Source of the DNA: Tubulanus polymorphus
Taxonomy: Eukaryota; Animalia; Nemertea
Assembly (NCBI RefSeq): GCF_964204645.1
Contig: NC_134032.1
Span: forward strand, 2,502,075-2,566,074
Reading direction: 5' to 3'
Length of the DNA: 64,000 nt
Below the pieces are notes generated by a model. It did not search any database and was not told the origin of the DNA. It worked only from the letters and a program-made list of their open reading frames with translations. Numbering within the stretch: the first letter of the stretch is position 1; each line of letters starts with the position of its first letter. A program made the position numbers and the translations under genes. Below, piece after piece: positions 1 to 64,000 of this stretch.

Positions 1-346
1 GTCTTTTATTGTTTAATTTATTTTTTATTCTTTTAATTGTCTTCTGTTTCTTATCGTTATCATTATCAAAATAATCTTCACCTAAAATATCATTATTCTT
101 ATTTCTAATATGACTTATAGATTTTAAATGTTCTTTATAATATCTTTTATCACTGAATGATTGATTACATGTATCACATTTGTATGTTTCTTTTTCATTC
201 TTTAATTCTTCTAATTTAGTTTCTAATATATCATCCTTATATTCTAGTTTCAATTTATTCTCTAAATGTGTTTTATTGTGTCTTGCTTTTTGGGATTTAT
301 CTATATCGATATTACATGTTGGGCAGTAGTACTTATTTGCTTCCAT
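1..346 (-). CDS. 5' part of a zinc-finger ORF running off the window; probably the N-terminus of a Polinton/Maverick-like gene (possibly pPolB)
   Basis: ATG at 346, open to the window edge: MEANKYYCPTCNIDIDKSQKARHNKTH...YKCDTCNQSFSDKRYYKEHLKSISH (two C2H2/matrin-type fingers). Very AT-rich, intronless, ~80 bp from the hairpin at 429-829. The pPolB link is inference. Confidence 0.55.
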   Translation of the reverse strand, partial: MEANKYYCPTCNIDIDKSQKARHNKTHLENKLKLEYKDDILETKLEELKNEKETYKCDTCNQSFSDKRYYKEHLKSISHIRNKNNDILGEDYFDNDNDKKQKTIKRIKNKLNNKR

Positions 347-428
347 TTTAATACTATATTTTTTATTAAAATTGATTTTAGAAGTTCAATGATTTAAATG
401 TTATTCATATATATATGAATATTTTAAG

Positions 429-829
429 AGTAATAGGGGTAATGGGCTTTCAAGCTAAAGGTTTAATGATCGAGTTCATTAATAACATATATTAAAAGTA
501 ATTAAAAAACTATAATATATTTTCATAACCGCGTGCATTTCAGTTGAATAATAGAATAATTATTATCATTTGAATATATTTGATTATTTGAATTTGTGTA
601 TTGTAATTAAATCAATTGGTCGCGGAGCGGTGGCGAAGCGGAGCGACCAATTGATTTAATACAATATGCTTTTTATATTATTGATATCTTAGAATAAATA
701 TTTAGTTTTGATATAAAATGCACGCGGTTATGAAAATATATTATAGTTTTTTAATTACTTTTAATATTTTGTTTTTTAATGGGCTCGACTGTTCGACCTT
801 TGGCCTGAAAGCCCATTACCCCTATTACT
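429..829. repeat. ~400-bp imperfect palindrome (putative terminus of a Polinton-like element)
   Basis: agtaataggggtaatgggctttca ... tgaaagcccattacccctattact; inner stem attaaatcaattggtcgc/gcgaccaattgatttaat around a GC-rich loop. Confidence 0.9.
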
Positions 830-1005
830 AAGAGGCAATATTTCAGTATATATCTTAGAAAGAATTTGACGATAATGATTTTGAGAAGTTTGCATTTGAA
901 GAGATGAGTGATGACATAAAAGCTGTTGCATAGCGCTGTTTCTCTATTATCCTTTGCTGGTAACTAATCTGAGAAACAATTCAATTTTTTCTTTTCTTTT
1001 TTAGG

Positions 1006-2723
1006 GATGAATCGGATTTGCCGATTAGAGATCAGTCAAAATTTGTTGTCTTACAATCTGCCCTGCTGCTGCTTTTCGCATCGTGCGTCATTTGTAAGGC
1101 ATCAAACAGGGTCTGGCGTCGAATTTTTTGAACTCAAATTACTGTGAGAACGAACTGCACTTCATGCCATCACGCAACTGAATGGAAGAGTGAACCAACA
1201 ACCCGAGGCATTCCAGTGTGTAGCATAATGCTAAGTGCCATGATAATTTCGACTGGTAATCTAACAACCAAAGTGACCCGCCTGTTCAAGTAAGTGTCAC
1301 TTGAAATAGTATTTTTACATTTATTCTAACGGGTATATGGATTCTTTCTAGAAGGCTACTTCATAATATTTTGATAGACTGTTCCCATTAGTCAAACAGC
1401 TGATAGTCTTTATCATGATTTCAGTTTAATGAAAATTCATTGTTCCACAATAAGAACGGTTTACAGACACCAATCCCAGTATATTCACCTTGCAATAAGA
1501 AAATACTTCAATGAAAAGAGAAAGCTGCTATTGGATTCCATCGGAAATAAACCACTACTGCCGGGAAGGGATGGTCGCTGCGATAGCCCAGGTCATTCAG
1601 CGAAGTATTGCTTTTACACAATAATGGACTTGCGGCAAAATAGAATCCTTACATCAGAATTAGTGCAGGTAAATTCAATCTTCAATTTTGCAGGATTTCC
1701 ATTATTTTGATTGTCATACGTAGGTTGATCAATGCAGATGCGTTTTTTTTTTAAATTTGTTTACAGAGTAACAAAACAACGTCGTCAAATGCGATGGAAT
1801 TGGAGGGGCTGAAACGATGTCAGAAGACCTTGGTGAAATTCAGTGTCAGCATTTGTTGCCGATATACACATTATCTGTTAGGAAGTGGACCCGCGAATGT
1901 TGGAATGTTCCTCATTTCTATGACTGTTGGCATTGCGTTAAAGGTAGAGATCGTTCAAAAACACAACATACCATGTATAACTAATGATAATGTCACAATA
2001 TTGATATTTTTGCCCTTTACATGTTTTTTCCTACGTCGAGTCAGAACATAAGATAACATTGTTATGGCAACTTTGGTATTATTCAGCATTTGCAAAGAAA
2101 CTGGAGAAGCTGACAAAACGCAAAGGAAATGAAGACATAAAACAATGGATTCAAAATATTAAAGTTCATCTGTACTTTTGTGCCTTGTCGTCAAAGCCTG
2201 GAGAATTCAGGATAATATTCAGAAGAAATGGCTAGCGTGTGTTGAGCACGTTCAGAATATACACACTAACTGTAGCCACGGACCACTTGAACAAGAGAGA
2301 AAATGGCTTCTTCCTGGTACGCAATTTCATGTTTCTATAATTATACAATATGCAGAAATGCTGTAAGAAAAAATCAAGTGGAGTTGAATCATTTCATAGT
2401 GTTCTCAACCATTTTTGTCCGAAGATGATTCATTTTTCTTACACAGGAATGCTCAGTCGGTGAGTATGTTGCATGTTGGTTCAGGGGGTACAGGGGAAAA
2501 CTTACCTGTAGATACGCTTCCACTTTAAATTGGCGAAATCATATTGTCATGGGTTAACATAAAATGTTATTTTCTAGATTATATGTGGCTATTCTTCATT
2601 AGAACAAAAACAGTTCCCGTGTCCAATCAAAAACAAAAAGTGGTCAAAAGAAGTATGCTGTACACTATCCAAAGCACAAGAATGGGCACATTGTGAGAAC
2701 GTTCATTCAAATATCCAACATCG
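1006..2723 (+). pseudogene. Degenerate spliced DDE transposase, Kolobok-like family
   Basis: Motifs DGRCDSPGHSAKYCFYTIMD, SNAMELEGLKRC, HFYDCWHCVK, KWLACVEHVQNIH and ESFHSVLNHFCPKMIHFSYTGM in GT-AG-bounded pieces with stops/frameshifts. Superfamily assignment is from recollection of the motif. Confidence 0.65.
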
Positions 2724-4164
2724 GTGAAAGCTTGATTATTGTATACATGTACTGTAGGTTTTCATGTTGTATGAATATTTTGCAGTTCAAATGGGCATGA
2801 TGCTGATTCCAATGTACAATAAACACATGAAGTTAAATGGTCAAGGACAGTCAACACCAAGATATCTCTCTTCGACCGATGTTGCACCATACAAGATCCG
2901 ACTCTTACAACTCGAGGAAAGTGATTCAACACGATCGATATAACACTGGAATAGGTTTGCAGTTCATTTCATTTAGTCCTTTATCCTTTTAGCCAATTTG
3001 GATTTTATTGTAATTGAAACTCTGGAACTGTTAACAAGAGACAAGTAAGAAGTTGAAAAAACACAAGTTATGCTTGATTCTGATATTCAAATTAAATTCA
3101 AATTCAAATTTATTTTATTATATCATATTTACAAAACATATCATTGGTTCATACAGTAATAAACATTAGGACAGAACGAATATTATTATAGAATTTACAA
3201 AAAGCAATGAATTTCTATAACTAAACATTTCTGAACATTATTTGTCTAACTGAGATCAAGAGTAACTCTCCCGTTTATTAGGAAACACACGCAACTAGTG
3301 GAATATGTTTGATCTACACACATAAATTGTTTATCGCTATAGAATTTGTAATCCATAAACGCCAAAATCAACATCAGCCGGAAACCCAGACCAAATCAAT
3401 TCATAATTTATTGATTGAATCTACACTACAATATATGTATTTATTCAAATATTTCAATAAAAAGATTAACTTCTAAAATCCATTCCAAATAATAATACGT
3501 TCTTATTTGTAAATTCACTCAATCTATCGACTCAGTAGGTGCCTAAGTTGAGTTCTTAATAGGACAGATCCATTTTAAGCATGGTGATAATACAGTATCA
3601 TGATGTTTGAATGCCAAAATAAATGCCTGGTCAAATAAATTCATATTTCTTGATTGTACGTCCGCGTATGTTCGGTTTCAAAGCTGAATCATATTTGACG
3701 TCTACACAGTGGTTGCATATTAGGTTCGAATCTGTCAATGCATTTAATTCTATGTATCGGTATTTCAATTTACTACAATTCCCATCATTCTGAATGGCTT
3801 TTCAGAAAACCCGTCATCGCTGCTTAGCAGCTATATTTAAACTTTAATTCTGTAATATTATTCACTTGAAAACGAAAACGTGCAGTTTTAATCAAATTAT
3901 TTTCTTTTGATCTAAAATTTTTAATTGTAGATTATTTTTCTAATTCATGTTAATCGATATCTTTGAAATGTAGCATCTGTTCTTTCATTTATTAGTAATT
4001 GTTTAATTAAAATTGATATTTTTTCAACTCGTTAATTACTCGTTACTTTTCATATTGTTTTAATTCTGTCATTTATTTTACATATTTCATTCATCGAAAT
4101 CTATATAAATGATTTTCATACATATGATATTCATTTGTATAATGTTCATTTATATGAAATTATT

Positions 4165-4305
4165 AGAGTAATAAAGTATATGTTGTATAATTCAGAGGTT
4201 GAAAGGTTCAGTGAGTGAAAAATAAGAATAAAAACGAGCGAGAATTTATTCTTATTTTTTATGAGCTCGACCTCCGGTATGAAAAGACATATACCCTATT
4301 ACTCT
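4165..4305. repeat. 141-bp palindrome homologous to 429-829 and 13191-13336
   Basis: agagtaataaagtatatgt ... acatataccctattactct; inner stem aaaaataagaataaa/tttattcttattttt; ends an AT-rich block. Confidence 0.85.
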
Positions 4306-5065
4306 TCTAGTAGGTCGATTGGATTTTTTTCACATTTCGTGTGACAGATCCGTGCGAGCATTTTACAAGTTCCACATTCTTAACTAGAAAAAGATGAGAC
4401 ACACTCGGCTGATTGTTCCATTCTTCCTCAATAACAAACTCAGCATCAATAAGGTCAAGGACACTAATTCATCACTATAGTTGCGATTACACGAAGACGT
4501 GATTTTTTCGATGGAAATATGGAAACTTGGCGCCCCAAACTCATGGATCGTGCTTAAAATTGTCTGTAAATCTTATTTAAGTAGTAAATAAATGTCATGG
4601 TGTATTGGGAAATTTAATCAGACTTGTTCATCCGAATTGCTTTCGAATAAAGAAATTTCTGGAATCGATCTGCGTGCAGACATCCATAGCACGTATCAGT
4701 CGAAATTACTGCGAAAAGCCGATAGTAATCCGACGGGCCTGCGAAATGTATCGGAATATAAGAATAACACAACATGGATTTTATGACCGACATTTTTATT
4801 GGTTATTCAACTCAAATTATCATATGTGCCTAGGCATCTCAATCGTTTCAAGTTTAGTTAAGTTTATAACAATCTTCATATTCGTTTGCTATCGATTTAC
4901 ACAGCGTTTCACAATGATCGGCACCACCATTACAATGTTCGGAATCGGCTTTCTAGAAACAATTTGCCGTCCCTTCAGCAAAAGGACACTGAAGTGTTTC
5001 TCCGTCATTTTCTTTTGCCAAAATACAAAATCGGAAAAAAGTGGCATTAAAGACTTATTAGGAGA

Positions 5066-5645
5066 ATGAATTCATTAAATAGTGTTCTAACAAATTGTGG
5101 AAAAACTTGTTTTATATTAAATTTATTAGAAACTATTTATAAAAACTATTTTGATAATATAGTATTATTTTGTCCAACGTATGAATTTAATCAAACTTAT
5201 GATAGAAATATAACTAGAAATGATAAATTTATTGTGTTAAATCCTAAAACAGTTTAAAAAAATTTAGATAATTGTATAAAAGAAGCAATCGATATTTACA
5301 AAGGATGAAATACATTATTCATTATAGATGATTGTGCAAAATTTACATGATTCAAAACTTAGAGAAAGTGAGTTATGTTATTTAGCTTTCTCTGAGAGAC
5401 ATTTTGGGATAACAACGTGGGTTTTAAATCAAAAATATAATTCAATTGTTAAAGATTTTAGAGAAAACATTAGATTTTTAGTATTATTCTACAATAAAGA
5501 TAGAAAATCGATGAAAAATGCGCTTGAGGAAAATGATTTAGTTCCAAATGATTTACATAATGAATATATGGATACATTGAAAAATAATAAAAGATCAAAA
5601 TTACTATTGCGATTACAACACCCATTTAAATATGAATTTATTTAA
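5066..5645 (+). pseudogene. A32/FtsK-HerA-type viral packaging ATPase (Polinton-like/adintovirus-like), disrupted
   Basis: Walker A remnant TNCGKT, IVLFCPTY, Walker B TLFIIDDC, ELCYLAFSERH, WVLNQKYNSIVKDFRENIR; in-frame stops and a frameshift. Confidence 0.8.
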
Positions 5646-5930
5646 ATTCAACTAGATTGTTAATCTAGCATATTTTAGTCACATTCTAGTTAAATTTTAG
5701 TTACTAGCAGTTGAAACAAAAAAATAAATAAAAACAACAATATTTCAACTAGCCTGTTAATCTAGTGTATGTTTAGTTACATTCAAGTTGAATTCTAGTT
5801 ATTGGTAGTTGAAACAAAATCGAATAAAATTCAACAAGAAATAAATAAAAACAACAATATTTCAACTAGCTTGTTAATCTAGTATATGTTTAGTTACATT
5901 CTAGTTGAAATCTAGTTCAATTCTAGTTGC
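5646..5930. repeat. Three degenerate direct repeats between the ATPase and the next ORF
   Basis: ttcaactag(n)tgttaatctag...ttagttacattc(t/a)agtt recurs at ~5647, ~5744 and ~5861. Confidence 0.7.
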
Positions 5931-5960
5931 AACAACACAACTAATTTGTTTGTTATATAA

Positions 5961-6452
5961 ATGGGAGGTGAAAAGAAAATAAAATCTAAAAATAGTGATG
6001 TTCCAATTGAAAAAACTTTGGATGATTTAGGTATAACAGAAACAAAATTAGCGTCAGATAATAATTGTGCTTTAAATGATATTACTACTAGCAATAATTA
6101 TGAATATTATCTTTATTGCAAACATCAATTAGAAATATTAATAGCATCTGGGAAATGTAAAAGTTTTATTAGCAAAAATTTTACGTATAATGAATTAGAT
6201 ACAATGAAATCAGATGAAATTATTAAATTATTTAAAATATATGAAACTGCGAGAATAGCTAGAATTAATGATGCGATATCAGAAAATTTTGTAAAAGGTT
6301 ATAGTAAATTATGTAATTATATGCTGTCAATTTAAGATGAAAATAGATTATATTCCGATTTAAAAATGATTATTTAGTTATGACCGAATTAAATAAATGG
6401 ATTGGATATTTATCATTTCAATTAGGTGGATTTATGACGCTATTAACAACTG
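5961..6452 (+). pseudogene. Hypothetical protein of the same virus-like gene cluster, disrupted
   Basis: 124-aa ORF continues past a stop/frameshift as DENRLYSDL..DYLVMTELNKWIGYLSFQLGGFMTLLTT; resembles the ORF I recall next to this ATPase type in invertebrate endogenous elements. Confidence 0.5.
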
Positions 6453-8683
6453 TATTCATTTTGATTTGGTGTAGTTGGTATAAGAAATCAAATTAAATAT
6501 ATGATATTAATAATTCTGAAACTACTGCTATTAAAAATGAAAATACTTCTGAAATTCAAAAATTCACAATAAAAAAAATGGATTAATATTTTTGAAAAAA
6601 AGCAAAAAAAAATTTTATTTTAATTAATTGAATATCTCACTACTTCTGTCTATCTACGCGGAGCAAATTTAATTGTCCAGATAAGACATTTCGGATTCTT
6701 GATATTAATTTTTTAATTATTTTTTTTCTTAATTATTTAGTCTACAACTTCTAAATCATGATGCCCGTCTTCATTTTTCCCATGGTAAATTATTTTAAAT
6801 CCTTCTAAATCTTTTAATTCCTCTGCTTTTCTCGCGTTGTACTAACATTACAGTAGCTTAAATTTGCTGTTTCTTTCTCTCCATATTTAGTTTTTATCTT
6901 TTCCAATTTCAATATTTTATGTTCAATTTCCTTTGAAACATCGATTAAATTTTTCATTTAAAATTGTTTTTGTTGGTTTTATTCTGTTATTTATTGTTGC
7001 TAAGAATGCTTTTCTATCTCCCATTTATTACGGGGGAAAATTACTTGTGGTGATGAGTGGTGTCGTACTCTCGCACTCTGGTATGAAACCCCACTTTTAC
7101 AATTACTGTCCCCAATCACTTCTGCGTCACTGAATATCCAGAAATTATACAAGTACAGTGAATTAATGCGACTCCCGTGTTTCACTTACGTCAAAAAGAC
7201 CGGTACAAAAATGTCCGATCCACACGTCCCATAGCTTACGTCGTGACTATCATAACGAACAGCAATAATGGAATTTTTTTCGGATGGAGAATATTTTTGT
7301 GAAAAAATACGGAACGTTGAATGCTAATTTCAGCGGTTGGTTTAGATTGCTTGGATTATATTGCTCGAGCGATGATACTGATATATGCATGTTGTTAACC
7401 ACTTCTAGATGTATATAGTTGTAGTGTTTCTCATGCAAATAAAGTTAGTTCAGTCAATATCTATATATCCAAGACGCGCTCGGTGTCTTTTGTCTGGAAT
7501 CTGGTATTTGCTGTAGGCTGCAATTAACAAAAGTTTACGGTACAAACGACGAGTTTCGATGCTTGGCATTTTGTGAGCTAGTCATTTACGGACGGGTCTT
7601 CAGAGCATTTTGAAGACTTCGTCGCAGGCTATGATGCCGGGCTGTGTAGACGAGAAAGATAAAACCGGAGGGTTTCAGTACAGTAGGGTGGTTGAGCTAG
7701 GGGAACTAAGGAGCTGAGGAAGGAGAACTTAAGGTGGTGGAGCTAGAGCTAAGAGGCTGTAGGTTATGAAATGATTAAATGAAGATTGTACAAAAAGGCT
7801 ATATCAGAATAAATGATGGAACGATAGACCAACGATTGAAGTCATTGTCACTTGAATAGAAGTCGGAATAACTCAGATGGAGGTCAGAACCAGAAAATCA
7901 ACTCAGATACAGTCACCGTGGATATTACTCGACAACACAACACATATGGACAATAACACTGGTTAAACGAACAACTAATATAATACTGATGGAGAACCAT
8001 AACATATCCACTCCTGCATCCAGAAATAAGGCGACTCGTCTAACATCGCCAACGCCACGGAATCATATTAGAGTTCCAGGTTACACTGGACAGGCTGGAG
8101 CTTCAAATACACTTCCATGTGATTTTACCAATGCAGTACTTGTGCTAGGGAAACCTCCTGCATAAATCTGGCAAATATGCAATAAATGGAGTGCTCGGTT
8201 TTACCGGATCTTCCGAGTATTAGTGATATAGAAGGCGAATTCAGAGTTCACTACGAAAAACCGTCATTGTAGTATTATTTATATACTTCCGACGAACCAT
8301 ATACACCTACCCCACCAGCTTAGAAACCACAACCACCTCCAGCAATATCTGAAATCTAGAGGCTTCCATCGAATATTGCAAAAATATAGTAATTTCATAT
8401 TCTAAAATTTGTATATTGACAGTTTATTTTATGATCAATCATTTCGTTATGACACATGTGACACGAACACTTAAGATTCACGACCGATGTGATTATTTTT
8501 CTACGTATCATTCCGGATAACAAATACTAAATTTTTTTTTTTGGTCGCACACGAAATACCGTGATTTATTGAGGAAAATTGTTTTGCCCGAAAAATTAAA
8601 AACCTGACCAAATCTGCAAAAGAATATACAAATTGTTCTTTATTTTGTTGATCCAAACATTGGCCGACTCGTACATTGCTCTT

Positions 8684-9933
8684 TTAGGGGTGTTTTCCTC
8701 GCCTTCTTATTCGAGTTATTTTACAACGAACACCGGTGAATAAATTGATTAATTGTTGTTTGAACGCCCTCAACGTTCCAACATAGATGAAGAAGTTGAC
8801 GCAGAATACAAATTGTCGAGGAAAATAAAAGATTCTTTCCAACCCAAGAAAATACATTTTGCTTATGGCGTAAGACTTATTCAAAAAAGGACGATGCTAT
8901 GATTGGTCCAGATCTGGTAAACTAGGAACTCAATGAAATTTCGCAAAAATTTGAATATTGAACTCGGTAAAACAAGTGCTATGTATACAACAATTACAAC
9001 AAAGAGGGTTTTACTGGCTGCGGATTGATGGCGATCTCTTCTTTTATGCGCAGAGAGAGCAGCACCAGTTCGTTTATTACGTAATACAGCAGTATGTACC
9101 GATACTATAATGATAATTACGGATGGGATTATGTCGTGAAGAAATATTTTTAATGCGCTTAACGATGCCGTATGATATCCGTATATTCTTAATTGATGAC
9201 ACTGTAAACTGCTAATTGACTCACCTTTTATACGGATCGTGTGCAAATAGATTTCTTTATTCTTAACAGCATTATCCAAATTCATAAAAAACGACCACAA
9301 AATCACGACAGCAACGGCGACTTTTCGTCTATTGACTGTGAAATGCTTCATGTGAAAGAAGGGAAAACGAATCGAAACAAATCGTTCTATTGCAATTACA
9401 AGAACTGTGAAGTTTGATATAGATACGGCCTGATAATAAAATTGATAATTCATTAAACATATTGGTATCCACCGTCTTGGTAAATAATCAAAAAAGTAGT
9501 AATAATAGTAGAGTGATGGGCATAATTTGCTGTGTCTAGCTACCGTTAAAAAAGCGTCTGCGCAATCTTTCGGGACCATCCCGACATCGTGAAGGAAACG
9601 CCGCAAGTAGTAAGGGAACATAATGAAACCGAAAAGTACGACAATTTGATCCGAACACGCCATAGTTATAAGATAGGGGAACGTGTAACGAACTGACTGA
9701 CATTTCCTACAATTGAACAGTAAAACAATAGTAAGAACATTGAAGAAACATCCCAGTGGATACAAGAACAAGGTGATCGAATAAGTGTTTAAGTAGCTTA
9801 CACGCTGGATTAACTGACCGAATGAAAAATAAGGACCCTTTCGCCTCACGGTTATCCGTTCGCTATCAATGGTAGTGGTCGAGACCGTCGAATTTGGATT
9901 TACCGCTTCCAAAACACTGACAAAGCTGTTCAT
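8684..9933 (-). pseudogene. Single-exon rhodopsin-like (class A, peptide/chemosensory-type) GPCR with one frameshift at ~8884
   Basis: TM1 GCFFN, TM2 YLITMACSD, TM3 IAIERF, TM6 IALVLPS; TM7 VNFFIY in the shifted frame; shift lies in a T6 run. Confidence 0.85.
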
Positions 9934-10357
9934 ATTCAACTGTACTGCCACGCGTCCTACTTACAATGCCACGAGCGTACAGATATTTCTCTCTGCTTCA
10001 CATTGTGAAACCGATCTCTGAAATTAGATGTTTTGTAAGCGTCAAGCAATACACGGTGCCTCTAGCGTTTCATTCTCTTTCGGTTGGAGACAACGAGTAA
10101 CGTTTGATACATTCTGAATACATTCTGAATATATAAGTAGTTCACATACGTTACGTGTTACGTATGAAAATCTTACAGAAGCAAACAAATAGTGATCAGC
10201 AAATAAATTTCTCAATTCTTTGCCCAGCATCTCCATTCTTGTATTTTGTTGCGGAAGTCTTTTTGTGGATGATTTTAGATTGGCAACCCGGCATACAAGG
10301 GTGCTAATCGAGGATTTTGGTTAAGGATCGAAGGCTGTACATGTACGTGTACAGTTG

Positions 10358-11042
10358 TGTTTGGGGAGAATGTTTTAACCGTTACAACAGTTTTATCAAA
10401 ACCAAATGGCTACAGTCCGCGTGGACCTGGTTGCTACCGAGATCGCGTGTTAACTACGCAATCTACGCCGTGCGTAATGTGAACCCGCTAAATATAAGCG
10501 TTTACACGTGTATATAATTCTTTTTTAAGGAGTTTAAGACTGCGTATTTTCTCGTTCGTTTATTTTGTGCTTTATATAGTAGCATTTTGACAGTTCTGTA
10601 AAGTTTTGTAACATTTTTAACAGATTGTTATCTCAATTAGTTTCTAGCCAATTTTGTATAAAAGCGTAGAAAATTCTCAAAAAAATCTGTAAAATCAGTT
10701 CATCTTTGTACACCTTATGGTGCACGTCTCTCTGTCGAATAAATTGCTCTCGTCTATACTCTGAAGAAAGTCTCTTGCAGTCAGTCATTTCATGACCAAG
10801 GGACAGGACGACGACTGCCTCGCTTTTGCTGCTTCAACCAGGGAAGACGGTTGACTCTGCCCCGACTCGCTAATTCGCCTCTGCCTGGTAACCCGCCTGG
10901 CTTTGCTTCTACCTGCGCGACCACCTTGGTTTCTGCTTCTACCTTGGCGACCCTCCTCGCTCAATCGCTTCCTACCTCTCCATCGACTGTCAGTGGAGTG
11001 AGCCCGAAACCCCGTGGTGTTGGACCGAGATCTCTCCCAACA
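10358..11042 (+). mobile_element. Possible solo LTR
   Basis: TG...CA ends with short IR (tgtttggggaga / tctcccaaca), AATAAA at 10738; no TSD or PBS seen. Confidence 0.35.
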
Positions 11043-11229
11043 TAGAGGTATTTGCGTAAAGCGGCAGTTGAAGATTTTTAAAGAATTACGGAGCTGTAAT
11101 TTCGTAAGAGAGCATCGGCGCTGTCGGTGACAATCGAATGTGTCAAAATTAATTACTCACCATACTGTATGTATTGTAATATGGTTTATATTGTATGTAT
11201 TGTCATACAGGTTACGAAAAATAAATATC

Positions 11230-11400
11230 AAAATAATTATTATCCGAGGGATTGGGGCTTTAGGAGCAATTCGAAGTTTGGGGAGGAATTCGAGAGATGG
11301 GGGATGGTCGTTAGGGTTTGTAAAATTGCTCGGAGATAGGAGTCGTTTTGAGCAGTTAAGTTGCAGGTAGTGATCATTGATTTGGACAAAAAGGTTTTCG
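11230..11400 (-). mobile_element. Possible CR1/L2 LINE RT remnant
   Basis: INDHYLQLNCSK followed, frame-shifted, by KPQSLG, echoing the LQLNxxK...LGV motifs. Confidence 0.3.
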
Positions 11401-11899
11401 GAAAATCAAAGATTAAGGGAGAGTTAGTTAATTTGAAGAAGTCCGACAATTCGAATTGGTACGAAAAAATCAATCATAACTAAACCACAACGTTGCGGCG
11501 GTTGACCAACAGCCATCATCGGGTGGAATGACCAGAAAACAAGTAACTTAGCATGTAAACTTTCATGACACAAAAAAGCGATGAGTCAGAATAAATGTAA
11601 ACAGTGACAAATGAAAACAACCATCATCATACCATAGAAACCACAAAATTCTATGAACAGCCCACGTCAGGATGAATACAATTAATGTGACTAAGTGGAG
11701 TATAAGTGGATGGGGATAGCAGTGGGCACATACATTAGTGACATTGACCAAAATCTAATAGAGAGTTCCTAGATAATGGATTATGTGGAGAAAAACCGGT
11801 ATTTAGATTGGTAGATAAGTTGGATTTCGAAGATCTGCCTGAGAAATAACAGATCCACCTAAATTCTATCAACAAACCGAGTACAAAAAGTGATTTCAA

Positions 11900-13336
11900 T
11901 ATATAATTATCACACTTTTCATAGTTTTTATGTTTGATAATGCTTTGATATATGTGATTTTAAATGTTTAACGAAATACCTCCACAATATCAATACATTT
12001 ATGTTAGCATTGAATTCATTCAATTCATTATCTAAATCACAATGAATGCCATTTTCTTTAATTTCATTATTGATAATTTGTTCATTATAAAGAATATAAT
12101 AGTTTAATTGTTGTTTTTCCATTCATTACATTTTGAAAGTATTATATCACGTTTTCTTTCATTTAAAGGAATTTTAAGAATACTTTTCATTTTTTATCTA
12201 AATTACCATTGTAATTTAATCTAGCACTGTGTTAAATATTCTAGGATTTTAAAAACCCTTTTCTTTTAAGTATCTATAAGTTCAATAATTAAATATGTTC
12301 ATTTCATAGTATTTGATTAATTACAGTGATATTTTCAATTTTATATTCTCTTCCATACCCTGATTATTTGCTGGAATATGATTCTTTTAATGTTACATGG
12401 TGAAATTAAGTTATTAGCTTCATTTATTTCAATTTTGAATTCGGTTTTTTCTTTCATTTATATGGTAAAATTTTTATTAAAATGAATTTTCTAGATTACT
12501 TATGTTACAAAATTTAAATTATTTTACTCACACTTTACTAAAACTTTTTATATTGAACACTATTTATGATATCTAGGGATGAGAGGGAAGACTAAGAATT
12601 CTTAAAGAATTCTTTAAGAATTTTCTAAGATAATAATTCTTTAAGAATTCATGGATGACAGAATTAAACGTAAATTATATCATAACTTTTCATTTTTTCA
12701 AATCAATTATTATTATATATTTCATTCAATATTTATAATTTTATATGTTTTACTCATCATTTTTTTTCTTACTATTTTTTAAATAAAAAGAATTTAAAAA
12801 TCTTATCTTTTTCAACTCGTTTATTACTCATTACCTTTTTTTCAATTATGTGCCTATTTTCCTATGTTTTCAGTAAAAATCTAAGTAATTTTACTCACAT
12901 TTTTCTCACACTTTTAATACTTCAAATAGTAATATTTTTATTAATACTTTTTTATTAAAACGTTTGATTATTTTACACACATTTAACTCACACTTTTAAT
13001 ACTTCAAAACATTAATATTCTATCAACACTTTTTTATTAAAACGTTTTATTATTTTACTTTTTACTCACACTTCACGCACACTTTTGATTTTCCAAGATT
13101 TTTTTATTTTATTTACAATTTCATTTATTTCATTTATCAAAAAGTTTGATTACTTTACTATTTGTCTATTTTTTTACACATAAATATTAGAGTAAGAATA
13201 TGATAACGTTTTCTGATTGAAGGTCGAAAGTTTGAGTGAATCAAATAAATATAAATTCGAGCCGGCGAGAATTAATTTCTATTTCATGATCTCGACGTTT
13301 CGACTTTTGATCTGAAAACATAATTATACACTTACT
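11900..13336 (-). mobile_element. AT-rich Polinton-like remnant ending in a 146-bp hairpin (13191-13336)
   Basis: Shares ttttcaactcgtt(a/t)attactc with 4021-4041 and tattagagtaa with 4161; hairpin arms gttttctgattgaaggtcgaaa / tttcgacttttgatctgaaaac; tandem duplication at ~12890-13085. Confidence 0.6.
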
Positions 13337-13619
13337 TACCCGTTGCAGCTGCCAAATAAAATTCACTCATTCATTGATAAATCTTCGATATCTTCAATTG
13401 ATAATCCATTAGATTTGTCTAGTAAAATATTCCCTTGTTAAGAATTCGTTAACGAATATCAAGTTACGCAAGTTATTGTACAATTTGAATAAAATAAGTA
13501 AAACGAATAGTGTAATGAGATGTCAATATCGAGAATAAGTGTATACGGTAATCTATTTGTCGGTGAATCATCACCCGTTGTATTCATTTAATACGTTGTC
13601 GATTATTTTCTCCTTACAG

Positions 13620-14120
13620 AACGGACGCCTGCCGTCAACCCTTTATGTTGACAATTGAAGCCGTGAAATTGTAGCCGTGAGCTTTCTATATGTCGGGCAC
13701 ACTCACGAGGACATTGATCAGCTTTTTAGCGTAGTGCCCAGAACCCTCAACAGGAACGAGGCGTTGGATTTATCCCAACTCTTGGCGTTACTGCCGTTTG
13801 GAGAAGAAGCAAAACCAAATATCATCGACTACATCAACCACAGCCGTCCAAATATCTTTCTGTTCAAAACAAGCAAAGATGGAAATTCAGTCGACCTTAT
13901 CTACCGTAAAACCAGTAGACAGTCGTGGAATGTTTTGGAAAATGGAATTTTGCGACGCATGCCTACTGGAAAACCGACTCGTTTGATACAGGATTATACA
14001 GATGTCGAAGTCGACAAATTGAAGAGAAATATAACTAATAGACTGTCCCGTTTTTTACCGGAAACGAAAAAAAATCCGGTGGGAAATATTTCTAAGCGAA
14101 ATCCTGAAAATAAGATCTGA
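13620..14120 (+). pseudogene. DDE transposase fragment (Sola-related/DUF7869-type)
   Basis: LPSTLYV and SFLYVGHTHEDIDQLFS motifs; truncated. Confidence 0.65.
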
Positions 14121-15439
14121 TCCTACTATTCTGCTATCAAAATCTAAATGATCCGCCGAATGGTATATGCCAGAGCAACGAAGCAGAAGACGAAAATCCA
14201 GTTAAACGTGTTCGTTATTACTTGTAATAAGTTCATTGATGTCAATAGAATCAATTCCTCTAACTAAAGAAACATGAATGAATCCTAACGTGTTATATTA
14301 TTGCATTCGATATCACATAATTGTTTGATAATTATATTAAAAGTTTTTGAAACAAAAATAAATTTCTAATAAAAGTGTCGATTAATTCTCTATTTATGTC
14401 TATCTATATCTGTTTGCTTTTATCAATGTGGGATTTGGAAACCGACCTATCATATATTATGACAGGTTTCACTAAGAAACAGGTAAAATATTCATCGATG
14501 AAATTTTCGTTAAATGGGATGATTATTAAAGGTGTTTTCCATGCACTTCCAATTTTCCATTGTTAATAAACCAAATTTGAATTCGGAATATTGAGTCGAA
14601 TGAAGCCGATCTATTCTAATATACCTTGTAGTAATCTATACCAAGGGGTATCCCGAAGCATATGAAGAATATTATCTCCCTCAATGATTTTCCTGCCCAT
14701 AGCCTAGCGACATCGAACAAAGAGGACAACTTATAGTGTCATAAGTTATTCAATCAGTGTATAGTTTGCACCTGAATAAACTCAACACATTGATTGATAG
14801 AATAATAAACAAACTAACTAGATTAACATGTTATTTTAATAATACCCATGATTTCATATATTGAAACATAATTGTATTTCTCGGTGGAAAGCTGCGATCA
14901 CGTGAGCATGTAATATTGTTTACACGGGTGCTAAGTGGACTCGTTTAAAAGCGTTGGACTAGGCCCGAGTCAGGTTTCGGCACGGGTCTATTTATTGCGT
15001 GTGGATTGCTACAGGTTGCTAATCATTGGCTTGTGTGTGAACCCGCTCTTTAATTAATGATGGGCCAAATTTGACTCTGGTCTAATCCGTGGCAATTTGG
15101 CCCGGGCCAAATCGTCTCCTTGTGATTTTGGCTTACGTTATTATCTGTAGTATATCCAAGCTACGAGCAATTATCTAATAGATCAATTAGTTGGATAATT
15201 GCTCGTAGATCTAAGTAAATCACATGAGCTCGAAGACATAAATGATATCTAGTTTGCACTACTACAAACATCCGCGCAAATCTGATGGGCTCGAATCCGT
15301 GCGTTCGACAGAAACTGACCAGTGAAAAAATAGATGTAGTTATAAAGCAACAACATGAAAGGTATCCAATTTTACGGTCCACGACTGAACGAATACATTT
15401 ATCTTAAAATAGATCAGTCTGATTCACATGTTTCTTTGC

Positions 15440-16243
15440 CATACAACGTATTTCACAATATGAATAGTCGTTGACTTCAGTTTTTCTTTCATCTCTTTTT
15501 TTCGTGCTTCCTCTGACTGTTTATTCCTCTGAAGAAAGCCATCATTTGGTCACCAGTCAAGTGCTTTGAAGGGAAATCTGCACTATTTTTGTTCTAGTGT
15601 CCCTTCGAATCGTTTTCCTCAGTCCGGGTATGTTAATATCTCATCGAATGATGACGATTTATTGGGTGGTGCGGATGAGGTTGAAGATACCGAATGTAAT
15701 GAGGGCTATGGACTAGGTACGGATGATGAACAAATTGTCTTTTCTTTTATTGTCTTCCAGATGACAAACAAAGCGTCATCTTCAAGATCATAACCTTCGG
15801 CAAATATTCTATTAAAGATATTGCATTGCTCAGAAGACAGCACTTCCTCGAACATCTTCAGTGCAGTGAGTTCAGGGGTTTCACTTAAGATATCATCTAC
15901 GAACCTAGGTTTTTAATTAATGGTACGTTGACCTTCATCATTCTGGTCACCCCATGCCATTGAAGGTGCCATCTTAGCTACCTGTATGGCTTCTGGGTCG
16001 AATGGAAATATACCAGTCGCACGAAAGCCATTTTTGATATTAGAAGGCTTCAAGGCTTCAAACCAGGCATTACAAAAAAAACGGGAGAAAAACACTTTTT
16101 CGTCACTTGCTGTCCAACGTGGGAATCACGGTAGACCTGCTTCCTCCAAGCTGCCTTAAATAGCTTGAAAAAACTTACATAGAGTGGTTGAATTACGTGA
16201 CTAGCATGTGGGGGAAAACAATACAAATAAATACCCTCACTTT
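15440..16243 (-). pseudogene. pogo/Tigger-like DDE_1 transposase, C-terminal fragment
   Basis: LYCFPPHASHVIQPL, FKAAW, NIKNGFRATGIFPFDP, FAEGYDLEDD; frameshifted. Confidence 0.8.
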
Positions 16244-16268
16244 ATCTGGTTTAAGTGTAGATGAAGTA

Positions 16269-16397
16269 TTAGACTGTTGAAATGTTAAATTGTTAGACCG
16301 TTGAAATATTAAATTGTTGGACTGTTGAAATGTTAAATTGTTAGACTGTTGAAATGCTAAATTGTTAGACTGTTGAAATGTTAGATTGTTAGACTGT
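16269..16397. repeat. 24-bp minisatellite (~5 copies)
   Basis: ttagactgttgaaatgttaaattg repeated. Confidence 0.9.
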
Positions 16398-17668
16398 AAT
16401 TTTAATTGTCATTTGATTTGATCATTTAAAAGTTCAATGATTTAAAAATGATTATAAAATATTAAATCGAAAACTAACAGAAATCAAAAATATTTAATTG
16501 AACATTAAATAACTGCTAGTAGTTTCTAGTATGATTTTTTTATAATCATCTCATATTCCTTAGTTGAAAATATATAATATATTGGTTGAAAATATAAATA
16601 TATTGGTTCAAAATAAATAATGTATTGTATAAATAAAAATGGGGTCTCAAGCATTTACGTTTCAGATACGCATCAGATAATGATAATTAAATCTTTTTGA
16701 TTTCTATTCACGCTAATGTTTGATTAGGATTGAATAGAATTCAATTAAAAATTTAATAAACTAACTAACTAATATCACTCTTGTATTATTCTAGTGCCGC
16801 GTAAAGAATTACAATGTCATATATGAATAGATTAAAAAATAAATTACTTATGAGACTTCAATTTCCGAAATAAAGCATAATACGTATTTAATACGTATTA
16901 ATACCATTAATACCTAAACCCCCTTTTTAATGAACTATTATTTGTAAAATATTTTATACATTTTCAACCAATATATTTTATATTTTCAACCAATTTAACA
17001 GCCAATTTCTTAATTTGAATCATATAATTTATTATCTAGTTCGTGAATATACCTATGATTCTTTAAATTTTTTTAAATTTTTATAACTTTTATTCATATT
17101 TAACAACACTTAATATTATTCAATCTATCTGAAATATAATTTATTTTTTTTTAATTCTATATATTTAATTTTACAAGTATCATTAAATTCTACTAACTGT
17201 TTTAATGAGTTAATTGAAACAGATAATAATCCTGAAATCATAATAATTAACTTAATATCCTCTTGATTTCTGTATATAAGATGTAATAAATTGAGTATAT
17301 TGTCACTCATTTATATAGTTAAAATATATAAAATAAATCAAACTAAAAGATACTGCCTTAATCCTCTAAATCTTTTATAGTATTAACTTTTTTATTATTA
17401 CTATTTTTATGCCCATTTCCATTCAACTTACTTAATTTCCTACTTAATTTCATATTTTCATTTATCAGATCTTTACTTCTATTCCCATAAGTAAAGTATA
17501 GCGCAGCTTAAATTTCATTGGATATGGTGCCCCTTTTATCTGTGTTCACCAATCGTCTCAGGGTTGATTTTGATTTTATAGAAATCTTATGCTTTGATTT
17601 TAAAAGGGTATTTTGGAAATTCATTCCAGCTTCCGGAAGGCATGGAAGGTAAGCTGGATGCGCTCCTG

Positions 17669-18030
17669 ATTTGATCCGCGCGAATCATGAATTCAACTCA
17701 GATGCAGATTGGTCGACCTTTTCTTGGTTACATCATTCTTGTGTCTGTGGTAAACAGGTCTCGAATCTACCGTACTGTGTCACTGGTCTGCTTGTATTGT
17801 TCTTGTTAGGAGCGTTTGGAAATTGAGCGACGTACTTTCCTGATAGCGATAAGTCGCAGATTCCGCAGTTTACCTCACGCTAACTACCTGATCGCTTTGT
17901 GTCTCAGTGATACCTTGCACTTTATCAAATTTACACTGATGCCTGTTCAACAGTTCGTTCTCTTTCGCGTTAAAGACGGTCATGAAATCGCTGAATAGTT
18001 GTAAAATCTATGAATTTGTAATCTGGTATT
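17669..18030 (+). pseudogene. 5' fragment paralogous to the GPCR at 29828
   Basis: Nucleotide similarity to 29810-30190 (atttgatccgc...atgaattc...cagatgca.attggtcgacc; ISRRFRSL.ANYLIAL). Confidence 0.85.
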
Positions 18031-18948
18031 TGCCGGCCGCAATAGACTCAGAGCCACGGCGCGAGATTTGCGGCACTCAATTTGAATTTTGAAAGCGTCG
18101 ATTTTAAGTAAGTCGTTGCCGTACTTTAGGTCTCCAATCGAAGAGAGTTGACAAAATTTGCAAACAACACAAAAACCTGGATACGGACCACGTTATGCCC
18201 CTGGTGGGCGAAAAAGTAAATAGTGAACACAGAAAAGAGCTTGGCAGATTATGTTGTATCCAATTTTTATTCGTCTAGAATATCAATACCTTTTGGAATT
18301 AGCGAAATATCGGAAACAAAACATCTTAGTTAGGACAACAAACTCTCAAGAAGGCAGTGTAGGATCTGGTGTCGCCCCCACCAGCAAACCAATATGTGCC
18401 GGCTTTCCCCATTTCATGTACACGGAGTTCCTCTATTTCCAATCTGAATTTCTGTAAATAGATTGATCTATATTGATTAACTTAAACTTGAAAAAAAACT
18501 ATCGAAATACCTTCAGTTGCCGCGACAGAAGCTTCATCCACCATAAACAAGGCCAAGGCGATGAAAAGAGTTTTAGTAAACATTCTGAAAGTGAATTTGA
18601 AATGTTAGAAACAGCCACTAAGATATAACACTGTAACAGTAACTAGAATGGTCGATTTAACCCTTTAGTTATTAGCACCTGAATGGCAAATTTTTACCGT
18701 CAAAAAAGTGAAAATATGACCGAAATGTGACCCACTCACCGGCGGGGCACCAGTCACACCTGCCGGGCACCAGTCACACCGCCTGGGTACCACTCACACC
18801 GGCTGGAGATGAAATTGGGACAAAATCAGAAATCGATTGCATGTACTCAAAAGTTATGATTAGCCCAAAGTCAAATTTAACCAGAAAATGAGGATTTTAA
18901 AGCATTCTAAAGAACTGTTGCCTCTCGGTGATGAATGGTTGCAGGATC

Positions 18949-19398
18949 TTTTCATTTCATTTTCATTTCATTTTTATTTCATTTTCATTTCATTTTCATT
19001 TCATTTTCATTTCATTTTCATTTCATTTTCATTTTCATTTCATTTTCATTTCATTTTCATTTCATTTTCATTTCATTTTCATTTCATTTTCATTTCATTT
19101 TCATTTCATTTTCATTTCATTTTCATTTCATTTTCATTTCATTTTCATTTCATTTTCATTTCATTTTCATTTCATTTTCATTTCATTTTCATTTCATTTT
19201 CATTTCATTTTCATTTCATTTTCATTTCATTTTCATTTCATTTTCATTTCATTTTCATTTCATTTTCATTTCATTTTCATTTCATTTTCATTTCATTTTC
19301 ATTTCATTTTCATTTCATTTTCGTTTCCATTTCATTTCCATTTCATTTTCATTTCATTTCATTTTCATTTCATTTTCATTTCATTTTCATTTTCATTT
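18949..19398. repeat. (TTTCA/TTTTCA)n microsatellite, 11-bp period
   Basis: Direct reading. Confidence 0.98.
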
Positions 19399-19993
19399 TA
19401 TAATGATATTTTGATAATTGTCTTTTGATAGAATGTGTGATATGTTCGACGAGAAAAACGCACATAATGACTATCGCTTTACGCCGGTCCACGCTAAAAG
19501 GCGTATTAATCCACGCTTGTCACTTACCGTGTTTATCAAGACTCACTTACAATCAGACTGGACACAGTTTAGCGAGGGTGTCTCACATGAATACTTTGGA
19601 CTGTTCCATTGGATTGTAATTCTGAACGCGACCCGGTGTCCGCGTAGGTTCGTCTTGCATCTCTGTTTTCGGATCTTGAATATAATATGTTTGTTGATAG
19701 TCAATCCCGGAGTCGAAATGGATGTACTTTATATCTAATTCAGTTTATGTCAACAAATTCGATTGAGTGAAATCATTTGAGTGGGCTTAAAATCTTTTCG
19801 CAAATACCATTGAATTAATTTCCGATTTTGCCCAGACTATTTTAAACACGTCGACTGGACGTTTTAGACTCCACGATGAACCAATTATCAATAATTTCCG
19901 TAAACATCAGATATTCCATAAACTATGCACGTTTTTTACAGGAATTATCACTGAAATGAAGCTGATCGAGTTAGTTATAGTTTTGTTGTTGTT

Positions 19994-20234
<241 letters not shown>

Positions 20235-21307
20235 CAAGCACCAGGTAATAGTCTCTTTACGATTCATATGCATTTCGCTGACGTTCTTGTTACATTATTT
20301 TTAAACCCATGCCTCCAATTCTTTAGTTCATATTATCATATATCAAAGGGATACTTACCCTGTGTTTGAATTCCAAAGTATTTTCCCTGTAAAAACCTCA
20401 AATTTTTTAAAAATAATCGGACGATTGAACAAACTCGTTGCAGGGGTGGATCCAGAGACAAATTCTGAAAGAGTTGCCACATCCCAAAAGGGCGCATCGA
20501 TGATCAAGAAGGTTATATTAGGCGCATTTCTATGGTACTGAAATACATCAATTGTCTCTGTAAAATAATGAAGAAAAAAAATGTTGGACTTGTACACGTC
20601 TCACAAGTTGCCCTGGATCCGGCCATTTAATTATATCCAATTCTGTTGTCGTATTTCCAAATAACCAAACCGCGCTCTTTCACTTCACATCTAACTCATC
20701 AGCATCAACAAACGCTGTTCGACCTTTCATGAAAATAGTTAACGGTGTTTGTTCCTGCGATTGGTCAATAAAAATGGGGCCCCAGGAACTCATCCACATT
20801 CGCTCGATGTTGAGCAGAAAGCGAGACATAAGCATTGTTTGTTGCTGGCTCCAGGGGAATCCCTGTATCACCTACATACAATATATTCGCGCCCTTAGTT
20901 TCTTTTTATATCAATAATTCAAGAGCCAAATTCATACCTAGATATTTCTGGCACTGCCTACACGAAAATCAACTCCAAAATCTTTTCATTTTATCTGGGT
21001 TAGCCCTACTGCATTTGGCGATGTGTGTATAGAAAAGGTTTGCAATCTTATCTAAATCTGTCATGTTCGCCGTATTGTTATTATGTGTAAGCGCGTGTAT
21101 TGGGATTTCCTTTTTTTAGTTTTCTTTTTTCTATCTATAGAAATATTGTATTGTCTGTTCAACTCTCTGCATTGAGCTAATTGTGGAGTAGTAAACTTAA
21201 TTAACTTACTATTCATTTATAATTGTAGCTATGATTTCTTATGTATTTATGTGCGTCAATCAGACTTATTCAATCTATTCACCTTTATGCGGGTTTACAT
21301 TATGCAG

Positions 21308-21480
21308 GAAACGGCCAGTGCATGGGGAGGTTGGAGCCCTTGTTTCCAAACTTGTGACGGCGGGTCTCAGACGCGTTATCGATCGTGAAACGACCCGGCA
21401 CCATCCAACGGTGGTTTGAGCTGCGCCGACCAAAACCTCGGACCTGATAGCGACTCGAAGACGTGCGATATTCGCCCCAG
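21308..21480 (+). pseudogene. Degenerate TSP1 exon
   Basis: SAWGGWSPCFQTCDGGSQTRYRS*NDPAPSNGGLSC; TGA at a conserved Cys plus an upstream frameshift. Confidence 0.75.
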
Positions 21481-21566
21481 TTTGTTTTCATTTTGATACA
21501 GACTATTGTGGTTGCGTCAATCCGACTTGTCTTAATTCACTTTTATTCGATTTTCTATTAAAACAG

Positions 21567-24500
21567 TAAATGGTGGCTTCACTGATTGGACGAAGTGGAA
21601 CTTTTGCTCGAAAACCTGCGGAGGTGGAACCCAGAAACGGACTCGTACGTGTACCGATCCGGCGCCGGCAAATGGTGGCAAACGATGTACTGAACCTTGT
21701 GAGGAAACACGTGACTGCTACAAACAACCGTGTCAAGGTGATAATGAAATTGAGTTTAAAGCTTCTAATGTCTGGACCACCCTGTACCTAATCAGCCCCA
21801 GCCCCCCCCCCCCCAACACCAGATACTAAATATTCTCAGGGCGGATCTAGGCTTATGGTAGAGGTTGGAACCAAAGAGAAGTAAAAAGGGCCCAAATAAG
21901 AGACATATTGAAATTCTGAGGAAAATTTCAGATCATCCACATTTTACATGTGTTCGAGACTTCACCTGAGATGTTTTTTAATTGAAAATGAACTACAAAC
22001 ACCAGACATTAGACATTTTATCAGTACACTTTCAAAAACTGATCGTCAAGACTTTGCATGTGTTCAGAACTTCGCCTGAGACATTTTCCAAACACCACAC
22101 ATTAGACATTTTATCATCTCACTTTCAGAAACTGATCATCCACGCTTCAAACGTGTTCAGAACTTCACCTGAGACATTTTCCAAACACCACATATCGTGG
22201 TGTTTGGAAAATGCAATTTCCATTGAAAATGAATTACAAACACCAGACATCAGACATTTTATGAGTACACATTCAAAAACTGATCTTCCACACTTAACGC
22301 TATAATCGTGGATATCTGAAGGGAGGAGATCCTAGGCTGCATTGAAATATGATTAAACTCAGTGTTAACTATATCAGTCGCCACTACTCGAATGAAAATC
22401 TGTTACATTTGTTCAGAATCTGCCCAGTCAGATACAAAATACACTAAATACAATTTGTTTTCTGAATAGTTAATGGTGGTTATACAGTTTGGGGAGTATG
22501 GTCTGAGTGTAGCAGCTCGTGCGGTGTAGCGTTCCGGACTCGGCGACGGACCTGTACGAATCCAACTCCGAGCGCATGCGGCGGGGACTGCTCAATATTC
22601 GGACCCGATATCGATAAACATGAATGCGCGAGAAAATCCTGTTCAGGTATTTATTTGATTTGTTAGAAATCGTTGATAGTTTTGGGGAACCCGTACATCA
22701 TCCGCAGTTTTCAAACTAGACCAGTCCATGTTCTATGCAGTACTTCTAAGGAGTCAATCAACTCTAAAACCAGTTCAGGTTGTTTAAGCTGATCTTTTAA
22801 ATTTGGATTCGAGGACAGGGCGCTTCCGACATCTAACTGAAACGGTCCTAGTCGACTACAGCAACATTCCCGTTGAAAATATATGTGCAGAATAGGCAGC
22901 TGTTGTTGTAGGACCTTGCAAAACCTTCCAAATGCCCGAGACCTCTGACCGACAGACGTCACAGTCGTGCAAAGGTGTTTTGACGTTGTGCGAAGTGCCG
23001 ATTAGTGAATCAATTGATTTATGTTCATTTGCTGTAAGATTGAGAGCCAGAAAACGGCAGGGCCGGTTAATTGGATTTCATCGACATGCGACTGTCTGTA
23101 GTTCAAATGAATAAAAACTTTCAAAGAAAAACATCAGTTCTCTTAGAAATGTGCTCGAAATTCAAAAAGTTAAAGATTTATAAGCCACCACACTTATCAT
23201 AATTGTCATTATCCATATCATTATCATAATTCATATTATCATCATTCTCATCATTATCATTATCACTAACCATATCATAATCAACATCATATCAATATCA
23301 ATATTATAATTTGTATTATCATCATTCTCCACATCATTATCATTATCCATACCGTTATGCATACCGTTATCATAATCCGTGTAATTATTTTCCATATTAT
23401 TATACATATCATTATCATAATCATTAAAATTGATTTTCTATCTCATACAGAAACGTTAGTCTTACGAGGTAAGAATACGTATCAGAGTAATGGTTTGATC
23501 GAAGGAGGTGTGTCCGGCCGAGCTGTTGACGGCATCGAAAATCCCTACTGGTCTGGAAGAAGTTGTTCCCATACCGGTCCACCCGCTAATGGCAGCAATC
23601 TCAACTGGTGGACCGTTGACCTCGGAGCCATCTATGACGTCAGTGATGTCTGGATACTGAACCGTAAAGATTGCTGTAGTAAGTACGACTCAGTTGGGAA
23701 CGCGTTGAACGTGTGAGGAGTGGAGGCGCAGAGAATCGATCGAGGACGCCCTGTGAATATTATATAGTTATAAAGGATCGATTACATTCATTCGTTCATT
23801 CTTTATTGCTCGCAAACAAAAAAATTTGCGTAGAGCGAAAAGGGCAAATTTATGAAAATTGTTTTTAACAAGATGGCAGATATAACTATAGTTCAAAAGT
23901 ATTTTAGACCTTCTGTAACATATACAAAGAAGTTGAGACGAGTTCTTTCTGTAGAATTTATAAGTTTGCAGAGTTTTAATGATTTGGTCTAATTCTATAG
24001 TTAAGGTTTTATGTGCGCTGTGCGCATGTCATTGAAAAGGGGACAAACTAACAAAAAATACTATTCGTAGGGTCTATATAGGTGTGGTATATATAGGGTA
24101 TCTTACTGATTATTCTAACAGGTGATCGCTTGAGAGACTTTAGAATTTACGTCACGGACAAACGGATAACGAGTGAACAATCCGATTCGTTAGTTTGCGC
24201 CTTCCAGGTAAAAAGTTTTGGCGCCGGTGAATTGAAGAGGTTCCGATGTAATAACGGGAGTCTGGCGGGTCAATTCGTGACTGTAATGATGACGAGCGGT
24301 GAAATGTTGACTTTGTGCGAGGTTCGCGTGGCTGGGATTTTCAAAATGCAAACACCAGGTCGGTATTCACTTCACTTTCACAATCGATGATTTAAAGTCT
24401 AAGTCGTAGTCGTTATTTTGACGGATTTTCAAAATGACGATTTTCACCTAGTAAATCGAATTAGAAATATAAATTGGGAGTGAAGTAGGCCTTATGAATG

Positions 24501-25686
24501 CTGATGATGAATCGTCCGATGGTACTTGCAGTGAGGTTGTAGATCGTGTTTGTATAACGAATACTTTTGTTGGTTAATTTCTCAAGCGCTGATCGATTTG
24601 AAAGGAAAGCCAGTTGAACAAAGCTCAACGGATGGTGTAGATAAAGGCGATCCTAAAAAAGCGATTGATGGTAATGAAGATACCGACTTTAAAACCGGTA
24701 AATCGTGTTCGCGAACCCTGGAGGCTCCGATTAACTGGTGGAAGATAGATCTTCAACAGGACCTTGTAGTGACTAGTGTTACAATAGTGAGCAGGGCTGA
24801 TTGTTGCAGTAAGTTATCCTGATACGATTTGTACAAAAGCCCTGAAATGGTGAGTGCAGGAAAGCCTGGAGTTAGCCTGAACCCTGTACAGATTCATTAA
24901 GTCCAAACTCACCGCAGTTATGAATTTTTTTTAATCGGGCACATGTTTAGATAAGATAATTTATTACTCTCCAAACATTTCCATGTTACCTGGAGGGGAA
25001 AAAGATTTTGTTTACAAGTATTCACATATCAAGAGAAAAATAAAAAAAAACTTTAAAAACATAACAAGGTTATTTACAATAAATACAAATACAGTGTACT
25101 GTTTACAATCGAGAGACTACAGGGGGATCTATATATTATATATCTAAATCATCTTTTTTAAGACGAATCAGCAGCGACATCTATTGTAATTTCGTCTAAA
25201 TATTTCTATCTCTACAGGTGAAAGATTAAATAATTTCAAGATTCTCGTGTCCGCGACTCCATTCGACCAAACAGCCACGTACACGCAGGATCAGGTATGC
25301 CACTCGAATCCAGGTGTTGTCGCTCCTGGAGCCAAAGAAGAATTTACCTGTGCGCCCGATTTGAAGGGAAGATACGTCGCCATTAGAACGGAAAGTGGAA
25401 CATATTTGACTCTGTGCGAAGTCCTGATTATAGGGTCAGCCCTTGAGAAGAAACGCCAGTAATATTATTCTAAACTACTGTAGACACGAAAGCGTTTTAA
25501 AACGCTTTAGTAAAGAAAAAGAAAGATTTATGATAGAAAAAATTATCCGAAAATCCGAATCTGTGTTTAAAATCATTAGAAATTTCTGTGTGTACAAGAT
25601 AACACAAGTGTCCTAAAAGTAGTTTTTAGTTGTTAATTTATTTTAGCGACGTCTGCGGCGGTAAAAACTGCGACACGATCGAATGA
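21567..25686 (+). CDS. TSP1 x2 + F-type lectin (fucolectin, F5/8C fold) x2 protein; 5' end not identified
   Basis: Phase-compatible GT-AG exons 21567-21737 (TSP1), 22470-22646 (TSP1), 23451-23678 + 24122-24358 (FTL1: AVDG, CSHT, WWTVDLG, NRKDCCSDR, LTLCEV), 24587-24808 + 25218-25458 (FTL2) and probable last exon 25647-25686 (alternative stop at 25462). Confidence 0.85.
21930..22295. repeat. Degenerate intronic tandem repeat
   Basis: gtgttcagaacttcacctgagacattttccaaacacca...agacattttat recurs. Confidence 0.7.
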
Positions 25687-25937
25687 AAACTTAAAGGACC
25701 CGACCACTCAAACACGAGGCCAGGCGTACATTACACCGATTCTCGAATTAGTCTCTGAAACGGTGCAACGTATCAATGAGTCCGTTCGTTGCACTAGGAC
25801 CCGTCGTACTTTTCGATCTTAAAAATAGGGGTCGACCCTGTCATTTATTTGATTGGTAAATTTCGTTTGATATTTTTTTGATTGAGTGTCCCTTACAAAC
25901 CCACCACACCTGCCAGTTCTCTTTTAATGGCGCTACG

Positions 25938-26330
25938 TACTCTCTTAGTTTTGAAAATGGCTCATAGAATTGAGTCTAAACGTCACTACTCTCTTAGTTT
26001 TGAAAATGGCTCATAGAATTGAGTCTAAACGTCACTACTCTCTTAGTTTTGAAAATGGCTCATAGAATTGAGTCTAAACGTCACTACTCTCTTAGTTTTG
26101 AAAATGGCTCATAGAATTGAGTCTAAACGTCACTACTATCTTAGTTTTGAAAATGTCTCATAGAATTGAGTCTAAACGTCACTACTCTCTTAGTTTTGAA
26201 AATGGCTCATAGAATTGAGTCTAAACGTCACTACTATCTTAGTTTTTGAAAATGGCTCACAGAATTATCACTACTCTTACAGTTTTTAAAAGTGGCTCAT
26301 AGAATCGAGTCAAAACTTCCCTACTGTCTT
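25938..26330. repeat. 49-bp tandem repeat (~6 good copies plus degenerate ones)
   Basis: tactctcttagttttgaaaatggctcatagaattgagtctaaacgtcac; period 49. Confidence 0.95.
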
Positions 26331-26424
26331 AATTGTTGTAAAATGGCCCATAGTCTGGCGACGTTTCGACTCAATTCTGTGGGCCAGTGACGGTTCTTTG
26401 CCAGAATGAAATTAAGTGAGGATG

Positions 26425-26538
26425 TTATGAAAGTTTGGCTGAGATATATTTTTGGTGTTTATCCCCCTCCATGAGCACTAGATCACCTATCTCTTGGGGG
26501 ATAAACACCAAAAATATATCTCAGCCAAACTTTCATAA
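26425..26538. repeat. Perfect inverted repeat, 43-bp arms, 28-bp spacer
   Basis: ttatgaaagtttggctgagatatatttttggtgtttatccccc / gggggataaacaccaaaaatatatctcagccaaactttcataa. Confidence 0.95.
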
Positions 26539-27059
26539 ATTGGGGGGGGGGGGGCGGGCTAGGTTGGGATTCGATTTTTCTCGAAGTCCAGTGAACTGCA
26601 TCGGGGCTAGACATTTTTTCGCATTGCCTGATCGCGGCATTTCATCAATAATCGCTTCTGGCAATCGAATGTTGCGAAGGTTGTTGTTTTCTAGGGATTC
26701 TTGCTGTCAAGTAACACATCTGATTCGATTGCCTCCGAGATGTCCAGTGTTTCTAATTTCATTAGGTACCAAGGCGTTGGTTGGCTTACAAGTCAGTTGG
26801 ATCTGGGACCGGTTGACCTTAAAGTTTCAAATAGTCAATCCAACAACTTTAGACTAGTCTGCTCATTTCGGTTCAACCAAGACGAATAATAATAAGAACG
26901 CAACTATCACAATCTTCATGATGATAATGAGTTTATTTACATGTTCAAACGTTTCGATCGATTTCGACTCATCTCTTCGAGTCCTTTTCAAGAAATGACA
27001 TGAAAAGATACAAACTATGTATAGTATACTGTTACTAATTACAGAGAATATCATGCAGG

Positions 27060-28199
27060 CGTGAAGTGGCCTAGTTTACAAAGTACAAATGGATTATAAA
27101 CATATCAAAATACGTTCAGTAAAAATGAGACACCACGTGTGGAAAGTTGTTTGTTAATACTTGGTTTTTTGGATTTTATATATAATGCCTCTTTGATGGT
27201 GATTTCAAAGTCAATTTTTCCAGAATCAACGAATGGAAAGTTGTTTTTTAAAGAAAAATGTGATGCACAATTTATACATGATGTTAAATGTTCCTTAATT
27301 GCTGAGGGCGAAGTTCCATGCTCCTTTACCCTTGTGGCCAAATGTCGCATTGTTTTACCAATGTATGTGTTATTTGCATCACGCAAACATTTGAATTTAT
27401 AAATAACATTGGCCAACAAGGGTGAAGGAGTATGGGACTTGAGTGAAAAGTAGTTCCTAATTTTGAAAGAAGTAAAGACAATACGAATATCCACGTTGTA
27501 ATATTGTTTGAATAGACTCTTGAGTTTTCTGCTAAATATGATCGAAGGGAGGCCTATGTAAGGAACGAAAAAAAGTGTTTCGACCTTATCTTCCCTGACC
27601 ATACTAGCGGGAGTATCATCACTACATTATTTTGCTATTCAAAAATCTTCTAAGACACGAATTAAACAAATCTTGTGGGTAGCCATTTTAACGGAAAACG
27701 TTTTTTAGGAAATCCATGGGCAGCCCTCTAGGGCCCACTATGGCTAATTTCTGTTTGGCTTATTTTGAATCTAAGCTGCTAGATGATTGTTCAGGGAAAT
27801 TTTTGCGCCATCGTTATACCTACGTTATGTTGATGATATTTTCTGTGTATTCAGACGTGATTCAATACATGCATCTTTCCTGGAGAAACTAAATGCACTA
27901 CACCCAAATCTTAAATTTACTTCAGAAATAGGGCCGTCTACACTTCCATTTCTAGATACGTATATTTCGCTCCCAGCAACGGATGATGGTACCTTCACTT
28001 CTCATGTATTTAGAAAATCAACTTACACTAGCTTAAATTCTAAACTTTTCAGCTATGTGTCCTCAAAAATGGAAATTTGGTTTAATCCAATGTCTGCTCC
28101 ATAGAGCATATACCATAAGCAGTAGTTGGTTTGTTTTCTCACAAGAAATTGATTTCCTAAAAAACGTTTTCCGCAAAAATGGCTACCCACAAGATTTGT
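27060..28199 (-). mobile_element. Penelope-like retroelement, 5'-truncated with an inverted segment
   Basis: Minus strand 27714-27105: thumb/GIY-YIG (VPYIG, NVIYKFKC, YIGKTMRHLATRVKEH, IKEALYI). Plus strand 27715-28199: RT (MGSPLGPTMAN, YLRYVDDIF, LPFLD, KNGYP). Confidence 0.9.
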
Positions 28200-28420
28200 G
28201 TATCATCATCGACTCGTTTCTGTACTTACTTCTGGCCGCTTGATTTTCAGTCCAGCTCTCCACTTCAGCTATCGAAAAGTCGGGACAAAGTTTGGTCCGA
28301 TTGAACGAACTAGCAAGCGCAGAAATCTTGAAACATTTGTTGTTTCCAACCGGAGTCCAACCACCATTCGCTGAAACTGCATCCGTATGAAATATGAATA
28401 GAAAAGGCCCTTTTATCACC

Positions 28421-28508
28421 CATCTTCCCTCGGCAGGGATTCGAACCTAATGACATCGCAACACTCAGCCACGGCACGAACCACTGCCGCACTAGACTGG
28501 GTGCGTAG
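28421..28508 (-). mobile_element. tRNA-derived SINE-like head (second copy at 38441-38527)
   Basis: On the minus strand, A-box-like tagtgcggcagtgg and B-box ggttcgaatcc; diverged second copy present. Confidence 0.6.
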
Positions 28509-28772
28509 GTACACGCGCAGTTTTGCCGCATAAAAACTTTCGGCACCAATCAGATTGCTCGTTGTTTAATCGATGAGGTAAATTTCACGTAAGAACTATG
28601 AATGGGAAAACCCGAGCTAAAATAAAACGGGATATCTGATTGGCTGATAATGACATCATCTAAGCTGCGCGTGTAATCACCGTGCTTATGAGTGCTATTC
28701 CTTGTTGTAAAACTTGGATGTTTCAAATATTCACAGGCAAAACAAAAAAAGAATTGAGAATGATTTCTTATT

Positions 28773-29297
28773 AGGGAGAGGGAGAGGGAGAGGGAGAGGG
28801 AGAGGGAGAGGGAGAGGGAGAGGGAGAGGGAGAGGGAGAGGGAGAGGGAGAGGGAGAGGGAGAGGGAGAGGGAGAGGGAGAGGGAGAGGGAGAGGGAGAG
28901 GGAGAGGGAGAGGGAGAGGGAGAGGGAGAGGGAGAGGGAGAGGGAGAGGGAGAGGGAGAGGGAGAGGGAGAGGGAGAGGGAGAGGGAGAGGGAGAGGGAG
29001 AGGGAGAGGGAGAGGGAGAGGGAGAGGGAGAGGGAGAGGGAGAGGGAGAGGGAGAGGGAGAGGGAGAGGGAGAGGGAGAGGGAGAGGGAGAGGGAGAGGG
29101 AGAGGGAGAGGGAGAGGGAGAGGGAGAGGGAGAGGGAGAGGGAGAGGGAGAGGGAGAGGGAGAGGGAGAGGGAGAGGGAGAGGGAGAGGGAGAGGGAGAG
29201 GGAGAGGGAGAGGGAGAGGGAGAGGGAGAGGGAGAGGGAGAGGGAGAGGGAGAGGGAGAGGGAGAGGGAGAGGGAGAGGGAGAGGGAGAGGGAGAGG
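28773..29297. repeat. (GGGAGA)~87 microsatellite
   Basis: Direct reading. Confidence 0.98.
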
Positions 29298-29599
29298 AAG
29301 GTTGGGCGAAGATGGTCGAAAGACATCTTGATTATGAATGCCGTCACTATTAAAAGTGATCTTATTAAAGTAAAAATGTAAATCGACGGACAGCTAGAAG
29401 CTCATATCTACCGGACTTTGGCTGGTTCTATTGGTCTACGGGTTAGCACGCTTGCCTTCTACGAACGAGACCCAGGTGTATCATCATCGACTCGGTTCTG
29501 TACTTACTCCTGGCCGCTTGATTTTCAGTCCAGCTCTCCACTTCAGCTATCGAAAAGTCGGTACAAAGTTTGGTCCGATTGAAGGCACGGCCAGTACAG

Positions 29600-29795
29600 C
29601 TCTCAGACAGTCAGTACACTCTAAGACAGACACTACCAGACAGGCAGCCCACTCTCAGACAGTCAGCACACTCTCAGACAGTCAGTACACTCTCAGACAG
29701 ACAGTACACTATCGGACAGGCAGCACACTCTCAGACAGTCAGCACACTCTCAGACAACCAGATACAGCTCTCAGACTGTCAGTACACTCTCAGAT
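29600..29795. repeat. Minisatellite (cactctcagacagtcag-based)
   Basis: Repeated ctctcagacagtcag(t/c)acac units. Confidence 0.85.
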
Positions 29796-29827
29796 AGTAA
29801 TACACTATCATTTGATCCGCATGAATC

Positions 29828-30786
29828 ATGAATTCTTCTCAGATGCAAATTGGTCGACCTTATCTTGGTTACATCGTTCTCATGTCTGTAGTGAACAGGT
29901 CTGGAGTCTACCGTACTGTCTCACTGGTCATTTTGCCCGTCTGGTTCCTGTTAGGAGCATTCGGAAATTCGGCTACTTTCCTGATAATGATTAGTCGCAG
30001 ATTCCGTAGTTTATCGTACGCTAACTACCTGATCGCTTTGTCTGCTCGTGATTTTATGTACTGTATCAATTTCACTCTGATGCCCGTTTTACAGTTTGTT
30101 CTCTATCAAGTTAAAGACTTCTCTATCAAGTTATATTCATGATGAATTCACTGATCAGTTGTCAAATACATGAATTTGTAATGATTCTTGCATGCAGCAA
30201 TAGTTCGTGGTTGATAGTAGCGATATCTCAAGAACGTGCGGCGATTGTGCTCTTCCCGTTCACAACTCGTTTGATATGTACAACGAGATTCGCTAGATTT
30301 ACTATATTGATAATTACTGCAGTGAATTTACTGGTTCTATATCTCACGCCTGTTTTGTCGATGCATTACATCGACCAGTTTTTAGGATGTTTCGGGGAAT
30401 CATTTGAGCAAATAACATATTTCTCTCTGATCGTTGTCTACGTAAACATTCTATCTTTGATTTTGATTCTAACATCAAATTCTGTAATAATCATTCAGTT
30501 ATTCAGAGGTTCAAAAATGGTTTCGTCCGATCAGAAAACAACCAAATCAAAACGTACAACGATAATGCTTGTAACAGTTTCACTCGCTTTTGCAATGTTC
30601 ACTCTTCCGTCCACTATTACTACATATTTACCAATCCCGGTAGAACAGAGAGATTTTCTTTATGACATTTTCACACCGTTTCAAATCTGTAATTATGTGA
30701 TTAATTTTTACATATACCTATTACTGGGACGAGAAATTCGCGAATATTTCTATGCGGAGATTGGCTGTATGAGTTTAGAGAAATAA
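29828..30786 (+). pseudogene. Single-exon class A GPCR with one frameshift at ~30120-30142
   Basis: TM1 GAFGN, TM2 YLIALSARD, TM3 AISQER, TM6 AMFTLPS, TM7 NYVINFYIY; ctctatcaagtta is duplicated at the break. Confidence 0.85.
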
Positions 30787-31716
30787 CAATGCCTGATTTC
30801 AAGTATGGTTCAGACGGTCCTTCCCCTAAACAACGGTGGACTCTGTTTGTTAATTGATAAACTGATATTTCCTGCACATGTTTGCAGAATGTATCACGGT
30901 TCATAACACGTGCGTAGCGATGAACTGGAGTCACGTGAGAGGAATCTAACGAAGCAACTGTCGGTGTTTCCTGAACTCGGACGGCTCGGTGATAACGATC
31001 ACAAACAAACGTGGAGATAGCTGAAAGGAAAATTTAACCTAAATCTAAATTTATCAAGTTTGATTTTGTTTAGGAATTTGTAACCATCTTATACAATCGA
31101 AGTGTAAGCTATTTTACAAATACATAATCTATCCATTACACAACACCTTTGACTGAACTAGTATTAGGATATTAGTTGATATTCGGATTCAGTATTTCCG
31201 ATACCGCGGGTGATCTGAGACCGTTTGGCCGCTTGAAGTGTTTATTGAGTTGTGCTACTTTTAGGCCTACGTGCTTTACTGTTTCAAACGAACACAATAT
31301 AATTGTTGTGTTTATTTACGGACACATGGATTAAAATTCAAACAAAATTTGCAATAGAAAATCCGACACATTGCTATGACACGTAGTACTAAAGATTTGT
31401 TTCTTCGTCCGAAAATAAAATATAACACGAATCACTGCGCGTAGTTAGGTTATGGGTCCTGGCGTACACACAATTTAAAAGGAGTTTATTATGAGAACTG
31501 AAACCTTTGTTTGAGATTGAAAGAGCGATCAGAGTGAGTAATATTAGAAGTGCCGTTTTATCCATAATTATATACGGTGAGTTTGATGTCGAGCATCTCA
31601 ACTGTAATTTCATATCGGTTGTTGAGAAATGATAACAGTTGATAGACGGGTGCATCGTGTGCGTTTCTGCGCAGTTCACCGAGTAGCATTCGGATTCTAA
31701 ACAACTGGTATCATAA

Positions 31717-32922
31717 ATGAATAATGTTACTATCATCGCCGTTAATACAACCCAGCGACTGTCACACGCTGCTAGGACACCAGCTTTTATTACAGCTTTT
31801 AGAAGTTTTACTAGATGCGCTTATCTTCTCAACTTCTACACATTTACTTTGTTAGTGTTTCCACTCGGAAGTGTGTTCAACTTTCTGACAATAATTCTAC
31901 TGATAAAATGTCGCAGATACCAGACTGTTCGTTACACGTTCCCCTATCTCATAACTCTCGCGTTTTCGGAACAAATTGTTTTATTTATCAAGCTGAGCAA
32001 CTGTCCATATTATTTGAAATACATCCTGGTTAAATTCCAATTTTACCCGAAAATATGTGGAGATAACTATATGACATTGTCGAAACATGGCAAACTGTGT
32101 TCATCATCATTGTACCATTTCTATTATTATTTTCAGTACATTCCTAACAAATTCATTCCAAAATGTTTGTTGGTTAACATATCTTACAACCAAGCAATAG
32201 CAGTATCACACTACATAGTGTTAGCAATTGCTGTTGAAAGATTTGTTTCTATACGTTTTCCATTCTTTCATATGAGATATTTCACCTACAAACGGCGTGT
32301 AATCATAGTATGTGGTGTCATAGTGTTTTCCTGCATAATTAACCTCGATTCTTCGAGTAAAAGCATCTACATTTATCTCAATGCTGTTCGTAGATATAAC
32401 GAAACCTTCACTCAATTCAGTTGCAAGCAGTCTTATAGGATGAACCAATTTCATTATGTCATTATAACAATGGCAAGAGTATTCTTTCAGGAGATATTTC
32501 CGGCCATTGCGGTCATCATAGCATCAATCCTAACTGGTTTATCACGTGCTTAGAAATCTACCATGTTGAATAGAACAGGGGCAGAACGCTTTCGGTCATC
32601 GACCAGTAAAACACTTCTAGTTGTCATTTTAGTCTATATAATTTGTGTTCTACCCAACACTGTCACTAAATTCACGCATAACTTCAACGAATTTCTCATG
32701 TATGTGATCTGGATAAACCATCGTATTAATTTTTATGGATCCCCTACTAGAACGTTTTACCTAATAGTTTTGTGGCGTGAATTAGAAGGAATATTTTACG
32801 GATTTCGAAACGTCTTGTTCTGCGTAAACTTTTTCATATATTTCGGTACGTTACAAGTTTTTAGAAGACTATTTATAAAACTGTTCTACTACAATACTGA
32901 TCCATGTAATAAAATTCAATAG
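31717..32922 (+). pseudogene. Single-exon class A GPCR (paralog of 8684-9933) with one in-frame TAG at 32551-32553
   Basis: Both ORFs are in the same frame; VRYTFPYLIT, AVERFVSIRFPFFHM, SKTLLVV and CVNFFIYFGTL closely match the 9-kb copy. Confidence 0.88.
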
Positions 32923-33394
32923 GAGATGCGAATACTTTGACTTCCGATTATGAAATGCCTACTTCTAAAAACTAGCAACAGCATGCAGAGCAGGTTTCCC
33001 CTAATACAAATATCTAACAACCCGCAAAACCAGCTATCCCGCCAGATGGCGTGAAGAGCAGTAGGTCATCCGTTGTCAAAATTAGTTCATTTTCAATGAA
33101 CTTTGAACTGGATTTTTTGACTCCCAAATCCATATATTATCACAGCATCATCAAATACAAATACTTTCGATCTTTTACTCGGATATTGGTATAATAGTTT
33201 TCTTACATAATTGAGCTCCAGTTACTGATAGATTGATTGAAAACTTACAGTTATGTATCGGTGACGATGGAATAATACATTCAAACGGCAGAATCGACGA
33301 TGCTGACATTTCTGATTTGGCAAAGAGACCTATCCTATTTCGTTGCCAAAGTATCAAAAATTTGTGGATTTGGTGATTTTGAGATCACATTCTT

Positions 33395-35255
33395 GAATTT
33401 TCATCTACGTGTAAATGCTACCATCGCCGATGTACGAACTCGTTATTGAATTCCAGATCTCAGACAGCGCGTTAAAACGTAATTAAAGCCATGTTTTAAA
33501 TGCAAGTGTATTCAGGGTAAACCTTCCACTACATCTGCCTTTGCCTAGCAATCGAGTAGTATCGGTTCTAGCAGTCGAGTAGTATCGGTCCCATATTTCG
33601 ATTACTTAGGCCCTCTTGTGATAAAGTCTGGTCATAGTGAATCGAAATGCTACGCTTGCCTTTTATATGTGTCGACCTATCGGTCGAGCTATGGTGGCTG
33701 ATTCGGGACATGTAAAATTTTTTTTCGTCCTCCACGAAAACGCGCAAAAACAAGTCTGACCGCGCAAAAACAAATATTACCGCGCAAAAACAAACTTATA
33801 ACGCGCAAAAACGAAATAATCCGAATATTTTTTTTAATCGCCAGCGGTCGTGAACTTAAAAAATATTACGCCTGTAGGTATGCTGTCGCCATCTATTAGA
33901 TCAAACAGTTTCTATGTGAAAACTTGTTAGATCTACCTAGTCCCACCCCTCATTAACATACGATTTGAATATAAATTGGAACTGGGTAGAACAATCTGAA
34001 AATAGCTTTTTCAATCTAAACCCTACTATTTAACCCAACTGGTGAAACATTACAAAATGTTCAATAGGGTTAGTCATAGGACAAATAGAGATCTAAACGA
34101 CGTAAAGCAATGTAAACAAACAAACAACGACAAATTTCATTTATTTTTATTAATTCTGTATCTACAAATCTAACGCATGGTCTAATATGGGAATTGTTTT
34201 TTTTTTACTTTAATATAACGTGCACGGTATTTATATCCAACACGTTCGGACCAAGTGCTGCAGATACCAATTCAATGTTCTGCTAGAAATGTCTCTCAGA
34301 AAATGAATCTTTCAGAAATGAAGATAAATATCTGTATTTAAGGTAGAAAACTAGCAGAAAGTTGTGCCGATATTTTTCTTAGTATTTTGAAAGGTTTTGT
34401 GACACCGTAAAAACCGATACGATATGTTAACATACATTAATAACTACCACGCGTTATAAATATGGTTGTGTGTTGGCTGGTGTGCCTACGTTATCAATAT
34501 ATAATGGGGCTAGACTGGTTGCCGGTCAATCATATTCAACTATCGGTATTTTCAACAATAAAACTTCATTGTATTGTGATCAATCGAAGACAATAACAAA
34601 CGATATACGCATATATTTATTCATCAAGGGGTCGTAAACTTGAATCAAGTAAGTTTTTCTTTGAAATCAATTAATACAACCACATAGATTAATCATTTCT
34701 TAAGTTACCGTTTAATCTAATAGATGGCGACAGCGTGACATCATAGTAGCGCGCGTAAATTATCTAAATATATGTTTTTTTCGCGTTACTTGACGACCGC
34801 GAAAAACAAAGTTATAGCGCGCAAAAACGTTATATTCCGTTTTGCGCTTAAAGTTTGTTTTTGTGGGCGCACAGAAACAAATCTTACCGCGCTAAGACGG
34901 AGTATTTCGTTTTTGAGCGTTAAAAGTTTGTTTTTTGCGCGGCAATATTTGCTTTTGCGCGCAAAAGATTTGTTTTCGCGCGTTCTCGTGGACAGAAAAT
35001 TCAGAGATTTAAATACTGACGAGATTATTCTGGCTCTTAAGCGGTGCACTATTCGCCGGTCAGTTCCTAGAAAATGTACATCCGACAATGCATCTACTTT
35101 TACATCGGCCAATGAAGTCTTGAATGAGATAATTACGTCGCATGAGGTTGATAGTTATTTGGCTGAAAATAGAGTTCAACGGGAGTTTATAGTCAAACGT
35201 AGTCCCTGGCAAGGTTTTTTTTTATGAGCGGCTAGTGGACTTGGTTAAAGGCATG
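33395..35255 (+). mobile_element. BEL/Pao LTR-retrotransposon integrase remnant, split by an insertion
   Basis: HLRVNATIADVRTRY*IPDLRQRVK..LKPCFKCK and FDYLGPL, then after the insert DLNTDEIILALKR...SDNASTF...RSPWQG..YERLV. Confidence 0.8.
33709..34999. mobile_element. Non-autonomous TIR element with subterminal cgcgcaaaaacaaa repeats
   Basis: tccacgaaaacgcgcaaaaacaagtct vs agatttgttttcgcgcgttctcgtgga; inner IR ctgtcgccatctatt/aatagatggcgacag; boundaries approximate. Confidence 0.75.
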
Positions 35256-36451
35256 AACAAAAAGATTTTATGCATATTACTTGCTTTATTTAAACTTACT
35301 TTATTTACTTGCATTACTGGTATTTTTGTCATTCGGGAACAAAACTTCCCTCCCGCATCTGCTCTATAAGTCTCGGGTTTAGCTTTTTATTTCAACTTTT
35401 TATTAAAAAAAAAAAACAATAAAAGTAAAATTCGCCCGCCCTCGTCATAGAAGAGAATCTGATGAGAAACTAGGGTATTTCTGTGTGGCCTAACAGACTT
35501 GAGCCATTTATTAATTACTGTCAGTAAGTCAGATTCGGTTCGGAAAAAGACACCTTTAAGTATCCACGTCGCGTTTATTAGAGACGTCCGCCCGTCCATT
35601 TAACCCTGGTCTATTCATGGTCTATTCAGACTGCCCATTTTTGCAAATGACACACTCGACGTATGTGTTAAGGAGATGAAGCGAAATATCCCCGACAAAA
35701 ATCGACTTAAGAAGTGCCTCGTTTCTCGATAATTACCGAATCTTTGTGTTCAATATTTATTCACTGCTCGACGATTATGCTATTCCCGAAAGTAATTTGA
35801 ATTGTTTTACAAACAAATTAATTCAAAACCATACATATTGTCATACGAATGAGAGCCATACATGTCTTATACTTCGGTAAAGTTGAGACTTGTAAGATAG
35901 TCTACCCCGAGTGAAGTTTAAAGGGGTGTTCACACGACATCGTTAAGACCGGCCTAAACTTGGTCCGGTCCAGTTTGACCAGCCCAAGCGTTCACACGAG
36001 CAAACAATCCATTCCGAATTTGCCTTTTCCATTTTAGACCGGTTTTTGACGGACCTAAAAGAGCGAACCCAGGTCCGATCCAAATTTTTGAACGGACTAT
36101 TCTGTGGTTGGAACTGGCACGAGGTCCGGTCTAAATCGTATTCTGTGGTATGAATTCAACTGTATTAAACTCGTCACCAATTCGAAATCAAGCTGATCAG
36201 CATAGTTTTTAGATTTCATATAATTTCTATATTGCCTAAACGTTAATTTCTTTACTAACGGATCATTATTTATCTTAAAATCCGAACGTGTATTTCTCGT
36301 TCAAATTTAGACTGTTACCGGTACAACGTTTACATGAAACACATTGATGTCAGATATCACCTTTAAGTGGCCAGCCCTCTCAGAGGGAACCGTGGTAAAA
36401 TAATTATTACCACAGACAACAATACCTGGAAATCTATGACACGCCTAGATG

Positions 36452-36590
36452 CACCCGATACACATCCTCTTCTCCGATACTTTATTAAAGAAGGGTAAAC
36501 CTTCATTCGATAGTCTATCGCCCCGTGTTATAGTATACTATATTATGGTAACCCTTCTTAGATACTCATCGCCAGAAGGGCGAGCGCGTT
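36452..36590 (+). repeat. Left TIR candidate
   Basis: Reverse complement of 61720-61858. Confidence 0.9.
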
Positions 36591-36840
36591 AACACTCGGT
36601 CGTTTATTCTGGGATTCGAACATCAACAGTATTGGCCGTAAATCGGTCGACATTCTGCATTTTTAGTGAACGTGGCGCGCGTTACTTTTTTTACTTAAAA
36701 CCCACTGGATCTTACGATACATCGTCGTCGATAAACGTGAATTAAAGTCTATTATTATCTCTAAGTAGATTGATCAAGTAAGTCATTTGCACGTCGTCGA
36801 AGAAGAAAGCCTTACCGTTAATCCAAATGCATTTAATAAC

Positions 36841-37280
36841 GGTCCTCCTTATTACCCGAGAGGGCGAGATCAGATGACGTATTTACCGAGATGACATAAA
36901 GAAATAGGCCTATAACATATTTATTTATTCCCTATCGATTTTAACACTTGAAATCATATTATATCAGTAATAAATGCCTACTGGAGTCATATTTTACATA
37001 TTTTATCGGATATTTTTGTAGAAAAATATCTTTACTGAGATGAGATCGTCGATCAATCAAATCTAATGAAATTTTATTGCTAACTGAGATTACGATTAAG
37101 TCAAATTTTTTTTACAAAATATCCGGAAAAATATGTAAAATATGACTCTAGAAGGTATTTATTACTGATGCAACATGATTTCAAGTGTTAAAATTGATAA
37201 GGAATAGTTAAATATACTAGGTTATATTTCAGGTCATTGTCATCTCGGTAAATTACGTCATCTCGGTAATAAGGAGGACC
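36841..37280. mobile_element. Foldback MITE (~440 bp)
   Basis: ggtcctccttattac ... gtaataaggaggacc, with long internal inverted arms. Confidence 0.8.
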
Positions 37281-37804
37281 CTTTTATAATGGAAATCGAA
37301 AATGGGTAATGCATAATGCCTTAGATTTCCGGGCCTAGTATAAATTCCAACTTAGCCTCGGCCTATTCAGTATTTTGCCGACCTTTTCATTATTTTATTA
37401 AATCAAATAGGCAGTGCGCCACCATGGCCGTATACTCAAAGTGCTGCCAGTGAATCACCGCTTTAGGCCTAGTACGGGCATGGCTACTGCATTAATCGCC
37501 CGAAATATTCAGTCGGTGACGACAAACGCCTAGTGAATCACCTGAATCAAACTTGAAATTTTCGGCCGATTATTTTTAGGAAGTGGTTATTTAGCCAGAT
37601 CTGGTTACCGACTTAAAAGATATTTTGCCGGATCCATATATTATGTATAAGTAAAATCATTAGGCCTATATTGGGTTTAGGGTTAGGGTTTTGATAGGGT
37701 TAATGTCAAGAGGGTGAGAAGAGGGTCCAGGGTTTTGTTTCACAACTAGGGATAGGGTTAGGTGGGGCTATATATCTAGTTAAAACATTCGGGTGGTTTT
37801 CAGC

Positions 37805-37876
37805 GAGCTCGGTGGTCTAGTGGGAAGACGCTGCGCTAGGTGAATTTACTGACCCGGATTCGAGTCTCGCTCTGCT
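37805..37876 (+). mobile_element. tRNA-derived SINE-like head
   Basis: A-box tggtctagtgg, B-box-like gattcgagtc; no complete cloverleaf. Confidence 0.45.
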
Positions 37877-38846
37877 TTCTCAAACTCTTTTCTCCATACT
37901 TCCTTCAAGTCGCGCACCTCTGCGCATATGCGGGGAGAAATATCCGGCAAAATATTGTTCAGAAGTCGGTGACCGGATCCAGCTGAATAACCACACCCTT
38001 ATTTTTACACCCGCACTGGACGTATTGAGCCGGTGATTGACGTTTATCAACCAAATAGCCATGGGCCTATGATGCATTTTTTATATAATGAGATTTGTTA
38101 ATTCTCTCCTGCTAAGCAGCGTACACTGTCAGCACTTCGATTTGATCACTTCCCGCTTGAATATCCTCAAATAGCCACCTTTGTCAGTCATTACTTGTAT
38201 CTACGAGCGATCATCTCGATGAATGCTCGTAGCATACGGTGACATACAATAATGTCGCAACGCTACTGTTAGTTCTGATTCTGAGGCAGCTAACATTCTT
38301 ATTTTCTTAGAGATAGGCTATTTACACGAAAAAATTTTTTGAAGGCGTTTGAGGGGGTGCCTAGCCACCCTATTGACCCCCTAGATCCGCCCCCCTGCAC
38401 CCTACACTTAAATCAGTTCTATCAAATCGTAAATAAAAATCATCCTCCCTCGGCAGGGAGTTAAACCTTTTGGCATTGCTACACAGCCACAGCGCGCACC
38501 CCTGCCACACTAAACCAGGTGCCTAGTCAATGTAATACACCATTCCACCTCGGGCACCACTGGAATCCAGTTATCTGTGGTGAGTTTCAAGCTCATTTGT
38601 TTCTATATATGGTCAACAGGGGGCATTGAATTTTGTGACAAGTGGTCATGTTTCCTGAGCCTCTGGTTCAGCTGGTGGACCGCATCTTATAATAGGGGAG
38701 GAAAATAGGCACTAATCCTGGCCCCCGTTGAGTTCTTGAACTGGTGCTTTCCTATTAGTGTACTAATATAACGAAAGACCAGAAAGGCTACATGCAATCT
38801 GATTACTTCTAACCTTTACCAGCACTTATTTTTCAGTCTATCCATC

Positions 38847-41800
38847 ATGCCTCGCAAAAGAACTATTAAAGAATTGCATACAGATTATCCTGAGGTAACC
38901 ATCGTAAAATCTGGAAAAATGAAGCCTATTAAAGTTGTAAGAGAGAAACAAAAAGAACCGATGTTATACCTGGTCAAAGATGGTGTTTTTCAAAGCGTCA
39001 GTGGGCAGTCGGAAATAAAAGGAAATGTTCCTGATTCTGGCTCATCTAATTTAACTGAGCCTGAATCTTCGGACTATGAATCACTTGATCCAACTGATAG
39101 TAAGTCAATACTAATACACTCTTATTCAATCAAATGAATTCGTTGAGAGAAATCCATTTGTATGGTACATGTAATTTTTAGCTCGGCTGTGACCGAAGGT
39201 CAGTGGAGCTGATGGGTTAGAGTGATTATCTGTCGTCGTCCGTCCATTCCTCCATCAGCTTTTGCTTCAATTTGCTACTAGTGCTACAGTTCTTTTTTAA
39301 TCTTGACCAAACTTGGTATGAAGTGAAAATGGGCCAAGGGCTAAAAAGTTATGGAGCCGTTTTTCCGAATTTGATCTCTAGAGGGCGCTGTATGGGTGGC
39401 GCTTGTAAAATCTTTAAATCGCTTCTTGTCCAACAATTATAATCTCATCTTGACGAAACTGGGAATGTAGATACTACGGGCCAAGCACTAAAAAGTTATA
39501 GAGCCGTTTTCCGTTATAGAGCCGATCTCTTTGAACTCTTGAGTGCTGTGAAGGTGGTCCTTGTAAAATCTCATCATAAAACAGGGGGGGGGGACATTTT
39601 GTAGCAGCAATTTTTTTGCGTAGCTGTAGCTCATGAGATGTTCCATGATTGTGGTCAGTTTCAAGGTCATGACTCTCTGTTTTGTAATGTTCACCAGGGG
39701 GCATTGAATAGTGGAATAACGTATGATATTTCCATATTGCATGTTTTGTTACCACGATCAAAAGCAAAATTGTAGTTGCAAAAGGTCATTGATATCTGTA
39801 TTTTATAGATCGCCAGATTGTGGAGCCTTTCAACCAGCCAGTAGGCATGGTGCCCCCTAGTTAATTTGCCGGATGTTCCCATTAGGCATTGGTGATGGCA
39901 TTGTACTACTATAACTACATCTTGTTTTAAAATGATTGATCCAAATGAATATTCTTTTAACTCAAAAGGTCATTCTGAAAGTGCAACGAAAGGCAGTTAT
40001 GGTGATTATGGAAAGAGACGAGTGTCTGAAGTCCATGCGTGGGATGAGTTATCGGACAAGCTCACTGAATCTGCTCTGAAGCAGTACAAACCGATGTCGT
40101 TTGAATGTTTTATCTGCGAAAAAATCGAACAAGAGCCTTTTCGATGTGATGATTGTCATCCATTTGCTACATACTGTTTGGAATGCAGCATAAACTTACA
40201 TACATATTTGCCTTTCCATCGATTGAAGCAGTGGCAAGCTGTAAGTATTTATAGCCCATGTGGGACTCAAGTCCCAGGGGCCTAGCTTTCACTATTCAAC
40301 TGTCATATGTCCATTATTCTGTCAAGGCGAACTTTTGAAGACACTTAATTCAATTGTCTGTCCATATATTTGGCTTGCTAAAATCAGCTCTTTTGAAGTT
40401 TTCAAGGGAAATTTCTAATACACTTCATGGTCAATTGGTATATTTGGTCAAAATTTGTTCACTCAAGGTCTTTTTTTGCGTCTAAAAAGGTTGTTTTTTA
40501 TTTGAAATCTCATGTCTCTATCGCTTCTTTGCTTGGAAATATTGCACAAAATTTGACATTGGCACACATTGGAAATGTTTTTGAATAATAAGCTCACGCC
40601 AATACAAACCCTGGCCACAAACCCTTCATATGGTCTATTACATTGTCCATTTCTTGGCCAGACAGTGTCCGCCAGTCTATATTTCACTCCAGTCAATCAT
40701 ATGCGTGGTAATGATGTAGGACAAATCATGCATCTCTTTGGCTAGATATATAGACGGGTGGGCATTCAGTGTTAACCTCTCGGCCCACGAAATTTTGGGC
40801 GATGTAATAGACCAATGAAGGGTATACGGCCAGGGTTTGTGTTGACGGGAGCTTTAGCGGGCGGTAATCAAGCCCTGGCAAGTGAGGATGCCTGGATTCA
40901 GTGATAAAAATCGCCTATTGTGGGCCCTGCTTGGGTCCTAATTTTGCTGGAAAGTATTCTTTTTCAGTCAAGAAGTCCTTCCATTTGGGTCTAAAATTGC
41001 TGAAAAAGTCCTTAGTACTTCTTTTGGTCCTGGCCTTACCAGTGGAAACGTGAATGAATGGTAAAAACTCTACGTACATTGTATTTTATGATGTTTTTAT
41101 TTTGCACAGATGGATGGTTTTTTTAACCATGTGTGTCCTAGGGAGCCACCCCTCCTCAGCAGATTACCATGCAATTGTACCTTGATTGAAGAAAAAATTA
41201 TTACAGTCTTCGATTCTTATGGTATGTATAATTTGCTCAAGATTTAACTCTTGTTTTATAAATGACATTATCTGTCAGTAGGTTAAAATGCATGCCAGTA
41301 TCTGGATTTAGATCTAAAAAAGTAAATTTCTTTAACCAAACAGCAAGAATTCACCAGGACGGTTAAAATCAAAATCAACCATAATTTACTTAAGATTTAT
41401 TCACTGCTATGTTTGATATTGATTAATAGGTCGATGTGATGCGAAAAAAGTTCAGCACTGCGAATGTCAAAGTCTACCTATTGCTTTAACCAATCATCGT
41501 TTGTGGCCTGCATCTCCTTCCCAGCCAACATACGCTGCATCATTTGATTTTCTCAAACTTTTTACGACTCTCCAAATAGAAGGTCAGCTGTCAGCAAGAG
41601 CATTTGCAGACACGTATGCTGTGATGAACGCTTATTCGCTTGACCAGGTAAAGTAATACACCCCAAGTGCACATCTCCTGTCTATATTTCATTGTTAACT
41701 AAAATTTGATGTGCTTTGATGTTACGTAGGTCTCACAGTTGTATAGACTGCTGACAAGTGAGAGTCTGAGTAGATTTAGATTGATAACTTGTGAGGAATA

Positions 41801-44800
41801 TCTGTTGTCGAAATCTTACACTTATAAGCGGTGCTTGGCTTGTCCTGAGGTATGGCTTCTGGCTGCATTTCTGACACTGGTTTGCCATATAAAATAGACC
41901 CCGCCTTAACCGGTACCATTTGGACCTTCATTTAGATTGAATGGATTACCGGATAGGCAGAGTCTTCTGTATTCTGAAATATTTTTTGAAAATCAATTTT
42001 CATCTTCCTAGGATAATGGTAAACTTTTTGTGTCAGCTGATGCTAATTTTGGATTGGTTCGGAAAAAGAATGCAGGAAGGAGTTACTCTACCCCACAAAT
42101 CTTAAGACCAATATTTTTAGACCAAGGCAATGTAGATTCGTATGTTTTGAGATGTTGTGATACATCCAAACTTGATGATGGTGTAAATATTTTGGTTTTG
42201 AAAAAAATGGTTTTGATTGTATACAATATATATTAATATATTTAATTGAAATTGCCATTTGATTAATTTTTCCAGGAATGTAATAATTTCCAGGCAGGAA
42301 CAGACATCCGTGCCAAAAACAAAGCTGTCAATTTGGATTATACTGGTGTGATGGGTTTGGCATGTTCACGACATGAGATTCCACTAGCGATGCTAAATCT
42401 AAGGCACGGTGAAAGGTAATCTAGTTCTGTATCTTACATGTGCATATTTTGGAACCACAATCAATTGCAAATATGTAGCTCATGAAATCTTCTCTGATGA
42501 GTGCCAAGATCATTGGTTTCTGTGTATGTTCATTAGAGGCCATTGAATATTAAAATAGTCAATGATTTCATGGAGTCCTTGGATCCCTAGTTTTGATGTG
42601 TGAGAATGTGTTTGATTCATATTCCAGGCTCAGTTACGTTGTTTCGCTGTTGAATCATATGGTTGCAGAGCTGCAAGTTGAGCATAATCAATTAGAATTG
42701 GTAGTTATGTATGACATAGCTTGTGTATTGCAAAAATATCTAAAGGTAGATGCCATTTCTTAGTTATTGCCCATAGACCATGTTATTGAAACAATATCCC
42801 TAGTTCCCAAATGAGAATGGTTTCCCTGAACCCATTCTAACTACCACGTGCATTTGATATTTTTTCAGAAACCAGATATTTCAAGAATGTTGCCGGGTAA
42901 TCTCCAATTTGCCATTCCATTATTTCACTGCTATGGTCATCAAGCCAATTGTCAAGTATGGATCTAACCTAGGTTTAAGTTTTCTTCTGACTGGATCATT
43001 ATATTTATTTGAAAAAAAAAATGTTTTTTTATCTTTTATTATCGCTCAGACAAACTTAAGTCCACGTCGCTTGGAAAATTTTGGTTTGACGGATGGAGAA
43101 ACTATGGAACGATTTTGGTCTTATATCCGACGATTTGCTCTAATCACAAAGGAACAGACTCCAAATCGTAGGTTAGAGTTACTTACATTAGCAGCCCAGC
43201 ATTATACATGGAAGAAAATGAATAAAATTGGTAAGTAAATCCAGGATGGTATGGTTATCACATATTGATAATTTTGACATCATTTTTGTTTGTGGTTTCA
43301 GAATTCGCATTGTTTGAGCGGTTTAAGAGAGCAGATGTAGCTATAGAACAAGCAGAAAAGGAACTTGCCGATATATCATTGATAATTCCAGGTCTCGATT
43401 TGTCACCATGTATCTTATTTGCTAGAGGAATAAAGCTGAATTTACATGTATCTTTTCATTATTTTTAGAAATAGCTACTGGGAGAGATGATATCTTTGAA
43501 CAGTGGAATTTCCAGGAAAAGGTATCAGTGACTCATAAAAGAGATAAAGGTAAAAGTTATGGCATGGTGTTAACAAGTTTAACTCTTTCCATGTTGATCA
43601 TCATTAATGAAATTCCACTCAGCTGTGCTGGACCTTTTCGGGGTTGTGAACACGTGGCATTGAACTAAGTCAACACCCCAAAACCAATAATTTTCTGAAA
43701 GCTCATGAATGGTTATATGATACACTCTAGGGTTTGGGTCCATTGAGGGTCACGCTGACTTATTGACCTTTGAATTAGAAATCTGGGAAAAAATGGAGGT
43801 CACCTGCCATAAGTTACTAACAGCTTATTCGCTTGACTAGGTAAAGTAGGCACAGCAGTGGGCACAGCTTCGCCATCTAATAGTTCTATACTATAGTATA
43901 CCAGATACATGACTGAGATCTCATCCACTTGACAAACCAATAAAAATTGCCCTATAAACTTTTTTTCAATGAAATTATTTTAGATATATCCCTGGCAAAT
44001 GAGTTTGCCCACGACATCAGCTATAGTCATCTCATGAGGCGAAATATTTAACCCACGGTGTGGAAAGAGTTTTAAGGCCTGTTGTATTGATTATTTTTCT
44101 TTTTCAATATTAAGGAAACCCATCCTCATGGCAAGAAAAATACGTCAAGCTCTTGTCTACATACTACAGTGTCTGGTAAGTTATAGTAATTATGAGATAA
44201 ATCATCAGAGGTGCACTTATTAAGTACTTAAATGAAATATGAATGTAAATATATTTTTTTTCTCAGTACAATGATAAAGAGCTCTAATGATGGTGCCACA
44301 TGTATGACCCTTGTTAAAGAGAGAGATGAGTAAGTTGGAGTAACTACGTACATTGGTATTAGTTTTCAGCTTGTTTTCTGTCAGTTTTCATTATGGTGGC
44401 ATTGTGATGATACTGATACTGTTGTCTCGTTTAGACTGGATGCAAGACTTCAATCAATTGAAAATATTCGGAATCTCACTCGATGGTCCAGTTCTCAATA
44501 CGAATACATCAATCTAATGGAAGCAATGAATGACAGGAAACGTTGTGCATATCTTCGACAAATGCGAACCTTAGCATGTGAGATGAAGGTTCTTGATAAA
44601 GCTTCAAAAAAACATGCAGGTGAAACTGCCATCCCATGTGACATAATTGCTACATTGTCATTCCTCCCTTGTAAATCCCTTCAGAACAGACATAACTCAT
44701 GTATATACCCCACTAAATTTTAGGTGGCCAGAAAATTGCAAGTCGTCTGATCAAGCAGCGGAAGCGGGTTGTGAAAAGTATAAAAAAGGCCATTAACTTG

Positions 44801-45316
44801 TACAATTGTCTGACTGCGGATATCAACAGAATTAGTTCTAAAGATGCTCTGAATCTCGAAAGCACAATTTACCAGCCATTGTCTAACGAGGTTGGTCTTT
44901 ATTCTTCTCGGTGGAGCTTGCTACAAAATTTTTCTCGTATTTGATTTCCTGTCTTGTTCTTCCTTTAGATGTCAGCTTTAACTACAATGCAACGTAAAGC
45001 CTTAGGCAGTTGGTTTACTCTGAAAAGGTCGATAGAAGAAAAGCAAATGGTTCAGGTTGAACTTTCTCATGTGATACAGAATTTAGAGATTCAACGAGCT
45101 GATCTTCTTGCTGCCAGGGAAGATGACGATGCAGATCAGGGACTTAAGAGTTTGATATATGAAAAACTGAAGTTCCTTCATAAACGCATTTCCTCGTGTC
45201 AAGAAATATACTCAAATTTAGTGGAAAAACAAACTGCTGAACCGGAAGATTCCAATTCCGCACTGTATACTTTTGATTCTGATGATCAAGAGTCTGACAC
45301 AGAAGTAGTTGTTTAA
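38847..45316 (+). CDS. KDZ (Kyakuja/Dileera-like) transposase with N-terminal CxC cysteine cluster, 17 exons, ~888 aa
   Basis: Exons 38847-39099, 39969-40240, 41110-41221, 41430-41647, 41730-41849, 42012-42182, 42276-42415, 42628-42745, 42869-42955, 43050-43230, 43302-43391, 43469-43549, 44115-44175, 44267-44329, 44435-44619, 44724-44890, 44969-45316 join in frame (2667 nt, all GT-AG). Motifs RCDDC..CLEC..LH..FH, LWPASP, CLACP, SADANF, TGVMGLACSRH, HGERLSY, MYDIAC, FHCYGHQANCQ, GLTDGETMERFWS. Confidence 0.9.
39176..39862 (+). mobile_element. Non-autonomous Helentron-like (HINE/DINE-type) element in intron 1
   Basis: 5' tttttagctc..hairpin, gtcgtccgtcc tract, caccagggggc core, 3' ggcatggtgccccctagtt. 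Confidence 0.65.
43583..44069. mobile_element. Intronic MITE, piggyBac-like ends
   Basis: ttaa|ctctttcca ... tggaaagag|ttttaa. Confidence 0.5.
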
Positions 45317-45839
45317 TTTTGAATTTAGGCCACACAAATTTGGAATTTAGGCCACAGAAAAGAAAACTCGCGCCCGACTGACCCGATATTTCGTCGTTTC
45401 AAATAATCATTTTCAGAATAAGATATAATTGCCTATCGACCCTTTTTCAAAATTTTGGGTGAAATAACTTTTTTCAAAAATATATTTGGCCGACCGACTA
45501 CCAAACTCCTTTCTCGTAATTTTTTTTTTTTTAAATCAAATCATTATATCGGCACAGATCATTATCAAAAAATATTTTATTACATCGGATGTTACAAATT
45601 TGATTGGAAATGGTGCAGCCATGGAAATGGTGCAGCCATGGAAATGGTGCAGCCATGCTCAGACAACTTTGCTAATCGGACATTGATGGCGACCTTGGAT
45701 TGTAAAATTAAAATTCCCGGAATTCCGTGAAATATGTTCAAAATATAATTTTTTATAGGTAATTATACAAACACCTCAATTTCCTTTTATTATTGTGGTC
45801 TACTAGCTGTTGATCATATTCCTGACTAAAAATTTGAAC

Positions 45840-47312
45840 TTTTTGAGGGAAATTTTTAAGACGCTTTGATCAATTACCTTGATCTTTCGGATGTATGTGT
45901 ATCTTCCCAGGGCCCATCAGCATAACAAAAATTGGGTCGATCGGACTCAAGATGGCCGTCCTATGACCTTTTTAGTGCCCAAAAATGTAAATTTTGGCCC
46001 AAATTCTGAGCCCTGTAGCTTCCTACTGGTTTGCCATTTCTCAATTTGCAATTTGTGATGGGTATTCTTTGGAAAGGGATGTTTTAAGACCTGAGACAGT
46101 TATTTTTCATCAGCCAATTATGACGCAATTGGCAGCCATCTTGGTGTCGCCAGTACTCATTTGTAAGTGGGAAAAAGTTTTTCCACATTATATTGATACC
46201 TAAGCGTATTTTGATACCACAATCAATTAGAAAGTTGTAGCTCATAACGTGTTCTATGATTGTGGTGAGTTTCAAGGTCATTGGATTTTGTCAATGACCA
46301 CCAGGGGGCGTTGAATAATACAATATCTTAGCATTTCTTTATTATATTCGTACCTATGCATATTTTGTAACCACAATCAATTGGAAAGTTATAGCTCATG
46401 ACATCATCTATTATTGTTGAGAGTTTTAAGGACATTAGTTATTCTATATGGTCACCAGGGGGCGTTGAATAGTAGAATAACTTAGTATTTCCTTATTATA
46501 TTGGTACTTAGGCGTATTTTGTTATCATGATCACTTGCAAAGTTGTAGTTCATGACATGTTCTATGATTGTGGTGAGTTTCGAGGTCATTGGGTTTTGAA
46601 TATAGTCACCAGGGGGCGTTGAATAGTAGAATAACTTAGTATTTCCATATTAGATTGGTAACAAGGCATATTTAGTTATCACAATCAATTACAAAATTGT
46701 AGCTGCTGACATGTTCTATGATTGTGATGAGTTTCAAGGTCATTGGTTTTTGTATATGGTCACCAGGGGGCGTTGAATAGTAGAATAACTTAGTATTTCC
46801 ATATTAGATTGGTAACAAGGCATATTTAGTTATCACAATCAATTACAAAATTGTAGCTGCTGACATGTTCTATGATTGTGATGAGTTTCAAGGTCATTGG
46901 TTTTTGTATATGGTCACCAGGGGGCGTTGAATAGTAGAATAACTTAGTATTTCCATATTAGATTGGTAACAAGGCATATTTAGTTATCACAATCAATTAC
47001 AAAATTGTAGCTGCTGACATGTTCTATGATTGTGATGAGTTTCAAGGTCATTGGTTTTTGTATATGGTCACCAGGGGGCGTTGAATAGTAGAATAACTTA
47101 GTATTTCCATATTAGATTGGTAACAAGGCATATTTAGTTATCACAATCAATTACAAAATTGTAGCTGCTGACATGTTCTATGATTGTGATGAGTTTCAAG
47201 GTCATTGGTTTTTGTATATGGTCACCAGGGGGCGTTGAATATTGAAATTGTTAGATTGTTGAGCATTTGGAACCACTTCCCAAGTGGGCATGGTGTCCCT
47301 GGACCCCTAGTT
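45840..47312 (+). mobile_element. 5'-truncated HINE-type element with an internal 154-bp tandem array (~7 units)
   Basis: agggggcgttgaata at 46303, 46457, 46611, 46765, 46919, 47073, 47227; 3' end tcccaagtgggcatggtgtccctggacccctagtt. Confidence 0.8.
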
Positions 47313-47858
47313 TTCAATCTCTGTTCATCCACTACTGTTCCCCTGTGAATTTGGAACAATATTTTTGCAAATATGTCCTGGCCAGCTTCAGTATTGATTT
47401 CTTTTCAATGGAAATTATAAATTATATCAAATGTGTTTTTAAGTATTTTTCTGAATTTTTGCATCAAATTATTGAATAAAAAACTCATGTACATCAGATT
47501 TTATTAACATAGAGTAAAATTTATAATAATTTATATTGTGATATATTTTGGCTAGAAATGCGATGTTTGTTTTTATTAGTCTATGCCTGTATGCGTGGTA
47601 TGCTAGTGTAATGATATATGAATATTTATATAATATGTGTATGTGTGTAATTATCGTGTTCATGAATAAATAGATATGTGACGCTAAACGTTCATTTGTC
47701 ATTCACAATACATTGAAGATGATTTCGTTGTTCGTTATTTCTTTGAATATAATACGTGGATGAGCCGGCTAGATCTATTTTGTGGTATTTTGGATTGAAA
47801 ATGATCTTCAAAAACCAGGAGGCCCGTAGAGTCGAACAACAACAACAACAGCAACAAC

Positions 47859-50303
47859 GAAACTTCTATTTCACGCTTAAAATAGTCGAAAAATGTGGAT
47901 ATTGATGATTGTTTAATGTTTTCTGCCTGCTTGGTCGTTCTTGTCTCAGTATGTTTCTGGTGAATTGCGAATATGGTTATATATTAGCAGTTGCGCGTTT
48001 CTGATATCGTCGTTCAAACAAGAACGACCAACAATGAGAAATTGATCGAAACTTCTATTTCACGCTAAATATAGTCGAAAAATGTGGATATTGATGATTG
48101 TTTAATGTTTGCTGTCTGCTTGGTCGTTCTTGTCTCAGTATGTTTCTGGTGAATTGCGAATATGGTTATATATTAGCAGTTGCGCGTTTCTGATATCGTC
48201 GTTCAAACAAGAACGACCAACAATGAGAAATTGATCGAAACTTCTATTTCACGCTAAATATAGTCGAAAAATGTGGATATCGATGATTGTTTAATGTTTT
48301 CTGCCTGCTTGGTCGTTCTTGTCTCAGTATGTTTCTGGTGAATTGCGAATATGGTTATATATTAGCAGTTGCGCGTTTCTGATATCGTCGTTCAAACAAG
48401 AACGACCAACAATGAGAAATTGATCGAAACTTCTATTTCACGCTAAATATAGTCGAAAAATGTGGATATTGATGATTGTTTAATGTTTTCTGCCTGCTTG
48501 GTCGTTCTTGTCTCAGTATGTTTCTGGTGAATTGCGAATATGGTTATATATTAGCATTTGCGCGTTTCTGATATCGTCGTTCAAACAAGAACGACCAACA
48601 ATGAAAAATTGATCGAAACTTCTATTTCACGCTAAATATAGTCGAAAAATGTGGATATCGATGATTGTTTAATGTTTGCTGTCTGCTTGGTCGTTCTTGT
48701 CTCAGTATGTTTCTGGTGAATTGCGAATATGGTTATATATTAGCAGTTGCGCGTTTCTGATATCGTCGTTCAAACAAGAACGACCAACAATGAGAAATTG
48801 ATCGAAACTTCTATTTCACGCTAAATATAGTCGAAAAATGTGGATATCGATGATTGTTTAATGTTTTCTGCCTGCTTGGTCGTTCTTGTCTCAGTATGTT
48901 TCTGGTGAATTGCGAATATGGTTATATATTAGCATTTGCGCGTTTCTGATATCGTCGTTCAAACAAGAACGACCAACAATGAGAAATTGATCGAAACTTC
49001 TATTTCACGCTAAATATAGTCGAAAAATGTGGATATCGATGATTGTTTAATGTTTTCTGCCTGCTTGGTCGTTCTTGTCTCAGTATGTTTCTGGTGAATT
49101 GCGAATATGGTTATATATTAGCATTTGCGCGTTTCTGATATCGTCGTTCAAACAAGAACGACCAACAATGAGAAATTGATCGAAACTTCTATTTCACGCT
49201 AAATATAGTCGAAAAATGTGGATATTGATGATTGTTTAATGTTTTCTGCCTGCTTGGTCGTTCTTGTCTCAGTATGTTTCTGGTGAATTGCGAATATGGT
49301 TATATATTAGCATTTGCGCGTTTCTGATATCGTCGTTCAAACAAGAACGACCAACAATGAGAAATTGATCGAAACTTCTATTTCACGCTAAATATAGTCG
49401 AAAAATGTGGATATTGATGATTGTTTAATGTTTTCTGCCTGCTTGGTCGTTCTTGTCTCAGTATGTTTCTGGTGAATTGCGAATATGGTTATATATTAGC
49501 AGTTGCGCGTTTCTGATATCGTCGTTCAAACAAGAACGGTGGACCAACAATGAGAAATTGATCGAAACTTCTATTTCACGCTAAATATAGTCGAAAAATG
49601 TGGATATCGATGATTGTTTAATGTTTTCTGCCTGCTTGGTCGTTCTTGTCTCAGTATGTTTCTGGTGAATTGCGAATATGGTTATATATTAGCATTTGCG
49701 CGTTTCTGATATCGTCGTTCAAACAAGAACGACCAACAATGAAAAATTGATCGAAACTTCTATTTCACGCTAAATATAGTCGAAAAATGTGGATATCGAT
49801 GATTGTTTAATGTTTGCTGTCTGCTTGGTCGTTCTTGTCTCAGTATGTTTCTGGTGAATTGCGAATATGGTTATATATTAGCAGTTGCGCGTTTCTGATA
49901 TCGTCGTTCAAACAAGAACGACCAACAATGAGAAATTTATCGAAACTTCTATTTCACGCTAAATATAGTCGAAAAATGTGGATATTGATGATTGTTTAAT
50001 GTTTTCTGCCTGCTTGGTCGTTCTTGTCTCAGTATGTTTCTGGTGAATTGCGAATATGGTTATATATTAGCAGTTGCGCGTTTCTGATATCGTCGTTCAA
50101 ACAAGAACGACCAACAATGAAAAATTGATCGAAACTTCTATTTCACGCTAAATATAGTCGAAAAATGTGGATATTGATGATTGTTTAATGTTTTCTGCCT
50201 GCTTGGTCGTTCTTGTCTCAGTATGTTTCTGGTGAATTGCGAATATGGTTATATATTAGCAGTTGCGCGTTTCTGATATCGTCGTTCAAATAAGAACGAC
50301 CAC
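47859..50303. repeat. 189-bp tandem array, 13 near-identical copies
   Basis: gaaacttctatttcacgct recurs every 189 bp (one 4-bp insertion near 49539); each unit has a 14-bp IR ttggtcgttcttgt / acaagaacgaccaa. Confidence 0.97.
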
Positions 50304-50436
50304 TATAATTACTATAATAATCGTGGTGACGTACTTGCTTCGTATTTTGTTTTAAACTTCATCGAGTGTTTGAAGCGATGACGTTTGTGAAATACAATGA
50401 TTTTGATTATAATCTAAAATCGTACGGTCCAGGCAA

Positions 50437-50448
50437 TGCGCATGCGCA
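50437..50448. promoter_or_regulatory. NRF1/Ewg-type palindrome TGCGCATGCGCA
   Basis: Exact motif ~135 bp upstream of ATG 50583. Confidence 0.4.
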
Positions 50449-50582
50449 TGCACAACACGGGTGCGTCAAGAGTAACATCTAACATCAGCTCTCTTTTATC
50501 ATACTCGAAGCGACGATACGATCCAATTCTTTTCTTTCTATAAATTATATCAATTATATCAACTGAACGCATCTGCATCGTG

Positions 50583-52264
50583 ATGGCTGAATGTCTAGGC
50601 GTGGATCTGGATGCAAGTAGCGATATTAGTGGAATAGAACCATTCGATGTAAGTGATGAAGACGATAGTGACAAAGAACAAGGCCGGCAGAAGAAAGTCG
50701 GCAGTGAAACCCCGATCCTCGGTACGCCCGTTGAAACAGATGGGCTCCGACTCAACAACCAGTACCCGGCCAACAAGCTTACTGGAGCTGCTGTAAAAGG
50801 TCGTAATTGTTTAAATTTATATACTGTCAAGGCATAGCTGTAGGACTTGGTATTAGCTGATCTGATGTCAATGATAAGTAAGAAACCTCTTTATTTACTT
50901 CGCACAGAGTCAGAGAGAATACGAGTGGGATTTGCGTATGTTCGTAAGTTTCCTCCCAGATGTATGGGTGTGATAAATGTAGCGGAAAATACACAGGCCC
51001 AAAAACAGATCTGTGGACTACATGATATTCCACCAACATGCCCCTATGGAAGTGGGGATCTGGTCGTTGAAATACACGGAAATGGCTATGGTTATTTGTA
51101 AGTATGGACAATAAATCCTCTTATCAACCAAAATTCTTATCTTACCTGTACTAAACTATCTTCTAATTGAATATCTTTCTTTTCAGCTTTTATACTCATG
51201 AATTTCAAGAATTTCTTCCCTCCTGCCCAATTATTGGCGAAATTGATACGATTAGACGCGTGGAAGCTCTGCGGTTAAAGTATGGTGGAGCATTGCCAAT
51301 TGGGCCATGGCCAATGGAGGAAGTTAAAGAACATGCAAAATCGATTATACCATTGTTTATGGAAAAAAAAGCAATTGGACTTAAGCCCTCCCTAAATATT
51401 GGACTTCATTTCCTCGCATGGAAGTATGATTCGATTAGTTTCGAAGAACAGTGGAATATTCATGTCGACCAATTAAAAAAGCTCAAGCAGCAACAGGACA
51501 TCGAAGAAAATGTATCTGTAAAACGTGTTGATGTTACGACAACTTTGTCCAGGCGTAAAAGTAATAGACGTCGTGTTGTTTCCGTTCTAAAAAGTGACGT
51601 TAGCGAAAAGAACCAGGACTCGTCATCAGTTATTGCGCCCGATACAGCTACAGTATTATGTAAAAAAGTAGACAGTGGATATGAATGTTCGGTGTGCGGC
51701 AGAATTTTTGGCAATAAATCAAATTTTAATCGTCATTCAAGAATACATTGCAAAGAACTGAAATTTTCATGCGAGATATGCGGTAAAAGCTTTACCGATA
51801 AGAGCAATTTGAACGTTCATGTTAAAAGACATGTGCCAAAAGGACAATATGCTTGCAATATTTGTGGATTAAGATTTATGTCTAGAGGCAACCTGACTGA
51901 CCATAAAAAGCGTCACACTTCTGAAAAAGTTGTTATTGCTGATCGATGTATTTTGCCTTACTGCAAAAAGTATGGTGAAAAATTTAAAGATCTCCTTCAG
52001 CATGCTCGACAAATGCATAAACTAGATACGATATGTGCCTATAACGAAGCGGTTAAAAAAAGTATTGACAAAAAATTAGGTAGTTCGAGTACCACCACAA
52101 ATTGCCATTGTCCGAACCATGATATCTGGATATACCGTTGGGTTGGCAGCAATCATAATTGTTATCTATGTGAGTGTCCTATGAAATTTACTCGCATATT
52201 CCACGAGGAGAAGAAAGCACATATTTGGACACGTACTTGTCGCTATTCTTCTCATTTGTTTTGA
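50583..52264 (+). CDS. C2H2 zinc-finger protein, 3 exons, ~494 aa
   Basis: Exons 50583-50799, 50908-51097 and 51187-52264 join in frame; three canonical fingers (CSVC..H..H, CEIC.., CNIC..), one atypical finger and a Cys/His-rich tail. Confidence 0.85.
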
Positions 52265-53809
52265 AAATCTTGGCTTTTAATCATAAGTAGCAGGGTCAAT
52301 CGGTTATACTCATGGCCTGTAGTTACTTTCAAAGTTAGTTTTCTTTTTTGAAGTTTGATGCTTTTTAAAAGTTGTATTTTATTATATTGTGTCTGTGTAC
52401 TATCATATCAACTGTAATAACTACAGGATTATTATCCATATAGATATCAAATGATAGAATTTATTTGTTATAATAACTTAATGATGATTTTTAGAAGGGT
52501 GATGCTGTTTAAAAGTTGTTTTTTATTATATGTACTATTGACTGTAATAACTACGTACAGACTTATGATCCATAAATATCTTAAATAATAGAATTAATTA
52601 GGCCTGTAAAAACTTTGCGAGGATTAATTGCAATTGTATTATTATGATCTAAGTTGCACAGCATTTCATTATATTTTTTCTCTGCAAAAGGTTATTTCAA
52701 TAAAAACTGTTTTTAAATGTACAGGAAACTGAATTTAATTTTTTTAGTTTTGGAATGTGGCAGGTAGATGAAATCTAGTGAATGACTATCCTTATCAGCC
52801 AAACTTCGTGTACTGTTAAATGTTGGTTGTTGACTGGGTTGAATTTTTTTCTCGGGATCATTTTGGTTTACATTATCGTAAAAAGAAATATAACTCATGT
52901 ACCGGTAGAGCGAGTTTCAAATCAGAAGTTGACTCGTGAAAATGTTTCGATCCATCATGCATTTAATGCGTGCAACATTGCGATTCATCCATCATCCAAA
53001 CTACCGGTACCAGTACCACCCGGCATTGCACACCGCAGCAGCCGTGCGACTGATAAGAGTTCAACTCACGACATAAGATCTCTCAGATCCTATTTCTTCC
53101 AGTTCAAAAAAAAAATCTTAAAGGTAAGAATTAAGTTGGTCACGTTGCCTTTAAACAGCTAGCCTAAACGACTCATTTCGTAACTACTGGGCAAAAATAG
53201 GGGATTCGAGAGCCTAAGTCTGGAGGAGCGAGAGAGAACAGGTCCTATTCATCTGCTCATTGACTCTCACTGAAAAGGCTTGTTGCTATAAGTGTGGCGG
53301 GCTTGGTGTATGGCATTGTGTATTGTCTGTTAACTCCTACAATGATGAATAGACGCATTGTTAGTACCTCAGGCTCAGACTCAGTGAGGAATGAGTATTG
53401 AATTATTAAGTCAGTAGGCCTACTAAAAAGCAAACTAATCCAGGGGCGGTGGAAGCAATTTTTTATTGCTGCAGCCAAATGCCGATTTTGGACAGATTCT
53501 AAATATTGCCACAGCGAATTTACTTAATTTCTTCAAAAACTTGGTATTAAAAATAAAACGTCATCAGTAAATTATTGTCGCTGCAGTCGCTGCACTTCCA
53601 ACGCCACTGTAATCAATTTATCTACCTTTATTATGCATCACTTTGTTTAGGGTTTAGCTTCGAAAGGGTGAAATGATCAAATATCCACTACCATTTTTGA
53701 TCTACCAATTGGCCATTTTGAAGTAGGACTAGACTATAGGCCTAGCAGCCACATCATTTTTCATTGAGTGAATGAAAAGATGTCAACAATTATTCTTTTT
53801 TATTTTTAG

Positions 53810-56800
53810 ATGGACAAAGAATTTGAAAATACCCATTGGCCATTATTAAACACCAAGGAAAGGTAAGCATGCACTTGGGCAGGTCTCTACTATCAAACCA
53901 TTCAGACCTAGTTCTTATAATTAACTGATACATGCACTATCATTACGTTGTTGACTTAGCCTAATGTCGTTCCAAGATCAGAGATAACTTATGACAACCT
54001 CTCTGATGAACTTTGGCGAGTTTGACTATGAAAGATCTTTTAAGCTACTTACATTTAACAGTCGTTAACTGCTTTAGTTTCAATTTGAATTCAGACAGTC
54101 TACTTTGGTGTCCTATTATGAGAAAGGGATGACTCATTGTGGAAATGAATTTACCAAAGGAATGGTACGAGAAGCCAGTGTTGCTACAGGCATGCCAGAG
54201 AAATCAGTTAAGGTAGGCCTATATAACTTTTTCTTATGATCTAGGGCCTACGGTGTTTTCTCCAGACTTTGTGATGAAGCACTTTTACTAAAATGATAAA
54301 TTGATAAACTGTATTTTAAAAGTTTTAGTTTATTCTGTTTAAGAAATGGATAGAGAACCACAAGGTACAATGTCGAAAGAAAGCTGGGATTTACAACTAT
54401 GAAAATCTGAGTAAGAAGCAGCGCATTCGATCATGCAGACCGTACGATGTTTATCTCTCTGATAAAAAAAAAGGAAAATGTAAGCTAGATACATGTTGAT
54501 TTTAGTCAACCTCTATGTAGTTGCTGAGCCTGTTTAAAGTGAGGTGTGTGTAATTTGTATATCATTTTAGGCCAGGGAAATTGGAATGACCAAACAGAGG
54601 AAGCAATGGCTTCATACGCACAGAGGGCTGCAAGCCACAGCCAGCCTATCGGCCCAGAAAATAAAGAAAATAACATTGAATTTCTGGTGCATGAACTAGA
54701 AAAAAAGGTAGGCCGTTTCATTTAACCATTAATGTTTATGTTATTTGCAGTCATCTAAATAACATAATTATACTTCAGGTAAATAAATTTACTTCGACAA
54801 CAGAAAAGTTGGATGTTGTGGCTATTGCTATTACTAAGGATGGGAATAGAATGTTTATATGTGGATCACCAATTCCAACAAAGTGGTTTGAAAAACAGAG
54901 AGAGGTTCAGCAAAGTCTGAAGTCACTTTATCAGCCAGGTAAAGATAATTCAAACATACACACTTTCACTATCATTAACTAAGATAATTCAGGCAGTCTC
55001 AGTTTCTATACGTTTGTTGCTACATTCAGATGATGACAATCAATTAGAAGATGTCAACGTACTGCGATCGAAAGTCACAGATATGTTCAATCGTAAATAC
55101 AGTAAGCATATATTTTAGCTACTTGATTTGATTATACATTCAAATAGTCGAAAAATTCAGCATTTGACAATCGTAATCATTTCATATGCGCCATTATATA
55201 GCTTCAGCAATAAAGGGTATCTCCGGGACGAGATGCAGCTACAAAGCGGTTGATGCTGGTCAAGTCAGGGCATTTAATTTGCCAACTGGAATAATTTTGA
55301 AAAGACCATCATCTTATGCAAAAAACTCGCTGAAAGCACTTTTGAAAAAGGAAGATAAAATATACTTCGAAGGTACACTGTTTCAACTTACCGGTAATAG
55401 ATATTTAACACACTAAGTTAGACACACTATTACATAATATATCAACATTTATCTTGATGTTGATATATTGAATGTCATTATTAGGCCACACAAAGAAATA
55501 CCGTAGTTTCTCAGGTTTTTTCTGGAAAGTGACGCTGGTGAGCAAATTATATTTTCATAGCTCCTTTGAAAAAGAGTTGAAATAAATAGCTCGAAACCAG
55601 AGACTTATATAAGAGATGCGGGAAGTAAGTAAATAACAAATACAGCGGTGCGGGCGAGCAGGATTTAATTTTTATAATAAAAAAAGACGATTCAGATTGA
55701 TGGTTTGCCAATGCGGGTTAGCGCATTTGAATTTTCGATTTTAATTTAATTAATTTCGATTTTTACTTTTTTTATGATGCGGGTGGCATTTGACCTTGAA
55801 GAACTAGGGTATTTCTTTGTGTGGGCTTAATGAATTGAAATACAATGTACTGGTACTGGTATATGTCTTAATGGAATATGGAAGGATAACATCAGAATTA
55901 TTTCTTATTAGTTGATACTATGAGCCACGAAGAAGCAGCGTCACCAACTGAAGAACTTCAGTTTCCAGAAGCCACTGAAGGTACAACTAAGTCTTTTTGT
56001 CTTATAAACTTACAAGCTATGGTAATATTGGGGTAAATTATCTTGTTTCTCATTGTAGATTCAGATGCTACAGAGATCATCAGAGGTACGTATTCTTATG
56101 TTATTCTTACGTTTAAGCAAAAAAGATATTGTTGTATCGCTAGGCTGAATTATTCTTTCTTTTTTTCATCAGAACCTAATATGGCAAAAAGAAAAGCCGA
56201 AGTCCTCACAAAGAAAACAGGGAAATCAGGTACGTTTTTAACACTAAGCTATGCAGTCTTTGATGAAAATATAATTGCACAAAATCAATTAAAAAATTGT
56301 TCTCTTTCAGTAATCAAAACTGGCATCAAGAAAAGGAAAATAAATAATGGTAGGGTATGCACGTTTAAAGAAATATTTCAAAGCAGCCAGATCAGCATTA
56401 TTGTGTTTTATAAGGTAAAAAATTGATACCTTGTTTGTCCTCGGCAATAAATTTTCTAATCAGTTTATTTCTGTAACTGCCAGGTCTGTTATTGTTAGCT
56501 TGATCATGGTTTCAAAAAAAGTAAATAAACAGAGTAGATACATGGCCACCTGCGTCAATTTTTAAGCTCAGAAATAAGAAACATGGTATCAATTCTTTTT
56601 TCCTTATATCACAAATACAATATGCTTTTTTCCAAGTAATGCATTGGTCTGTTATTTCAAAATCAATTGATATGTTTTAATGGAAATGAAATGGAAATGA
56701 AACTGATGGATAATATTAGAATTATTTCTTATTAGTTGATACTATGAGCCACGGAGAAGCAGCGTCACCAACTGAAGAACTTCTGTTTCCAGAAGCCACT

Positions 56801-57997
56801 GAAGGTACAACTAAGTCTTTTTGTCTTATAAACTTACAAGCTATGGTAATATTGGGGTAAATTATCTTGTTTCTCATTGTAGATTCAGATAGTGCAGAGA
56901 TCATCAGAGGTACGTATTGTTCTTTATATTTAGAAAATAAATAAAATGAGATATTATTGAATAGCTAGGCTGAATTATCCTTTCTTTTTTTCAACAGAAC
57001 CTATGACAAAAAGAAAAACCGAAGTTGTCACAAAGAAAAAGGAGAAATCAGGTATGCAGCCTTCAATTCAGTTAATACCAATCGAATACAGCATAACCTT
57101 TCTAGTGAACACTTCGCTTCCTAAGAAATTGTTCACTATAGAGAGGTGTTCACTAATTGGAGGTAGCACATATTTTTCCGCAAAACCCAGGTTTTAGAAA
57201 CCCTTCTTGAAGAACACTCCACATTGAAACCCCCTGTCACGTAAAACTCTGCATTTTTTGCTAGTCTAGACAGTGAACCCGCGTTCAATGCAGAGTTCAG
57301 GCGCCACAATTGACCTTGAACTTGCACTAAAGATGTTGTTCCTTACTACCGAAACTGTGTTAAGTGTAGACGCTGCTCACCGTGAACGCGGGTTTTCATT
57401 GAACCCAGGTACGTTGAAACCTGGGTACAACACGCTAGTGAGGACAAGGTTATTTTGGGATGGGACCACTGTTCACTATAAATACTCATTTGGTAAAGTT
57501 CACTAAATGGTGGTTCTGTTTAATTGAAAATGAGTAGGGAAAATTTGGTTCCCGGGTAAAAGTGTTCTCTAAGGGAGGCGTTCACTAAATAGAGGAGTTC
57601 ACTAAGGGAGGTGTTCACTGTAGTTTCGTTTAAAAAAAAAATGATTGAGTTTTTTTTCATTTTAGCAAATAAATCCAGAAAGAAACCAAATGATGGTATG
57701 TATTTATGCAGAAACAGCATCTTAAAGCGCAAAATTTCAATTGTAATATGTAGCCTGTGGTAGTATATTTGATATCAATCTTTAATTCCAGACATATTCT
57801 TGGTGGAAAAAATTGTTGGTCATCAATCGAAAGGAGGTCAACAATATTACAAAATTAAGTGGTTGGACTTCTCTTCAAAACACAACACATGGGAGCCGAT
57901 TGAAAACCTGACATCCGTTATGGATATGGTGATCTCGTATGATAAAAAGATACAAAGTATTGTAGAAAAACATCAACCAATTGAATTGAAAGAATAA
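53810..57997 (+). CDS. Atypical homeodomain + HMG-like + TFII-I/GTF2I-like segment and I-repeat + chromodomain protein, 16 exons, ~474 aa
   Basis: Exons 53810-53862, 54095-54212, 54344-54479, 54571-54707, 54779-54938, 55030-55101, 55202-55372, 55912-55980, 56059-56085, 56173-56229, 56311-56349, 56736-56804, 56883-56909, 56998-57051, 57666-57695, 57792-57997 join in frame (1425 nt). HD helix 3 TGMPEKSVKKWIENHK; I-repeat LRSKVTDMFNRKY..LPTGIILKRPSSY..LKALL..IYF; chromodomain FLVEKIV..YKIKWLDF..NTWEPIENL. Confidence 0.82.
55484..55826. mobile_element. PIF/Harbinger-type MITE with TTA TSD
   Basis: tta|ggccacacaaagaaatac ... gtatttctttgtgtgggc|tta; related ends at ~35467-35492 and ~45326-45370. 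Confidence 0.75.
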
Positions 57998-58620
57998 AAG
58001 AATTTATTATAGTACAAGAAACCAATTCATTTACATTTTTCATTCATTGAGATCGGAGTAGAGCTGTTGAGGAAACTTCACTTGCTTTGGTGAATTTAAC
58101 AATTAAATTATAGTTTAGTCTACATCAGTCTTTCTGGAAAAGAAAATATTAGAAATGCTGAAATCAATACATATATTGTGATTGGAACAGAGCCCAAATG
58201 GATTACTGAACGAAATGGAATACTGAGCAAATCCCCAAGTTCCTTGAGTGCCATAATTCAGGTACCGGTAATTTGTTGGGGGCTATTACAACTTGCCTGT
58301 TATTTGATTGTATGAATCGCACATAGGTTATCGCACATAGGTTATGTGAGAAACTTGATATCGAAGGGTCCATTCATCTTGTTGATTCTGTCCAAATGAA
58401 ATCGAATATAAATGTAATTACAAATGTGATACTCATGTATAAAAGACGATTTTTAAGTTTAACACATCTACTCTATTTAGTCGTATTACAAAATCTTTAC
58501 AATGCAATCAAATATCAACTAGGGGTTAGGGGACGCAATCGATGAGCATGCCCCCATTTGGATCCGAGCAGCCTGCAGACGGTCTCTGTGGCAGTACCCA
58601 AGAAGTTTTTATTGTGATCG

Positions 58621-59891
58621 AAACTAGGGGTCCAGGGACACCATGCCCACTTGGGAAGTGGTTTCAAATGCTCAACAATCTAACAATTTCAATATTCAAC
58701 GCCCTCTGGTGACCATATACAAAAACCAATGACCTTCAACCCAATACAATCATAAAACATGTCAGCAGCTACGATTTTGTAATTGATTGTGATAACAAAA
58801 AATGCCACGTTACTAATTTAATATGGAAATACTAAGTTAATCTACTATTCAACGCCCCCTGGTGACCATATTCAAAACCCAATAACCTTGTAACTCACCA
58901 TATTCATAGAACATGTCATGAACTACAACTTCGCAATTGATCATGGTAACAAAATATGCCTAGGTACCAATATAATAAGGAAATACCAGGTTATTCTACT
59001 ATTCAACGCCCCCTGGTGACTATGTAGAATTACTGATTTCCTTAAAACTCACCACAATCATAGATGATGTCATGAGCTACAACTTTGCAATTGATTGCGG
59101 TAACAAAATATGTATTGGTACAAATATAATATAGAAATACTAAGATATTGTATTATTCAACGCCCCCTGGTGGCCATATACAAAAAACAATGAACTTGAA
59201 ACTCACCCCAATCATAGAACACATTATACTCTAAAACTTTCTAATTCATTGTTGTAACAAAATATGCTTAGGTACCAATATAATGTCGAAAAACTTTTTC
59301 CCACCTACGAATGAGTACTAATGACACCAAGATGGCTGCCAATTGCGTCATAATTGGCGGATCAAAAATACCTATCTCGGGTATAAAACATCCCTTTACA
59401 AAGAATACCCATCACAAATTGCAATGAGAAATGGCAAACCAGTAGGAAGCTACAGGACCTAGAATTCTGGCCAAAATTGACATTTTTGGGCACTAAAAAG
59501 GTCATAGGACGGCCATCTTGAGTCAGATGGACCCAATTTTTCTTATGCTGATGGGCCCTTGGTAGATTCAAATATATTCGAAAGATCAAGGTAATTGATC
59601 ATATCGTCTTCAAAATTTCCCTCGTAAACTTCGAAAATGTGTAAAAAGTGCTGATTTTGGCAAACAACAATGGCTGCCAGTCGGCCATGTTGATTCTGAT
59701 AGGGCCAGTTTTTGGGCTGAAGATGTGTCTAGGGTAGATACATGTATAAACCAAATATCAAGACATTACCTTGAAGCGTCTTCAAAACTTCCCAAAATAA
59801 CTGGATTCCGTCTACGGACAGACGAACAGATGGACGGACGAAAAGTGAACGCAATAGCCCGCTGGGACTTAAGTCCCAAGTGGGCTAAAAA
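58621..59891 (-). mobile_element. Full-length HINE/DINE-type element, inverted relative to 45840-47312
   Basis: On the minus strand: 5' subTIR gcccacttggga with hairpin, GTCY tract, ~154-bp central repeats, 3' subTIR tcccaagtgggc. Confidence 0.8.
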
Positions 59892-60333
59892 AGTTTCATT
59901 TTTAAGTCATAAAAATTCACCCTATGTGGAAAATATGTTCGTCAGTCATGGTGACAATGTTCAAATTCAAGAAATCTCACAAAATGGAGGATTTTCTCTC
60001 CTATTCAACTGGACTAAAGGAGTCTTTTTGCCAATCCATCTAATTGGTGCAGAACTGGAATAATATTGGATTTCGGTTGTTGTCCACGATTTTTGGGAAT
60101 CTGTTAAGACCTAAATGAGGTACGTTCCCCAAAAAGTAAGCGAGATATCCCAACATAGTACGGAAGCCCTGAGACGAATCTTTATGTCGCGTAATTTCAT
60201 AATGTCGTGCATGGCCAAATAAACTCGAAATCTCATTAACTTGGGAAGTTATGAACTGGGGAACTCGTGAACCCAAGATGTCGTCTCAGGGCTTCCATAC
60301 AACAGAGAAACAGGCGTGAAGCTAACACTAACA

Positions 60334-60504
60334 GGGGTCATTCATTTATTACACGCTAGAGCCAGGAGGGGGGAAGGGATAAGTGCAATAGCGTACTGTA
60401 ATGCTTAATGTAGATGCAAAAATGGCCGATTTTGCATACTGAGGGGAGGGGGGTTGAAAAATTCAAATACTATGCGTACTGTACGTAATAAATGAATGAT
60501 CCCC
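60334..60504. mobile_element. Short MITE
   Basis: ggggtcattcatttattac ... gtaataaatgaatgatcccc. Confidence 0.75.
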
Positions 60505-60745
60505 GAAGTAGGCCTGCTAATAATGTCAAGCATGAGGCGTGGAAAACCCAAACTACTACGTCTATTTCAACTTGACTTGAGAGCACATCAGGTGGCCTAG
60601 CTCGCTCATTTTTGGTAGTACATACCTGGTCTTATTAGACCAGAAAGCACTGGCAGTGGATCTAAAACATCATTTTTTAATCCATTTGAAACTGTATTAA
60701 AAGATATCCAAAACGTCTGCATTGAAAGGGGATTAGGCCGCCTAA

Positions 60746-61142
60746 AGCCGGGTGCACACCTTTGCGATCATCGCGACATCGTATCATCGCATGCGATGTA
60801 GCGATGACACGATGAAAATCGTATCATCGCCGCATACCTTTGCTATTTTTATGAGGGCCTCGAGTTGGATTCAATCACGTGACTGAGCCGCTGATTTTGA
60901 ACATCATATGACTGCTTCATCCTTAATTCTGATTGGTTACTAAAAATTTTTATCCGGAACATCGGCAGCGTAGCCCGCAGACCTTTCTTATCTCACGGAA
61001 AAATCGCATACGAAAATAAGAAACATGTTTGATTTGTTGCGATGTAATCGGCTCCGGATGCCACCGCATACCTTTACAATGATGCGATAAAACCATGCGA
61101 TGAAGCGATCATACGATCAATCGCAAAGGTGTGTGCCGGGCT
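60746..61142. mobile_element. PIF/Harbinger MITE with TAA TSD, nested in a foldback element (~60560-61508)
   Basis: taa|agccgggtgcacacctttgcgat ... atcgcaaaggtgtgtgccgggct|taa. Confidence 0.85.
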
Positions 61143-61719
61143 TAAATAAAGAAATTTGACTCCATAATTTGAAAGTTTAACAATAGGTTTCCATGCCTAC
61201 ACACCAAACTTCAGTTGAGTTGGTAGGCATGGAAACATATTCAGATATTGATAAACATTTAAATCATAATCATGGAGTCTCTTTTCTCTCATGAACCTCT
61301 TTCAATGCAGACTTTTTGGATGTCCTTTAAAGCAGTTTAAAATTGATTAAAACACGATGTTTTAGGTCAGCTGCCATTGCTTTCCGGTCGTAGTGAGACT
61401 TTTATCAGGACAGGTATACGTGTACCACCATAACTGACTGAGTAGGCCACCCGGTATGCTTCTCACGAAATGTCACAAGTCAGGTTGAAATTGAAAATGA
61501 AATAGACATTAGGCCACCTTACTTACCAGTGTACACGGGGATTGGATGCAGATTGTCGTCTTGATCGAATTCAGGCCTAAAATCCTTGTAAAACGCGATT
61601 GTTATGCCAGCCGGAGGAGTTTTGTATGGCCCAAATAGGCTTCGTCCTTGAGAAGATGGATCTGTCGATAACAACCGACAGTCATGCCGAACTAAGTACC
61701 AAAATATAAATTTGCGACC

Positions 61720-61858
61720 AACGCGCGCGCCCTTCTGGCAATGAGTATCTAAGAAGGGTTACCATAATATAGTATACTATAACACGAGGCGATAGACTAT
61801 CAAATGAAGGTTTACCCTTCTTTGATAAAGTATCGACGAAGGGGATGTGTATCGGGTG
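61720..61858 (-). repeat. Right TIR candidate
   Basis: Ends GTGTATCGGGTG; reverse complement of 36452-36590. Confidence 0.9.
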
Positions 61859-64000
61859 GAAAAATTAACTGCATTCTATACAGGATTAATAGACACATTA
61901 CCATGCGTTCAACAGAGGTAATCCATATACACTGAGCGTCGACATCATCAATTCTAACATAGATTGAAAAGATTTTTCCAATCTGGAAATCACCTAGACT
62001 CATTGTATATTAGAACAAAAAGTTGAACTAGCCTTATTGCATATCATAAAATAGAGTGAATAGTAGAAAATCTTCAAAAAAGTTTCAGTTACCTTTCAAT
62101 ACTATCCACAGCATCAGCTGTATAGTTAGATTATTTCGATCATAGATAGCCTATAGATATTTATCTCGTCATAAGCTCAAGTAACTTTTGATTTAATTCG
62201 TCCTCTTCAATTGCAGTATGAAGATGTTATTGCAATATTGGACCTTGAATGTCGATTACAAACGATTGTCAGGCTTCACTGTTCTAAACCGTGTTCATTC
62301 GTACGATTTTCAATCTGAGCTTTTGTGAACAAATATTTCGGAAACGATCAAAAACAGAGCAAAAACCAGGAATACCATCTTCATCAGAAAGGTAAAAGGA
62401 GGTACTGAGATAATTCAAGTAATCATAATAATGGTATAGTCTTGGAAAACCAGTAATCAGTTCTGATTACTGATTACTGGAACCATAATCCGAGAACGAC
62501 GAAGGCCAAGATAACCAAACAAACGAACACAACCTACTGCGTTTACTAATTAGAAAATAGAAAAGACGTCGTCCATCAAACTGATCAACGTTTACAAATA
62601 GTCCAAGCTGATCTGAGTACTATGTGTCACTCAATCACTACCAGTGTTTTTTACATTATTACTGTGATATATCGCAGTGTAACCACGATAGAACCACGAT
62701 TCAAATCGATAGAAACCAACGACAACCGCTCGAATCTCAAAGAGTTAGATACCGCGCGACCAGAAATACCTAGTTACTAAATATCATAGAATTAGTGGCG
62801 CAACATTCGAATTCAAAAAGCTTTGATTTTGTAGAATTTCTATTTAAATCTTGAAAAGTGGATTGTCATATTTTCTACACCGTTCTTATTCCGTGCATTG
62901 TTTGCAATTGTATTATTTTCACGTGGCTTTTGTCAGTAAGATCAGCCATGTTAAAACGTTCACATTAAAGGCAGAAGGAACTTACTTCATTTGTATCGTC
63001 TGAAACGCACCACAATGTCACCAGATGTATATGTATATAGATTAGTATATCGAGCTGAAACGCACCTGCGTCACTGCGGCTTTTCCCGGCGTCGAATGGA
63101 TTTACTGGTGCAATTTACCGCTGCACAGTGACATTTATTTCAGAACCACCTGAGGCGCTAAATATTGATGGAATACCTTTCAAATGATCTATTATGTCAT
63201 GTAGCGAGGAATAAATTGATCATCTTCTTCTGCGCCTAAAATACAAAACGATTCATTGGATAATTGGCGCTGTCGGTCTTTTCCAAAGATGCCACGACTC
63301 GCGTGCTTGGCTAAAAGTGGCATTTAGCCAAGTTCTGGCGTGGCCTTCGACACAGGGCTGATAGGACGAGTGCATCCAACCATGGGCTCTACGAATCGTT
63401 TTATAGAGGTCCATGTTCCAATATCAGCGGGCAACAACTCTAGGGGCCGTTTGGGGCCTGAATTTGCAGCCCCGATGTTCGAATTGGCCGGTCCAGCGCA
63501 GAATCGCCGCACCAAATCTTGACATCAAGGCCAAGCAATGATCGCAATTTATTCGGGCCGTTAGTAATATTGGCGCCGGCCGCCGGTGCCCCGGGTTCCC
63601 AGTAATACTGACTCTAACAGTAGCAGTTTAGATACAGCAGCATGGCGACGGCTTTGTGTGTTTGAAAGTCATTTATTGGAAAAAAATCTACATCGAACGA
63701 AAAAGATCAGCCCGGCCGTGTCGACGATCGGCACCGAGTCCGGCACATCTCGCCGGTCTGAGCCGCAACGTCTATTTAGTGTATACCAATATTACACCTA
63801 CTGTGGCAATAGAGGATTGCTGGTCATTTCCGGTTGTCGAATAAATCACAAAAGAAGATTTATTGTATCTGATTTTTATAGCTTTTGTTGAAACACAAGG
63901 TGAGCGAGATACCTGTCCAAATATGATAAACCATAGCCATTGGGTTTAAATAGAATGCATTTAGATCAGTGAATGATATAGATTTCCACAATCCGATCCC

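Follow-up and report, generated by a model that had tools for sequence, protein, structure and literature searches.

Does a nemertean DNA transposon carry, as a gene of its own, the DNA-binding I-repeat known from the TFII-I factors? Work on TFII-I factors has dealt almost entirely with their role as regulators in vertebrates, in connection with Williams-Beuren syndrome and social behaviour, and the sole transposon tie known is a late hAT fusion in GTF2IRD2. The stretch of Tubulanus polymorphus DNA analysed here (64,000 nucleotides, hereafter the window) was given a sequence-only reading that placed a TFII-I-like module, made of an N-terminal segment and an I-repeat, in a gene inside a candidate KDZ transposon. 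Taken as a whole, the locus is best explained as a recently mobile KDZ copy with its own transcribed and spliced I-repeat/chromodomain passenger gene, a reading to which we assign a probability of roughly 0.8.

The host element

A whole KDZ (Kyakuja-like) DNA transposon of 25.4 kb occupies positions 36452-61858 of the forward strand, as delimited by blastn against five other genomic copies. Its left terminal inverted repeat (36452-36590, 139 nt) is 94% complementary to its inverted partner on the right (61720-61858). Near-identical copies were found on contigs C2, C4, C6, C8 and C12, with the common ends CACCCGATACACATCC...GGATGTGTATCGGGTG. According to blastn, at least four copies are full-length (including those on C4, C6 and C12) and about 99% identical, and two are truncated (C2, C4). 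Target duplications of 7 bp were found in three of four full-length copies (ACATATC on C6, GCAACGT at copy C4a and ATGAATG on C12), and none was found at the ends of the window copy itself.

The multi-exon transposase gene spans approximately 38847-45316 on the forward strand. Pfam KDZ (PF18758) matched 42909-43238 with 39 bits (cut-off 26.6), and a KDZ genome scan gave 39.9 bits at 42021-42425 (profile 2-101) and 37 bits at 43047-43202 (profile 164-215). The cysteine-rich ORF at 39932-40285 had no Pfam match at E ≤0.1, including to the CxC cluster, and it aligned with a Capitella stretch that Pfam calls CxC1/CxC2 (tblastn, E 6e-8). With its transposase domain, inverted repeats, duplications and multiple copies, the interval is a member of the KDZ superfamily, and the gene indeed lies inside a KDZ transposon, as had been proposed. 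Kyakuja elements are reported to have 7-bp target duplications and CA..TG termini (PMC12730594), which the duplication length and ends of the Tubulanus element fit. Unlike fungal Kyakuja, reported to lack terminal inverted repeats (PMC12730594), it has long ones.

The interior of the element is rich in repeats. A long inverted repeat inside it has its left arm at 45833-47313, which contains a tandem array of ~154 bp and pairs with a right arm at 58621-59636; the stretch 58623-59887 is deleted in an older truncated copy, C4b. A second tandem array, with a 189-bp period, was recognised at 47858-50302 as a ladder of offset blastn self-matches, and its copy number varies among element copies. An open frame on the forward strand (51167-52264), identical in three other element copies, encodes three or four C2H2 zinc fingers (Pfam zf-C2H2, 61.6 bits). 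It may be a passenger gene in its own right or else an exon upstream in the I-repeat gene.

Since the internal arms, 1-1.5 kb long, flank the zinc-finger and I-repeat genes, the region of ~45.8-59.6 kb might be a foldback-type transposon that was inserted in a KDZ element, the composite then spreading as a unit. We regard this as very improbable, as the arms consist of the element's own 154-bp array, a stand-alone copy was not found, each of the six I-repeat sites falls within a copy of the KDZ family and an I-repeat also adjoins KDZ sequence in the annelid Capitella.

The passenger gene and its I-repeat

The passenger gene lies downstream of the transposase gene on the same strand (54129-57997, forward). 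From spliced contigs and the open frame, 15 exons were defined: 54129-54212, 54344-54479, 54571-54707, 54779-54938, 55030-55101, 55202-55372, 55912-55980, 56059-56085, 56173-56229, 56311-56349, 56736-56804, 56883-56909, 56998-57051, 57666-57695 and 57792-57997. The spliced contigs came from a public sequencing run, X4, which has no recorded library type and was taken as RNA; they showed GT..AG introns at every joint. An 845-nt contig with 0 mismatches to the window joins the four exons between 54571 and 55372 and reaches the chromodomain exon. These four forward-strand exons (the third to sixth of the gene) encode the peptides quoted in the sequence-only reading. Its 474-aa spliced protein has to be replaced by a transcript-supported ORF of about 445 codons, whose frame, tracked by phase from exon to exon, is open from the ATG at 54129 to the stop codon. 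The DNA runs X2 and X3 contained no exon-exon joints of the gene, and nothing of the stretch was found in run X5, which we guessed to be RNA. The RNA contigs do not distinguish which of the element copies is expressed.

The I-repeat (55030-55372, forward strand) is split after “...FNRKY”, behind helix 1, by a phase-1 intron (55102-55201). When exons were searched singly, exon D (55202-55372) scored 26.6 bits against Pfam PF02946 (E 7.8e-6), 0.4 bits below the gathering score of 27, and had only two sequence matches among 177,635 PDB sequences, both weak and both to GTF2IRD1 repeats (E 0.15-0.28). Taken alone, such values might have indicated that the I-repeat was a coincidence of short motifs and the gene a prediction artefact. 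The join of exons C and D was assessed through a public protein, XP_074643312.1 (P0001), which is the annotated product of the contig C2 copy and is identical to the window over both exons. This full domain scored 41.3 bits (E 1.9e-10, profile 1-73 of 75).

Two AlphaFold2 models of the repeat (pLDDT 86 and 83) pointed the same way. The ten solved GTF2I domains were the top ten PDB matches of both models (TM 0.71-0.79; rmsd 1.3-2.6 Å for most), and after them the E value jumped from 1e-2 to ~1-4 at the next match. The match also held for a model built on an invertebrate-only alignment, and the predicted models show the fold of the solved domains, with a long and a short helix followed by a strand, a helix and a further strand. 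Conserved columns common with the vertebrate repeats were LR..V..F, Y, GLP.G, [KR].P, L..IL and I.F. Judged by profile and predicted fold, the passenger protein holds one genuine GTF2I-type I-repeat, with a likeness well above chance, in agreement with the earlier proposal. The score of the full domain, the GTF2I-specific fold and the splicing in RNA contigs refute an explanation by chance or annotation artefact. Word-indexed searches with P0001, and with a crinoid protein discussed below, returned self-matches only.

The last exon (57792-57997, forward strand) contains the stop codon and a chromodomain (Pfam Chromo, PF00385, 55.6 bits on 57800-57997). It is joined to the upstream exons in X4 contigs, and a duplicated acidic/basic linker connects the I-repeat with this C-terminal domain. 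In XP_074643312.1 the chromodomain scored 52.9 bits, above the Pfam cut-off. The element copies are too alike for selection on the gene to be measured from them. In the older copy C4b, non-synonymous changes exceeded synonymous ones, as expected for decay after insertion.

The N-terminal half of the proposed module fared differently. Its peptides are present on the forward strand in exons 3 and 4 (54571-54938), yet the suggested likeness to the TFII-I N-terminus was not upheld. Exon B had no meaningful BLASTP match to fish GTF2IRD1 or to the Capitella N-terminus, and its hhalign match to a profile of vertebrate TFII-I N-termini (E 0.09, probability 0.6%) was not above chance. The Capitella N-terminus gave a similarly weak hhalign match on the same template columns. 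Homeodomain or HMG modules were also considered for exons 1-2 and for the N-termini of the Capitella and crinoid proteins, but gained no support (no Pfam match at E up to 10; BLASTP E 0.097).

Distribution and ownership of the gene

In the 268-Mb Tubulanus genome, Pfam and a wider profile detected I-repeats only in the six element copies. The same genome contains at least seven further KDZ loci that lack an I-repeat.

I-repeat proteins from multicopy DNA near KDZ sequence were likewise found in Capitella teleta (CAPTEDRAFT_192830, _201808, _187800 and _221214; P0043, P0042, P0044 and P0002, respectively). The sequence-only reading had proposed looking for KDZ sequence near invertebrate I-repeats, and in this second phylum the result was positive, with transposase sequence within 4 kb at two of the four loci. 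At locus L037, transposase-like pieces (2337-3433) are followed on the same strand by the I-repeat (6585-6803). At L039, a KDZ core piece with 57% identity to that of Tubulanus lies at a distance of 0.8 kb from the I-repeat; identity across the transposase core pieces of the two worms was 54-57%. The Capitella I-repeat region is itself multicopy (93-99% identical on three scaffolds), and one gene model fuses CxC1/CxC2 with GTF2I. The Capitella repeats are ~26-37% identical to the Tubulanus repeat, and the proteins have a weak Tudor-like tail (E 0.03) and no chromodomain. The scaffolds are short, and the elements on them appear degraded. No KDZ sequence was detected with tblastn within 10 kb of the other two Capitella loci (including L027) or of a crinoid locus (L028).

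The crinoid protein, Anneissia japonica “zinc finger protein 665-like” (XP_033122800.1, P0003), is similar in gene structure. Its phase-1 intron at “..FNSKY|” has the same position as that at “..FNRKY|” in the worm, and a second common intron lies in a helix-turn-helix-like N-terminal stretch (“..IMVK|NWIH” and “..KSVK|KWIE”). As in the Tubulanus element, the I-repeat is tied to C2H2 fingers, although here four I-repeats and at least ten fingers are found in one gene, compared with one repeat in Tubulanus.

Pack-MULE and CACTA elements capture host genes, and this KDZ family could recently have acquired a transcription-factor gene of its host, or fragments of more than one such gene, which would be carried as cargo with no role in transposition. 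Such an origin would agree with the lack of the passenger gene in other Tubulanus KDZ families, with the mosaic make-up of the cargo, whose domains (C2H2, I-repeat and chromodomain) are of types common in hosts, and with the crinoid homologue, which resembles an ordinary 17-kb host gene adjoining a CLCA/VWA gene. We still consider it unlikely. A host copy of the I-repeat was not found in the Tubulanus genome, the pairing with KDZ recurs in an annelid beside related transposases, and the 15 exons are spliced and keep an intact frame. Because all detectable I-repeats of the genome lie in element copies, and because a Capitella I-repeat gene adjoins KDZ sequence, the I-repeat gene is a passenger gene that belongs to the transposon and not to the host.

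Relation to TFII-I and to other known systems

The Tubulanus repeat belongs to the same domain family as those of vertebrate GTF2I, GTF2IRD1 and GTF2IRD2, has the same predicted fold and is 21-32% identical to them. It differs in a loop that is two residues shorter and in having “SYK” in place of “PY”. Further differences concern the whole protein, which has one repeat (two to seven in the vertebrate TFII-I family) and an added chromodomain, is transposon-borne and multicopy, and has an N-terminus in which the TFII-I dimerisation region is not demonstrably common. In the I-repeat tree, vertebrate and invertebrate repeats fell on opposite sides of one branch (96/96). With a single repeat that groups outside the vertebrate clade, the protein would not be classified as TFII-I family proper. 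Of the TFII-I-like module, the I-repeat thus stands, whereas family membership does not follow from one repeat.

The description of TFII-I repeats as vertebrate-specific is outdated, since non-vertebrate I-repeats are already in public databases (Capitella, Anneissia and a 166-member cnidarian cluster of the type Homeodomain+GTF2I). Clusters from Basidiomycota and Mucoromycota were flagged as well, as candidates for I-repeat membership. Given the KDZ cargo of Tubulanus and the annelid I-repeat beside KDZ remains, in invertebrates this DNA-binding domain, regarded as “vertebrate”, travels with transposons. No paper naming both KDZ/Zisupton and GTF2I/TFII-I was found in a literature search, and the link appears to be unreported. 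The tree has no direction and therefore neither supports nor rejects the idea that TFII-I descends from a passenger gene of KDZ elements. Tentatively, and with more doubt than confidence, we suggest that the I-repeat was originally the DNA-binding module of a KDZ accessory gene common to nemertean and annelid elements, perhaps also to those of cnidarians and fungi, and that GTF2I/GTF2IRD1 were then domesticated from such a gene, with multiplication of the repeats. With the I-repeat found as KDZ cargo in Tubulanus and beside KDZ sequence in Capitella, the origin of the TFII-I family becomes a concrete and testable question.

The function proposed for the passenger protein draws on two other systems. 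In PIF/Harbinger elements a second, Myb-like DNA-binding protein recruits the transposase, and in chromoviruses a chromodomain of the integrase steers integration. By analogy with these, the Tubulanus protein may be the DNA- and chromatin-binding accessory factor of its element. In this scheme the DNA bound by the I-repeat would be that of the element's ends or arrays, or that of the target, and methylated histone tails would be read by the chromodomain. The two domains together would guide or regulate transposition. The analogy is one of proposed function only, the folds and elements being unrelated. The target motifs of vertebrate I-repeats (GGATTA and RGATTR) showed no enrichment in the element's terminal repeats or in its arrays. 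The DNA and histone targets of the I-repeat/chromodomain protein could reveal the ancestral role of the I-repeat.

I-repeats are also physically tied to a DNA transposon in GTF2IRD2, where they are fused to a Charlie8 hAT transposase (PMC10641963). That gene, however, belongs to the mammalian host and took in a transposase, whereas in Tubulanus a KDZ transposon carries the I-repeat gene as separate cargo. The nearer parallel is found among fungi. TET/JBP dioxygenase genes on fungal KDZ transposons were reportedly described by Iyer et al. in 2014, and the same association is given by Kojima (2025, PMC12730594). Those elements likewise carry a chromatin- or DNA-directed passenger gene, which in fungi encodes an enzyme and in Tubulanus a putative DNA- and histone-binding factor. 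In fungi, chromatin-directed passenger genes are the rule on KDZ elements, and the Tubulanus element would add a case from an animal.

Passenger gene and its I-repeat

The peptides quoted in the sequence-only reading were encoded exactly, on the forward strand, by four short exons: 54571-54707 and 54779-54938 (the N-terminal segment) and 55030-55101 and 55202-55372 (the I-repeat, a GTF2I-type repeat, Pfam PF02946). An 845-nt contig from the public run X4, with no mismatches to the window, joined 54093-54212, 54344-54479, these four exons and a seventh beginning at 55912. Other X4 contigs extended the chain by nine joints, up to exon 57792-57997, and every joint had GT..AG ends. None of the joints was found in the DNA runs X2 and X3 (same sample), though both cover the stretch. 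X4 has the organism label of the assembly and an unrecorded library type, and was taken as RNA because of its spliced-joint behaviour alone. Exon-by-exon phase tracking showed that the frame stays open for about 445 codons, starting with the ATG at 54129 and ending with the stop at 57995-57997, in place of the 474 residues first proposed. An 824-bp internal duplication (55881-56232 and 56705-57054) makes exons 7-9 recur as exons 11-13, each unit encoding an acidic ‘DTMSHEEAASPTEEL’ and a basic ‘KRKAEV..KKK’ linker. Both units are spliced in in the RNA contigs; the sister copy on contig C2 has a single one.

The domain in this gene is an I-repeat. Exons were searched singly, and the join of the two I-repeat exons was judged on a public protein encoded by a sister copy. 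The 55202-55372 exon alone (56 residues, about half of the domain) matched Pfam GTF2I with E 7.8e-6 and 26.6 bits, the cut-off being 27, and its only two matches in the PDB sequence set were both GTF2IRD1 repeats. When 1.84 billion representatives were searched exhaustively with HMMER, 20 proteins were found, headed by XP_074643312.1 of Tubulanus polymorphus. This is the annotated product of the C2 copy, which is identical to the window over both I-repeat exons. It matched Pfam GTF2I at 41.3 bits (E 1.9e-10, profile positions 1-73 of 75) and Pfam Chromo at 52.9 bits. Aligned to repeats of crinoid, annelid and vertebrate origin, it showed the conserved columns of the GTF2I family. An AlphaFold2 model (pLDDT 86) matched the ten solved GTF2I domains with TM 0.72-0.79, the next match having E 1. 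A second model (pLDDT 83), for which the alignment contained invertebrate sequences alone, matched the same ten (TM 0.71-0.77), and the fold match is therefore not due to vertebrate alignment rows. The Pfam match and the two models thus bear out the I-repeat claimed from sequence.

The N-terminal segment had likewise been compared to the TFII-I N-terminus, and this was not upheld. BLASTP found no meaningful match between the two, and hhalign of exon 54779-54938 against a small vertebrate N-terminal profile gave E 0.09 and a probability of 0.6%. The Capitella N-terminus gave a similarly weak hhalign match on the same profile columns. The putative TFII-I-like segment is a lead, not evidence.

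KDZ element and its copies

Window positions 36452-61858 were delimited as a repeat unit by a blastn comparison with the 40 kb surrounding each of the five other I-repeat sites in the genome. Three other copies (contigs C4, C12 and C6) were full length and about 99% identical to the window element. Two were truncated, one on C2 starting from window position 38580 and C4b, an older copy, from 52123 (96.7% identical). All copies have common ends, CACCCGATACACATCC...GGATGTGTATCGGGTG, the outermost parts of a 139-bp terminal inverted repeat, and clean 7-bp target duplications were found at three full-length copies. The window copy had no 7-bp duplication at 36445-36451 / 61859-61885 and sits between two unrelated repeats. 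Its left flank belongs to a repeat that has five copies (93-94%) on that contig, and its right flank joins, after 26 bp, a repeat with 70 or more copies. Both truncated copies (L007-L010 on C2, L023-L026 at C4b) abut sequence with 95-97% identity to window 1-829; a further mobile unit, ending near 829, seems to have landed in, or disrupted, the two KDZ copies at different points.

Pfam KDZ (PF18758) scored 39 bits at 42909-43238; parts of the domain were located at both 42021-42425 and 43047-43202. With the terminal inverted repeats and multiple copies, the KDZ context first assigned to the gene was right. Kyakuja elements are reported to have 7-bp duplications and CA..TG termini, and Zisupton and Dileera 8-bp duplications (Kojima 2025, PMC12730594). 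We provisionally call the element Kyakuja-like because of its 7-bp duplications and CA..TG termini. The element has been mobile recently, and several of its copies keep an intact passenger gene, which is transcribed and spliced.

The transposase is followed on its 3′ side by a 154-bp array, a 189-bp array, a C2H2 frame and the I-repeat/chromodomain gene. The 154-bp array has an inverted copy at 58621-59636 (blastn, inverted-repeat pairing). Its tandem unit makes up inverted arms of 1-1.5 kb (45833-47313 / 58621-59636, 79-97% complementary), which enclose all of the passenger region within the element. C4b lacks the right arm (58623-59887). Shifted blastn ladders showed that unit number in the 189-bp array (47858-50302) varies between copies. 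The C2H2 zinc-finger frame (51167-52264) has 365 codons and three or four fingers, and precedes the I-repeat gene in the same orientation. A gene of the crinoid Anneissia japonica likewise joins four I-repeats to at least 10 C2H2 fingers, and at locus L027 of Capitella teleta such fingers adjoin the I-repeat gene.

Within the 268-Mb genome, the Pfam GTF2I profile and a broader one made from 36 repeats found I-repeats in the six element copies only, and no separate host I-repeat gene was visible with either profile. The genome also has at least seven KDZ transposase loci from other families, on C2, C3, C4, C10 and C11, with no I-repeat nearby. Some of these keep open frames of 227-232 codons.

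We suggest that the passenger protein may be an accessory factor of the element. Its I-repeat would bind DNA, its chromodomain would read methylated histone tails, and the protein would steer or regulate transposition. The element’s ends and arrays showed no enrichment of the target motifs of vertebrate I-repeats.

Relatives and origin of the I-repeat

Three more C. teleta I-repeat proteins were recovered by profile search. A single gene model, P0043, matched CxC1 (36.3 bits), CxC2 (28.3) and GTF2I (31.9). On the scaffold of P0043, L037 (KB300021.1), pieces homologous to the T. polymorphus transposase (2337-3433) were followed by the I-repeat (6585-6803) on the same strand, and at L039 the I-repeat gene and a KDZ core piece 57% identical to that of T. 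polymorphus were 0.8 kb apart. KDZ sequence beside invertebrate I-repeats, which the sequence-only reading had proposed to look for, thus extends to a second phylum. The Capitella I-repeat region was multicopy: three scaffolds carried it, with 93-99% identity over kilobases. No KDZ sequence was found within 10 kb of two other Capitella loci or the crinoid locus.

I-repeats outside vertebrates were already annotated in Capitella (UniProt R7T6A0), Anneissia and a 166-member cnidarian Homeodomain + GTF2I cluster, and a transcription-factor census places the domain in one tunicate and not in amphioxus or C. elegans. The earlier description of the family as vertebrate-specific therefore fell, as did the N-terminal claim of the sequence-only reading; that reading was otherwise largely right, its exons, I-repeat and KDZ context all standing. 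Clusters from Basidiomycota and Mucoromycota were weak look-alikes (TM 0.68, PF02946 in 11-13% of members), candidate leads of interest because KDZ elements abound in both phyla.

In the repeat tree, which gives no direction of descent, a single well-supported branch (96/96) had every vertebrate repeat on one side and every invertebrate repeat on the other. This split is consistent with repeat multiplication within vertebrates. Domestication of TFII-I from a KDZ passenger is plausible, if tentative (probability about 0.3), given that I-repeats are patchily distributed and occur in a transposon context in two phyla. Alternatively, a KDZ lineage of lophotrochozoans may have made a single capture from an old animal gene family. 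The domestication hypothesis can now be tested. Among the papers searched, we found none naming KDZ or Zisupton together with GTF2I or TFII-I.

The crinoid and T. polymorphus genes have two common intron positions, one inside the repeat and one in an N-terminal helix-turn-helix-like stretch, and their homology therefore reaches beyond a single domain. Unlike the T. polymorphus protein, which has a chromodomain in that place, P0043 ends in a weak Tudor-like stretch (residues 330-419; Pfam Tudor_FRX1, E 0.03), which may be a parallel chromatin-reader tail. The known link between I-repeats and transposons is the hAT fusion in GTF2IRD2 (PMC10641963).
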